Shown here: positions 1 to 64,000 of the stretch, in pieces
Layout of the letters: each line of letters begins with the position of its first letter
How positions within the stretch are numbered: position 1 is the stretch's first letter
DNA from: Botryllus schlosseri
Lineage: Eukaryota
Length of the DNA stretch: 64,000 bases
Assembly: GCA_051294905.1 (NCBI GenBank)
Contig: CM119371.1
Coordinates: 26,600,001 to 26,664,000 of the forward strand
Direction of reading: 5' to 3'
Notes under the pieces: model-generated
Told to the model about the DNA's origin: nothing
The model's database searches: none
What the model saw: only the letters and a program-made list of their open reading frames with translations
Made by a program: the position numbers and the translations under genes

Positions 1-10438: not shown

Positions 10439-13400
10439 TCATTTCTTCATTCTTCCATAGGTTCTCGTCACTGCGTCTGTCATCTCACGTTGAAGGCGAC
10501 GTAGCACATCGTCTGTTTGCTGTTCATCAGAACAGCCTTTCCTTTTGGCGATCCTGCGTATGGCCGAGTTCACGATCCATTTGGGTCCGTGTCTGCGATC
10601 GTGAAGAAGTTTTTCATTTCTTGCTGTCCACGTTGCCTGTTTAAAGACAGAAAGGAGGAGGATCAGCGTGGACGTATTGCTTCCTGTCAGGGGTCCCCTT
10701 GGCACCATGTTGATCACCGTCTGCAGGTCAGGATTTTGCGTTGGTTGCCCAGTTGTTTTTTCCCAAGTTTCTAAAATCAATAAGAGAGCTGGATTGGACA
10801 CCTTGCATTTGAGGAAAAGGTGTTCGTGGGTTTCGATGTGCGTGTCGCATAGGAGGCAATTACTATTTGGTACCGCTAGTCTGGCGTGGAGTCGAGAGTT
10901 AGTCGGCAGGATTCGGTGAGCGATGTTCCAGTTTATCTCCTTTTGATGGTGTGCGAGTATTGGGTGGGTGATATTGTACCAGCTTGGTCCCTGCATTTCG
11001 CCAATTTCTCTTCTGTATTGTCTTGCCATCGTTACGTTATATATCCATTTCGTTTGCTTCTGGTGGATGTCCTGTATCTCGATTTTCATGGATCTCATCT
11101 TTTCGCTTATTTCAGTCCAATGTTCAAGGGGCTGCAACGTATGAGGTGTATCATTTTTTATCGCATGTTTTAAATACCTCTTCAGGGTTAGGGCCAGCTG
11201 ATGATCAAGTCTCTTGTCCCATTCGCTCTCTGGTTTTGTTCCTTGCTTTCTCAGGTACTGGATCGCCGGCTTGATGTATATCACGTCCGTCACTCTTGGG
11301 ATATCCACCACGCCTAGCCCCCCTTGTTCCTTTCTCTGGATGATCTTCGCGTAGTCCATCCCTCTCTCTGGACCGAATAGGAAAGCGGTGATGTGGTTCT
11401 TCAGTCGTGTTCTGACAGAGCTTGGCATTTGTGTTGTCAGTGCGATATATGTAAAAATTGGGAGCACATTAGATTGGATTATTTGTATTTTATCATACCT
11501 TTTAAGATTCATCTGTTGGAGGTCTTTCAGAAGTAGTGCTGCTTTTCCCATGGCTGCATCCCATTGTGGAGGACTATTTAGCCTGCTTTTCGTTATGGTG
11601 TTTCCAAGGATGACTAGCTCTTCACCCCACGCGATTACCTTCGTAGCTTTCCGTCGTGTTGAGTTCTCAAAACTCATTCCTTTGGTCTTGTCCTTGTTGA
11701 TCGTCAGCGAGCTTGCTCTCCCGAAGTCTGCAATGATTTGGATCGCTACATCACAATCCTCCACCCTGTCCAGAGTTATCGTGATGTCGTCCGCGTAGGC
11801 AGGTGTGATTATGCTTTCTTTGTATCCCATCACCATGTGCCCTTTCAAGGATAGATTCAGCTTCTGCAAGAGAGATTCAGTAGTGATTGTGAACAAGTAC
11901 ATGGATATCGGGTCTCCTTGCTTAATCCCGGAGTCGATTTGGATTGGTTTCCCGACTCTCCCTCCAATGGATATCCGTGCTTCGCTTCTATCATATATCG
12001 TTCTGAAAAAACTTCGAAAGACGTTACCAAACCCTGCTGCCTCCAGCACACTCTGGAGGAAACCGTGGTCAACAGAGTCGTACGCCTTTTTGAAGTCAAC
12101 CGAGATGATTGCTCCCCTTTCCCTGCTTTTCATTTCCGTTGCCACTTCTCTTAGCATGAGGTTGAGCTGTCCTATCGACTTTGGCGGGTTAACAAATTGG
12201 TGTCGATGAGTTATGTCTGGGAGGATCGCCTTCAACCTGTTGGAAAGTATTTTGCTGAATATCTTATAATCTGCATTTAGCAGTGTTATCGGTCTATAAT
12301 TTTTAATGTCCCTGGTGTCACCTTTTTTGTGTATAACCTTGATTATCCCACGAGCGAAGGTTTCCGTCGGTCCACTTCCTCTGTAGATTTCATTGAATGC
12401 CTCGGTGATGTCTTTTGCTATTGTGTCTATGTTCTGTTTGTAAAATTCCGAGCTAATTCCATCCTCCCCCGGCGTCTTATTTTCTTTTTGTTGCACGACT
12501 GCCATTCTAACTTCCTCTTCCCGAATTGGTCCATCGATTTTGTCTCTTTGATGGTCGGTGAGACGGTTCCTTTGGAATCTTAAAAAGGATTTGGCAGTTT
12601 GGTTATCGGTATGTTTCTTACGGTACAGCTCCTCGTAGTATTCTTCCACGATATTTCTGATTTCCAGTTCTTCTGAAGTGGTTCTTCCTGCGGTGTCCGT
12701 TAGCTCATGGATGGAGGCCGCTTCTTGTCTCTTTTTGATCTTTTTACAGAGCAGGTATGGATTTTGGTCGATGACGGAGTCCTCCTGAGCCTTCGCCTCT
12801 AGTTGGAGTTTGACCAATTTGTCAGCTTTTTCGTTCCATACTTTCCGTTTCGTTCTTTTATATTCTGCAAGGGATGCATTGTTACGGATTGCATTTTGTC
12901 TTACCCTATTCAGTTCCCGCTCTTGCGCGACGTGGCGATATTTGGTTTCAGCTGTTATGTTAGCCGCGTGACTTTTCGCTAGGTGAGCTACCCTGCGCTT
13001 GACCGCCTCCCACCAGACCACTCTTGAGGTGTATATGCATATGCACGGATGTAGGGTTTTCCACATTTCCCATTTTCTTTCGACGTCCTCCTGAAAGTCC
13101 TGTTGTTTGAATATGATGGTGTTGTTCTTCCAGGTGTTGGACCTTGCAGCCTTTTCCTGGAGTTGTACCATGGCGATCGTCGCATCATGGTCTGAAAACG
13201 GGCATGAGTGGTGAGTACATGATATTGGGGTTATACCTCTAGATGCATAAACTCGATCTAGCCTGGATTTCCCTGCCGTATTGAAGAAAGTATATTCCTT
13301 TTTGTTACCGTTTGTGTCTCGATATGTATCCCATACTCCGATAGTCCTCATAATCATTCTGGTGTATCCTGCGTCTCTTTCGTAGCTTCTGAGGTCTGGT

Positions 13401-13873
13401 GGTTGTCTGTCGAGTTCGCATCTTTCTACCGTGTTGAAATCCCCTGCTAGCAGCTGTGGCTTGGCTTTGCAGGTTCTTGTTACCAACTGTTTCAGCTGTT
13501 CTCTTCTTTTCCGCCTGAAATTATGGCCATAGAAGTTGGTTACTGTGAGATGAGATTTACCTGTTTTCAGTCGGATTTGTAGCAGCCTTCCTTCAGTGTC
13601 CTTAGTGACCTCTGTTACTTTCGCCAAATGTCTGTTGCGGCCAAATAGGATTGCCGTGCCAGCTGTACAGCTATCTCCCGAATTCCAATAAGCGTTGCCT
13701 CCCCACTCCTTAGTCCAGGTTTCCTCTGTCGCCAGTACAGAATGCGTTTCCTGGAGACATATGATATCTGCTCTTGTTTTCCTGATGAAAGAAAATAACA
13801 AGATTCTTTTGATTCTATCATTTAGTCCATTTACATTTAGAGTTAAAATCGTTAGTCTGATGGACTTAGACAT
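10439..13873 (-). CDS. ORF2: APE endonuclease + reverse transcriptase + C-terminal CCHC zinc finger (1144 aa)
   Basis: NVNG, LQET, GDFN, SRLDRVY, SDH (APE); KTPGEDG, YRPITLLN, GIKQGDPIS, YADD (RT); CLLC..ETHEHLF..C. Confidence 0.97.
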   Translation of the reverse strand: MSKSIRLTILTLNVNGLNDRIKRILLFSFIRKTRADIICLQETHSVLATEETWTKEWGGNAYWNSGDSCTAGTAILFGRNRHLAKVTEVTKDTEGRLLQIRLKTGKSHLTVTNFYGHNFRRKRREQLKQLVTRTCKAKPQLLAGDFNTVERCELDRQPPDLRSYERDAGYTRMIMRTIGVWDTYRDTNGNKKEYTFFNTAGKSRLDRVYASRGITPISCTHHSCPFSDHDATIAMVQLQEKAARSNTWKNNTIIFKQQDFQEDVERKWEMWKTLHPCICIYTSRVVWWEAVKRRVAHLAKSHAANITAETKYRHVAQERELNRVRQNAIRNNASLAEYKRTKRKVWNEKADKLVKLQLEAKAQEDSVIDQNPYLLCKKIKKRQEAASIHELTDTAGRTTSEELEIRNIVEEYYEELYRKKHTDNQTAKSFLRFQRNRLTDHQRDKIDGPIREEEVRMAVVQQKENKTPGEDGISSEFYKQNIDTIAKDITEAFNEIYRGSGPTETFARGIIKVIHKKGDTRDIKNYRPITLLNADYKIFSKILSNRLKAILPDITHRHQFVNPPKSIGQLNLMLREVATEMKSRERGAIISVDFKKAYDSVDHGFLQSVLEAAGFGNVFRSFFRTIYDRSEARISIGGRVGKPIQIDSGIKQGDPISMYLFTITTESLLQKLNLSLKGHMVMGYKESIITPAYADDITITLDRVEDCDVAIQIIADFGRASSLTINKDKTKGMSFENSTRRKATKVIAWGEELVILGNTITKSRLNSPPQWDAAMGKAALLLKDLQQMNLKRYDKIQIIQSNVLPIFTYIALTTQMPSSVRTRLKNHITAFLFGPERGMDYAKIIQRKEQGGLGVVDIPRVTDVIYIKPAIQYLRKQGTKPESEWDKRLDHQLALTLKRYLKHAIKNDTPHTLQPLEHWTEISEKMRSMKIEIQDIHQKQTKWIYNVTMARQYRREIGEMQGPSWYNITHPILAHHQKEINWNIAHRILPTNSRLHARLAVPNSNCLLCDTHIETHEHLFLKCKVSNPALLLILETWEKTTGQPTQNPDLQTVINMVPRGPLTGSNTSTLILLLSVFKQATWTARNEKLLHDRRHGPKWIVNSAIRRIAKRKGCSDEQQTDDVLRRLQREMTDAVTRTYGRMKK

Positions 13874-13884
13874 GCAGGTGTTCG

Positions 13885-15351
13885 TTACTGTTTGCTTGGG
13901 TGGGGAGAGTCAGCCTCCCCGCATCTTTCGCATGATCTGGGGTTAGCTCCTCCATCACTTCTTTTTAGTGTTCCGCAGCATCTCGTGACGTAGCATTCCG
14001 TGTTGCATGTGCCACATCGGAGTGTTCCCTCTCCGGTGCGTTGGTCTTCCGTTATTATGTATATATCTTCTTCGGTGCAACATGCCCGTATAGTATAATG
14101 TTTGGTTTTACATGTCATGCATATACATACCTTCCCATTATTTGTAAACGCTATCGGTTTATCGCACTTGAGACACGAGGCCGTTTCGACTCCCTCAGTT
14201 GAAAAACTGAAATTCTTTCTTGCTGGTTGATGGCCACCCTCTGAGTCCGTACTGTCTCTTGGCCTTTTATGTCTTGCCGAGTGCCCGTTCGCTTGATCCG
14301 TGGTGTCGTGGGTGTCATACACTTCTTCCGACAGTGTGAACCAGTCTGTAATTTTCTCCGATTCCACGCTGTCTTCTTCCGTTTCTGTTGTTTCTGCCTT
14401 GGTGGACATATTTCTTGCACTTTCCACTATATCCTCTACTTCCTTTTGACAGCTTGGCTTTGTTTCGAATGGCTTTTGGTCCTTGCCCTGCTTCTCCGTT
14501 CCGCTCTGTGATTCCTCCTCGTCTATTTCACTCTGCGTCGGAGTTCCTTTCTTGTTACCATATATGGATGTTGTGTCTTCTTCCGCCCTTGCGAGCGTTG
14601 TTTCGCTCTGTTTGGATACGTCGAACGGTTGCTCTCCTGTGCCCTCCTCCGTCGCTGGTCTCTCATTTCCTTTTATGGTCATGGCCTGGACCTGTCTATT
14701 CCTCATAGCCGCTCCCTTTTCCCGAGCGTCCTCTGCCGTTTTAGTGGGGTTGTTTGGGCATAGTCGTGCGATATGCCCTGGTTGTTGGCAGTTACCACAC
14801 GTCGCAATTTGCCCCCTATATTTAACCGCGATTTTGTGTCCGTCTATCCATATATAGCTGTTGACTGGATTTCTTTCGATGTATTTTCGCTGTATGAGCA
14901 GGCTTCGTACTCCATTGTTTATTCCCAGCGCGTTCCTTTGTTGGTGGATGTTTTGTATCGGTCCGTGATGTTCGATGAAGTACTCCCTTATTCTCTCATC
15001 GGTCACTCGAGGGTGAACCCAGCTGAGGTATATTGCAATATTTTCCGACACATAAAGCCAGTGGGCTGGGAGGCTTTCCCCGTCTTTCTTCATCTGTGTG
15101 ATCCTCCTTTCTATATTCACAGCCATCTTTCTTTCTCTGAATATCAAATCCGTTTGTCCATTGGGATATTGCAGCATCCCCTCCAATTCCTCCTTGTTTA
15201 TTCCAATTTTGTCAAACAGTTCCAACAATATGTCTGTGCTGGTCATTCCTCTCAGCTTTAGTCCCAAATCGCATGATCTGTCTATCAGTTGCCTCCCTCC
15301 AGCTACATTCGCATACGTGTTTTGGGCAGAGCCCCTGTCTTCCTGATTCAT
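13885..15351 (-). CDS. ORF1: RRM-like region, CCHC zinc knuckle, acidic linker, Cys-rich C-terminus (first ATG 15351)
   Basis: NGVR and VKYRGQ..TCGNCQQPGHIARLC typical of Tx1/L1 ORF1; 11-nt spacer before ORF2. Confidence 0.92.
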   Translation of the reverse strand: MNQEDRGSAQNTYANVAGGRQLIDRSCDLGLKLRGMTSTDILLELFDKIGINKEELEGMLQYPNGQTDLIFRERKMAVNIERRITQMKKDGESLPAHWLYVSENIAIYLSWVHPRVTDERIREYFIEHHGPIQNIHQQRNALGINNGVRSLLIQRKYIERNPVNSYIWIDGHKIAVKYRGQIATCGNCQQPGHIARLCPNNPTKTAEDAREKGAAMRNRQVQAMTIKGNERPATEEGTGEQPFDVSKQSETTLARAEEDTTSIYGNKKGTPTQSEIDEEESQSGTEKQGKDQKPFETKPSCQKEVEDIVESARNMSTKAETTETEEDSVESEKITDWFTLSEEVYDTHDTTDQANGHSARHKRPRDSTDSEGGHQPARKNFSFSTEGVETASCLKCDKPIAFTNNGKVCICMTCKTKHYTIRACCTEEDIYIITEDQRTGEGTLRCGTCNTECYVTRCCGTLKRSDGGANPRSCERCGEADSPHPSKQ

Positions 15352-15962
15352 TTTATCTTCCCTATCCCACGTCAAAATTTAACATGCTTCGATGTTCCTC
15401 TCAAGGCAATCAGTCTTAACATAGAAACGATGTTCACCAAATTTGGTTCAATTCCAACCAGTGGAAGCGGAGTTATTGCCTTCGGAAAATGTGGATTTGT
15501 ATATAATAGTATTTACGGTGGGCACCACTTTAATTATAGATAAGATAATTAAGATAATTAAAGAATTGGTCACCGTAACGGCGTAAATACTATTTTATTC
15601 GTAATCCAAATTTTCCGACGATAATAACTCCGCTTCCAGTGGTTGGAATTGAACCAAATTTGGTTAGCATCATTTCTATAGACAACCCAACACTTTCATG
15701 GGGTGAACAGAAAATTTTCAAATTTTTTGTTATTTATTTTTATATAATAAATAGAAACTTTCTTCTCCTGTAGCAATGCGGCTACTGGTTGAAATTGAAC
15801 CAAATTTGGTGTGTGTGTGTGTGTGTTTATTAGGTAACCTCACAATTTTATCAAGTAGCCACTGCGATTTGAGAAAAAACGTCGTTTTTGAAGAGCCCTA
15901 GTCTACAAACTATCTGATAGAGAAACAACGAATTCACGTCTAGATACAAGCTGGTAGAGAAT

Positions 15963-17820
15963 CAACAGATAAGCGTTTATGTAGAGGTACAGTTTTGCTT
16001 TCACATCATCAGGTGGTTGACCAGAAAAAGGTCAACTTTCCTGCTCAGCTCCCGAAATAGTCGCCGGAGCGTTACTTTAGTGCTGATTTACTGTTATCTT
16101 CGTCGAATTCGCCCTACATTTACCAAAAATTCTCAAAACTGAGGACAAAATCTCAAAAATGAGGCTACTTCTTAAAATTGTTCGATTTTCTAAAATAACC
16201 TGAATTTAGCTCAGTTCCAACCAGTAGAAAGCAATGCTAACAGAAAATATTTTGAATTAATTACAAATAGAGATTTTCGAATTTTACCGGCTACCTCATG
16301 ATATTGTTAGATTGTGTAAAGATATGATTCATAGCAAATTTGGCTCAATTTTAACTAGAAGAAGCGAAGTTATTAGAGTCGAATATTTGGGATATGAAAA
16401 AATAGTCGACTTACTATACTAGTATGTAATTATATTATATGATAGCATTTCTCACTGAAAATACTCCATTTATTTTCAGATCCAAAATTTTCTCCTCTCA
16501 TATCATTGATTCTACTTTAAAAATTAAGCCAGATTCAGTGTTCATTTTATGCAACATAACAATTTTATCAAGTAGCCACCCAGTAGATTAAAAATGAAGT
16601 TATTTTTGATCAGCCCTATTGCACAAACATCCCACAACATTAGCCATTCATTATTACTCACGTGCACAATGAACATACCCAACAAAACGTCAAATGGACG
16701 GAGGACGTATTGTGTGTTTTCACAGACAGCAGATCAAATCAATGAGTTACACTTAAAAATACTAAAGTGGAAAGGAGATTCTCATATATGTTAAAGCGGC
16801 ATGGCCTTGGAATAAATCCACATCTACTGGATACACGTTCCACTGGTGCATTAGATGCAGGAATTGACAAGCATTTTTGAACCACACTGAAGAGTATTAG
16901 ATACTCATCCATTCTAGTCGCCCAAAAATGCAACGAATCATGGCCTTCAAATCTACACATGAGCTTAGCAGTCTCTTCCAAGTAGACTACTTGACCAGTT
17001 GAGTCGTTTCATTGGCTCTAATTGAACTTTGCTTCGATTGTTTGCTTGTATATTTGAAAAGTCTTGAGTACTTTGATTGCGGAGGATCTATTACCTCTTC
17101 ATCACTGGATGATTTTGTACAATGCATTGTTACTATGTACCATACCATTCTCTTTTGTTGTTTCCGGCGGCATATCTGATATCAGACGAGTGCAACGAAA
17201 GCAGTGGTGACAAATAGCGATGTCGACCGAATTCGTCACATGCGTTGATCTAACCATTGTGATTGGCAAAATTTCTTCACCTTCAAGTCATATAAAATAA
17301 GCCGAGTCAATGACTTGAGTCGAGTCATGCGTAATGACTCGAGTACAAGTCGAGTCATTTTCCCGTTTCAAGAAAATGACTCGAGTCAAGTCGAGTCACA
17401 AAAAAATCGTGACTCGAGTCGAGTCATGACTCGAGTCATTACAACCCTGGTTTGTAATCTGTGCCTGTCTTTCGTAATCCAGAATTGTCGTGCCGTGTTA
17501 CTGCTGCGCCGTGTTACTGCTCAGTACAGCGACGAATGCCGCGTGCGCGGATATTGATGACCTAATTTCGCATCAACTCAGAGGGGATCGCGTCGCGTTA
17601 CGTTGTGCGATGCGATATGCGTACACAGACGAATCTCGCTAATTGGTCGCGGCCCCGCAAAACACTGATAATACGACTTCTTGAATTGCAACTGAATATT
17701 AGCGTCAGAATGGTCATTTCAAAAGGACGGGATTTTCCGTTTCGAAAGGACGGGGTTTCGACAACCCCTGGCTACGCGCTTGCCTCCACCCCATGCAAAA
17801 ATAGAAGTCGGCGCATATGA
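15963..17820. repeat. Arm A of an inverted segmental duplication (uninterrupted)
   Basis: Reverse complement of 26891-27402 + 31576-32651 + 36798-36946 + 37322-37585. Confidence 0.95.
16739..16981 (-). pseudogene. hAT transposase dimerisation-domain remnant (duplicated at 32025-32267, +)
   Basis: FW...LSIPASNAPVERVSS motif; lies in a gactcgagtc-repeat element ending ...acaaccctg at 17449. Confidence 0.75.
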
Positions 17821-19233
17821 GCCTGCTTTTTTCTTTTGCCACACGGAAGCCACTACGTCCTCGATCCCGATATTCCTCGCTTTAACTGTTTCCTTTCGCA
17901 GAAATCCAACTTCGCGTGTCAGCTGATTATGGCCATAGCGACCTTTGAAATATTCATCAACGTCAACTTGGCGCATCTGCGGGTAAACTTCAAAGTCCGG
18001 TTGCTGAAGCTTTTCATGTCGAAAGTTATCAAGGATATCAATGGCCACCACATCCATGGTATTTTCGTTGCAAATTTGTAATAACTTTTCGTTAATGATA
18101 TCTGAAAAATTAAATATGGAAATGATAGATATCAAAGCTACGGAAAAGTTCAAATCCAGAAATAAATACAGTTTGTCGAGCAATCGTTCTCACACGGTGC
18201 AGGTGAACGCATGCGATAAGACTTTGTTTGGTGAGGACTTTCTGTAGCTGAAAAATAGCATCCCCAGAAATGAGAATGAATTCCCGCTCAAGGAAAACCA
18301 ATTATTGTGACAATCGCCCATATTTTTCTTCGCGAACGTGAATGCAAGGTTGGGATAACTATTGTCGTATTCAGATTTGTAGTAGTCGTGATTAGTGTTC
18401 GCACTCGATGACGAAGGTTCCAGCATTTGGAAGTAATGGTATTAGCAATCGATTATATTCCCTAGATCGTAACCGTAATAGTAATCAATTATTTGACATA
18501 TCTAATCGGTTTCTTCGTGAAACAACGTTAACTTTGACTTAACCCTTTTAATGGGGGTCAGATTTTGCCGAACTGACTATCACTCTTCAAATTCATACTG
18601 TGACCTCACAAAGAGTTCAATCTGAGCTGTTCCAGTTTAAAAGTGGGCGGAGTATAGCCTCCTACCGTTTCCACCCTCGATCGACACCCCATGACTTGTC
18701 TACAGTTTTTTATAAGACTAAATAAACAAACTTTTTCACTGAAAAATCTCTTTCTCTCTCTCATTTTTCCGGACAGACCCCCAGGATGGCGTCACATAGT
18801 CCTAAATGATGCCTCAGTGCGTAGCCACCGTGGCCTGGTTTCAAACAAGCCGTCAACCATGACCGTACACCGCGCGGCTCGCCAGATATCGTAAAATCAA
18901 AAATACATGAAAAGTTTACATATGGGCGTGGTCAGTGAGCGGTCATAGTGGTCAGGTTCAATATCAATACTGAATCGGACCCCTGCCGCCCAGTTATTGG
19001 CATGAAACAATGTGGTATACTTTCTCTTGTCATATCCAACCATTTGCAGGCATAGTAAACCAGTTTGTGACTCGTATTCCGTCACGAACTTGGACTTGAA
19101 CTTGATTATGTTCTTGAAAATCACCGAAGCGTGACAAAAATTACCAAACCCCCTCAGAAAACCCCCCAGAACAAAGTCTGATGTTCGAAACGGTGAAAAA
19201 TTACACAGAATACCGAACAAGCCGACTTCTGAT

Positions 19234-21253
19234 TAGGGTTCTGGTTTAAATCAGGCTGATTTAAATCAGTGTGATTTAAATCAGGTTTTTTTCGTTGATT
19301 TTTGATTTTAATTTCACCATTTTGATTTTAATGATTTTTTTGATTTTTTCAAATTTTCTGACGAGATGCGTGAATGTGGTCTATTATCGGACAATCATGT
19401 GCGTTTTATATAAACCGGACATAGTATTTCGTCACCGGCACCGTTATGGTTCAGCTATTTGACAGACAGGCGCGAAAAGAGCAGAGAGCGGTAGTTAATC
19501 AATATGTTAGCGTTTGTGCTGTGGATAGTCAGTTGTCTACGACATGCTGCTGCTATTTCCGAGGCACTCGTGGGATACCGAAAAGGAAGCGCAATCCGGA
19601 GTCTCTATCGAAAGATTCCCTCATCTCTGATGCCTAAGCGTTGCAAAAAGCAATTTGCAGTTATTATGGGCTGGAACGATGGGCCAACTAGCCGTGTGGC
19701 TGTGGGATGTGAAAACAAGTGCAACTAGTGCAAGTAAGATACCATGTCATTATGTGTGATTCATATTTATATAGCTAATTGAATACTGGTTATAGATTAA
19801 AATAGAAACGAATCTGTGTGTACCGTAAACAGGAACGAATACCGTAAAACAGCATGTCCCTAGGGCTAGATTTATCAGATTCAGAACATGCGCACGACGT
19901 TCGACGAAAATCTCACCTTTGCCTCATCCCCTCAAGCTCGATGCTGAGCAATCAAAGGCCATAACTTTTGCCATTGGCGAACATCTATTGGACAATCCCG
20001 CTTGTATTTGTTAACCAAAAATATGGTAGCTCGTGAGATTGCCATTTACATTTAATTTTACTTCAGAAAGAGAGAGACAATATGGCACTTGGTTTTTGAC
20101 TTGAACATGCATGCTGTGCTCAGAACAAGCAAGCTCCAATTACATAGAATAACCAAGTACTGATAGCGACATCAAAACATATAGAAAGAAAAGATTTCGA
20201 CCAGTGGTTTCAAAACTTTTTTTGACTAATCGCATGTCTGAATTAAAAATCTTGCATTTTTGCAGCCATCTCTGGACAATACCTCTGCTGCCCTTCTCTT
20301 ATCAAGCTGGATGTGGCTCAAGCTCGAGATTAAAAAGACTATTGCTCTTTGTGCGGTCTATAAAGTCTGATGTTGTCACAGATGAGTTAGAGTATGTGGC
20401 TTGGACAATGGACATGAATCGCAAAAGAGTTGTTCGAGACCTGGCAAAATGATTAGTTTCGAAGATGGAACCAGAATGCAATGATTGGTCTGCTGGTAAC
20501 CTATAATCGAACGCTGGATTGGATTGATTGTGTAAAGTTGGTGAGTATAATTGTGTATACTCCACACACACTGAATGTCTCTTATCTTCCCTCGATTTTT
20601 AGGAATTTTCGATGCAGAATCGAGTATTTCGGTACCATATCTAATTCATCAGCCAGCATTATTCTGGATGGATCATGCCGGTGTTCTCCAGAACTTTCAA
20701 GACTCGCCTTTCGTCCGTTGCACATGCTGCATCTTGTGCGGGGCATCGGTCATGTGCGGCCGCAAGTGCAAACAAGAGTCGTGATTGCTTGCCACAGGCA
20801 AATCTTGAAGTGATGCTGCGAGTGAAAGATCACTTCATGGACTATGGTACTAACAAAGCAGTAAAGAGTTCATGAAGATCAACAGTTTGCTGGCAGAGAC
20901 CAATCCATCAATCAAGATGAAGATGCAACAATTATGGATGGTCCCGAGATAAATCAACATGTTTCGTCGCTACTAGAACGGATCAGTAATTATTCTAACG
21001 ACCCATCATTACCACATAGGTTAAACGTTTACAGCTATGTGCATGATGATTCACAGCCCCACATTATGAAAGTTTAAGCGTTATCCTTCATCACCTTGAT
21101 TGACAGTGTCGTCATTCATCCCATTTTCTGTTGTTCATGTTGTTGTTATTATGAGTAAAAAAAACAAAAAAATCAAAAAAATCATGATATGAATTAATTA
21201 CTCGATTAAAATCGATTTTAATCAGAGGCAAAATGATTTAAACCGGAACCCTA
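19234..21253 (+). mobile_element. Defective hAT element with transposase remnants
   Basis: TIR tagggttctggtttaaatc / gatttaaaccggaacccta; perfect TSD cttctgat; frameshifted PELSRLA...AASCAG...KSR..L...NLEVML at ~20660-20835. Confidence 0.85.
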
Positions 21254-24200
21254 CTTCTGATGTTCTGGCAGAATTTCTGCCTATATTTCCTACTCGGAAA
21301 ATATCTGGAAATTCTAGGCATGCGTATTTTCGGCCGAACTCCTCGTGTCAGATCGTCGGTATTCGAAAATCGTCATGCCCTATATCTTCAAATTGGGTAT
21401 CATATAAATCAGAAGATGTCTGGCTCTCAATAGAAACCAAACGCAATTCGCTACGACATATATCTTTAGAGAATTTGGGAGATGAACCTGAACTAGCAGT
21501 GCGATATTATACCACGTCATTTATAACAGAAATGTTTGATTTGCAAACGCCACGGTCATTATTACGCCACGAGTATTAGGTTTGCTTATAATTGCGTAAC
21601 GAATTATTCGAGCCGTTCTTTGCTGCTACGATTAAGAACTAAGTCCAGTGGGCAATACGAACAAAGCAAATGTATATACATTTGCTGATATACAATAATG
21701 CATTCATTGTTATGCAGACTCTGTGTTTCCTCGACCGATTCGATTATCTGGCGCTTCGTAAAACTTAATCCAGATGATTTCGGTATTATGTTATGTCGCC
21801 GAAAGCAGTCAGAATCGTTTACATCAAGGATTAGTTCGAGGTTATGACGTTCCATGCGGCAGTTCCCTAGGATGAAGTTTCCATTAATAAACATTCCGTT
21901 TTAATTTTACCGCATCTATAAGTATGTAGCAACTTGTACTAGAATGAATAGCAGGTACATTATTCTCAGTTCATACAGCCAACGCATGGAGTTTCATTGC
22001 GCATAATTTATGTATGACTATTAACGTACTGATGCCTCCGAATAAAACTATTGTGACTAGTAGGCCTTAAACTATTTTAAAACACATTTTGCTCGTCATT
22101 GATCAGATCTCCGACCACGATGTTAATAGAGCAATTTTCGAACTTTTGACTGACATTTCCTATTTCAGCTAAAGTTGCCGATACTAAGACACGCGTGAAT
22201 TCTATACTGCGTGCCAAGCTCCATACATATAGACTTATCATAATATAATACGGATTTTATCACGTTCTGTATTTAATTTATGGAAAGAGCGAAATGCAGA
22301 CCTACTGTATTTACACAACCTCACTGCTATTTCATATTGATAATATTATTTTGAATTCCACGTAATCTGCGTTCCATTACATCAGGAATCACTTACAGCT
22401 TGTTCCCGGTGATATTGATGAAGGCATGACCTCAGGAATTTATGTAACCGGTTAACCGGATAATTACTGTTAAGTGAGACAATCGATTTCACGAGGTTTT
22501 CATGAAACATTAATCGGGAAATCATTGCACAGTTTTATTGTTGATCCACGTACACGCTCAGTACGAGCGAATACGAGAAAAATCACGCTAATTTCACGTT
22601 CACTGTTCTGCAAAGCCCTCCTTCTAACCACACTGCGTCAATTGTGGAATCCTCTAGATGGGACCGGAGCTCGCAGAGAGTCTGAACGTTGGCAGGTCGT
22701 TTCCCAGAAACTTCGAAGACATTTTACATTCCTTTTGGACCATTCTGTTGTTTGCGTTTACAGTACTGGAAGGACGGAATAGCCGGTACTGGAATTGATG
22801 ACATGACAGCTCGCTCTCATTCCCCTTGAGAAATGCACGTGATCAGGCGCATAGCCAGCCGAAAAATAAGGGGCGAGTTGAAATAAAATGAGGGGGTTTC
22901 GATTTTTTTTCGAATTAAGTAGACCTTTCTGCGTAAATCAATTACGCATGCACGCAAGCAATCGCACATGTTTGCGAACATTCGATTTTATTCAATTGGA
23001 CCCCGTATAGAATTACGAACTTGGAATCATGCGCTCCTCACGAAAGAAATTTGTTTCTGGTACGTTTGGAAGATTCCAATATCTTTCCACTATACTGGCA
23101 ATCCTGTTGGGAGATCGAGAAATAACAACAGGCAACAGAGTGACTTTATTAACATAATGGGCCCACCCGAAAATGCATCATCATTTATATCTGGCCCTAA
23201 ATTTCCGAAAACACACCCTCCAGCAACTCTACCGATGAATCTGATCGCATTGTTTGAGAAATGATGGATATTTGATAGTAACAGGTGAAACTACGAATTT
23301 ATTCGTAAATCGGAAAAAATCTTCGCGCTTTACGCGATCTCAGTAGTTCCCAGTAATTAGTCATAACATGACCACTATGTAGGGATTTCGGTGCATATAG
23401 CAAGACCATATGAAAAAGTAGATTGGTCCGAGTTCCAGAAATGAACATCCACAATTTAACATTGTATTTCGCGTTCAGTTGGTTCATTACCACTATGTCC
23501 TAGTATGCGGCCGTAGGCCATCTAAGTATTCGAAATGCGGCTATAAATAGCAATACGGTTGGCCACCCTTGCTCTAGTACCATGCTTGCAGAAAACGGCT
23601 GCATACATTACACTTGGGGTTGATTTCAATTTTTTAAGGTCCACCGGTCCGGCAAATATCTTTTGAAATTTTACCGGTCCGCGAGGTGAAAAAGATTGAG
23701 AACCACTGATCTATGTCGCAAGTCCAACGTTTGCAGCGGATAATGTTCATAGATTCGTAATCCGTAATATGCACCAGCGAAGTTAAACCAGTGACTACGG
23801 TCTGAAAACATCCCAAACCATGACAATATTAGACCAAGCATTATCTGGTTGTGAGGGCGGTGCGGCAAATTCCTGTTTTTTTTTTTTGCAATAAGGAAGC
23901 AGTCAGTTATAAACTCAAACCGTCAACCGCATTAGTAATTAGTTTCTCTAGCATAATATCGCATGTTTTACAGTATTTATATTGCTCAGTTTATTGGCGC
24001 ACATTTCTGATCCCACCAGAATGTATTAGAGCGTTTCAGATAACAACACCCAGACAACATCGCGAGAAGTTGCAGTTGTTAAGTAACGCGACTGATATTT
24101 GACAATTTGTATGCAGTGTAAGTATTGTAGTATCAGGAGGATGACGTAATTCTTATTCACGTTTGCGTTCTCTGTGTGAACCTTTTTCATACATTACAAT

Positions 24201-24510
24201 TTTCGCTTCAATATAACATCCTTGGGCCACTCCATGCATGGCGCCGGCAGCATAAAAAAGAATCAACATTAAACGAGCATGCATCTTGACGATCTCAAAA
24301 ATCTTACTTGCTTTTTTGTTACAAATGTTTGCTCGAAATATCTATCTTTCCACTTGTGAATACTTAGTTACCATCTGCTGTGAGTTCGCAATAACACAGC
24401 ATCAAGATCGAAATATACACTACAATAGGTAGTCACCGAATGATGCTTATTCAACCAATCAATGAAATTGATATCGTTGTCAGATGCAAAAAAAAATCTA
24501 ACAGGTATAC

Positions 24511-26199
24511 CAGGGCTGTGGAGTCGGTAAATTTTACCACCGACTCCGGTTCCGACTCCGACTCCACCCATTTTCAATATACCGACTCCGACTCCAGAGT
24601 CTTTAAACGTACCGACTCCGACTCCGACTCCGACTCCTGGGTCTTTAAATCCTGTATAAAAAAAAATGTAGCTAAAAAATCCAAGTGTAGCTCTTGGTTA
24701 TGAGTCAGGAACTAATAAAGAGATTGAACTTACTAATTTGGTCATTGCACACTATCCTGATTACAAGCACACACACTCTTACTACTAATGGACATTGGTC
24801 ATAAATGGAATTTGGTTAAGTAGTCAAGGACCATAGCCTATGTCTAGTCTGCATGTACTTGATTAAGTATTCAAGGATTGGGAGACTTGCAGTCTTTCTT
24901 AATCATTTGTTCGACCCAAACAGCTAAGCTACAAATTTTTTTTTAATTTTGTCAAGTGGGAAGCATCGTTTGGTCATATTTACATCATTTTTACAATTTT
25001 ACAAAACCAGCCGATGCATTTGCTCTGTCACAGTATAATGGTATAATTCCAAAAATTGCATCCATTTTGACATCATCGCGAAGACGCATATTGCGATTTT
25101 CTGCCCCCGTGCAACTGAGTTGTAATTTGCAGCTAATGTCTAATTTTAACTATATCAGGGGTGGGCAACTTTTTCGGCCAAAGAGGGACACATGAGATTT
25201 ACGAACCATTGCGCGGGCAACTTGAATGTTGATAACCTTTTTTTATTTGTCCGATAGGAGCGAACCGAATTAGGTAACATTGCAAACAAAACTTATATTA
25301 TTACGGTCTAAAATTGATAATAATATTTGATGCAACTGTGCTGTGCGCAATCAGGCCCTGGTCGCGCCAAGCGCACAATTTTTTTGCAAGATAATGACTG
25401 AATTATATCAATAAATATGTTGCTAACATACATTGGGGGCCGCATCTGTATACCACTGGGCTCATTTGACAAGGACAGGATTTTTCGACGTTTAGACATA
25501 GCAAAATCGACGGTGTCAGTGAACATTCCTCTATCATTTTGTGCAAATGTTTCGTCGACGATCTCACTGCAAGTGCACACGCGAAGCCGCATGTTGGACG
25601 AAACGTTATCTCCTAATAGCGAATATAGTTTGATTAAATTCTGTGAATAATGTATTTATAACTTTCAGAAGAGGGCTCAAATACTGAATGCAAGAAATAT
25701 AGTGACAATGAATCATGCGAAGTACCGAGAAAAATTTCAACTCAAATAAATCTGCTATGAAAATTCTACTTTATGGTCATATACGAAGATCTGGGATAAA
25801 TGTGGCTGGCCCCTGGATACGTCAATGCGTCAGAACTGCTGTTTTAGTCATCATGAAATTTCGCGGTCATGCTAATCAAATTTTGGTTGGCCTTGCAATT
25901 GTACCTGATGTCATAAACAATTTCGAGAATTACCTCGCAGGCCACACTTAACCTTCTCGTGTGCCAAATTTAGCCTGCGTGCCATGGGCTGACCGCACCT
26001 GATCTGTATGGATATTAATAACAGTGATTGGTGCTACATAAAAATTCTATTGAAAATTCTTTGAAAGCAAACGTTTTCATGATAGAGAAGTTGGATTCGG
26101 AGTCGGAGTCCGACTCCAGTCAGTATTTTCCCACCAACTGCGACTCCGACTCCAGCAAGCGAACATTACCCAGACTCCGACTCCGACTCCACAGCCCCG
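24511..26199. mobile_element. hAT MITE (cagggctgtggagtcgg, gactcc repeats) with a nested MITE at 25156-26001; itself inside an older copy (~24137-26724) of the tagggatggtgtgaac family
   Basis: TSD aggtatac/aggtgtac; flanks align with the 38238-39472 element. Confidence 0.8.
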
Positions 26200-27583
26200 A
26201 GGTGTACGAAGTCAATCTTGATTTGATATGTTTATGGCAACATAAAAACTAAATCCGTGCGAATGGGGTGTTGTTTATCGATGTATCACTTGTTAAGGGG
26301 GTAATATCGGTAGCAAGTATATGAACCCGTTTTAAACTCTGCTCAATATCAAAGTAGCAATACTCAGACGCCGAATACATTGTCCGGTCTGGCCGGGACC
26401 GTAAAGGTGTAAGCCTGTATTCTCTTGTAAGTTCTCGTCGAAATTGTTGGTAAAGCGACGGAAGATATTGATTTTATGGGATTATTATATCATTTGATTG
26501 ATCCAGTTGATACATTCAGCAACGTTTAAAACTCCAATATGTACTTCTGCATTGCGGCATTATGTGGCCCGAGTCGTCTGTAGTGAACATGAATATAGGC
26601 TATTACTTCACTTAAAAGTAGGGTTGGAATCACCAATATGACGTCACGTGACGTCATAAGGTTCAAGTTCGCGTTCACACAGAGCCTTTCAAAAACGTTC
26701 GCTTTCAGTTCACACCATCCTTTAATTTTCACTTGAGCTCATTGCTACCAAGTATGCCCTGCTGTAAGTGTTGGTACGTTCGGTACGATTAGATTGTTTT
26801 ACAAGAAATTTGCGATAATTAGCGATTGCTTATACGCATTGAATGCAGGTAAACAATCCAGGTCATTTCTAACCTAAATAGTCGTTGCAATCATATGCGT
26901 CGACTTCTATTTTTGCATGGGGGGAGGCAAGCGCGTAGCCAGGGGTTGTCGAAACCCTGTCCTTTTGAAATGACCATTCTGACGCTAATATTCAGTTGCA
27001 ATTCAAGAAGTCGTATTATCAGTGTTTTGCGGGGCGTCGACTGCTATTTTTGCATGGGGTAGAGGCAAGCGCGTAGCCAGTGGTTGTCGAAACCCTGTCC
27101 TTTTGAAATGACCATTCTGACGCTAATATTCAGTTGCAATTCAAGAAGTCGTATTATCAGTGTTTCGCGGGGCCGCGACCAATTAACGAGATTCGTCTGT
27201 GTACGCATATCGCATCGCACAACGTAACGCGACGCGATCCCCTCTGAGTTGATGCGAAATTAGGTCATCAATTGCCGCGCACTCGGCATTCGTCGCTGTA
27301 CCGAGCAGTAACACGGCGCAGCAGTAACACGGCACGACAATTCTGGATTACGAAAGACAGGCACAGATTACAAACCAGGGTTGTAATGACTCGAGTCATG
27401 ACTAGCGTTGGGACCCCGGGAAATCCCGATTCCGGGATCCCGGGATTCGAAGCAATCCCGATCCCGGGATTAATCCCAATGGAATCCCGGGATTTGTAAA
27501 CAACATCGACCAAGGCTGAAGTAGCGCCACATCTCTTAATTTAGTGATAAAGTAGTATCACAAACTCTGCTGATTGTCTAAAA

Positions 27584-29435
27584 CAGTGGTTCTTAACCTT
27601 GCCTCCAGCGCCCCCCAGGGGGCGCTGGCGATTTTGAAGGGGGCGGAAACGCTCAGGGGGCGGTATGGGGGGCGCTGGGCTCAGGGGGGCGGTATGGGGG
27701 GCGCTGGAGAAAAATGGCTTCGCAGTAGATGATGTGGTAGTAGGACATATCCTTAATGAATATATTCAGAGCGAATTAACACCGAAAACTTCGTTATTTA
27801 TAGCCTACAAAAGACATATAGGTTTGATTGTCCATAGGCGCCTAAATGACTGGCACTGAATGTTCCTGTCTTGGCAATCTGAACCTCAGAAGACGAATTT
27901 CATCTGGCAGGGAAAAATAATATGCCAGTGAAGAAATACCAATTTGAAATCGTGTGCGTCTTTTAGTTTAGTACGATTGGACGACAGGGATATATAGAAC
28001 TAGATATCCCCGTTGGACGATATCCCTGTTGGGCGATTCTATATTTTTTTGATATAGCACACAGGAGGTCACGAAATAACATCATGCTACGAAGTCATAT
28101 CAACGAGTCCGCCCGCCCGGCTATGTTTAATTATTACTTACGGGCCCTACAGTTTCCAAGACACCTCACAATGTCCCCTCTACGTTTTGACGAGTCTGCG
28201 CACACTCACAAACTCACTGCGGAGACCCTTGGACAACAGTGCGTAACGACTAAAAAAAGGTCATAACTTCGGATTTGTTGTGCGCAACGTAGATTTTTTG
28301 TGCGCAGAGACCGTGTCAGCACTGCGCACGTGCGCAGCTTAGATGGAACATTGCACCTCACTCAGCTCTACCGGTAAATCTGGTAACTTGAGCAGAGAGG
28401 AAAAGAAATTGATAGCAATATATATGCAATTCCCGATCTTATTGACCGATTTTATCGTGAATTATCGAAAATTTTCGCGCTTCGCACTGTCTCGCTAAAC
28501 AGTACAGCTGATTTCGTGGCAAAAGCGAACAACGTGATGGGGGCCGGTCGGTTTATCACCCTATGGAAGCCCAAGACCCAAGTTTTTTCGGCGGACCTGA
28601 CGAAGTGTCGTTTCGTTCCTGTCAACGGGTATACGCCCTAAGATGTATAATTATTATTGAGGGGTCCTACCATTTCAATCACACATCACTCAGCTCTACC
28701 GGTAAATCTGTTTACGTGAGCAGAGAAAGGATAAAAATTGATATTAATATATATGCACTTCCCGATCATATTGACCAATTCAATCAATAATTATTGAAAT
28801 TTTTCGCGCTTGGCGCGTCTAGGCGAGAATAGCTGGCTCAGTAAATGCACACCCAATGTAGATGACCAGTATCAACAAATAGCGGATAGCCGAAGGGGGC
28901 TCTGGGGGCGGAGCCCCCCGGAAGTTTGGTTTATCTCCCTATGGGGGACTCAAGACCAACGTTTTTTGGGGGGCTGACGAAGTGCTGTTACGGCCCTGGT
29001 AACGAATTAATTGTACCTACGGGCCCGCCCGAATATGTTTTATTTTCCAATACAACAGCTCAGCGCTACTGGTAAATCTGATTAAGTGGGCTGAGAGGAT
29101 AAAAAGTTTATAGCGACATATATGTAATTACCACCTATTCATTTATGCATTATAGAATATTTTGGCACCCAAAGCGACCAGGCCTAGGCCACACAAACTT
29201 TGCTGACCATCGAAATCACGCTACGGGGTTATTGGGGCGAAGCCCTCAGAAGTTTGGTTTATCACGCTATGGGTGCGCAAGGCAATCGTTTTTAGGGGAG
29301 TTGACGAAGTTCTGTTACGGCCCTCCCTCTTACTCATTGTCTTTGGTACATTCCTTACAATATGAGGTTGGGGGGCGCTGGAGCCCGATAATCTTTGAAA
29401 GGGGGCGCTGGAGGAAAAAAGGTTAAGAACCACTG
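27584..29435. mobile_element. Non-autonomous hAT element nested upstream of the transposase
   Basis: TIR cagtggttcttaacctt; perfect TSD gtctaaaa; internal ~330-bp imperfect repeats also found at ~4990-5140. Confidence 0.92.
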
Positions 29436-29601
29436 GTCTAAAACGATTCACAATTATGTGATTTCAATACCAATAATGCCGTAACAATAAACTACACAAT
29501 CACTGACGTCGTAGTCTACGGAGCGTAGCAGCAGTGTAACTGAGTTGTGAGTACCAGCGTTAAAAGGGCTCTGCTGTTTAAGTGGAATACAGGTCGGAAC
29601 A

Positions 29602-31455
29602 ATGGCGAGTTTCGAAGATGTAAGTGCAAAGAGAAAGTCTGATGTGTGGCAACACTTTTTGTTTTGTAAATAGACAGAAAAGGCTAAATGCAATTTGTGT
29701 CAAACTATCTTGAAAGCTTCAGGGTCAAGCACAAAGAGACTGATGACGCATTTAAGGTCCGTACACAAGATAGTAGTTAAATCATGCATGGCTCAATCAT
29801 ACCCGTCCAAGAAAGATCAGCCAAAAATGAAGATGGGGAAGATCGATTCCTTTTGTAAAACGCATAAGCCTCCCCTCGATCAACTTATTAGCCAACTAAC
29901 TGCTGTGGACGGGCTAACATTTAATCAAATTGCTCAAAGTGAGCGAATTCGCAGGGCCTTCAAGGCTGACGGCTATGACTTGCCAAGATCTCACAAACGA
30001 GTTCGGGACTTGGTTATGGAGCACAATAAAATAATTCGCAAAAGTGTGGGAGAAGAGATTATGGCAATGAAACGGAATAATGGGCGTTTTTCAATCACGT
30101 TGGACGAATCAACATCTACGCGGAACAGGCGGTACATGAATTTAAACGCTCATTATTATGGTGGCTTTCGATCGCTGGGTTTCATACGTATTCACGGGAG
30201 CATGAATTCGGCAACGGCAATCAAATTGGTTGAAGAAAGATTGGAATCCTTTGGCATGAATCTGAACACAAATGTAGTGGCAACAGTCACCGATGGCGCA
30301 AGTCTTATGGTAAAATTTGGAAAAGACACCAGTCCTTACCATGTGACTTGTTATGCCCACGCGATCCATTTAGCTGTTTGTGACATTCTGTATATAAAAC
30401 ATACGAGAAGAGTACCTTCAACTAATGCAAATTGCTGCAAAATTGTCCCCGATTCCGCTTCGGATGATGAAGACGAAGACGAAGTCACTCCTTCACTGTC
30501 ACCTAACCTGCAGAACTTGATTAAGAAAGTGCGCGAAACTGTCAAAATCTTTAGACGTTCTCCCGTCAAAAATGACGACAATCTTCAGCCGTTTGTTGTG
30601 GAAGCTTTTGGAAAAGAGAAGATGCTTCTATTGGATTGTAAGACCAGATGGAACAGTTTGCTTTCAATGCTGGAGAGATTCTACGAGTTGAGGAAACAGA
30701 TCAAAATGGCGTTGCTGCAGCTTGACATTCAATTTGATTTGTCTGATGCAGAGTTGGAGGCAATTAAAGACATGTGTGAAGCTCTTGCCCCATTTAAGGC
30801 CGGTATTGACGCACTATCGAGCGAGGAGGCAGATTTGCTGTTATCAGAAAAGATAATCGCATTTATTTTCAAGAAGCTCGAACAACTAAATTCGGAAATT
30901 AGCAAGGATTTGAATAAAAGCTTTAGGTCTCGAATCGACCAGCGTCGGAATGTCGAACTGGTTCACCTTTTTGAGTACCTGAAGAATCCTTCCTACATTG
31001 ATCAAGAGAAGGATCAGCTTGGTCATAAAATAAAACGTCAGAAAATCGTTGCCTTGGCCACTGACGCTCTTCAAAGATTGTTTCCAAGCCAAACTATAGA
31101 AATGGATCGACAATCTGCGGAACAGCACGAAGATCCCTTTATTAGCCAGATTCCGCAAATGACATTGGCGCAAGAGCTGCATGCTTTCGTGACAGATGAT
31201 GAAAGTCGCCAAGAACAAAACGAAAATGTTGGCGCACGAGTACTACAAAAAGAAATGCTGCTATATGAAGCCAGCAAAAAACGGCCAGAAAACTTGAGCA
31301 AGTTATATGAATCAATGAAAACTATTAAGCCAACATCTGTTGAGGCTGAACGTGCGTTTTCAGCTCTTGGATATTTCGCCAACAAAATACGAAACCGTCT
31401 AAATGATGATACTCTTGATGCTCTCATGTTTTTGCGGCAATATTACAAGAAATAA
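29602..31455 (+). pseudogene. BED-finger hAT transposase with one in-frame TAG at codon 24; otherwise open (617 codons)
   Basis: MASFEDVSAKRKSDVWQHF..CK*..AKCNLC...THL..VH (BED); TLDES, VTDGA, CYAHAIHL, TRWNS, PTSVEAERAFS. Confidence 0.93.
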
Positions 31456-33193
31456 ATGTTGTTTGTGTAGCTTGTATGTGTATTTCACTACTTTGCCAAT
31501 CCCGGGATTGAGAAGCTAAAATCCCGGAAATCCCGATCCCGGGATTTCAAATCTGATCCCGAAGTCCCAACCCTAGTCATGACTCGACTCGAGTCACGAT
31601 TTTTTTGTGACTCGACTTGACTCGAGCCATTTTCTTGAAATGGGAAAATGTCTCGACTTGTACCCGAGTCATTACGCATGACTCGACTCAAGTCATTGAC
31701 TCGGCCTATTTTATATGACTTGAAGGTGAAGAAATTTTGCCAATCACAATGGTTAGGTCAACGCATGTGACGAATTCGGTCGACATCACTATTTGTCACC
31801 ACTGCTTTCGTTGCACTCGTCTGATATCAGATATGCCGCCGGAAACAACAAAAGATAATGGTATGGTACATAGTAACAATGCATTGTACAAAATCATCCA
31901 GTGATGAAGAGGTAATAGATCCTCCGCAATCAAAGTACTCAAGACTTTTCAAATATACAAGCATACAATCGAAGCAAAGTTCAATTAGAGCCAATGAAAC
32001 GACTCAAATGGTCAAGTAGTCTACTTGGAAGAGACTGCTAAGCTCATGTGTAGATTTGAAGGCCATGATTCGTTGCATTTTTGGGTGACTAGAAAGGATG
32101 AGTATCTAATGCTCTTCAGTGTGGTTCAAAAATGCTTGTCAATTCATGCATCTAATGCACCAGTGGAACGTGTATCCAATGGACGTGGATTTATTCCAAG
32201 GCCATGCCGCTTTAACATATATGAGAATCTCCTTTATACTTTAGTATTTTTAAGTGTAACTCATTGATTTGATCTGCTGTCTGTAAAAACACACAATACC
32301 CTCCGTCCATTTGACGTTTTGTTGGGTATGTGCATTGTGCACGTGAGTAATAATGAATGGCTAATGTTGTGGGATGTTTGTGCAATAGGGCTGATCAAAA
32401 ATAACTTCTTTTTTAATCTACTGGGTGGCTACTTGATAAAATTGTTATGTTGCATAAAAAGAACACTGAATCTGGCTTAATTTTTAAAGTAGAATCAATG
32501 ATATGAGAGGAGAAAATTTTGGATCTGAAAATAAATGGAGTATTTTCAGTGAGAAATGCTTTCATATAATATAATTACATACTAGTATAGTAAGTCGACT
32601 ATTTTTTCATATCCCAAATATTCCACTCTAATAACTTCGCTTCTTCTAATTCAGGGGTTCTCAACCTGGGGGGCGCGCCCCCCTTTGGGGGCGCGGGAGG
32701 CTCTCAGGGGGGTCGCGAGAAATTGACGAAGTCAGTATAGGGGGGGGGGCGCGAGAAATTGACAAAGTCAGTATAAATTGTACGTGTCTAAACATGTGTT
32801 TCCCATCCATTATGAGAAAACGATTAATGAAGATGAAATATATTCCATATTCAGGAAAGCTTGCAAAATACAAACTCTAGCAACCGCGCTCAACGGAGTA
32901 TAGTCTGATTTCAACTTCATTTGAGCAAATTTTTGAAATTCTTTGGAGATATAGAGAGCAATTCCCACGTGTAAGTCATTCATTGCTTCATAGCTTTGAC
33001 AGTAGCCTAAAGCTTGTCGCGCTGGGCAGCTCTTGTTAGTAGCTTGCGAACTGCACTGCCTAATACAGACTTAGATGCAACATAGGTTGCCCGGTTTCGC
33101 CCTCAATTAGGCTATAAATCAACCCAATTTAATTAATTTCCAAAACTGATTAAATTTAGCCTGACAGGACAGAACAACGCCTTGCTCTCTGTA

Positions 33194-33350
33194 CTCACTA
33201 CCAGCATCAGGATTAGTCTCAGGGTGACCTACCTGGAAATTAATTAATGGATGTCTCGTTTGAAAATAACAAAAAAGACAATGAACAAGACATCCATTAA
33301 TTAATTTCCAGGTAGGTCACTCTGATACTAATCCTGATGCTGGTAGTTAG
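33194..33350. mobile_element. Small near-perfect palindromic MITE with TA TSD (Tc1/mariner-like)
   Basis: ~65-bp arms ctcactaccagcatcaggattag... with a short spacer, flanked by TA. Confidence 0.75.
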
Positions 33351-33947
33351 TACAACAAAAAACATTGAACAAGTTTGGAGGAATTTGTCAGCAATGTAAT
33401 AAAAGACTCAACAACTAGATTGCAGATTCAAAATTGGCGTAAGATATACCTTATATGTATACTATTAGATAAGGGGTGGGCAGCCTGCGGCCGTAGAAGG
33501 GAATTTGAGCGGCCGTCGACGCCTAATTCAATTAGTATGTGTTGGCGGCCGTAGACATGCAAATTGCAATTACGAATTCACTCCCGCATTTTCGAGAGAG
33601 TTTAATTACTCTTGAAATTTTCTTCGCCCTCCGCGCAATTCAACAAGACTTCATTTTTCAATTTTAATGCAGTAGCGCCCTTCTTAATCTGAGCCGGAAT
33701 GGGAATTGGCAAGAAATAACAATTCGTTCGCGGCCCTGAAAAATTTTCGCGCTCCGCGCGACAATGTGCACCTCCTGGCAACTATTCATAACATTGCCAC
33801 TTGCGATTTCGGTGCGTATAATAGGCCATTGTGAAAAGTAGAATAGTCCGGAGTTCACCGGGAACGGATATGGACAGTTTACCATATGAATTTTGCGTCC
33901 AGATCGTTCATTGCGGCTATGCCCTGGAATGCGGCCTTACGCTATAT

Positions 33948-36624
33948 CAGTGCTTTTCAACCTTTTTGAGCTCCATTCGCACTTTTTTTTTTGAAAAATA
34001 ATTTCATTCGCACCAGTCAGCCGAAATTTAGTACACGAAAAGAAAATGAAGAAACTTATCACTCTTGTATTCGAAGAGCTTCTTGGAGGTACTGAGCTTC
34101 ATTATTTTGCATTCGGCGTATCGTATTATTGATTAATCAAGCACTAAAATCACTGCAGTAGAAAAATCACAGATATCGTTGTTCTCAAGAAGTTCGTTGC
34201 ATTTTCCGGGAGTATCGTGCAGTGATTTCCTTCGAAGCTTAAAGGGCGAACCCAAGAACAATATTCACTCGCAACATAATCACTTTGCCACTAAATTCAC
34301 ATGTTACGTCACCGCGATGTGAATGTGTTCGCATTTAGAACGCACAAAATAGTGAAACTGCACTGTGAATCGTAGCATCAGTGTTGCGACTAGCACCTTT
34401 GGTTCATTTTCTGAAAACATTCGAAAATATGCTACACGTACTAAGGTATGTTAGCCGATTGGATGGTACGGTGGACGTTGAAATCAGAAATACATTGCTA
34501 TACAAACCCACACAATCCGAGTAATTGATGACTGTTATTTATGGATAAGCTTAGGCTCCATTCACTTCTTATCTATGCAGTACACAAATCAACATATCTT
34601 TCAATAACAACGTTCGGCCACATTACTATCCCACATTTCCTTATACATGAAGAGTAATAAGGTCTAACAGTCTAATTAAGCTTAAATTAGGCTGCAAAAG
34701 ATATATCGTAAGACATATGGCTAGGTGGATTTGATTTTGCTCTGCAGAGGGTGCTCATGCTCACTGCTCATCTGCTCAAGCTAAATCGGTAGAGTTCGGA
34801 ATATTACGAAGTTTGTAGTACAAAGGCGGTACGAACACGAACTAGGCAAACTTTTCCTATGGATCAGCAAGCTTAGTGGCATCACCAATATGTTATATAT
34901 AGGCCTATGCCTTTACGATCTAGACTTGGCCTGGGATCATCGGTCCAAGCTAGAACAGGAAAGCGTGCCTAAGCCTAAATGGTGAAGTTCGCATTACAAA
35001 CAGGCCATTGCACTGGTCAGTAGATAAACTGCCCAGTGACCTAATAATTCGATGTGATGCAAGATAAATATTCATTGGACGTAAGGCACTAATGTGCTGA
35101 CACCAATTTTATTTTTTACAGACTCTAATCCTTGGTTAGGTACACGAGTAACAGCACTTGTTATGGATCTAATGTGCTAATTGTTATAGTTGAAGAAACG
35201 CTAAATTCTACTGTAAACCAACACGAATGTGTGCCAAAATTCCAACATTTTGCATTCAAATATGCCAAATGTCAACACTGGCATCGGCCACTATTACCTA
35301 CATTCCTACTAGGTCCGTATTCAATATCCAATCCATCCATACATTGTGGATGTTTCCGAGCAACTGATACCGATTCCACTCCTTTTTTTTCCAAGCAGTG
35401 ACGTAATCCTCTCGCGCGGAAATATTCTCTTAAACTTTGCAATATACATTATGCAATACACGCATTGGGAGCGTTCCCAGGGTTGCCAGATTGGCCCTTT
35501 CGGAGCCAAATTCGTGAAATTTGGCCCTTTTTAGAGGCAGTTGGCCCCAAAATAATAATTTGGCCCCTTGGCCCTTTATTTTCAATTTTTGGCCCTTTTT
35601 GGAAGCAGTTGAGACATACCGTCAAACTAAGTATTCAAATAAATCTGTCTCGCAAATTGAGCTACAATGTTTATGCCAATGTCAAAGATTCGAGTGGAAA
35701 CACTGTAGAAGATTTGGATTTGTTTTTGTAGAATGTAGACTGTGTTGGAATTGTAAATACAGATTTGTGAACAGGTGGACGAAAAAGCAGCGAACATGGC
35801 TGGAAGCTATGTAGCAGAAAAAGTCTGAAGAAGAGCACCATTATGGTACTTAATGATTGATAGAAATTTCAAAGAAAAAAATTCAACATAACCGTAGAGT
35901 TTTTTGGTGTAAAACCTAAAAATTAGGTATCTAAGTTGGATAAGTTTCAAATGCAAAGAAACTATTCTCTCAATGTTTAATTAAAATTCATGAGATTTAA
36001 TCACTCTCATATTATAGCACAAAAAGTTTTATTTTACGATTTTATATTCAGTCGGAAAAGGCTTGAAATAATGAAACAGTTATTGTAGTTGGATCCAGTG
36101 TAGTTGCAGGTAGTGGATTTGGTGTCCTACAATAGTATCAATATCGAATGTGACATTCGATAGTATCAACAATATAAAACTGGAATTCCAGGTGTCTATG
36201 GGTAATGTTGCAACGTTATTGACGTTATTGAACAATTTGGCCATTTTTGGCCCCTTTTCTGGCGCTGTTTGGCCCTTTTTCGCAAAAGATGTCCGGCAAC
36301 CCTGAGCGTTCCTCACTTATTAACTGGAAAAGCCTAGCTACCAACAACTTTCTAGAATTCCTTCCAAGCGACAAAATTTACGGGCTCATTGTACTTAATA
36401 TCGTGTACTTAATATTTGAATTATTCTACGTCGGAAAAAGTGAGAAACATGGACAATTTTCATTCGCACTCATCCGGACTTTTCATTCGCACCATTTGCA
36501 CCACGCTTGCCGTTCGCACTCATCCCGATTTTTCATTCGCACCATTCGCACCACGCTTGTCATTCGCACTGAAATTTTTTTCATTCGCACTAGTGCGAAC
36601 CGTCACACAGGTTGAAAAGCACTG
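33948..36624. mobile_element. hAT MITE, nest level 3 (cattcgcac repeats)
   Basis: TIR cagtgcttttcaacct; perfect TSD cgctatat. Confidence 0.92.
35478..36304. mobile_element. MITE, nest level 4 (ttggccc repeats)
   Basis: TIR cagggttgcc; perfect TSD agcgttcc. Confidence 0.92.
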
Positions 36625-36946
36625 CGCTATATAATCAATCGAAATGCGGCCATGATTATCAAAAACGTTGCCCACCTCTGTATTAGATGATGTTCTCTTT
36701 TTGACATGACGATAAATGCAAGGGAGCTCAGGGGGCGCGCGATTTTTTTTTAACATCTTCTAGGAGGGCGCGTGTCAAAAAAGGTTGAGAACCACTGTTC
36801 TAGTTGAAATTGAGCCAAATTCGCTATGAATCATATTTTTACACAATCTAACAATATCATGAGGTAGCCGGTAAAATTCGAAAATCTCTATTTGTAATTA
36901 ATCCAAAATATTTTCTCTTAGCATTGCTTTCTACTGGTTAGAACTG

Positions 36947-37321
36947 GGGAAGCGAGTGGCGCAGTTGGTTAATCGCCAGCGTCACGACACCAATGGTAGT
37001 GGTTCGAATCCCGGTTCGGACCAACTTCTATGTGTCGGAGGTTTCTCTGGGCTCCTCATCACCGACCTCATTGCGGTTGCAGTGCATTCAAAAGCCCAGA
37101 CTGAAAGTGAGCCGTGCTTCAAGTCGGCAGCAAAGACCACGACGGGGACGCATGGGTGTGAGAGAGCGTGATGATTGACAGAGAGAAAGAATGAAGAAGT
37201 CGTCCCCAAGATTACCAAAGTCGAAGAAATGAACATTACCAAAATTACTGTCGTGGTGCACATAGCCTGGAAAAGGCGAGAAGCACCACTGTAAAAATGT
37301 CAATAATAACAATAATAATAA
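36947..37321 (+). mobile_element. tRNA-derived SINE
   Basis: A box tggcgcagttgg, B box ggttcgaatcc, (aat)n tail, 15-bp TSD tactggttagaactg; empty site in arm A. Confidence 0.93.
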
Positions 37322-38164
37322 TACTGGTTAGAACTGAGCTAAATTTAGGTTATTTTAGAAAATCGAACAATTTTAAGAAGTAGCCTCCTTTTTGAGATTT
37401 TGTCCTCAGTTTTGAGAATTTTTGGTAAATGTAGGGCGAATTCGACGAAGATAACAGTAAATCAGCACTAAAGTAACGCTCCGGCGACTATTTCGGGAGC
37501 TGAGCAGGAAAGTTGACCTTTTTCTGGTCAACCACCTGATAATGTGAAAGCAAAACTGTACCTCTACATAAACGTTTATCTGTTGCAGACATGGGGTAAT
37601 CGTGATTAGTAATCGTAATCGATTACGACGATTACAGCATTTCCAAGTAATCGTAATCGCAATCGATTACATTCGAAAAAAATCAGAAGTAATCGTAATC
37701 GTAATCGACTACTTCACATATCTAATCGATTTCTTTGTGAAAGAACGATTACTTTTCATTTGTGCAATGCTCATGACATAAACTGAACTATGAACATTCA
37801 TGAGCAACGAAGAGTGTGATTTAAAACAGGATTTGGATAGCAGAAATGTCGGGTTTTCAAACGCCTCTATACTCATTATTGCGTCACAAGTATTAGATTC
37901 GTTCTTGATTGCGTAACGAATTATCCGCACGTAGTAAATAGATATTCGATGTAAATATTGTAGTACTGTGATTGTAAGAACACCCGCTGTGGATTATGTC
38001 ACTGCACTGATCGTTACATTGCAGATTGCACACGCCACCACCTCGCAGCAGGATAATAATCTCCACACGGCCTAGTTTCGAATAGTAATGCATATGTACA
38101 AATTGTACATTGTACAATCTATAGATGTTTTGTTGAACCACAGTCTGCAGCAAGCGCTTCACCC

Positions 38165-38212
38165 CGGGGGAGGTTTACTGCGGTTCCTCCAGACCCCTAA
38201 AATAATAAAAAA
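38165..38212 (+). mobile_element. 3'-terminal fragment of the 417-bp structured unit plus A-rich tail
   Basis: ggaggtttactgcggttcctccag...cccct matches the 3' hairpin of the units at 53.3-54.1 kb. Confidence 0.85.
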
Positions 38213-38232
38213 TATTTGGTTGTATTAAGGTA
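38213..38232 (+). ncRNA. Partial spliced-leader exon + donor (left TSD of element B)
   Basis: tatttggttgtattaag|gta; identical to the 3' 17 nt of the SL recalled for stolidobranch ascidians; repeated at 53130-53149. Confidence 0.7.
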
Positions 38233-38237
38233 GCAAC

Positions 38238-39472
38238 TAGGGATGGTGTGAACGTGAGGTTCACGTTCGCGTTCTGTGTGTGAACCTCGGAAATTAAGAG
38301 GTTCGCGTTCACAACAGAACCTTTGGTAGGATCTGCACTGTGAACCTTTTTTGGTAAATTGTAATTTGCACTTCATAAATAAGATCTTCGGTTAAAATTT
38401 ATTGCATTTCAACTGCGGGTCACTCTATGCATGGCACTGGCAGCATAAAAAATCAACACTAAACGAGCATGCACCTTGACAACATTGAAAATTTTACTCG
38501 CTTTTTTTGTTACAAAAAATTTCTCGAAATTTCCAGCTTTCCGTTTGTGAATATTTAGTGACTCTCTGCTGTGAGCTTGACCTGCAATCAGATAGTGTAA
38601 TGGTTATGCGTCCGACTTCTCGAGCGGTAGGTCGTGGGTTCGATCCCCGGCCGGGTCATACCAAAGACTGGAAAAATGGTATCCGCAGCTATCCTGCTAG
38701 GCGCTCAGCAATCACGGATAGCATGGAGGAGAAAAAAAACGGGGGCGCAGACTAGATGACCTCATGGGGCCGTATCGCAACTCCGTCGCCAAAGCATCTC
38801 GATGGTGCAGGCGAGAAAGAATATCATATCTCTCTCTCTCTCTCTCACATCACGAGCGAATGATGCTTATTCAGCGAATCAATAACATTGATATCGTTTT
38901 CTGATGTAAAAAATCGAGTGGGCGTACGGGGTCAATCTTGACTTCATATCTTTACTGTATCATTAAAACTAAATCCGTGCGATTAAGGTGCTGGCTACTG
39001 CTATATAACTTGTTGTTTATGGTATCGGTAGGGAGTATGGAAACCCGTTTTACACTCTGCTCAATATCAATGTAGCAATACTCAGACTCCGAACACATTG
39101 TCCGGTCTGGCAAAGACCGTTAAGGCGTAAGCTTATAGGCCTATTCCCTGGTAAGTCCTCGTCGAAATTCTTGGCAAAGCGACGGATTGTATTGATTTTA
39201 TGAGATAATTATATGCCTTGATAACCGCGGTTGATACATTTAGCGACGTTTAGAACGCCAATATGTACTTCAGCAATGTGACATTATGTGGCCCGAGTGT
39301 TCGCTAGGTATCGTGTACAATGTACATTAATATAGGCTATCACTTCATTGAAAGATATGGTTGGAATTAGCAATATGACGTCACGAGGTTCACGTTCGTG
39401 TTCACACAGAACCTTTCAAAAAGGTTCGCGTTCACACGAACCCGAACCTTTCAGAGGTTCACACCATCCCTA
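38238..39472. mobile_element. hAT MITE at the 5' junction of element B
   Basis: TIR tagggatggtgtgaac; perfect TSD gtagcaac. Confidence 0.93.
38580..38846 (+). mobile_element. tRNA-derived SINE with a MetaSINE-like core
   Basis: A box tagtgtaatgg, B box ggttcgatcc, core ggtcataccaaagactggaaaaatggta...gcgctcagca (family resemblance from memory), (tc)n tail; absent from the paralogous MITE near 24380. Confidence 0.75.
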
Positions 39473-39589
39473 GTAGCAACCACACGTGAGTTTACTAACG
39501 GCTATTTACAGGATCGAGGAACGTACCGGAGCCGCTTGGGCATTAGTTAACTACCGTAACTCTTAGTTTGTACCTAGGGATTTAAGTAG

Positions 39590-40899
39590 GCTACCCACTT
39601 CTGTCTTCACTCTTTTCGCCAACGTTCGGACTTCACCTTCGAGTCTCCTTCAGACTCTCCAGTTCTCCCTCGCCAGGACTCGACTCCTCTGGTCATAGAT
39701 GCAATACGAACGCACCCAACACTCGCTGAACACAAGGATAACATCCTTTCTTTGTTCCAAATAGGCAGGAACACTTGCAATCTAACGTTTCCTGCCGACG
39801 CACCGATAGAAAGATTGAAAAGGATCTTTCTGGACACAATACACAACGGGATTGTCACGGAAAAAGGTACAATACACATTGAACAACCCAGACTGCCCAC
39901 GGTTAAAATAAATGTTAGAGCGGTCCCGACGGAAGTCGAAGAAGCCGAAATCAGAAAGAAATTTACCAAATACCAATGTGGTACGATCAAGGAGATCACC
40001 TTGATATACCACCGAGGTACAAATATCCTTAACGGATATAGACAGGTAGCAATTGAGAACTACACACCAGGCAGAATACCGCCCTTCGTCTACTTGGGCA
40101 GGGCTCCTTGTAAAATCTACCTTCCAGAAGAAGACACAACAAACCAAACGTGTTACAGGTGTCTCCTTCCAGGACACGGCTCCAAAGACTGTCCGAACCA
40201 AACTGCATGTCTTATATGCAAGGAATACGGACACAAAAAAAAAACTGCCCGAAAAACAAAGACGATGCACCAATACAACAGACAACACAAAAAGACCCCA
40301 CAGATAAGAACACAAACAACAACTCTAGTGCAAGAAGACTCTTGCAATACGAGCCGGTGGCTGAACTAAACAGAGAGAGATCTGACGTGATACAACAAAC
40401 ACAACAGACTCAATTAAGGGAGAGAGACGCCACCCCATTGACACAATTCTTACGAAATAGCGCCAACACCCAAGAAACAATGGAACAAATGGAAAGTGCA
40501 GAACAAAACACTGACGAACAACAAACAGACGAGGAAAAACAAGATGAAAACGACACGTTAGATCTTTTCAGAGAAATTGCCGAAAGCGGCGACACACCTG
40601 AAAAGAATGAGCATGACACGACAATTAAACCAGGAACGCAAGATGAAGAAATTAGTAGCGGAAGCACTAACGAAGGGGACTTGGTCCTAGTAACAAGTGA
40701 GGATGAGGCCGGATCCCAGGTAGATAACACCAAACACCAAGCAAGCGGATCAACCTCGATATTAAGAGCGAAATTTGAAAACCGTACCTTCACGGCGGCA
40801 GAATTTTTCGGGGCAACCCGCTCCCCAAACAAAAGGAGCAGGGAAGAGCAAAGCCCGACCGACAAACAAAAAAACCAAAGAAGAAAAGCCAAAAAATAA
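39590..40899 (+). pseudogene. Element B ORF1 (two CCHC knuckles), frameshifted in an A-run at ~40240; no in-frame ATG before the knuckles
   Basis: NGYRQV..., CYRCLLPGHGSKDC, CLICKEYGHKK/NC across ORFs 39752-40369 and 40150-40899. Confidence 0.88.
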
Positions 40900-40930
40900 A
40901 TAACCCTGTCTCCTATCCTGTCCAATTCCG

Positions 40931-41824
40931 ATGGCGATTAATGCCATATCTCTGAACGCCAATGGAATGCAAACACATTGGCACAAAATGAAAAATTTAT
41001 TTAGAAAGGAAAAGAACTGGAATATAATATGTGTCCAAGAGACACACAGAATAGACATAAGGAGAATTGAAAAATGGGCACAACAAAACGACGTATTATA
41101 CTTTCCAAACCACATAAACATAGGCCAAAACTGGACAGACCTGGAAGAAAATAAAAAACATTACTACAGAGGTACAGCAATATTCGTTAAAAAGGAATTA
41201 CAAACAAAGTACAGCATAGATCACTCGATACTGCGACAGGATAGGGCACAGACGCTACGCTTAACTGGAAAGGAAACGAACGACATCGCTACCCTATACA
41301 ATGTGTATGGGCCTAGCGATGTCGGAAAATATCAAACAGACTTCTACAAAGATCTGATTAGCCACATTGAAAACAACACCCCAGAGAGCGCCATTATCTG
41401 TGGCGACTTCAATATCGTCACAGATAAGCTAGATTCCAAAAACACCGAGAATTTTAAACTGACGCTAGCCGCCAAAATTTGGAAAAACTTTGTAGATGTC
41501 TACAAAATACGAGACGTATGGCGTTGGCGAAACCCAACTAAAAAACTATATACTATAATGAAGGCACTGCAATCAAGGCGAATTGACCGAATATACGTAT
41601 CAGAACGCCTCCTCGCAAGAGTGAAGAGCGTATCATATAAACTCAACACCATCTCTGATCATATATTCTTGCAGCAAATCCAAATCAAAACACCAAATAA
41701 CAACAAATGGGGTCATGGTATTTGGAAAAACGATACCAGACACCTACAAGACGAGGTGCTGTATACCAAAATTAAAGCAACCCACCAGAGGTGCACAGAA
41801 CAGCCCAACAAACACAAAACCGTA
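40931..41824 (+). pseudogene. Element B ORF2, APE endonuclease part
   Basis: NANG, VQET, NVYGP, GDFN, RRIDRIY, SDH, WK motifs. Confidence 0.93.
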
Positions 41825-43339
41825 AAAGGATCATCCGGGATCATCTCGATTAGGTTCTGATTTTCTAAGTGTCGAGGGAATGTCTAAAATACGTAGTAGG
41901 ATGGTCTTGTGGTTATATTCAATCAGAATAAATTCATACTCGGTGTTGTTCCATCTCATGCATTAGGCTTCGTTATATCCGGTAGTTAACCTAATAATGC
42001 AAATTTTCTATCTCTCGCTGGTATGACTAAAATACGTAGAAAGGACGACTTTGTCGGTACATTCAATCATGATGAATTCCCATCCGGTTTTGTTCGATCT
42101 CATGCAGTAGCTTCGTTCTATCCATTAGAAAACAATGTTCTCCCTTCGTTTTATTGCGTGAGGATGTCACCGGTGTTGTATATTCGTGTTGTTGCTGTAA
42201 GGTCGAACAGTTTTGTTTTCTTCTGATATATATGATCTTCATTATATATATCCGCTCTTTCGGTAATCTCGCATGTTCAACGAGTATGGCTAATAGTTTT
42301 ATTCAGAGAATAACTAAATAAGTGAGATGTTGTACGTTTAGGAATATGATTATCGATGCGTGACTTCTAGAATATTTCGGCGATTCAAATTTTACGTCAT
42401 CGCGCCGGACAAAGATTTGACGCGCAACAGGTCTCAGCCAGGCATAGTTCGCTCTTTCTGTATGGTAAATGCCGTAAATATATAGGAATTGTGACTGACT
42501 GAGGTAGCGGGTTAAAGGTATATACGCAGTAGCATATAGCTTATGGGGTATTTCGAATTGCCTGTAGTATATGACGCCTAGAGCTGTTTGACTTTCTGCA
42601 AAACAGGTGTAGACAACTATAGAAAAGTTTCCGCTTTTCCAGGTTAGAATTATAGCTAAACCGTTTTTTCCGAATTAGATTACAATCATATCAATCAATC
42701 AATCATTTATTTGTCACACCAGTGAAAATCCGGTACGGACCAGGATGACGACGAGGGGCCGCAAGGCCTTAGTACACAGTCGCCACCTGAAAATATTGCT
42801 GGCATTTCGCTCTAATTTAGTGAAATTAGACCACTATAATTATCTAGTTGTCCAAGTCGCTTCAAACATCTGAATTACCGGTACCTATAAGCCTACCTAC
42901 GGTATATCATAATATTTATGCTTGAATTTTCTAGGTACATAAGTCAAGTCATATAGATACATACCTGTTGAACACTGATTCGTGATTTTATAAAAGTTGG
43001 TGCAAGAATGGACATTTCAACTTGATGTTGATTAATGGAGCAAAATTTGATATTTGAGTGCAATTATACCTCGAATCAAGTGACAAGATTAATAATCATT
43101 AAAACCAAACGCAGCTTGTGTATGTTGGCCCAGAGAATTTGGCTAGCCAGATCATATTGATAGAATATGGTCACAGTAAGATGAAATTTTGGGCTATTTT
43201 ACATGAACTTTCCTACATTTGATTTGATATGTCCGCTGAAACAGTTGTTATTTTGCTTTCGAATAAGACCTAAATTGCTGGTTTCAATGGTAACTGTGTT
43301 TGTCAAAGGCTGTAAAGGTAATTTCTTTTCCATGTTAGA

Positions 43340-44456
43340 TGTTTGTTTGTTTGTTTGTGGTGTTCATGGTGGTGGTTCGACTACACTGGTCATTTTACAC
43401 CAGGCTGGTTCTTATTATTATCATTCCTATCTGCCCGATTACCAGTGAACTCGGCACTTAGTGAATTCGGCCGCACAAACTCGGCACTTGGTGAATTCGG
43501 CCGTGGTAGATCTCGTAGCGGTACCGGTCACCATGATTGGTTACTGGAATGTTTGCCGGTGAACTTGGCACTTTGAGTGGTTGTCAATGTTGTAAGGGGG
43601 TCAGGGCATGCGTAGATCACACAGTCACGGCGTGATTAGATCACAGATTGCGTAATCGCGGGAAATAACGCGACGCTCTTCACTTGGTGAACTCGGCTCT
43701 GGAGGAATTGGCACTAGAACACCTTCGCATTAGAAATGCATTTAATATGAATGAACAGTATCAAAAAGGAGATTTAAACGTGTCGTGGCTCGTGGTAGAT
43801 CTGGTAATTTTGAGTGGAATCGTCTCTCCAAAGGCAAAAAATAATTTATTTTGACGTGATCATGCGAAACATTTGTTGATGAGGAACAATGGCTTGTCGT
43901 GATCGATAAACGAAGAAGTGCCGTTTGATCTTCCACAGTTTCCATCTCACATACAACGCCAAGATCCATCTTCTCAAAACTTACACGACACAGGCCCGTC
44001 ACTCACGCCATCAATTCCAAGCAGACCGCGCGTGGTCAGTATATGAGCGCTGCGTTATTTCCCGCGGCTACGCAATACGTGATCTAATCACGCCGTGACT
44101 GCGTGATCTACGGATGCCCTGACCTGACAAGATTGACGAATCACTTGATAATACTATTATTAGTTTGATAATTCATATTAATAGCTGTAAATACACTTCA
44201 TTTCAAAATTTCCTGAGGGCCGAATTCACCAAGTGCCGAGTTCGTGCGGCCGAGTTCATCGACAACCATCTGCCCACTTATAGCACGGCCCACTCCCAGG
44301 CTTTTTAAGACATGGCTATGCGGATCAGATGGCGAGGAGGAGCCTAGATAAACGGCCAACACTTCTGTAGGAATTATGGAGTCGACGTGTCAGGCTCGAA
44401 CCCGCAATTCATTGGTGTTTAGCTATAATGGAACGTACCACTACGTTTCCTCGCCA
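43340..44456 (-). mobile_element. Old tRNA-derived SINE interrupted by a TIR element
   Basis: Minus-strand B box gggttcgagcc near 44400; (aaac)n tail at 43341-43357. Confidence 0.55.
43437..44267. mobile_element. Long-TIR element (gaactcggc/gaattcggc repeats) with an internal ~100-bp inverted repeat
   Basis: TSD atctgccc; inverted blocks 43575-43680 / 44045-44147. Confidence 0.8.
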
Positions 44457-44904
44457 TACCTTGTAAAATGAGACCGTAGCATTTGGCATTTCGTGTGGCA
44501 ATTGACTTTTGTGTGGAAAATTGTGTTCGTTTTAGAACTTATCCGAAACTTTTATCCCGCCATAGATTGTATATGATAAAACGATATCGGAATTGATCCT
44601 AAAAGAATTCCAAAGCCACTCTCCACAAAGGAGGATTTAAAGAAGTTTGATGACAAATTGAATGAAAGCAAAAGCCTTTGCGAGAGCTGTGGTATGTTGA
44701 ATCTGTTTTGTTATTTTTAAATACTTTGTTGTGCCGATAGCAGACGGTATATATAAACGTAAGATGTGGAAGCTATCAAGGTGTTACGTTTATTATTTTT
44801 AGAAATTCAGTCAGTCAAAGTGGACGATCGTATTGCTTGGATTATATTTAGGCTTATTTCAGCATCTTTGAGATGCAACTCTGAACGTGGACGGTCATGA
44901 ACAG

Positions 44905-45169
44905 TAGGGCTTTTTAGAAATATCTTTTTTTTTTAAATCGTACTGGCTACTTGATAAAATTGTTAGGTTACAGGTGAACAGAAAATTTTAATAATTTTTA
45001 TTACCTATTTATTTTTATGTGATAAATAGAAACTTTCTTCTCCTGTAGCAAAGCGGTTACTGGCTGGAATTGAACCAAATTTTGTGTTTAGGCTTGAATT
45101 AGGCAACCTAACAATTTTATCAAGTAGCCAATACGATTTGAGATAAAAGGTCATTTTTGAAGAGCCCTA
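44905..45169. mobile_element. Internally deleted copy of the tagggctcttcaaaaa MITE
   Basis: Perfect TSD atgaacag. Confidence 0.9.
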
Positions 45170-45446
45170 ATGAACAGTCAACTAATTCTGTTCCTATATT
45201 GACATATCAGACATTTGCACTCAGTACCGTTGGCGGCGACAATATTGTTCGGTCAGCAAGAATCATCATGAAGAAGGTTGCCAATCTGGTGTAATTATAG
45301 CAGAGTCGGAAAGAATGGGAAATACGCTTTCATCAACCTCTATTTGAACAAGATCACATATAGTAAGTGACATTCATGATATGCTGCAAATGTGACTGTG
45401 TTCTTTGTCTAGTCACCCCACTCATGTAACTATTGAGGCTTCATGC

Positions 45447-46409
45447 CAGGGTTGTAACTGGGGCTGGGCACAATGTTTCGAGTACTCGAATCTGAATCGA
45501 GTATTAATTTTAATGATTTGAGTCGAGTAGTAAAAGACGATTTTTTCGAGTACTGAAATTATACTCCCCTCTACACTGCAAGGTAATTTAACAAAGAGAA
45601 TTATAGTTTCGATACTAATTATCCCTGTAGAAGCCTTGAAACCTTGATTGGCCGTATCGTAGCATACAAAACATATAGTACAAAGCTACGAACGTTACTG
45701 GAAATAATTCATTTCCGAAGTCATGATCATCCCACAACATTGTCACCAAGTGCAATGAAATCAGCATGGTCGAAAAATACCAAAGTATCTTTCATTTGAT
45801 GGATACCAGGAATAATAGTCTTTGTCGTCGCTTAAAAGGAACATATTTGAATTTTGACATATTACATTCTGTTGTGACGTCATAATGAGTGATACTCGAT
45901 TACGAAGCATTTTACGTGATTCAGAATCGAATCACTCAGGTACTCGATTTTGCCCAGCCCTAGTTGTAACCAAGTCACAAGGCTCCGAGTCACAAGTCAA
46001 TCTCACTTTTATAGTTTTGACTCGAGTCATTTTCAATTCACCACCGAGTTATGGTATTATGACTCGAGTCAGAGTCTAAGTCATTGTGTTAGCTGCTCAG
46101 TTTTCAATTTAAGTCCTGTTAAACCAGCTTTTTACATTTTTTTGTGATATCGAGTGGGTCGCATTTATAATATACTAATTTTCCTTACATTGAGCAGTTT
46201 CTGGTCACACTTTCAAATACCAGTGTCAATAGACGAAATCCCAATAGCAGTTTACTGTACTATTCTTTGAAATAACCATGAAATGTCGGTCTTGGCCGTC
46301 TGAGTCTCAAGTCATGCGCAATGAGTCAAGTCATTTCCCTACTTTGAGAAGATGACCTGAGTCAAGTCGAGTCGACAGAAAATCATGACTCGAGTCATTA
46401 CAACAACTG
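45447..46409. mobile_element. gactcgagtc-family hAT MITE with a second MITE (45459-45962, TSD gttgtaac) inserted in its TIR
   Basis: Outer TSD cttcatgc; inner TIR tggggctgggca / tgcccagcccta. Confidence 0.9.
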
Positions 46410-48032
46410 CTTCATGCAATGAGCATTTACTTTGAATATAAATAGTAATTGAATAACTGGTTGGTGGTACAAAATTTTGATACTGCTTTCAAAAGTACCT
46501 TCATGATAAACGTTATTGAAACCCGAAGAACAGTATGACAGCGTGACACAATTCTTTAATTATTTATTATAGTGGTGCCCACCGTAAATACTATTTTATT
46601 CAAATCCAAATTTTTCGATGGCAATAACTCCGCTTCCAGTTGTTTGAATCGAACCAAATTTGATGAACATCGTTTCTATACATAACCTAACACTTACATG
46701 GGGTGAACAGAAAATTTTCAAATTTTTTAAGAGCCCTAATGTCCATGTCAGAGAAACGTTTAAGGGTAGGCCTACTCACATGTCTCGCAGCGTTCTCTAC
46801 ATAATTGTCAATTGCGATACAAACTGTTCACTTGTATTGGTAAAGCCATCTAACTTCGAATTGTAAAATGTTGGGAGTCTTGAAATCAAATTTTTGAAAG
46901 GTGCACTCTGAGAAGATTTCGGAATCTGTCAAATTATACAAAAAATTTTAACAAATTCTTTGACATATTTCATCTATTTGGGACTCGATCAACGTAAAAG
47001 AATTGTTAATTATTTTATACAATATATTGTAGTTGAAGTATAGTAATAATACTTATGGTTACCGCACTTGTAACGATTCACGGCCATAACTGCAATAATT
47101 AGAATGATGTAACTTTCAAATTGTCATGCATTTTGCAACAACATTGTTCTCAATTTTCAAGGTGCTGACCATTGGAGGAAGAATCACCCTTAAGCCGGGA
47201 ATTCACGATCCGTAAACGCGTCCGACTGTTTCTCTCCTCAAGCGGAAGCGACAGAGAAGAGGAACGAAGAGAAATAAGGAGCAGAAATAGCAAGAGTATG
47301 ACAAGTCGCGTCCGTTCGCTTTAATGCGTATTCACATCCGCGAAGCGCTAAGTAGTAGATGGGAAAACTAATGGAGCGTTTGGTTAGCGCTTATATAAGG
47401 TTGACTCCAGCGCTGTATTTGCTAAATGTTGCGGTGAAATAGGGGTGGTGTCATTTGGTATCAATATTGACTATTAAAAGACAATTTGTTAGTGGTCATG
47501 GATTTGTTTGGCCAGTATGCAGTAATTTCTGATGGTCACTTCCCGGGCTTCTGTTGTCTAACCCCTCATGATAGTTATTCTGCTTCTAGTAAGACTGTCG
47601 ATTCTAATCTTTTATCGTATCATTTGTCGGAGGTTTCGCTCGCTTTATTTACAACGTTTTGCTCTCTGCTAGGTCAATTACTTTCCTGGCTGAGTATCAC
47701 TACAGCCTAAGAAACTGCACTAATTCTCATTTTAATGTCTTGTTGGTTATCTTGCTGTCAATTCTAATAATTTGGTAATGTCTATACCAGTGCAGCCACT
47801 CAAATGTTTTGTTCTCTGTACACAATATTGTTAGGTCTTCAGCTAACCAGGCAGAGTATCATTCCACTTTCTAGACTCGAGTATTTATCTCTCCAACCTA
47901 ATCCTTGCGTACTGTGCCATAACTGTTACATAAACCTTTCTGTCACTGAATCCATGCAATCCGCTGACCTCAGTATCTACTTCCATAATATGATGATATT
48001 TGGATGTTCTTGGTTCGGTCTATTGACTATAT

Positions 48033-49659
48033 CAGTGGTTCTCAACCGGTGTGCCGCGGCACACTAGTGTGCCATTTACGTCTCGCAAGTGTGCCGCGAG
48101 CGATTTATTCGAGAAGTTTGAAATTATTCGCTAAATAATTATAGTCTATATAGCAAACGATCAATAATCAAAAACGGGCACGATGTGAATGAAGCTTGTA
48201 CAGTACATTTGACAGGTCAAAATCATCATCATGCCTGCAATCAATATCCCTCGCAAATTTGCTTCACCCGACATAGCCTGCTTGGAATGTTGCAATAAGT
48301 TTTGCACATTGCGTTGATTAAACGCGGAGAAGAGCAGACATGACGGCGCCTATGACAATGCAGTTTTCAAATCCTCATCGTCCTCCTAATCATCACCGAG
48401 AAATGAATTCCTTTGGAAATGATGTTCACGGTTACAAATTCGAAGTACAGACAATAAACATCCATATTGCGATTGTTTGGCAGCGTGTCGGCACTACTGT
48501 TAAAATGTAGGCTATGAGCGCAACGTTATGTTACCGGCGACGACATTGAAAATTGAGAAGAAAAGTTGATCTGATTACATCAGTTACCAAATTGCCCGCC
48601 GCTGCGGTTATTATCCAGATTTTTGGAACTATTATTGAACTGCTGGTGGATGACACTGCCAGTAGAAGTATTGAGGTATTGCTATCGTCACGCGTGCTAT
48701 ACGATCTTCGTGGAAATGCGTTTGGCATCCTTGTGTGTATTTGTATATACTCCTCTAAGCAGTGGTGGCTTTTGGGGTGGGCGAGGTGGTCGGTCTTCCG
48801 CCTCCACTGGTCGACGGGCCCCCCTCTTTAGTTTAAACACTTTTTTCAAGGGTTAGAGCGAATAGACGTGGAAATCCGTCAGATGGGTCAATCATCAAAT
48901 CTCTGCAGTTGTTAGAAAGGTCCCATATCCCGATAATCATCAAGTCTCTACATGCGGTAGAGGTTCTTAGTTTTGATGTAGTCTATCCTTGCAACCATGC
49001 GATAATAGATATGACCTAATCCAGCGCCTGGCTCAAACCTTGACGTGGTATGCTGGCTCATTAGAAATGTCAGCCGATAGCTTTCCAGATTAGTGTGGTC
49101 ATTTAGCCTGCAGCAGTTGTATCACCATTCTATTTAGGCCTGCTTCAAAGCCGTGTTATAGTGTCATATACACATCACGTAATTCCGTTCCAGATGGCGC
49201 ACTAATACTAAGTTGGTAATAATAGACGCGAAATGGGGGTCTGGGATGCGGAGACCCCGGAAGCTGCGATTTCATAGTCTCGATCAGCCCTCCCCCAATC
49301 GTAGGGCCACAAGCCTATAAGCATCGTTATTCGTTTGTGGCGATCGGGCTTGGCCTCTTCGATGCGATGATTAATTACATCGACAATGCGGTAGTAGGCA
49401 GGTATTTGTGACACGACCGCAGATTCAGAAGATTACGTAATTTCTTCTTTGAAGTTGAGCAAATCCTACTTGACTGATCGTAAAATGTAGAAGTACTTCG
49501 TCAGATACCGCGTCTGCACAACTGTGGGTGCCGCTAAGTACGCTGGTTGTTTTCAGGTGCCGTAAGCTAAAATATGTTGAGAAACACTGTGCTAGTGTGC
49601 CGCGAACTATTTATCCTTTTCAAAGGGTGCCGCGAGGTCAAAAAGGTTGAGAACCACTG
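48033..49659 (+). mobile_element. Non-autonomous hAT (Charlie/Buster-like) element
   Basis: TIR cagtggttctcaacc; perfect TSD gactatat. Confidence 0.92.
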
Positions 49660-50245
49660 GACTATATAGTAAACTTTTCATGTGCTGTATCCTAATATGT
49701 ATGGATATTTGTCATAGTAACTGTAATATTTTGTATCTGCCTACACTTGAAAGCAATTTTATTACTCATTGCAGAGACATATTATCCACTCAGTTAAGTT
49801 TCTTGATTCTCGTTTTATTGTATTGTTAGTTGTCTTGGCTTTTTCTATAATGTCAATTCTAATTTGTTTTCGCTTCTCCAACTCATTTCATGTTATTATC
49901 TGTTTTATGATCTTTATATAATACAAAGTAATGGGTAGTGGATACCATTGCATATGTGACGGCATGCTATTATGATCAGGTATGCTTAAATAGGTGAAGC
50001 AGGAAGGGAGTGTGTCAGGGTGGTCTTTTAACCAGCGGATCTACATCCCACGCGCTGATGAAAACGCTGTAGTATATGCGTAATATTTACATTCTTGAAA
50101 GACATGGAAAAGACATTAAAACGAGTCGACAAAAAATCCCCCTTTCTACGACCTGCCGAGATCTAATATCTACTATATCGACTCAGCTTTTCTACATCTT
50201 TGGTCTGTAAAGTGTTTACTGGGAGAAACCACATTTCAATGACGT

Positions 50246-52738
50246 GTACTAATGGTGGGATTACCTCAAAAAGGAAATGAAAAAACAGCTTAGCTGGCAA
50301 AAGAAACTCGAAAAAGACAATAAAATAAAAGCGCTACAAGAAAAAATAAGACGCATACAAAACCAACAAAACCCGGATGAGAACCCAATCGACGCAGTTA
50401 AAGAACTAAAAAGGCTCGAGGATGAAGAGATACGGCATCAATGCCAACTTCACAAAATAAAAGATATAGAGGAAAATGAAAAACCTACGAGGTATTTCTT
50501 CCAGAAACTACAACAGCGAAGGGAAAGTAGAATCCTCAGCTCCGTAGTAAACGGAAACGGTGCAGAAGTCACCACCAAAGAAGAAATCCTAGATACGGTG
50601 GAAAATTTCTACACAGATCTGTGGAGCAAATCAATGAACGCAAACGCATATTTACAAACTAAATACCTCGATACGGTTAAAGAGATCAAGATCACCCCCG
50701 ACCAGCGGGAAGATCTTGAAACTCCGATTACGGAAGATGAAATTAAGTGCATAATCCAGAAAATGGACAACGGCAAGACACCCGGACCAGATGATCTGGC
50801 CAAGGAATTCTACGTTGCCTACTATAATCTGATCAAAAGTGACCTCCAGGAAGTTTTAAACAACTCATACCTCTTTGGAGGTATATGTAAAACATGGTCA
50901 GGAACTAAAAAACTGGAGGCCTATTACCTTATTGAATACTGATTATAAGATATTAACTGCAATGCTAACAGCAAGACTCACACCTATACTTCCGAACATC
51001 GCCAACGAAACGCAAAAATGCGGCATAAAAGGAAGACAAATACCAGAAGTGCTGAGGAACACCAACGCTGCAATAAAATACGCGAAAGAAAGAGGCAAGG
51101 AACTCCTGGTAGTCAACCTTGACCAGGAAAAAGCATTTGATAAAATTAACCACCAATATCTGCACAAAATCCTGGAAGGATACGGACTGCCCTCTCATTT
51201 CACGAAATTAATCAAAAATATCTACAGCGAAGCTAGCAGCAGAATCTTAGTCAATGGAGCTCTAACAAATAAAATAAAACTAGGAAGAGGCATAAGACAG
51301 GGATGTCCGCTCAGCATGAGCCTTTACGCCATCTGTAGTGACCCCCTGGCTAGGCTTATAGAAAAAAAACCGAACATCGAGGCATTCAGGATAGGAGGTA
51401 CCAAAAAGAAAATCCAGCAATATGCGGATGACCTCACTTGCTACCTAACGCGAGAAAAAGATATCGATCTCATATTCCAGGAATTCGAAAGATGTGAACG
51501 TGCAACGGGCCAAAAACTCAACGCACAAAAAACAGAAATTTTGCACATAAAACCGAAAGGGAGCATCCCAACCCAGAAAACAAAATATCAAGAACTCACA
51601 AAGCCGAGCATCAAAATACTCGGACAACATTTTGGCATAAATCAAATTAATGACACATGGGATATGAGAATCATGAAAATAAAGCGAGTACTCTCAGCCT
51701 ACAAACACAGGAAATTGTCCTGGGTAGGGAAGAAAACTATACTGAACTCTATTGCCGCGAGCCAAATTATCTATGATGCCCGAGTAATCCCAATGCTAAA
51801 AGATCAGCAAAAACAAGTCGAAAAGCTATATTTTAACTTTCTCTGGAATCCACTCGAAAAAAACACTTATCGCAGAGAAGGATAAAGGAGGCTATGATAT
51901 ACCTGACGTGGAATCAAGAAATAAAGCCTGTGAACTCGAAAAAATCCAAATACTGAAAAAACTTGATAAACCCACCGAATTTTGGCATCAACACACAATA
52001 TACGAAATTGGAACGAAAATAAAAGAAATCAACGATAAACTATACAAAAACAGCGAACCACATAAATATCCCACCCCAAAAAACTGGATCGACAGCATTG
52101 ACATCAGCAAAAAAATAGATTTCGACGAAAAAGAGTGGCAAGACGCCACCCACAAATCCTTATACAAGGCAATAAAAAGCCTAAAGGAAAATCGTCCAGA
52201 AATCAGAACCGAAAGGGGGGACAAAATCAATTGGAATAAAATAAATCGAACCAAGTATGGAATTTACAAAACCATCACAAACGAAGAATCGATTATTAAC
52301 TATAAAACGGCACACAACGCATATATATTTGGAAACAAAAAAAGAAGCCGAAATCTCACACACTCCAACACAGGAGTAGCACTAGACCTAAAATGCAAAT
52401 TCTGCAACGCAAATGATGATGACGTGATACATATTCTCACATCATGCAACAAGAAAAATCCTAACCCAGCTAGAAAACATCGTGGGGAGGAAGCTGAACA
52501 CAAACAACATCTTATATAACATTGGAAACCAAAAAACAGACTGGACAGTGGACAGTACTGTCCATATATAAAAAATCAATCATAAACTTCAAAATAGCAT
52601 TAGACATAGAAAACCGAAAAGTCGCAGACGAAAATATAACAAAAAAAGATAATCACAATAATTAAAAAACGAGTCAGCCGAATAGAAGCTGACTCACACA
52701 CACGCACGATACTCGGCAAAATAGACATGATAACGTAA
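50246..52738 (+). pseudogene. Element B ORF2, RT and zinc-finger part (several frameshifts/deletions)
   Basis: KTPGPD, NWRPITLLN, GIRQGCPLS, QYADD, CKFC....DVIHIL..C spread over ORFs 50277-50942, 50875-51885, 51908-52519. Confidence 0.93.
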
Positions 52739-53129
52739 TACACGTGAGCAGGACAACAAAATATGAAGAAAGCATAACACCCCCTAAAGTCGGGTCCCAA
52801 ACGAAAGTTTGGCCACCTCAACTAAAATTAAGGGGGAAAAAATGTCTTCGGGCGAAAGGGGAGGGGCCGAAAAAACCTCTAAACCACTCGCGTCCGGCGG
52901 GCAGCCTCTGACCCGTAAACGAAAATACGAAGAGAATGATGAGAATACCAACCTCAAACATTGGAGTATTTGGTTGCACTAAGATACAAGCAAACCTACT
53001 CCCTCGTGATGAGTATGCATGGCAACGCGCCATAACCACCGAAAATAAATAGAGTAAACAAGAAAAGAAGTAACCGTTTAAATTAAGTTCGAAAACCGTT
53101 CAAACACCTTATTTAAAAAAATATATATA

Positions 53130-53159
53130 TATTTGATTGTATTAAGGTAAGCATCGGCT
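53130..53159 (+). ncRNA. Partial SL exon, splice donor and start of putative SL-RNA intron
   Basis: tatttgattgtattaag|gtaagcatcggct. Confidence 0.7.
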
Positions 53160-53281
53160 GTGTCTGAGATTTTTATGAATTGTGAAGTGTGCCTGAAAAT
53201 AGAGATATATATATTCCTGTTATTTGTATTGAAATTCTTCCTGGAATAAAATTGGGATCGCTGCGGCGACCGAAAAAAAAA
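53160..53281 (+). mobile_element. 5'-truncated retroelement 3' end
   Basis: aataaa, short hairpin, A9 tail, perfect 12-bp TSD taagcatcggct (53148-53159, 53282-53293). Confidence 0.85.
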
Positions 53282-54126
53282 TAAGCATCGGCTTACTGGA
53301 CGCTGGCCGGTGCGAAACCCTAGTGGTCCAACCATAATACTTCAATCACTCTCACACCCAGGAGAAGTATGGCCGTCAGGCCTTCATGCTCCGAACCGGG
53401 ATCTGTGTCAGCTTGACTGGCCAGTATCCCAGTCACAAGTATGGTGGCGGCGGGACAAGCCTCCGCAGACGCCCCCAGCCAAAGCCTGCTTGTGACAGCT
53501 GTTAGTACCAACAAGTTGAAGAGAAACTTTGAAGGGAAAACAGAACCAGAAGCAACCTTGTGGGATCTCTTGGGTACTTTGGACCCAAGAGTGACCTATA
53601 AAGGCGCTTGTGGCAATAGCAACATGGTGTAGTGCCATGCGGCTGCCACAAGCGTAACGGGGTGGAGGTTTACTGCGGTTCCTCCAGGTTACCCCTAAAA
53701 AAAAAAAGCATCGACCTATCTGGCTGATGCGAAACCCTTGTGGTACAACCGATACTTCCAATCACTCTCACACCTCGGAAGAGTATGGCCTTTTAGGCCT
53801 TCATATTCCGAACCGGGATCTGTGTCAGCTTGACTGGCCAGTATCCCAGTCACAAGTATGGTGGCGGCGGGACAAGGCTCCGCAGACGCCCCCAGCCAAA
53901 GCCTGCTTGTGACAGCTGTTAGTACCAACAAGTTGAAGAGAAACTTTGAAGGGAAAACAGAACCAGAAGCAACCTTGTAGGATCTCTTGGGTACTTTGGA
54001 CCCAAGAGTGACCTATAAAGGCGCTTGTGGCAATAGCAACATGGTGTAGTGCCATGCGGCTGCCACAAGCGTAACGGGGTGGAGGTTTACTGCGGTTCCT
54101 CCAGGTTACCCCTAAAAAAAAAAAAA
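53282..54126 (+). repeat. Two tandem ~417-bp structured, poly-A-terminated units (SINE-like)
   Basis: Unit 1 53282-53707, unit 2 ~53706-54126; multiple hairpins; A11 and A13 tails; both begin aagcatcg. Confidence 0.92.
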
Positions 54127-55169
54127 CGCAATCTGACCGTAGCTGATTGGCGAGCGGTAGGCCTATTTGCGTATACAAAGGACAACGATTTGAAATTTTG
54201 TACCCGTCAAATTAAACATGACAATTTCTACATCGAAGCATTAAAAACCAGGCTGCTGATAAAAAAATCATAACCGAGCCGTTATTTTCCGTTACTCGTA
54301 TAACGGCAGATCGAAATATATGTATTAAGTGGATTGCAGTCAGAAGTTGATGTTTACCTTATCATATTCTCATACGGCCCTATTTAAAACGGGCAACAAT
54401 TGTTCTTTCGCAATTTTGTACTCATCATTCGAATATGCCACTAGCCATCCGCTTACACACCATGTTAGCGTGGATTTCAGCTAGAATCAGTACCGAAACA
54501 GCACTTCGCCACCGCCATTCTCACAAATCGTGATCTTGTGCTCCCCATAAGGCGATCAATAAGGCTTGTGGCGGGCGAAGTCCCCCAGAACCCCCTTTAA
54601 GGCCGGGATTTTCACAAGAACTAGAAAACACGATTTGATGCGATGGATCCGCTGTGAATTTGCTGTCAAGTCGCGCCAGGCGCGAATATTTAGGCACATA
54701 ATTTAGGACTATAACTTTATTGTATGTTGTTAACTCGTGACCTCCTGTCTGCTATATAGTCAGCAGATATTGGAGTCGCCCAAACGTAGCGGACGAAAAG
54801 AAAACTAAACGAAAAACTTTTGTGAGACGCACCAAAAATTGTCATTTATGCACGTGGTTCATCATTTTCCTCAGTGAGTGCCCCCGGTGGCATTTGTATT
54901 GTGGGGCTGAGATTGAGAAGAATTTTCTTCGCGACCATCCAGCGCGGCTATGGACAATGGACAAATACACAATGTTTCGGCCAATGTAGCATGTCTAGTT
55001 GTGTTGCGACGCGGTATTGGCTGGCACCGAAATGCCTATTTCTGTGTAAATCATGCCATGGTATATTATGTCATACACAGTAAATGACGTCATTATAAAT
55101 AAAGACCTTCTCTCATGAGGCCTTTTCATCGCATTGTTGTCTTCCAAAGATAACTTCTCAGAAGCAAAA

Positions 55170-55327
55170 TGAATGTAATCGTGAGTAATCGTGATTACTT
55201 TTCCAAAGTAATCGTAATCGTAATCGACTACTCGCGGATTTTGCTGTAATCGTAATCGTAATCGCGTGATTCATAAGTAATCGTAATCGCAATCGATTAC
55301 ATTCATGAAGTAATCACCCCATGTCTG
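55170..55327. mobile_element. Opposite terminus of the cagacatgggg MITE family
   Basis: gtaatc repeats ending ...caccccatgtctg. Confidence 0.7.
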
Positions 55328-56845
55328 ATAATGACATCGCTATATGATGTTATTGCGTGACATCCTGTCTGCTACGTTAAAAGATATTGAAATTGCCCAA
55401 ACCTACAGATGGGAATTTCTTCACTGGCAAATAATTTTTCTCTGGGGGTAGAAATATCCATTTCTACGGGCCTACTTTATGTGTATGTTTTCTTCGGGGA
55501 TGGGTACCACATAAACAAGATATTTGGCGATAATAAATCTAGAATTTATGTTTGGGGTGCGGCAGTTGCGGTCCTGATTATGACGCATACTATTGGTTTT
55601 CATCTCTGACATATAGGCTATGTGTCACTAAGAAAAAAGAAATCGTAAAATCGACTGTCGCAAAAGATCTACTGAATGCGTTCGTGTACTGAATATTGAT
55701 GAGGTACCGAAAATAAAATGTAAAGTATACTCCCGAATATATGTTCAACTTAAATTCAGACTATACGCCCTTTCACGGATCTTATCATTGAATAAATGCC
55801 CTCTATTTGGAGGAAATTGTGTTTAACGATAGCGCGGCGACGACAATAACGGTGAGATCGAAACCAGCCCGAGCTTTTGAGCACTTTCGATTGACATTTC
55901 CACTTTCGGCCACAGTTGAATATCATGACCATGCGGTAGCACAACTGTGGTCTTCGAAGCGTAAATGTTTTCTCATTACATTGTAATGTTGCTTTATATG
56001 TAACTCGGATTGAATGTGCTTTGTTCAGTTCGCTCGAGTGTTGCTTGCAATAAACTTGTTTGCCGCTTCACTGTTGACCCGGAGATCAAAAGAATCCAGG
56101 ATAGTTCAAGCAACAAGATGAATTTTGAGAATGAGGGTGGTTTAGAGAACCAAGCTGAGAATGCAGTTGCTATCAAACTTTTTTTCATTTGGGGCCTCAC
56201 ACCCTGCACCCGGGTTCGTTAGGCCGGGGCCCAATTCCAGATCCGGGGAATCAGAACGTACAGTATTACATTATACTACGTGGTCTCCGCATTAGAAACT
56301 GCAATCGACTTTTCCACATTTTGGAGCAGCCTTCCCAGGAGAACAAATGCAGAGCAATGACACACAGTCCACTTGGCACCATCGACCTTCGACGACAATT
56401 GCGCGCAGTGCGCCTAATCAACATGCCCCATTCGACAGATCGAAAGTCTTTCGCACTTGGGGGTGATTTTGTACGCAACGAGCGAAATGCATTGTATTTA
56501 AATAACTGTTTTATGTGAAAATGTTTATTTGAAAAAGAGTAGTATGGGCTGAAATAATACATGCAGTACTTACTGCTAGTTCCGGGTAATGACGATGTAG
56601 GCGTGACATCAGCGATGTCAGAACTACGAGCTTTACCACCATCTTCCATATTGCATTGATAGTATGGAAATAATCAGCAAGTGTATAAGAAAATTCTGGA
56701 AATGCAGAAACTAAATATCTTCAAGGTGACATTTTCTGGACAATAGCTTGAGACTCTATTGAAACTTTTCAAACTGCGTGGGGCTTAAGATATTCGTGCA
56801 AAAATTTAAACAAAAAACACAATATATGAAGTATTTACCTTAGAA

Positions 56846-57155
56846 CAGTGGTTCTCAGAATAATTGGGAGATGACCCCCTTATGATGGTGAAAGATTTTG
56901 CGCCCCCTTATCGTCACATCACAAAACGGGACCGCGATGCTAGCAAACCTAACGGATAGTTTGATGGCATGGAAGGCTACGACTGTGGATGAGAGATTAT
57001 TCGATATGAAATTCGGACTAAATACAGAGCAATAACCAGGAATTTGGTGTAAATCGCGCGGAGCGCGCACAAAATTTTCTGTTGAGGTCAGCTTCGCGCT
57101 CAATTCAGATGCTTTCACGCCCCCAAGGGTCACGCCCCCTGTTGGTGAACCACTG
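56846..57155. mobile_element. hAT MITE (related copy, inverted, at 62236-62529)
   Basis: TIR cagtggttc; perfect TSD ccttagaa. Confidence 0.88.
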
Positions 57156-57553
57156 CCTTAGAAATATCATGATGAATAATACTAAGAAAAAGTTTAATCA
57201 AGCCCCTGCATTAATTCGATATTTAGTACGCATTTTATCAATATTTTTAATAAGTTTCTTTAGGCTCTCGCGGGCCGCACATAACGGTGTTGCGGGCTGC
57301 ATGCGGCCCGTGGGCCGTAGTTTGCCCACCACTGCCTTAGGTCAATCGGTTCAAAGCTTGGAGCACGACGCTTATAGTCGAGTCGCACAAAATGTCAAAA
57401 ATAGCACCATCCTGAAATTATGTCCCTTAGTTGTCCAAATTTCCTCTCCATTCTTGCCGACTCGTTTATTGGAAGAGAAAAAACTCATCTTTAACTGTGC
57501 TGTGTCCTTGGCTTTCGGATATGGTTTGTAAGGTGCATTGTACCACTTGAACA

Positions 57554-60243
57554 TTGGGTTGTAATCAAGTCACAAGGCTCCGAGTCACAAGTCAATCTCA
57601 CTTTTATAGGTTTGACTCGAGTCAAGTCGAGTCATATTCAATTCACCACCCAGTCAAGTCCGAGTCCAAGTCAGTGAGAAGAGGGTCGAGTCCGAGTCAT
57701 GGTATTATGACTCGAGTGGAGTCCAAGTCATTGTGTTGACTGACCAGTTTCCAGTTCAAATCTTGCTAAATCAATTTTTGTAAATCTGTTTGGTGATATC
57801 GAATGGTTCGCATCCATAATATACTAATTTTACTCATTTTTAGCAGTTTTTGGTCGCACTTTCAAGTACCAGTACCAATAGACAAAATCCCAATAGTGTG
57901 GTTAGGCTACTTTACTATTCTTCGACTTTACAATGAAATGTCGGTCTTGGGCGGCTGAGTCTCGAGTCATATGACTTGGTTCGAGTGATGACTTGAGTTC
58001 ACGTCGAGTCAATACACGACAAACAATAAGACAAATTTGGTCTTATGGTCTTAAAGTGACTTTTTATGAAAAAATGTGTTAAAGACCAATCTGTCTCAAT
58101 AAGAATTTTTCATCTCAAAATTAAGACCATTTTCGCTTGAAGCCAAGAGACAAATTGCATGTCTTATAAAGCGGAATCAGTAATCATTTCAAGACTGAAT
58201 AATCTTGAGAATTCAATATGACCTTAATTTTAATGCCGAATAATCTTGACATGATTGAATATGGTACCGTATCAAAAAGCTGAATCAGTTATCATTTTAA
58301 GACCGACTAATCGTGACAATTCAATATGTTCTTGAAAAGCTGAATCAGTCTCGATTTTAAGACCTCACTTCATCAGTAAGACTGAATTTGCTGAAAATGA
58401 GACCAAATCTTCTCAATGTCTTAAATTTGAGACCAAAATTGCAAATTAATTTTCTTAGGGGACACTGTAAAACCCTTAAAACCCACAAAACCCGCAAAAC
58501 CTGTAAAACCTGTAAAACCCGCAAAACCAGCAAAACCCGCAAAACCCGCAAAACCCGCAAAACCCACAAAACCCGCAAAACCTATAAAACCCGCAAAACC
58601 CACAAAACCTGTAAAACTAGCAGGGTTTTGCGGGTGAATTGGCTATCCAAAAGTACGCTCAATTCATTTTACATGAATTATATTAAACCACTGCAGTTAT
58701 GGAAATAGCGTAGCGCGGCGCGCGACGGAAAATTTCGAGATTTGACAGATTTTGTCGAGTGTTAATTTGTAATGAGAACTCAGGGATATATAGAACTCTT
58801 GTTCTACAATATAATCATAATCATATGCCTCTACTACGCACCATCTCCTGCGACGACTTTTTCTTCAGCGCCCCCATACAGTGCCCCCCTAAGCCCAGCG
58901 CCCCCCATATCGCCCCCTGCGCGTTTCCACCCCCTTTAAAATCTAAATTGCCCCCTGGGGGGCGCTGGAGACAAGGCTAAGAACCACTGCTCTACTGGAA
59001 TCTCGGTACGTTTTCCCTGATATACTAAGTGGGCAGCGATGATTCTCCAAGTTGAAGTAAGCTAATGTAATAAAAAATATTATTAAAATAAAACATAGTG
59101 TGAGCACACTCTGCACAGGACGCTGATTCCATACAGGGCGGGTGGCAAAACGGATTTCTTGGTTAGCTAACAGAGTTTTGTGGGTGATAAAGCAGGTTTT
59201 GCCGGTGAATAGCAGGGGTTGCGGGTGATTTGCAGGGTTTTGTGGCTGATAAAGCGGGTTTTGCGGGTGAATAGCAGGGTTTCCGAGTGGCACACACAAC
59301 AATACACACAAAAGCAAGGCATATTCAGGTAATGTGTCTATCTTTTCTTTTACAATATCATCACTTCATGGCCCCAAGTAATCATGGAATGGATAATTAT
59401 TGATAAAAGGAAACCCAACTATTCGTACGCAAAACCAGTAAATAAATGGGAATTGTGATTGTTTGCTAGAGTGTGTTTATGGTCCTGGTACATATAGAGT
59501 CAGAAATTTCGGCACTCGGACTTTTCCAATTGGTGACTAAACAATGGATCAAGGTATAATTAGATGACCTAAACCTTTGCCATGAAGTGATGATATTGTA
59601 AAAGATACACGTACATTACCTGAATATGCCTTGCTTTTGTGGGTATTGTTATGTGTGCCACCCGCAAAACTCGCTTTGTCACCCGCAAAACCTTGCTATT
59701 CAAGCCCAAAACCCGCTTTTTGTCGGCCGCAAAACCCTGCTATTCACCCGCAAAATCCTGCTACTTAACCGCAAAATCCGTTTTGCCACCCGCCCTGTAT
59801 GGAATCGGTGCCCTGTGCTGAGTGCGCTCACACTATGTTTTTTTATTTATTTTTTATTACATTACTTCAACTTGGAGAATCATCGCTGCCCACCTGATAT
59901 ATCGGGCAAAACGTACCGAACTTCCAGGAGGGCCACCCGCAACACCCTGCTATTCACCCGCAAAATCCTGCTATTCACCCGCACAAATCCGCTTTATCAC
60001 CCGCAAAACCCTGCTAGTCAACCGCTAAACCGTGCTAGTGGTAACCCGCAAAACCCTGCTAGTTTTACAGGTTTTGCGGGTTTTGTGGGTGTTACGGGTT
60101 TCCCAGTGTCCCTTTTTGTAGTGATACACACATTGACTTGAGTCGAGTCATTTCCGTATATTGAGAAAAAATACTTGAGTCACGTCGAGTCATCATAAAA
60201 TCGTGACCTGCGTCCAGCCATGACTCGAGTCAATACAACCCTG
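57554..60243. mobile_element. gactcgagtc-family hAT MITE hosting a CACTA-like element
   Basis: Aligns with 45447-46409; TSD cttgaaca/cttgaaaa. Confidence 0.85.
58015..60123. mobile_element. CACTA/EnSpm-like non-autonomous element containing a foldback module (58458-60112)
   Basis: Termini cacgacaaa / tttgtagtg with 3-bp TSD ata; 9-bp aaaacccgc arrays; ~350-bp inverted arms 58995-59372 / 59578-59926. Confidence 0.65.
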
Positions 60244-60455
60244 CTTGAAAACTTATGGTGTTCGATTTGATTCATTTCACATAGCAATTATTGCAATCAC
60301 CATTCAGCGGAGCCAGTGTGCCATAAACCAGGTTGCAACCACTCAATACCTCACTCTTTCTGTGCTATCTCTCGAAACGTCGACTTTCCTCAATCCATTA
60401 CAATGAACAAACGAAACACAGACAACGGAATCACAGCTGAAATCGACATTCACAC

Positions 60456-61125
60456 CATAGTGTCCTATATGGTGTCGACACAAGCAAATCTCACGGCTCA
60501 GTGAAATTGTATCACGTCACAATTTCCATTTGGCTACAGGCAATTTCACTTTCATTTTTGACCGGCTTGCCGAGCATTAAATTTGGTAAAACGGGTATCA
60601 ATCGTCCAGTCCAGTATGAAAATCAGTGATTGCGGAAATTCTCAAATATTCAAGGAATTCATTTCCACCGAAAATGCTTTTTTTCAAATCCAAAACTTTC
60701 CACTCCAAGAACTTCGCTTCCACTCGTTCGAATTGAGACTAAAACTCGAATGTGAGCAAAAGTCGGAGATTCGTGACGTCATGATGACACCAAATAGAAG
60801 TCCACAATACAACTTCGAGAGTTAGTCTCATGTTACTCTCTCGTTTCACCAGACAGCATTGTTGCGTCTCAATGCCAATCTCCATAACAATGAAAATTTC
60901 AAGGCTGATTGTGGTGGTTCCAGGGCCACGAGCGGAATAAAATTCCTATTTTCGTAATCAGTGCAGAGTCAGCTTTCGATTGATACCCGTTTCACCAAAT
61001 TTAATGCTCGGCAAGCCGGTCAAAAATGACCGTGAAATTGCCTGTAGCCAAATGGAAATTGTGACGTGATACAATTTCACTGAGCCGTGAGATTTGCTTG
61101 TGTCGACACCATACAGGACACTATG
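60456..61125. mobile_element. MITE with ~148-bp near-perfect TIRs (catagtgtcc...)
   Basis: 60456-60604 vs 60977-61125; diverged left end also at ~8020; no TSD match. Confidence 0.8.
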
Positions 61126-61286
61126 CGCAGACTATAGGTTCTCACACCTCAGAGCTCAGACGAAGAGTTTCAGCTCTACTCAAGAGACATGATGCATCAC
61201 TAACGCACTTATCAACACTCCTTGGCGTTGACTTTCAAATTGTTTACATGGTCTCTCGTTTAAATAATATAGAAAGGCACCATAAT

Positions 61287-61772
61287 TAAGGCTGGGCAAA
61301 ATCGATTACCGGAGTGATTCGATTATGAATCACGTATTATGCTTCGAGTCGAGTCGAGTAATCGAGTATCACTCATTATGACGTCTCAGCAGAATGTACT
61401 ATGTCAAAGTTCAAATATGTACCTTAGTTATCTATAATTTTATGCCACCACAAAGAACATAATGCCTATATATCCATCACATTGCAGATACTTTGGTATT
61501 TTTTCGACCATACCGACTTCATTGCACTTCTTGACAATATTGTGGGATATGATCATGACTTCGGAAATGTGTTATTTTCATTAGCGTTCGTAGCTTTGTA
61601 CTATGTCTCGTATGCTGCAACACGGCCAGTCTAGGTCTCAACGCTTCCTCAGTGGAAAATGGTACGTTTCAGTTGCCAGGAGCGTATAATTTCATTACTA
61701 GAAAAAATCATGTTTTACTGCTCGACTCGATTCATTAGAATTCGATCACTCGAATCATTGTGCCCAGCCCTA
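61287..61772. mobile_element. hAT MITE, same family as 45459-45962 (inverted)
   Basis: TIR taaggctgggca / tgcccagcccta; internal homology. Confidence 0.85.
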
Positions 61773-62054
61773 ATTATAATCACCTTAAAGTTGTTTTTCA
61801 CAATTTTTCAATGGATATTAAGGGTGGGTTTCAAAAAGTTGTCTTAATTTAGACCTGGCTTAAGGCCAGTGATTGACTTGCTCAAGACGCCAGACGTCGG
61901 CGGTCTTAATTCGGTTTCAAATGTCAATTTGGCGCCGCGATCGGCCAAGTCCGTTAGTTGCGAGTAATTACTGTCTACTTCGTCGCTGTAGCGAGTTCAA
62001 CACGGAACCGAGGCCAGTTGTTATTGTTTTGAGTTGCTTGCTGATGTCGTATAG

Positions 62055-63600
62055 CAGGGGTTCTCAACCCGCGGCCCGCGGGCCGCATGCGGCCCGCAGA
62101 CGTATATTTTGCGGCCCGCGACATCTTTCATTATAAACGCAATTACTAATGACACGGTATTGTTACACATTGATTTAGATACTTCGCTCTTTTATCGCAC
62201 CGTCTCTGTTTCGTTTGATTACTCATTCTTGAAGACAGTGGTTCTCAAACTGGGGGGGCGCCTCCCCTTGGGTGCGTGAAGCATCTGAAGGGGGCGCGAA
62301 GCTGCGGTCAACTGAAAAAAAATTCGCGCTGCGCGCAATTTATCCCAATTCATAGTTATTTCTCTGTATATAGTCCGAATTCCTTATTTGAGAATTCTTT
62401 AATCAACGGCTATAACCTTCTATGCTAGCATTCTGGTTGCATTTTGTTATATGACGATAAGGGGGCACGAAATTTTTCCCTATCAAAAGGGGGGGGGGGG
62501 CGTGACTAAGGAAAGTTTGAGAACCACTGCTTCAATGTGTTCTCGTTTCTTGATATATGCTCGAATTCAGATTGTTATTGTTTTGAATGATTATTCAGCT
62601 GGACTCTGGTTCAAGAGAATCCCGCTACTTAGTAGGCCTACACTTTTAAAGAGTGTTTTACTCACTGCGAACGGTTGTTGAGATTGCCGACGACGTTACA
62701 GAAGCATCGTTTAAAATTGCTTCGAATATCACTAAACCCAAGAAATCTGATATAGAAGGTGCGATTTCAATGAAATTGTAACATACTTTGCTAATATTCG
62801 CTGTTTCCGGAACTTAGCAGCAAAGACAACATCACCTGACAAATTTCCAAGATACAATCATTTGATTCAATCCTGACCAGACAAGTAACATCAATACCAG
62901 TCAATCTTTAATCGCCTGTTCTGAAACACGTTGCAGCGTAGACTACTTTTACACAGCCTTGGATGAATCCACCGACATTGTATAACTAATTATTTGGTTG
63001 AATTTTATCAGAGTGGACATATATGTAGAGAAATGCTGGTTGGGCAAACGTTGAGAGGGGACCAGCGAAAAATATCAACTTGACAAAGCTGACTTCTGTA
63101 GCTATTGGTACAGGGCCCCAGGCATGAACGGAAAGGAGAAAGGTTGATTGGTTTGCTCAGAAATGCCCCCAAACACCAGACTTCTTCTCATATCACTCAG
63201 AGCTCAATGTGATAATGGTCTCAGTAAGGCAAAAGTTATATTAATTTTAAACTTGCTCGCCCACGCATTGGAACAGAGAGTTCGGCTCTCCGGTGGAAGG
63301 ATTTGAAGTTGCATATACTGACTTGACAACGAATGTAATGCACCCTCCATGAAGGGATTTGCATGCGTCGCTAGAAGATACATATTCTCACGAGCAGCAG
63401 CTGCAAACTTACGAACGCTGTCCATTATTACTTTATAATGCATAGAAATGTACTAAATGCCGGTATACGACTGGTAAATAGGCTACAATAGCCTAAATTT
63501 AATAGTAGCCCATGAATACAAGGTAACATTGTTCTGCGGCCCGCAGCGTCTTTTTCTGTTAAAATGCGGCCCGTGATACTAGGGAAGTTGAGAACCCCTG
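62055..63600 (+). mobile_element. Defective Charlie/Buster-type hAT element
   Basis: TIR caggggttctcaac; perfect TSD tcgtatag; ALDESTDI transposase motif at ~62955-62980; related left end at ~7517. Confidence 0.9.
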
Positions 63601-63779
63601 TCGTATAGTATGGTAGCGATGCTGTGAAGGAATACGGAATTGCTTGAGTTGTTGAAATTTACGGACGGATGATCAGAACGGAACCCCGAGGAAGTATCTG
63701 GCAAATGATCAGCACGTTATCGCAAAGTATTCGAAGAAATAGTGCGGCTGTGATACCGATTTTTGAAGACACAACTGCC

Positions 63780-63980
63780 CAGCATTTTGGCATATTAATT
63801 GATGAAGATTATGCTCTTGGAGATGCTGAATCTCCACTGAGGACCTATTACTCACGCCACTATTATGCCCAAGAACTTTGACCGAAAAAAGTCACTATTG
63901 TTTTCATGCATATCGTTACCCTCTGGCAGAGCGCAGTGCTACCCTCTGGCAGAGCGCAGTGCTTTGTGTTGAAGAAAATA
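63780..63980 (+). pseudogene. Possible PIF/Harbinger transposase remnant
   Basis: YALGDAESPLRTY resembles the LGD..YPL motif; otherwise decayed; 23-bp tandem duplication at ~63917-63962. Confidence 0.35.
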
Positions 63981-64000
63981 TCTCGCGCATTGGCTATATT

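Follow-up and report, generated by a model that had tools for sequence, protein, structure and literature searches.

Several non-LTR retrotransposons are specific for spliced-leader (SL) genes, namely SLACS, CRE and CZAR of trypanosomatids and NeSL of nematodes, and the position of SLACS in the SL gene could give it transcription from the SL start. The known SL-targeting clades are LINEs of restriction-like-endonuclease types, as an earlier note on this DNA stated and as the accessible portion of PMC4640811 describes them. Other LINEs with a fixed target are the Tx1 families Mutsu, Dewa, Kibi, Koshi and Tx1L/Tx1D of Xenopus (PMC4494074, in part). The closest known system to the locus considered here is SINEU, the SINEs headed by U1/U2 snRNA, with the LINEs Tx1-Mar and Keno, the target of the latter being the U2 genes (Kojima 2015, PMC4494074, in part); U6/L1 template-switch chimeras and snRNA retropseudogenes are cited within the same portion. 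In the literature searched, no paper was found in which SL RNA serves as the head of a SINE or is a target of Tx1/L1 elements.

The leader concerned is the 24/25-mer that PMC3795323 (Table 1) names 'Chordata 1' and that the supplementary files 1-2 of this paper give for the five stolidobranchs Botryllus, Halocynthia, Boltenia, Herdmania and Polyandrocarpa. The motif of the present locus is this stolidobranch SL, with the GTAAG donor directly after it, as had been proposed from the sequence.

Anatomy of the train and its host transposon

Direct reading of the window (the whole 64-kb stretch analysed) gives five poly(A) retroelements arranged head-to-tail on the + strand at 38135-54126, which confirms the order given in the earlier note and the presence of its tails, their positions being a few bases off. 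Part of TATTTGRTTGTATTAAGGTAAGCATCGGCT follows four successive tails (those of U0, LINE B, F and U1), and the U2 tail runs into CGCAATC. With up to two mismatches, the 17-mer motif occurs three times in the window against an expectation of 0.04, a number reached by none of 100 shuffles.

The entire train is nested in a DNA transposon, the left arm of which (37586..38134, +; TIR CAGACATGGGG..., read directly and supported by copy matches) and right arm (54127..55327, +, CGCAATC..., from the intact copy L077) enclose it. Forty other copies, the best 40 of 3066 first-look candidates, match window positions 37588-38134 at 89-96% identity, and all 40 stop at 38134. The intact copy reads ...TTTTGTT ATGCTTAGGTAAA CGCAATC... 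and has no SL at the train site; the train therefore took the place of ATGCTTAGGT(AAA), which is similar to the SL donor TTAAGGTAAGC. The SL pieces of the window are retroelement heads inside a DNA transposon and not, as had been supposed, a resident SL RNA gene.

The leftmost element, U0 (38135..38212, +; repeat family D11), is a 5'-truncated SINE 3' end with an A-rich tail ending in aaaataataaaaaa; its reading as a SINE 3' end holds, but it comprises 78 bp of a related SINE family instead of the 417-bp unit. Next comes TATTTGGTTGTATTAAGGTA (38213..38232, +; family D17), in which GTA follows the final 17 nt of the SL exon; it forms the left copy of a 20-bp direct repeat and is 95% identical to the right copy at 53130-53149. 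LINE B (38233..53129, +), a degenerate LINE of the L1 superfamily recognised by ORFs, domain matches and tblastn and ending in A7(TA)4, lies between these two copies, which were read as its TSD. By direct reading, TATTTGATTGTATTAAGGTAAGCATCGGCT at 53130..53159 (+) is the SL-derived head of SINE U1, in which the SL exon has lost 7 nt at its start, carries one G>A change and is followed by GTAAGCATCGGCT. This head, of which 53130-53149 form the right LINE B TSD copy and 53148-53159 the left F TSD copy, is split from the U1 body by the insertion of the 122-bp fragment F (53160..53281, +, A9 tail; delimited by comparison with other loci). The U1 remainder (53282..53707, +) comprises TAAGCATCGGCT (53282-53293), a type-A body and A11; SINE U2 (53708..54126, +) comprises a type-B-like head remnant, a body and A13, and starts at GCATCG, therefore without SL24 + GTAA. 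U1 and U2, spaced by 417, are 99% identical over 300 nt, and over their 3' halves (213 nt) they hardly differ at all, the listed identity being 100%.

Fragment F derives from a family of longer poly(A) retroposons that end in ...GGGATCGCTGCGGCGACCG(A)n, of which it represents a 3' end after 5' truncation. In two other loci (L023 and L070) its sequence runs on upstream into unrelated element sequence, so that the SL head to the left of F is foreign to it, and the TAAGCATCGGCT found on both of its sides is a 12-bp TSD inside that head.

The SL head as a part of elements and as a target

This genome contains LINEs and SINEs whose own 5' heads are formed by the first 25-35 SL RNA bases, and the donor-region sequence is found at the own 5' ends of hundreds of retroelement copies. 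In particular, a dispersed SINE of ~440 bp has the SL exon plus GTAAGCATCGG for its 5' head. The SL17+GTAAG pattern, with at most one mismatch, has 102 genomic matches versus none with the reversed control; the locus-by-locus counts that follow concern up to 30 loci per search, among the matches listed. The SINE body follows in 22 of the 29 non-window SL17+GTAAG loci among the matches listed, the upstream flanks being all unrelated, and the SL head stands at the canonical distance in 19 of 39 SINE copies sampled independently via the 3' half alone (among the matches listed). TSDs that consist of unique DNA, 7-17 bp long, lie outside head and tail in nine of the 15 tail-bearing copies among the matches listed. 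The head-bearing copies fall into families that are divided into subfamilies. Within any one SINE subfamily the point at which SL passes into SINE sequence does not vary, and the homology of the head to SL RNA stops at nt 34-37, which corresponds to the observed TSD length.

Targeting of the SL donor is real but not strict. The earlier proposal of insertion at the SL donor with TSD duplication and array building is borne out by the TSD inside the U1 head and by 72 genomic matches to A8+T[AG]AGCATCG (27 TAAG, 45 TGAG; one A8TAAGCATCG in the window at 53274-53290) versus none for the reversed control; LINE B is not the sole family aiming at SL, the target being common to the SINE, family F and the LINEs. 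An AGCATCG-type sequence follows five of 19 SINE tails among the matches listed, as TAAGCATCG once, GCATCG once and TGAGCATCG three times; the latter three sit in an unrelated repeat, one of them with the clear 12-bp TSD TGAGCATCGTTT. Among the matches listed, the GG|T context occurs in five of nine clear TSDs, and TAAGCATCGG stands after three of five family-F-like tails. TATTTGG seldom has poly(A) immediately in front of it, A6WW+TATTTGGTTGTATTAAG having no genomic match, and the two poly(A)/TATTTGG junctions of the window could be 5' truncations instead.

In the RNA reads, the 5' ends lie exactly on the first base of the 24-nt leader: the SMART template-switch oligo stands directly 5' of the A of ATTGGAG in 4155 reads of run X7 and 17 of run X6, which places the leader on RNA 5' ends as the earlier note had expected, the species label being the sole thing in common between the RNA runs and the assembly. 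Against this X7 start count, 3656 reads depart after GTAAGCATCG and ~450 span the SINE-specific position 1537, and arithmetic on these counts suggests, indirectly, that elements may be transcribed from the SL start. The SL RNA reads GTAAGCATCG|GCTGAG.... The assembly yielded no intact canonical SL RNA gene; neither did it contain a match, at up to three mismatches, to the 3' portion of the read-derived SL RNA, nor a true match to GTAAGCATCGGCTGAG. The short SL form occurs there only as one retrocopy, L004, which has a 14-bp TSD and looks like a plain poly(A) copy of a short SL-like RNA, and as a copy split by a LINE.

LINE B and related LINEs

By its coding content, LINE B belongs to the L1 superfamily and combines APE, RT and CCHC, in agreement with its earlier reading as an APE-bearing L1-type LINE. 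Its domains are Exo_endo_phos (4.7e-16), RVT_1 (2.6e-36) and zf-RVT (0.0026, below the curated cut-off); tblastn with the full-length homologue P0001, which itself matches human L1 ORF2p at 1.6e-72, aligns over aa 1-1115 (of 1149), spread across four frames, with at least three frame changes in ORF2. The 5'UTR begins at 38233 and resumes at 39481, followed by an ORF1 remnant (~39590-40899) with two CCHC knuckles, the APE part of ORF2 (40937-41824), its RT and C-terminal part (50226-52647) and the 3'UTR to 53129. The copy is without ~420 bp of the 5'UTR/ORF1 start, stops ~110 bp short of the family 3' end and is interrupted twice. A nested 1.2-kb TIR element (38238..39472; TAGGGATGGTGTGAAC..., read directly), which we take from its ends to be hAT-like, has the 8-bp TSD GTAGCAAC at 38230-37 and 39473-80; an 8.4-kb composite block (41825..50225; ORF2 alignment gap, direct reading, family D2) breaks ORF2 and contains a TIR element at ~48037-49662 flanked by GACTATAT.

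A third, degenerate SL-like copy was observed at 52960-52983 within the LINE 3'UTR. The corresponding element, ATTGGAGTATTTGGTTGCACTAAGATA (52960..52986, +; two mismatches), is common to other LINE copies, as ATTGGAGKGTTTGGTTGYACTAAGGTACAAGC in four of the four aligned, and by a strict pattern it is also present in five distinct junctions of further subfamilies.

Outside the window, 11 of 25 LINE 5' ends among the matches listed consist of full or partial SL and then G, 12 adjoin the poly(A) of another element, and two show neither. The 13 LINE B-type 3' junctions among the matches listed include three of SL type, one in a SINE 5' region, two in LINE parts and seven in unrelated sequence, so the LINE preference is far from absolute; SL-type flanks exist, as predicted, but the LINE family is not specific for SL. 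On contig 14, a LINE with ends ~6.1 kb apart and an intact 436-aa ORF1 lies exactly between SL24+G and TAAGCATCGGCCGAGTGCGCTCGG+T8, splitting a short SL-RNA-like sequence at AAGG|TAAGC. The sequence upstream of this split SL copy has two paralogues without SL, and the copy is therefore unproven as a gene.

Origin of the train and comparison with known systems

The train probably arose through successive rounds of target-primed reverse transcription at one short sequence, the SL donor region (...TTAAGG|TAAGCATCGG...) found on element heads. An APE-type endonuclease from an L1-superfamily, probably Tx1-like, LINE group would nick at (G/A)G|T, with the strongest preference for GG|T[AG]AGCATCG; if such targeting is true, an endonuclease preference on GGTAAGCATCG is expected. 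An element landing in a real SL RNA gene would come to lie directly behind the SL exon and would be transcribable from the SL start, its transcripts starting with the SL exon of 24 nt and then the donor; in those of the SINE, the duplicated target TAAGCATCGG(CT), 9-12 nt long, would be present as well. The copying of such RNAs elsewhere would bring the SL head along. Since elements with an SL head also prefer the SL donor, they pile up head-to-tail, every head being a new target before which LINE, SINE and F insertions stack. Here, SINE U2 may have entered a look-alike site, TTAGGTAAAC, in the DNA transposon, then U1 the head of U2 and family F the head of U1 with its 12-bp TSD; LINE B would have followed farther upstream with the 20-bp TSD, and U0 last, with a small target deletion.

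An origin of the train without any SL targeting, by insertion into older A-rich tails or by RT jumps, with heads acquired by template switching to the abundant SL RNA as in U6/L1 chimeras, is unlikely, even though it would accommodate the 12 LINE 5' ends adjoining poly(A) among the 25 listed, the TATTTGG starts recurring with non-poly(A) flanks (L013, L014, L028, L021), the extra 5' nucleotides and partial SL duplications typical of template jumps (L007, L027, L030, L047) and the retrocopy L004. It is opposed by the TSD inside the head around the 5'-truncated F, by the same nick site with a clear TSD in an unrelated repeat, by the precise split of a short SL sequence by a LINE and by an SL-to-SINE junction constant at nt 34-37 instead of at the SL RNA 3' end or at variable points. 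Still less probable is the strict version, which makes LINE B a member of Tx1 with resident SL RNA genes as its specific target and takes the SL pieces of the window for what remains of an invaded genomic SL gene. One LINE does split a short SL-RNA-like sequence at the donor, with TATAAAGG 25-30 nt upstream, and many of the 27 poly(A)|TAAGCATCG junctions are clustered on contigs 14 and 7 alongside LINE clusters; against this stand the unrelated majority (7/13) of the listed LINE 3' junctions and the head-bearing SINE copies with TSDs of unique DNA. For this window, an invaded resident gene is contradicted by the abundant host transposon, whose intact copy is free of SL at the site, and by the SINE bodies into which the heads run.

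An origin of the SL copies from trans-spliced mRNAs that were reverse-transcribed, similar to the recycling of processed cDNAs in dinoflagellates, is very improbable. One locus (L042) reads SL17 and then ATATAATAC without a GT donor, so retrocopies of spliced RNA may exist; however, LINE heads keep G/GTA after the exon, and the unspliced GTAAG donor follows SL in 30/30 loci (a figure due to the search pattern, which demanded GTAAG), 22 of the 29 non-window ones continuing into one SINE family. For the train elements, such an origin is contradicted by the retained donor and the SINE continuation.

Repeated insertion into SL heads, the reading preferred here, most resembles SINEU, as far as the accessible portions of PMC4494074 describe it: both involve short poly(A) retroposons with a fragment of a spliceosomal-type small RNA gene as the 5' head, APE-type partner LINEs with the same head, a common preference for one target sequence that leads to nested and tandem copies, and 5' extensions and template switches. 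Here, in a tunicate host, both the head and the target are spliced-leader RNA; because they are the same sequence, the elements target each other, unlike SINEU. In the U6/L1 chimeras and snRNA retropseudogenes, too, a poly(A) retrocopy has a small nuclear RNA sequence at its 5' end, whereas the present heads hold only the first 34-37 nt of SL RNA with a junction constant per SINE subfamily. With Tx1L/Tx1D, Mutsu and similar families, LINE B shares APE and RT and the preference for a specific repeated sequence, including mobile elements, but its target, the SL donor, is different. Like SLACS, CRE, CZAR and NeSL, these are non-LTR retrotransposons inserting in spliced-leader genes; in the accessible portion of PMC4640811, the former have a restriction-like endonuclease and lie almost exclusively in SL exons, while LINE B has an APE domain, a putative nick just after the donor G, a location mostly outside SL sequences and SL-headed SINE partners.

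Anatomy of the retroelement train

The order of the elements, all on the forward strand, was borne out as previously described from the sequence by direct reading of window positions 37800-55500. The head-to-tail train of poly(A) retroelements opens with U0, a 78-bp SINE 3' remnant with an A-rich tail (38135-38212), followed by TATTTGGTTGTATTAAGGTA at 38213-38232 and by LINE B, which ends at 53129 with A7(TA)4; then come TATTTGATTGTATTAAGGTAAGCATCGGCT (53130-53159), which shows a G>A variant of the SL at 53136, the 122-bp fragment F with its A9 (53160-53281), the SINE piece U1, composed of TAAGCATCGGCT, the SINE body and A11 (53282-53707), and the SINE piece U2, composed of GCATCG..., the SINE body and A13 (53708-54126). 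U1 and U2, spaced 417 apart, share 99% identity over 300 nt, and the last 17 nt of the 24-nt spliced leader (SL) occur three times in the window with at most 2 mismatches, against 0.04 occurrences expected. LINE B is bounded by a 20-bp repeat, and it is old and broken: its ORF2 needs four different frames to align with a full-length homologue (P0001), of which aa 1-1115 of 1149 are covered; an 8.4-kb block (41825-50225) lies inside this ORF2, and about 420 bp are missing from the 5'UTR/ORF1 start, as are the final ~110 bp of the 3' end typical of the family. A TIR element of 1.2 kb with the 8-bp target-site duplication (TSD) GTAGCAAC was read directly within the first bases of LINE B (38238-39472), and a second nested TIR element, with the 8-bp TSD GACTATAT, occupies about 48037-49662; the end of the latter, GGTTGAGAACCACTG, is found again at 36762-36802 and is also the site of a SINE insertion at another locus of the genome (L008).

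The whole train lies inside a TIR DNA transposon of the same strand, whose two arms (37586-38134 and 54127-55327) were recognised by comparison with its other copies. The transposon is abundant, and the match of 40 other copies ends exactly at 38134. Since an intact copy reads ...TTTTGTT ATGCTTAGGTAAA CGCAATC... at the train site, ATGCTTAGGT(AAA) has been replaced by the train, with 10-13 bp lost relative to the intact transposon, and the replaced site resembles the SL donor TTAAGGTAAGC. A TSD for the whole train was rejected, as CGCAATCTGACCGTAG has no copy upstream. The SL gene which the earlier note had supposed to reside in the window was not borne out; the SL pieces are heads of retroelements.

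The spliced leader as the head of SINEs and LINEs

The identity given to the leader in the earlier note, that of stolidobranch ascidians, holds, ATTGGAGTATTTGGTTGTATTAAG being the consensus named 'Chordata 1' in Table 1 of the review PMC3795323, whose supplementary files 1-2 give the same leader in Botryllus schlosseri, Halocynthia roretzi, Boltenia villosa, Herdmania curvata and Polyandrocarpa misakiensis. RNA reads of two runs, X6 and X7, chosen by the same species label as the assembly, were aligned to a full SINE copy (L010); for window 50253-54126 itself no RNA data set was listed. The SMART template-switch oligo was found immediately 5' of the A in ATTGGAG in 4155 reads of X7 and 17 of X6, and therefore the RNAs begin exactly at SL +1. 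After GTAAGCATCG, 3656 X7 reads depart from the SINE and continue into the consensus GCTGAGTTTTTACATATCGAGTACTCCAAT, the final 9 nt of which are reverse-complementary to nt 1-9 of the SL; the RNA with the SL, GTAAGCATCG and then GCTGAGTTTTTACATATCGAGTACTCCAAT is taken to be the real SL RNA. The difference between starts and departures (4155 - 3656, about 500) and the reads over the SINE-specific position 1537 of L010 (about 450) suggest, as read counts, transcription from SL +1 into the SINE sequence. The L010 SINE itself sits in a very highly expressed repeat (L010 1412-1482 and 1948-2222) with depths in thousands; a join of 1482 to 1948-1950 through AGCCCA(GT) is carried by thousands of reads, which therefore come from copies without the SINE.

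In the genome, the last 17 nt of the SL together with GTAAG gave 102 matches with at most 1 mismatch, spread across contigs, and the reversed control gave 0. At 22 of the 29 loci read outside the window, the complete SL with GTAAGCATCG runs into the SINE body of the window, the upstream flanks being all unrelated, and when SINE copies were sampled by the 3' half alone, an SL head stood at the canonical distance in 19 of 39. The SINE is short, non-coding, poly(A)-tailed, dispersed and TSD-flanked, with at least 136 first-look candidates; TSDs of 7-17 bp, made up of unique DNA and lying outside head and tail, were recognised in 9 of 15 copies that have a recognisable tail. The head begins at the same A as the RNA 5' end in the reads; as in the SINEU type, it derives from a small RNA gene, beginning with the first base of the RNA. 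Conservation of the hairpin 3' of the donor (GCATCGGC...GCCGGTGC) reaches 90.9% of cells versus at most 43% for the slid controls, with one G-C/C-G compensatory pair in 6 sequences. In window 37500-55000, Rfam at E<=1 returned 0 matches, with no 5S, 7SL or snRNA head, and ARAGORN returned 0 tRNAs.

Related LINEs also carry the leader: among 25 of their 5' ends outside the window, 11 start with the SL, whole or in part, and then have G and a conserved 5'UTR, 12 are immediately preceded by the poly(A) of another element, often as A(n)GGTA, and 2 show neither arrangement. The conserved 5'UTR opens with GCGTRAGTAT(A)CTAACGGCTATTTNCAG (window 39481-39515 and the LINE 5' ends of loci L046-L073). Over about 25-37 nt from the SL donor, this opening resembles a consensus 5' splice site with a TACTAAC branch point and an AG acceptor, a candidate mini-intron that might be spliced in cis from the SL donor, joining the SL to ATWCGAGG, or might accept an SL in trans; its candidacy as a homologue of the SL RNA 3' part was dropped, with 28 of 300 shuffles scoring equal or higher. 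At the other end, a mimic of SL exon and donor (ATTGGAGKGTTTGGTTGYACTAAGGTACAAGC) is present in every LINE B-type 3'UTR aligned (window 52960-52986 and loci L034, L035, L037, L038, L040-L044 and L049), about 150-290 nt before the poly(A), and could be what remains of an SL-headed insert turned LINE 3' end, a SINE seed, or a guide for target recognition.

Insertion at the SL donor and the search for an SL RNA gene

The SL-specific LINE family proposed in the earlier note stands in part: there is a real preference for the SL donor, but the LINE family is not SL-specific. Poly(A) of at least 8 A lies directly against T[AG]AGCATCG at 72 sites, comprising 27 of TAAG, the SL donor, and 45 of TGAG, with 0 in the reversed control. 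The TGAG sites are a look-alike, TTTGG/TGAGCATCG (the slash marking the junction), within an unrelated repeat, where SINE copies have clear TSDs such as TGAGCATCGTTT, and the GG/T context was found in 5 of 9 clear TSDs. Fragment F is decisive for SL targeting. Its sequence extends upstream into unrelated element sequence at two other loci (L023 and L070), and therefore the F of the window is a 5'-truncated insert, and TAAGCATCGGCT, which flanks it left and right, is a 12-bp TSD that arose within the head of U1. TAAGCATCGG follows 3 of the 5 tails of the family of F. A LINE with an intact 436-aa ORF1 on contig 14 lies exactly between the SL exon with the first donor base and TAAGCATCGGCCGAGTGCGCTCGG+T8, the T run not being followed by poly(A); it is the sole LINE copy read at both ends (L068 and L037, about 6.1 kb apart, the central 1.7 kb unread). 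Insertion specificity is loose, since the 13 LINE B-type 3' junctions comprise 3 of SL type, 1 in a SINE 5' region, 2 in LINE parts and 7 unrelated to the SL. The census of poly(A)+TATTTGG gave 0 matches with a pattern of A6 and two A/T bases that does not cover the A6 junction present in the window; the result shows that TATTTGG rarely stands directly behind a long tail.

With up to 3 mismatches allowed, the 3' part of the read-derived SL RNA was not found in the assembly; GTAAGCATCGGCTGAG had no true match either. A short SL-RNA-like form, composed of the SL exon, GTAAGCATCGG, a CCGAG-UNCG-CUCG(G) hairpin and 8-9 T, differs from the SL RNA 3' part in the RNA reads; as a route to a genuine SL RNA gene, its search in the assembly gave only two copies. 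One (L031/L004, contig 2, about 12218395-12218460 of the genome searched) is a poly(A) retrocopy with a 14-bp TSD; the other is split by a LINE, the remainder lying in L037 after the LINE tail, and is not called a proven gene because its upstream sequence has 2 paralogues without the SL. LINE 5' ends, like the poly(A)/TAAGCATCG junctions, concentrate strongly on contig 14 (22.16-22.30 and 24.02-24.33 Mb) and contig 7 (27.5-29.1 Mb), in regions that could be invaded former SL gene arrays. In L037, a three-unit CCCTAA telomere-type run follows the T run at a distance of about 440 nt, in a contig-14 region dense in LINE/SINE/SL junctions. Stretches which we take to resemble the first ~35 nt of U2 snRNA were met in antisense within the 5' extension of one SINE copy (L007), just upstream of its SL head, and in sense in L037, about 620 nt after the T run and near the LINE-split SL; U2-derived material may be part of the same retroposition traffic.

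The simplest model uniting these facts is that the APE endonuclease would nick at GG/TRAGCATCG, with ...TTAAGGTAAGCATCGG... as the proposed target and TGAGCATCG as its look-alike. An element landing in an SL gene would sit directly behind the exon and G and would be transcribed from the SL start, and its RNA would thus begin with the SL; that of the SINE would carry also the TSD TAAGCATCGG(CT), which would account for the end of homology to the read-derived SL RNA at nt 34-37. Copies elsewhere would bring the head along, and, because each copied head is a new target, arrays would grow leftwards. The rival explanation by insertion into A-tails or template switching, in which the reverse transcriptase jumps to the SL RNA and so adds it, accounts for the extra 5' nucleotides and some of the junctions, but leaves unexplained the constant junction, the hot spot at the look-alike site and the TSD within a head. 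A template-switch chimera of the U6/L1 type, with a full-length small RNA and variable partner points, was likewise rejected, as the head ends at nt 34-37 and the junction is constant per subfamily.

A bolder paired reading, which we regard as improbable, is that the SL-headed SINEs are dispersed SL donors and the LINE 3'UTR mimic is a tether. The SINE copies, or a subset behind promoters, each keeping the exact SL exon, the GT donor and the conserved hairpin, could serve as donors, a suggestion made because there are about a hundred intact-head copies versus no canonical SL RNA gene found in the assembly; retroposition would then have spread, and partly replaced, the animal's SL gene family. 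The mimic might hold the LINE RNA at the antisense strand of SL genes, thereby guiding integration.

Classification of the LINE and the known target-specific systems

The ORF2 of LINE B has the domain layout of the L1 superfamily, with an N-terminal APE (Exo_endo_phos, 4.7e-16), a reverse transcriptase (RT; RVT_1, 2.6e-36) and a C-terminal zinc finger, the last at 0.0026 for zf-RVT and so under the curated cut-off. Direct reading showed the motif CKFCNANDDDVIHILTSC, and the ORF2 domain search found no restriction-like endonuclease C-terminal to the RT, the endonuclease being the N-terminal APE. P0001 shares 58% identity with the RT of the window; its match to human L1 ORF2p scores 1.6e-72 and spans residues 3-877, and R2 proteins are matched at about 1e-24 only, with the RT alone covered. 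By these comparisons, LINE B belongs to the L1 superfamily (L1/Tx1 group), its RT/ORF2 being nearer to L1-type proteins than to those of other clades, and the Tx1 clade is a candidate within it. The name Tx1 is absent from the 120 homologues listed and from the protein-atlas clusters, and a literature search on L1-Tx1 in tunicates gave nothing useful. The ORF1 of Tx1 is of the zinc-knuckle type, unlike the Transposase_22 type of mammalian L1. The intact 436-aa ORF1 of L068 gave zf-CCHC at E 0.042, under the cut-off, and no Transposase_22 in the domain search, and two CX2CX4HX4C (CCHC) knuckles were read in it by eye. Many Tx1 families prefer a target sequence, as stated in PMC4494074; such a preference is found in the element system as a whole, the LINE family itself having 3-4 of 13 junctions of SL type.

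The system would be an APE-type (L1/Tx1-like) one converged on SL genes in a chordate, and it would add SL RNA to the small-RNA heads of SINEs (tRNA, 7SL, 5S, U1/U2). It would be a natural case of a head that is itself the target sequence, with self-propagating tandem arrays because the two are identical, and its recognition motif of roughly 11 bp, GGTRAGCATCG, is directly testable on the APE endonuclease. About a hundred dispersed copies of SL and donor also confuse the annotation of SL RNA genes and trans-splicing here. To our knowledge, all known SL-targeting retrotransposons use a restriction-like endonuclease and are hosted by protists or nematodes; in the openly accessible papers searched, no description of an SL-headed SINE or an APE-type SL-targeting LINE was found. 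The SL-targeting retrotransposons named in PMC4640811 are of the same endonuclease type and hosts; spliced-leader exons are included there among LINE targets, with the SL-specific NeSL placed among the restriction-like-endonuclease clades, and Tx1 and R1 given as the APE-type target-specific ones. SLACS/CRE and NeSL have a C-terminal restriction-like endonuclease, and almost every copy of theirs sits at a single site in the SL gene, whereas the present LINE has an N-terminal APE and 7 of 13 3' junctions unrelated to the SL. The closest known system, as far as it is described in PMC4494074, is SINEU with Tx1-Mar/Keno, in which U1/U2-headed SINEs and Tx1 LINEs with the same heads share a common target.

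Follow-up and report, generated by a model that had tools for sequence, protein, structure and literature searches.

Two nested units and their neighbours in the window

The stretch of Botryllus schlosseri DNA considered here, which is 64,000 nucleotides long and is referred to below as the window, contains two head-to-tail SINE units that repeat with a period of 417 and each carry a poly(A) tract (Table 1), as a first-pass annotation made from the letters alone had described. In an alignment of the two units, 83 of the first 110 columns and 306 of the last 308 are identical, which upholds the earlier statement that a 3' portion of ~310 nt is nearly identical and that the 5' portion differs. 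The 3' part is ~99% identical in this pair and in the pair at locus L101, and 82-88% identical in other tandem neighbours. The longest ATG frame in the units is of 63-76 codons, so that the absence of a credible ORF is confirmed, and their description as highly structured also holds, as both units fold better than all 100 of their dinucleotide shuffles (z -4.95 for unit 1 and -6.71 for unit 2). The stems listed in the first-pass annotation are present in unit 1; however, the second of them (53337-53343 with 53364-53370) is absent in unit 2, and hence the differing 5' portions do not keep all of the stems. This stem also lacks support across 35 copies, in which 78.8% pairing is seen versus 78.1% in shuffles (57/500), and its strands pair elsewhere, viz. 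53364-53370 in helix P3 and 53337-53343 in the anti-SL stretch. In an Rfam search, which had been proposed earlier, no family reached the gathering score over the window units (best weak match E 0.12), and the scan of one complete copy of the family gave nothing relevant, with no U1/U2 match and no ribozyme. A reading of the head as a hammerhead was rejected, since the core motif is not in place and scattered one-mismatch matches are all that is seen.

The exon missing from both window units was removed by nested insertions at the donor. The 11-bp duplication (53148-53158 / 53282-53292) resulted from the insertion of a LINE one base into an SL donor, and the LINE piece that it encloses (53158-53281) is matched by 20 other loci from about query base 29, where the match runs upstream into a LINE 3' UTR. 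The assignment of 53130-53281 as an SL RNA gene is ruled out, as this segment is a LINE 3' piece within a duplicated target. The third 3' end that had been noted earlier is also real (~38138-38198) and abuts base 8 of an SL exon.

Table 1. Positions of the features described in the window
Feature	Position	Strand	Evidence or remarks
Sister-subfamily tail (5'-truncated, A-rich tail)	38138..38212	+	87% match over 38166-38211; left end by eye versus L167/L168
Start of LINE family A: remnant SL exon with donor	38213..38237	+	Same head in L114-L119, L187, L231
Broken, interrupted L1/Tx1-like LINE A	39590..53120	+	ORF1 39590-40899, endonuclease 40904-41860, reverse transcriptase 50860-51885
SL exon remnant (exon bases 8-24, one substitution) and first donor base	53130..53147	+	Match to exon of complete copies; original head of the SINE train
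Left copy of the 11-bp target-site duplication	53148..53158	+	Identical to 53282-53292; same junction at other loci
5'-truncated 3' end of LINE family B	53158..53281	+	Terminal hairpin 53254-53272, poly(A) 53273-53281
SINE unit 1, exon lost, intron-derived start	53282..53696	+	Folds and alignment
Helices P2, P3, P4 of unit 1	53285-53313, 53361-53392, 53398-53430	+	Folding
Helix P5 of unit 1, then A-rich linker	53432-53496	+	Folding
Helices P6, P7 of unit 1, then tail hairpin to 53696	53567-53591, 53605-53654	+	Folding
Anti-SL stretch of unit 1	53323..53346	+	Complement of SL exon bases 1-21; predicted exon pairing in complete copies
P5 apical loop of unit 1	53463..53468	+	Complementary to tail loop 53673-53678; predicted loop-loop pairing
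Tail-hairpin loop of unit 1	53673..53678	+	All six bases recur in the 3' hairpin loop of LINEs B and D
Poly(A) of unit 1; its end lies in the donor of unit 2	53697..53707	+	Sequence
SINE unit 2, exon lost	53706..54113	+	Anti-SL stretch 53740-53762; loops 53880-53885, 54090-54095
Poly(A) of unit 2	54114..54126	+	Sequence

The neighbouring LINEs have two ORFs, with an ORF1, an AP endonuclease, a reverse transcriptase and a C-terminal zinc motif, as in Tx1-type elements. No named clade was found among 17 LINE homologues, and the putative label Tx1 refers to this anatomy only. Intact relatives of LINE B occur in a tandem array (L180, contig C205) with a period of 5686 bp and encode products of 329 and 1159 aa; in this array every copy is inserted at the head of the next copy. 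The LINE heads, both in the window (38213-39511) and at L114-L119, L187 and L231, consist of the SL exon, GT, a branch-point-like word and an acceptor. The leader intron of LINE A resumes after a MITE, with the branch-point-like word at 39493-39499 and the acceptor at 39510-39511. Judging from the sequence, removal of this mini-intron of 40-50 nt from LINE heads would provide the LINE mRNA with a normal leader; the SINE has no intron of this type. The MITE itself (38238-39472), located inside the LINE A head, is hAT-like; it ends in inverted repeats and is flanked by an 8-bp duplication (38230-38237 / 39473-39480). The window also contains a second, apparently intact L1/Tx1-like LINE (10439-15378, minus strand; 1156 and 497 aa), a hAT transposase gene (29674-31455, plus strand), five tRNA-like genes, two of them with introns (3545-7376), and tRNA-headed SINE-like repeats at ~36950 and ~38580.

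A dispersed family with a spliced-leader head

A search of the source genome gave 212 candidates, and the 40 of these that were scored contained at least 50 matches on at least 16 contigs, with 79-100% identity. Two divergent queries revealed further subfamilies, among which modules have been swapped. The complete copies are 341-564 nt in length (n=50), apart from one relative of ~760 nt, and copies of the family end in poly(A), with many of them truncated at the 5' end. Target-site duplications of at least 8 bp flank 21 of the 50 complete copies, in comparison to 0.73 (maximum 4) when the flanks were shuffled 200 times. The flanks of these copies all differ, and no upstream 20-mer is shared among the 50. 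The family is thus short (<700 bp), non-coding and interspersed, as SINEBase describes for retroposons of this kind. Longer or differently headed relatives (L070 of ~760 nt, L188, L202 and L204) share anti-SL, P3, P5-loop or tail modules with it, and L070 and L188 have in common an additional structured-looking module that is absent from the 417-nt unit. Pieces of the family are also present in contigs from sequencing runs labelled as organisms B and C, those from C being the same as copy L004 over 208 nt; judging from this identity, the run-C contigs may be DNA of the source species and hence unsuited as evidence of range.

The unit as drawn in the first-pass annotation is a genuine part of this family, but an incomplete one, as the 5' end of the family is the SL exon that the window copies have lost. 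Complete copies begin with a 24-nt SL exon, followed by a GT donor and ~11 fixed intron bases. In two RNA runs, 4128 and 4827 reads have directly before this 24-mer an oligonucleotide that we take to be the template-switch oligo, and because of its position the 24-mer is a real RNA 5' end. The exon and donor together have 29 exact matches in the genome, of which 24 are in the family, one in a longer relative, one in a retrocopy of a short SL RNA and three elsewhere. In the accessible text of PMC3795323, the same 24-mer is the 'Chordata 1' SL consensus. One member (L029) has in its head the start of a second type of SL intron, as expected if the head derives from a host gene. Based on these results, the unit is almost certainly a non-autonomous retroposon with an SL-derived head, which in complete copies is the whole SL exon; the earlier suggestion of such a head is borne out.

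The relationship of the family to the SL RNA genes themselves requires separate consideration. The short SL RNA is a separate molecule, in which the exon and the same initial intron bases are followed by a small hairpin and a U run; its exon and intron are joined in one contig, and its retrocopy has a duplication. The family has the exon and GT donor of SL RNA genes (GC in one subfamily, which kept spreading), but not their short intron with an Sm-like site, conserved upstream promoter and lack of poly(A); near the family donor no Sm-like site or U run was found. The assembly contains six copies of SL introns, of two types, all on contig C14, and from their sequence these would represent SL RNA genes. 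All six are preceded by a poly(A) tail, which is of LINE type in five cases and of the SINE in one. RNA from these six was absent among the listed read classes, and searches of the assembly gave no intact SL gene with a promoter.

Some additional SL-related sequences were observed. At two C14 loci (L252:8892-9586 and L253:5454-6176), the second-type intron has a U2 snRNA gene as its neighbour at ~450 bp, encoded on the other strand, and at L252 the U2 gene abuts what appears by eye to be the end of a LINE with a restriction-like endonuclease, presumably Utopia-like. An SL exon (~1501-1524) without an SL intron is present in families at L033, L035, L039, L041, L048, L049, L050, L053 and L057, which are termed LTR-like based on their shared upstream flanks. 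These have an anti-SL stretch 70-90 nt downstream, which at most 2 of 100 shuffles equalled, and from the sequence a convergent masking of the leader is possible. At L051, L052 and L060, identical SL-containing direct repeats are present in pairs 1.8-2 kb apart, and these are probably the LTRs of a small non-autonomous LTR element.

Both SINE and LINE copies show a recurrent cut one base into the donor, and it is seen in SL genes, in the heads of SINEs and LINEs, and in a further repeat that is unrelated but resembles the site (10 of 11 bases matching the donor region). Of 63 extracted units, 46 have the exon and 17 lack it (one of the latter being a false call), and 14 of these 17 follow a poly(A) at this same base. 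A script assigned 98 tails to 11 SINE heads, 8 LINE heads, 14 copies of the unrelated repeat and 65 other sites (33/98 donor-like). After correction by hand, in which one duplicate was removed, one doubtful case dropped and two missed rows added, donor-like targets account for ~34/97 (~35%) of the tails in what is a non-random sample, obtained by similarity searches and over-representing nested copies; about two thirds of the sampled copies are in unrelated sites. The insertions in the repeat are from different subfamilies and are therefore independent of each other, and their presence in a repeat that merely resembles the donor indicates that the cut is chosen on DNA. An SL exon mimic with a donor was also observed in LINE 3' UTRs (window 52960-52983; L187, L222, L227, L242, L253), and this mimic also takes SINE insertions (L020, L214).

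The six loop bases of the SINE tail hairpin recur in the loop of the hairpin with which LINE families B and D terminate. Beyond these six bases and their position, the SINE and LINE tails have no alignable sequence, and their tail hairpins are no more stable than shuffles. Comparison of the unit with LINE sequence in the window showed no similarity, and none beyond the loop was found with LINE 3' ends. A search for a LINE ending in the SINE tail, in which 40 of 144 candidates were scored and 30 loci fetched, revealed no such LINE, as upstream of the tail all 30 loci have either a SINE body or an unrelated flank. It is likely that L1/Tx1-like LINEs which target the SL donor copy the family into new sites.

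RNA structure and the expressed copy

A model of 77 base pairs for the 5' two thirds of the unit is paired in 89.7% of the cells over 35 copies, and changes on both sides of a pair number 127 in comparison to 48 +/- 5 in shuffles (0/500), for a model that was built on the fold of one member and a shuffle that ignores kinship. In regard to the covariation check that had been proposed earlier, all 500 shuffles were beaten by this model, and in a tree-aware test only one of 13,382 column pairs has E < 0.05. That pair, the best of all, is a predicted pair of P3 with three pair types, and no null value as high was obtained in 25 replicates; it is followed by a pair in P5 (E 0.08). Within the 3' part, the top three of 2,792 column pairs are all predicted pairs (E 0.10, 0.15 and 0.50), and RNAalifold on 30 copies shows two-sided change in 11 of 86 pairs. 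The helices are maintained by compensatory change across subfamilies that are 70-80% identical.

In the fold of a complete copy (z -6.07), bases 69-89 form a helix with exon bases 1-21 and the G's of the donor are also paired, with a predicted pairing probability of at least 0.95 for exon bases 3-9 and 13-20. In 21 of 25 family copies, and in none of three LINE heads, the duplex between exon and body beats 97 or more of 100 shuffles, and it is weak in the SL RNA retrocopy (7/100). The family RNA is therefore predicted by folding to enclose its exon and donor in an antisense helix. Since the exon side is invariant, this masking helix shows almost no covariation; donor base 26 and its partner have changed jointly in 3 of 35 aligned copies, and in two others the donor has changed but the partner has not. 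Complementarity between the P5 loop and the tail loop is seen in 59 of 91 tabulated tails, with three one-sided breaks and the rest mostly extraction misses. In the 505-nt subfamily, one pair of this contact has changed on both sides in 15 of 16 copies; as this represents one evolutionary event, the contact between the P5 and tail loops remains a prediction.

Expression was examined by placing reads on copy L004, for which the depth over the body is from hundreds to ~3000 in runs X20 and X21 (both from one study) and is 0-7 in X16 and 0-50 in X14, which are from two other studies. In X21, 4827 oligo-bearing reads start at SL +1, and of the reads there 2551 leave the copy after base 31 and 1491 after base 34. 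About 1320 reads continue into the body, and at most ~800 oligo-bearing reads would represent SINE RNA, a value obtained by subtraction rather than by counting read by read. By this subtraction, the abundant family RNA starts at SL +1. The reads are continuous from the exon into the body, and no splice joint from the donor is listed among the X20/X21 reads, so that the RNA is unspliced. The two points at which reads leave L004 (after 1505 and 1508) correspond to two abundant RNAs that consist of the SL exon, GT and 5 or 8 further matching bases. The RNA leaving after 1508 (3656 reads in X20, 1491 in X21) has a U run and an anti-SL-like end, and in two pattern searches it was not found in the assembly. 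A separate observation concerns the repeat in which L004 resides (L004:1300-1470 and 1925-2100), for which the depth is in the thousands in three runs; the site without the insertion is seen among the reads.

One haplotype accounts for 93-99 of 100 reads at those diagnostic sites that are listed, among them paired changes in P3 and the tail. Among 62 units, copy L251 matches this haplotype at 25 of 25 sites and the next best at 13 of 25, and two of three read extensions are unique to L251. This copy is at the end of contig C14, and its poly(A) runs directly into an SL intron, beyond which a U2 gene is located at ~450 bp on the other strand; a U2 gene is similarly placed at another intron of this kind. 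Only one base of the contig precedes L251, that base being A and not the G of a donor, and any exon and promoter of this copy would lie outside the contig. L251 could be the last unit of a tandem run. The window units, which are outside the eight best haplotype matches, are probably silent.

Proposed mechanism, alternatives and known systems

The SL-headed SINE-like family is real, structured and expressed. The reading that we prefer, and regard in its entirety as probable, is that of a promoterless SINE-like parasite which would be transcribed from SL genes, masked by its own antisense helix and mobilised by LINEs. A master copy inserted in an SL RNA gene would be transcribed from the promoter of that gene. 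Because the first bases of the element are those of its target, insertion at an SL donor would rebuild the arrangement of promoter, exon, donor and body, from which Pol II would produce an RNA starting at SL +1 with the SL cap. The dispersed copies would have no promoter and be mostly silent. The anti-SL helix would prevent the use of the RNA as a trans-splicing donor, by which the RNA would be beheaded, and the LINE ORF2 protein would prime in the A tract and recognise the tail hairpin. Two suggestions of the first-pass annotation are favoured by this proposal. Dependence on an SL promoter is favoured by the expressed haplotype being that of a copy in an SL RNA gene, the promoter presumably being that of the gene; mobilisation by Tx1 machinery is favoured by a target site and tail loop in common with L1/Tx1-like LINEs, where the name Tx1 again denotes anatomy.

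A more elaborate version of this mechanism, which with all its parts taken jointly we consider doubtful, is that of a 'leader-cloaked' parasite that would nest in SL RNA genes and exit the nucleus as a mimic of a capped SL snRNP, with the SL exon in front and the Sm site of the host intron behind the A tract, while the antisense arm would lock the donor. Its P5 loop would act as a switch with two alternative pairing partners, its own tail loop and, in trans, the 3' loop of the LINE mRNA, which is identical; the second pairing would capture the nascent reverse transcriptase. As a corollary, the independent anti-SL arms of other SL-headed elements in the source genome would represent a general means of escape from trans-splicing.

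The proposed transcription from SL genes should be weighed against several alternatives. If the family were a classical Pol III SINE, with an A box in the SL exon and a B box at 53309-53319, then any complete copy could be transcribed. The first-pass annotation had stated that tRNA A/B boxes are absent, and in regard to a tRNA this is correct (ARAGORN, 0/5 loci); however, an A-box-like word at exon base 3 and a B-box-like word at base 54 do exist with tRNA-like spacing, the latter (with one mismatch) in 42 of the 50 complete copies; as few as 8 of these 50 have a T run of at least 5. The words were scored against the A/B box consensus, in which the mismatched base of the B-box-like word is normally invariant, and the word is accounted for as being the 3' strand in helices P2 and P1c. 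Further, the 505-nt subfamily has spread without the B-box-like word and with T6-T7 runs, and the dominance of one haplotype, that of the SL-locus copy, is not what a mixture of dispersed copies would yield. We therefore consider internal Pol III transcription to be unlikely.

Alternatively, the RNA could be a domesticated structured ncRNA, i.e. a long SL RNA variant or a regulator of trans-splicing, with the dispersed copies as its processed pseudogenes. The high RNA level from one locus in a snRNA gene cluster, the compensatory changes in the helices and the intact SL exon and donor are all in accord with this possibility. However, it is quite unlikely in view of the numerous subfamilies, which are 340-760 nt long, have exchanged modules and have each given dispersed copies, and of the expressed copy itself, which is a poly(A)-tailed insertion ahead of an SL intron. 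The separate short SL RNA, the lack of an Sm-like site in the family head and the continued spread of the GC-donor subfamily also argue against it.

The SL head could also be absent from the transcript and be acquired whenever a copy inserts, if the reverse transcriptase jumps to SL RNA as its template, which is the origin proposed for SINEU heads; for SINEU-2, the available portion of PMC4494074 describes the addition of heads as recurrent, and extra partial SL pieces are present at several 5' junctions (L009, L013, L014, L184). However, the reads pass without a break from exon to body, the body carries the complement of the exon, and the junction is invariant, the head always ending ~11 bases into the intron, so that this origin appears very unlikely. 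Lastly, that the unit is the spacer of SL genes, or else that some longer LINE has it as its 3' UTR, the two cases named at the outset as refuting the element, is exceedingly improbable even though copies often adjoin SL sequence and LINE ends, as solitary copies have duplications of their own, in none of the 30 tail-search loci does a LINE 3' UTR lead into the tail, the 3' ends of LINEs have another sequence, and the DNA after SL introns differs.

The proposed mechanism of transcription from rebuilt SL genes has several implications. With it, SL RNA joins the few RNAs that form the heads of SINE-like elements, and it provides a testable answer to the question raised by SINEU of how a promoterless head of the snRNA type gets transcribed: where the head is the target sequence, landing in the host gene would rebuild a transcription unit, and the expressed RNA is traceable to such a locus. 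The SL RNA genes of a tunicate-type genome are also brought to light, with two intron types, one of them beside U2, and with all six that were found interrupted. A structured RNA that seemingly has an intact leader and donor and yet is unspliced offers a handle on the competence of the SL donor.

In the open literature that was searched, no SL-headed SINE was found, and the tunicate entries of Repbase/Dfam may hold the family. SL RNA is not among the SINE heads listed in the accessible part of PMC7245038, and term look-up in the available texts of this paper and of PMC10886601, PMC8457455, PMC6836712, PMC7986045 and PMC12582326 gave no SL-headed SINE. CELE45 was considered as a known example and rejected, as the portion of PMC8457455 covered calls it a putative Pol III SINE with no mention of SL. 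As regards the tRNA-, 7SL- and 5S-headed SINEs, the family resembles them, as outlined in the accessible SINEBase text (PMC3531059), in its length of <700 bp, non-coding nature, poly(A), duplications and modular head-body-tail mosaics, but it differs in having no tRNA, 7SL or 5S head and no established internal Pol III promoter.

Insertion into spliced-leader genes is known for SLACS, CZAR and CRE of trypanosomatids and NeSL of nematodes, which in the parts of PMC4640811 and PMC8869645 covered are autonomous elements with restriction-like endonucleases. In contrast, the presumed partner LINEs of the family have an endonuclease of AP type, their cut is located at the donor, and a non-autonomous passenger accompanies them. 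Relict spliced leaders, which are also found in dinoflagellates, provide another comparison. On flatworm retrocopies and retrotransposons, going by the available text of PMC12582326, DNA copies of the leader likewise front mobile elements, but these relicts comprise the exon only and stem from trans-spliced RNA, whereas the family keeps the donor and the start of the intron, and because of this it is not a product of trans-splicing.

The R2 SIDE and R2/R1 hybrid SIDE of Drosophila rDNA are, in the account accessible in PMC3414825, promoterless and non-autonomous, located at the site of the partner LINE in a multicopy host RNA gene and co-transcribed with it, features in which the family would resemble them. 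However, SIDEs are internal deletions of R2/R1 with a ribozyme that frees the 5' end, whereas the family is no deletion derivative of a LINE, has a host exon as its 5' end and no ribozyme match, and is dispersed genome-wide. SINEU are SINEs of crocodilians headed by U1/U2 snRNA, whose partners are Tx1-Mar LINEs (Kojima 2015, PMC4494074). To the extent covered by the accessible text of that paper, the likeness extends to a short non-autonomous retroposon with a spliceosomal small-RNA head, which in the family too would lack an internal promoter, to partner LINEs with the same heads and target preference, to tandem insertions and to a DNA-transposon-like repeat site; further, in place of the >20% of flanks in one target type that characterizes SINEU, the value for the family is ~35% of the 97 tails of the non-random sample. 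The family differs in having a head of SL exon and donor instead of U1/U2, and a target that is the head's own gene. In addition, its transcripts are detected and traced to one locus, whereas in the same portion of PMC4494074 SINEU transcripts were not found, the manner of SINEU transcription was left open, and neither antisense masking nor a covarying multi-helix body is described. Based on these analogies, SINEU and the R2 SIDEs appear to be the closest known systems, and the family described here is a member of neither.
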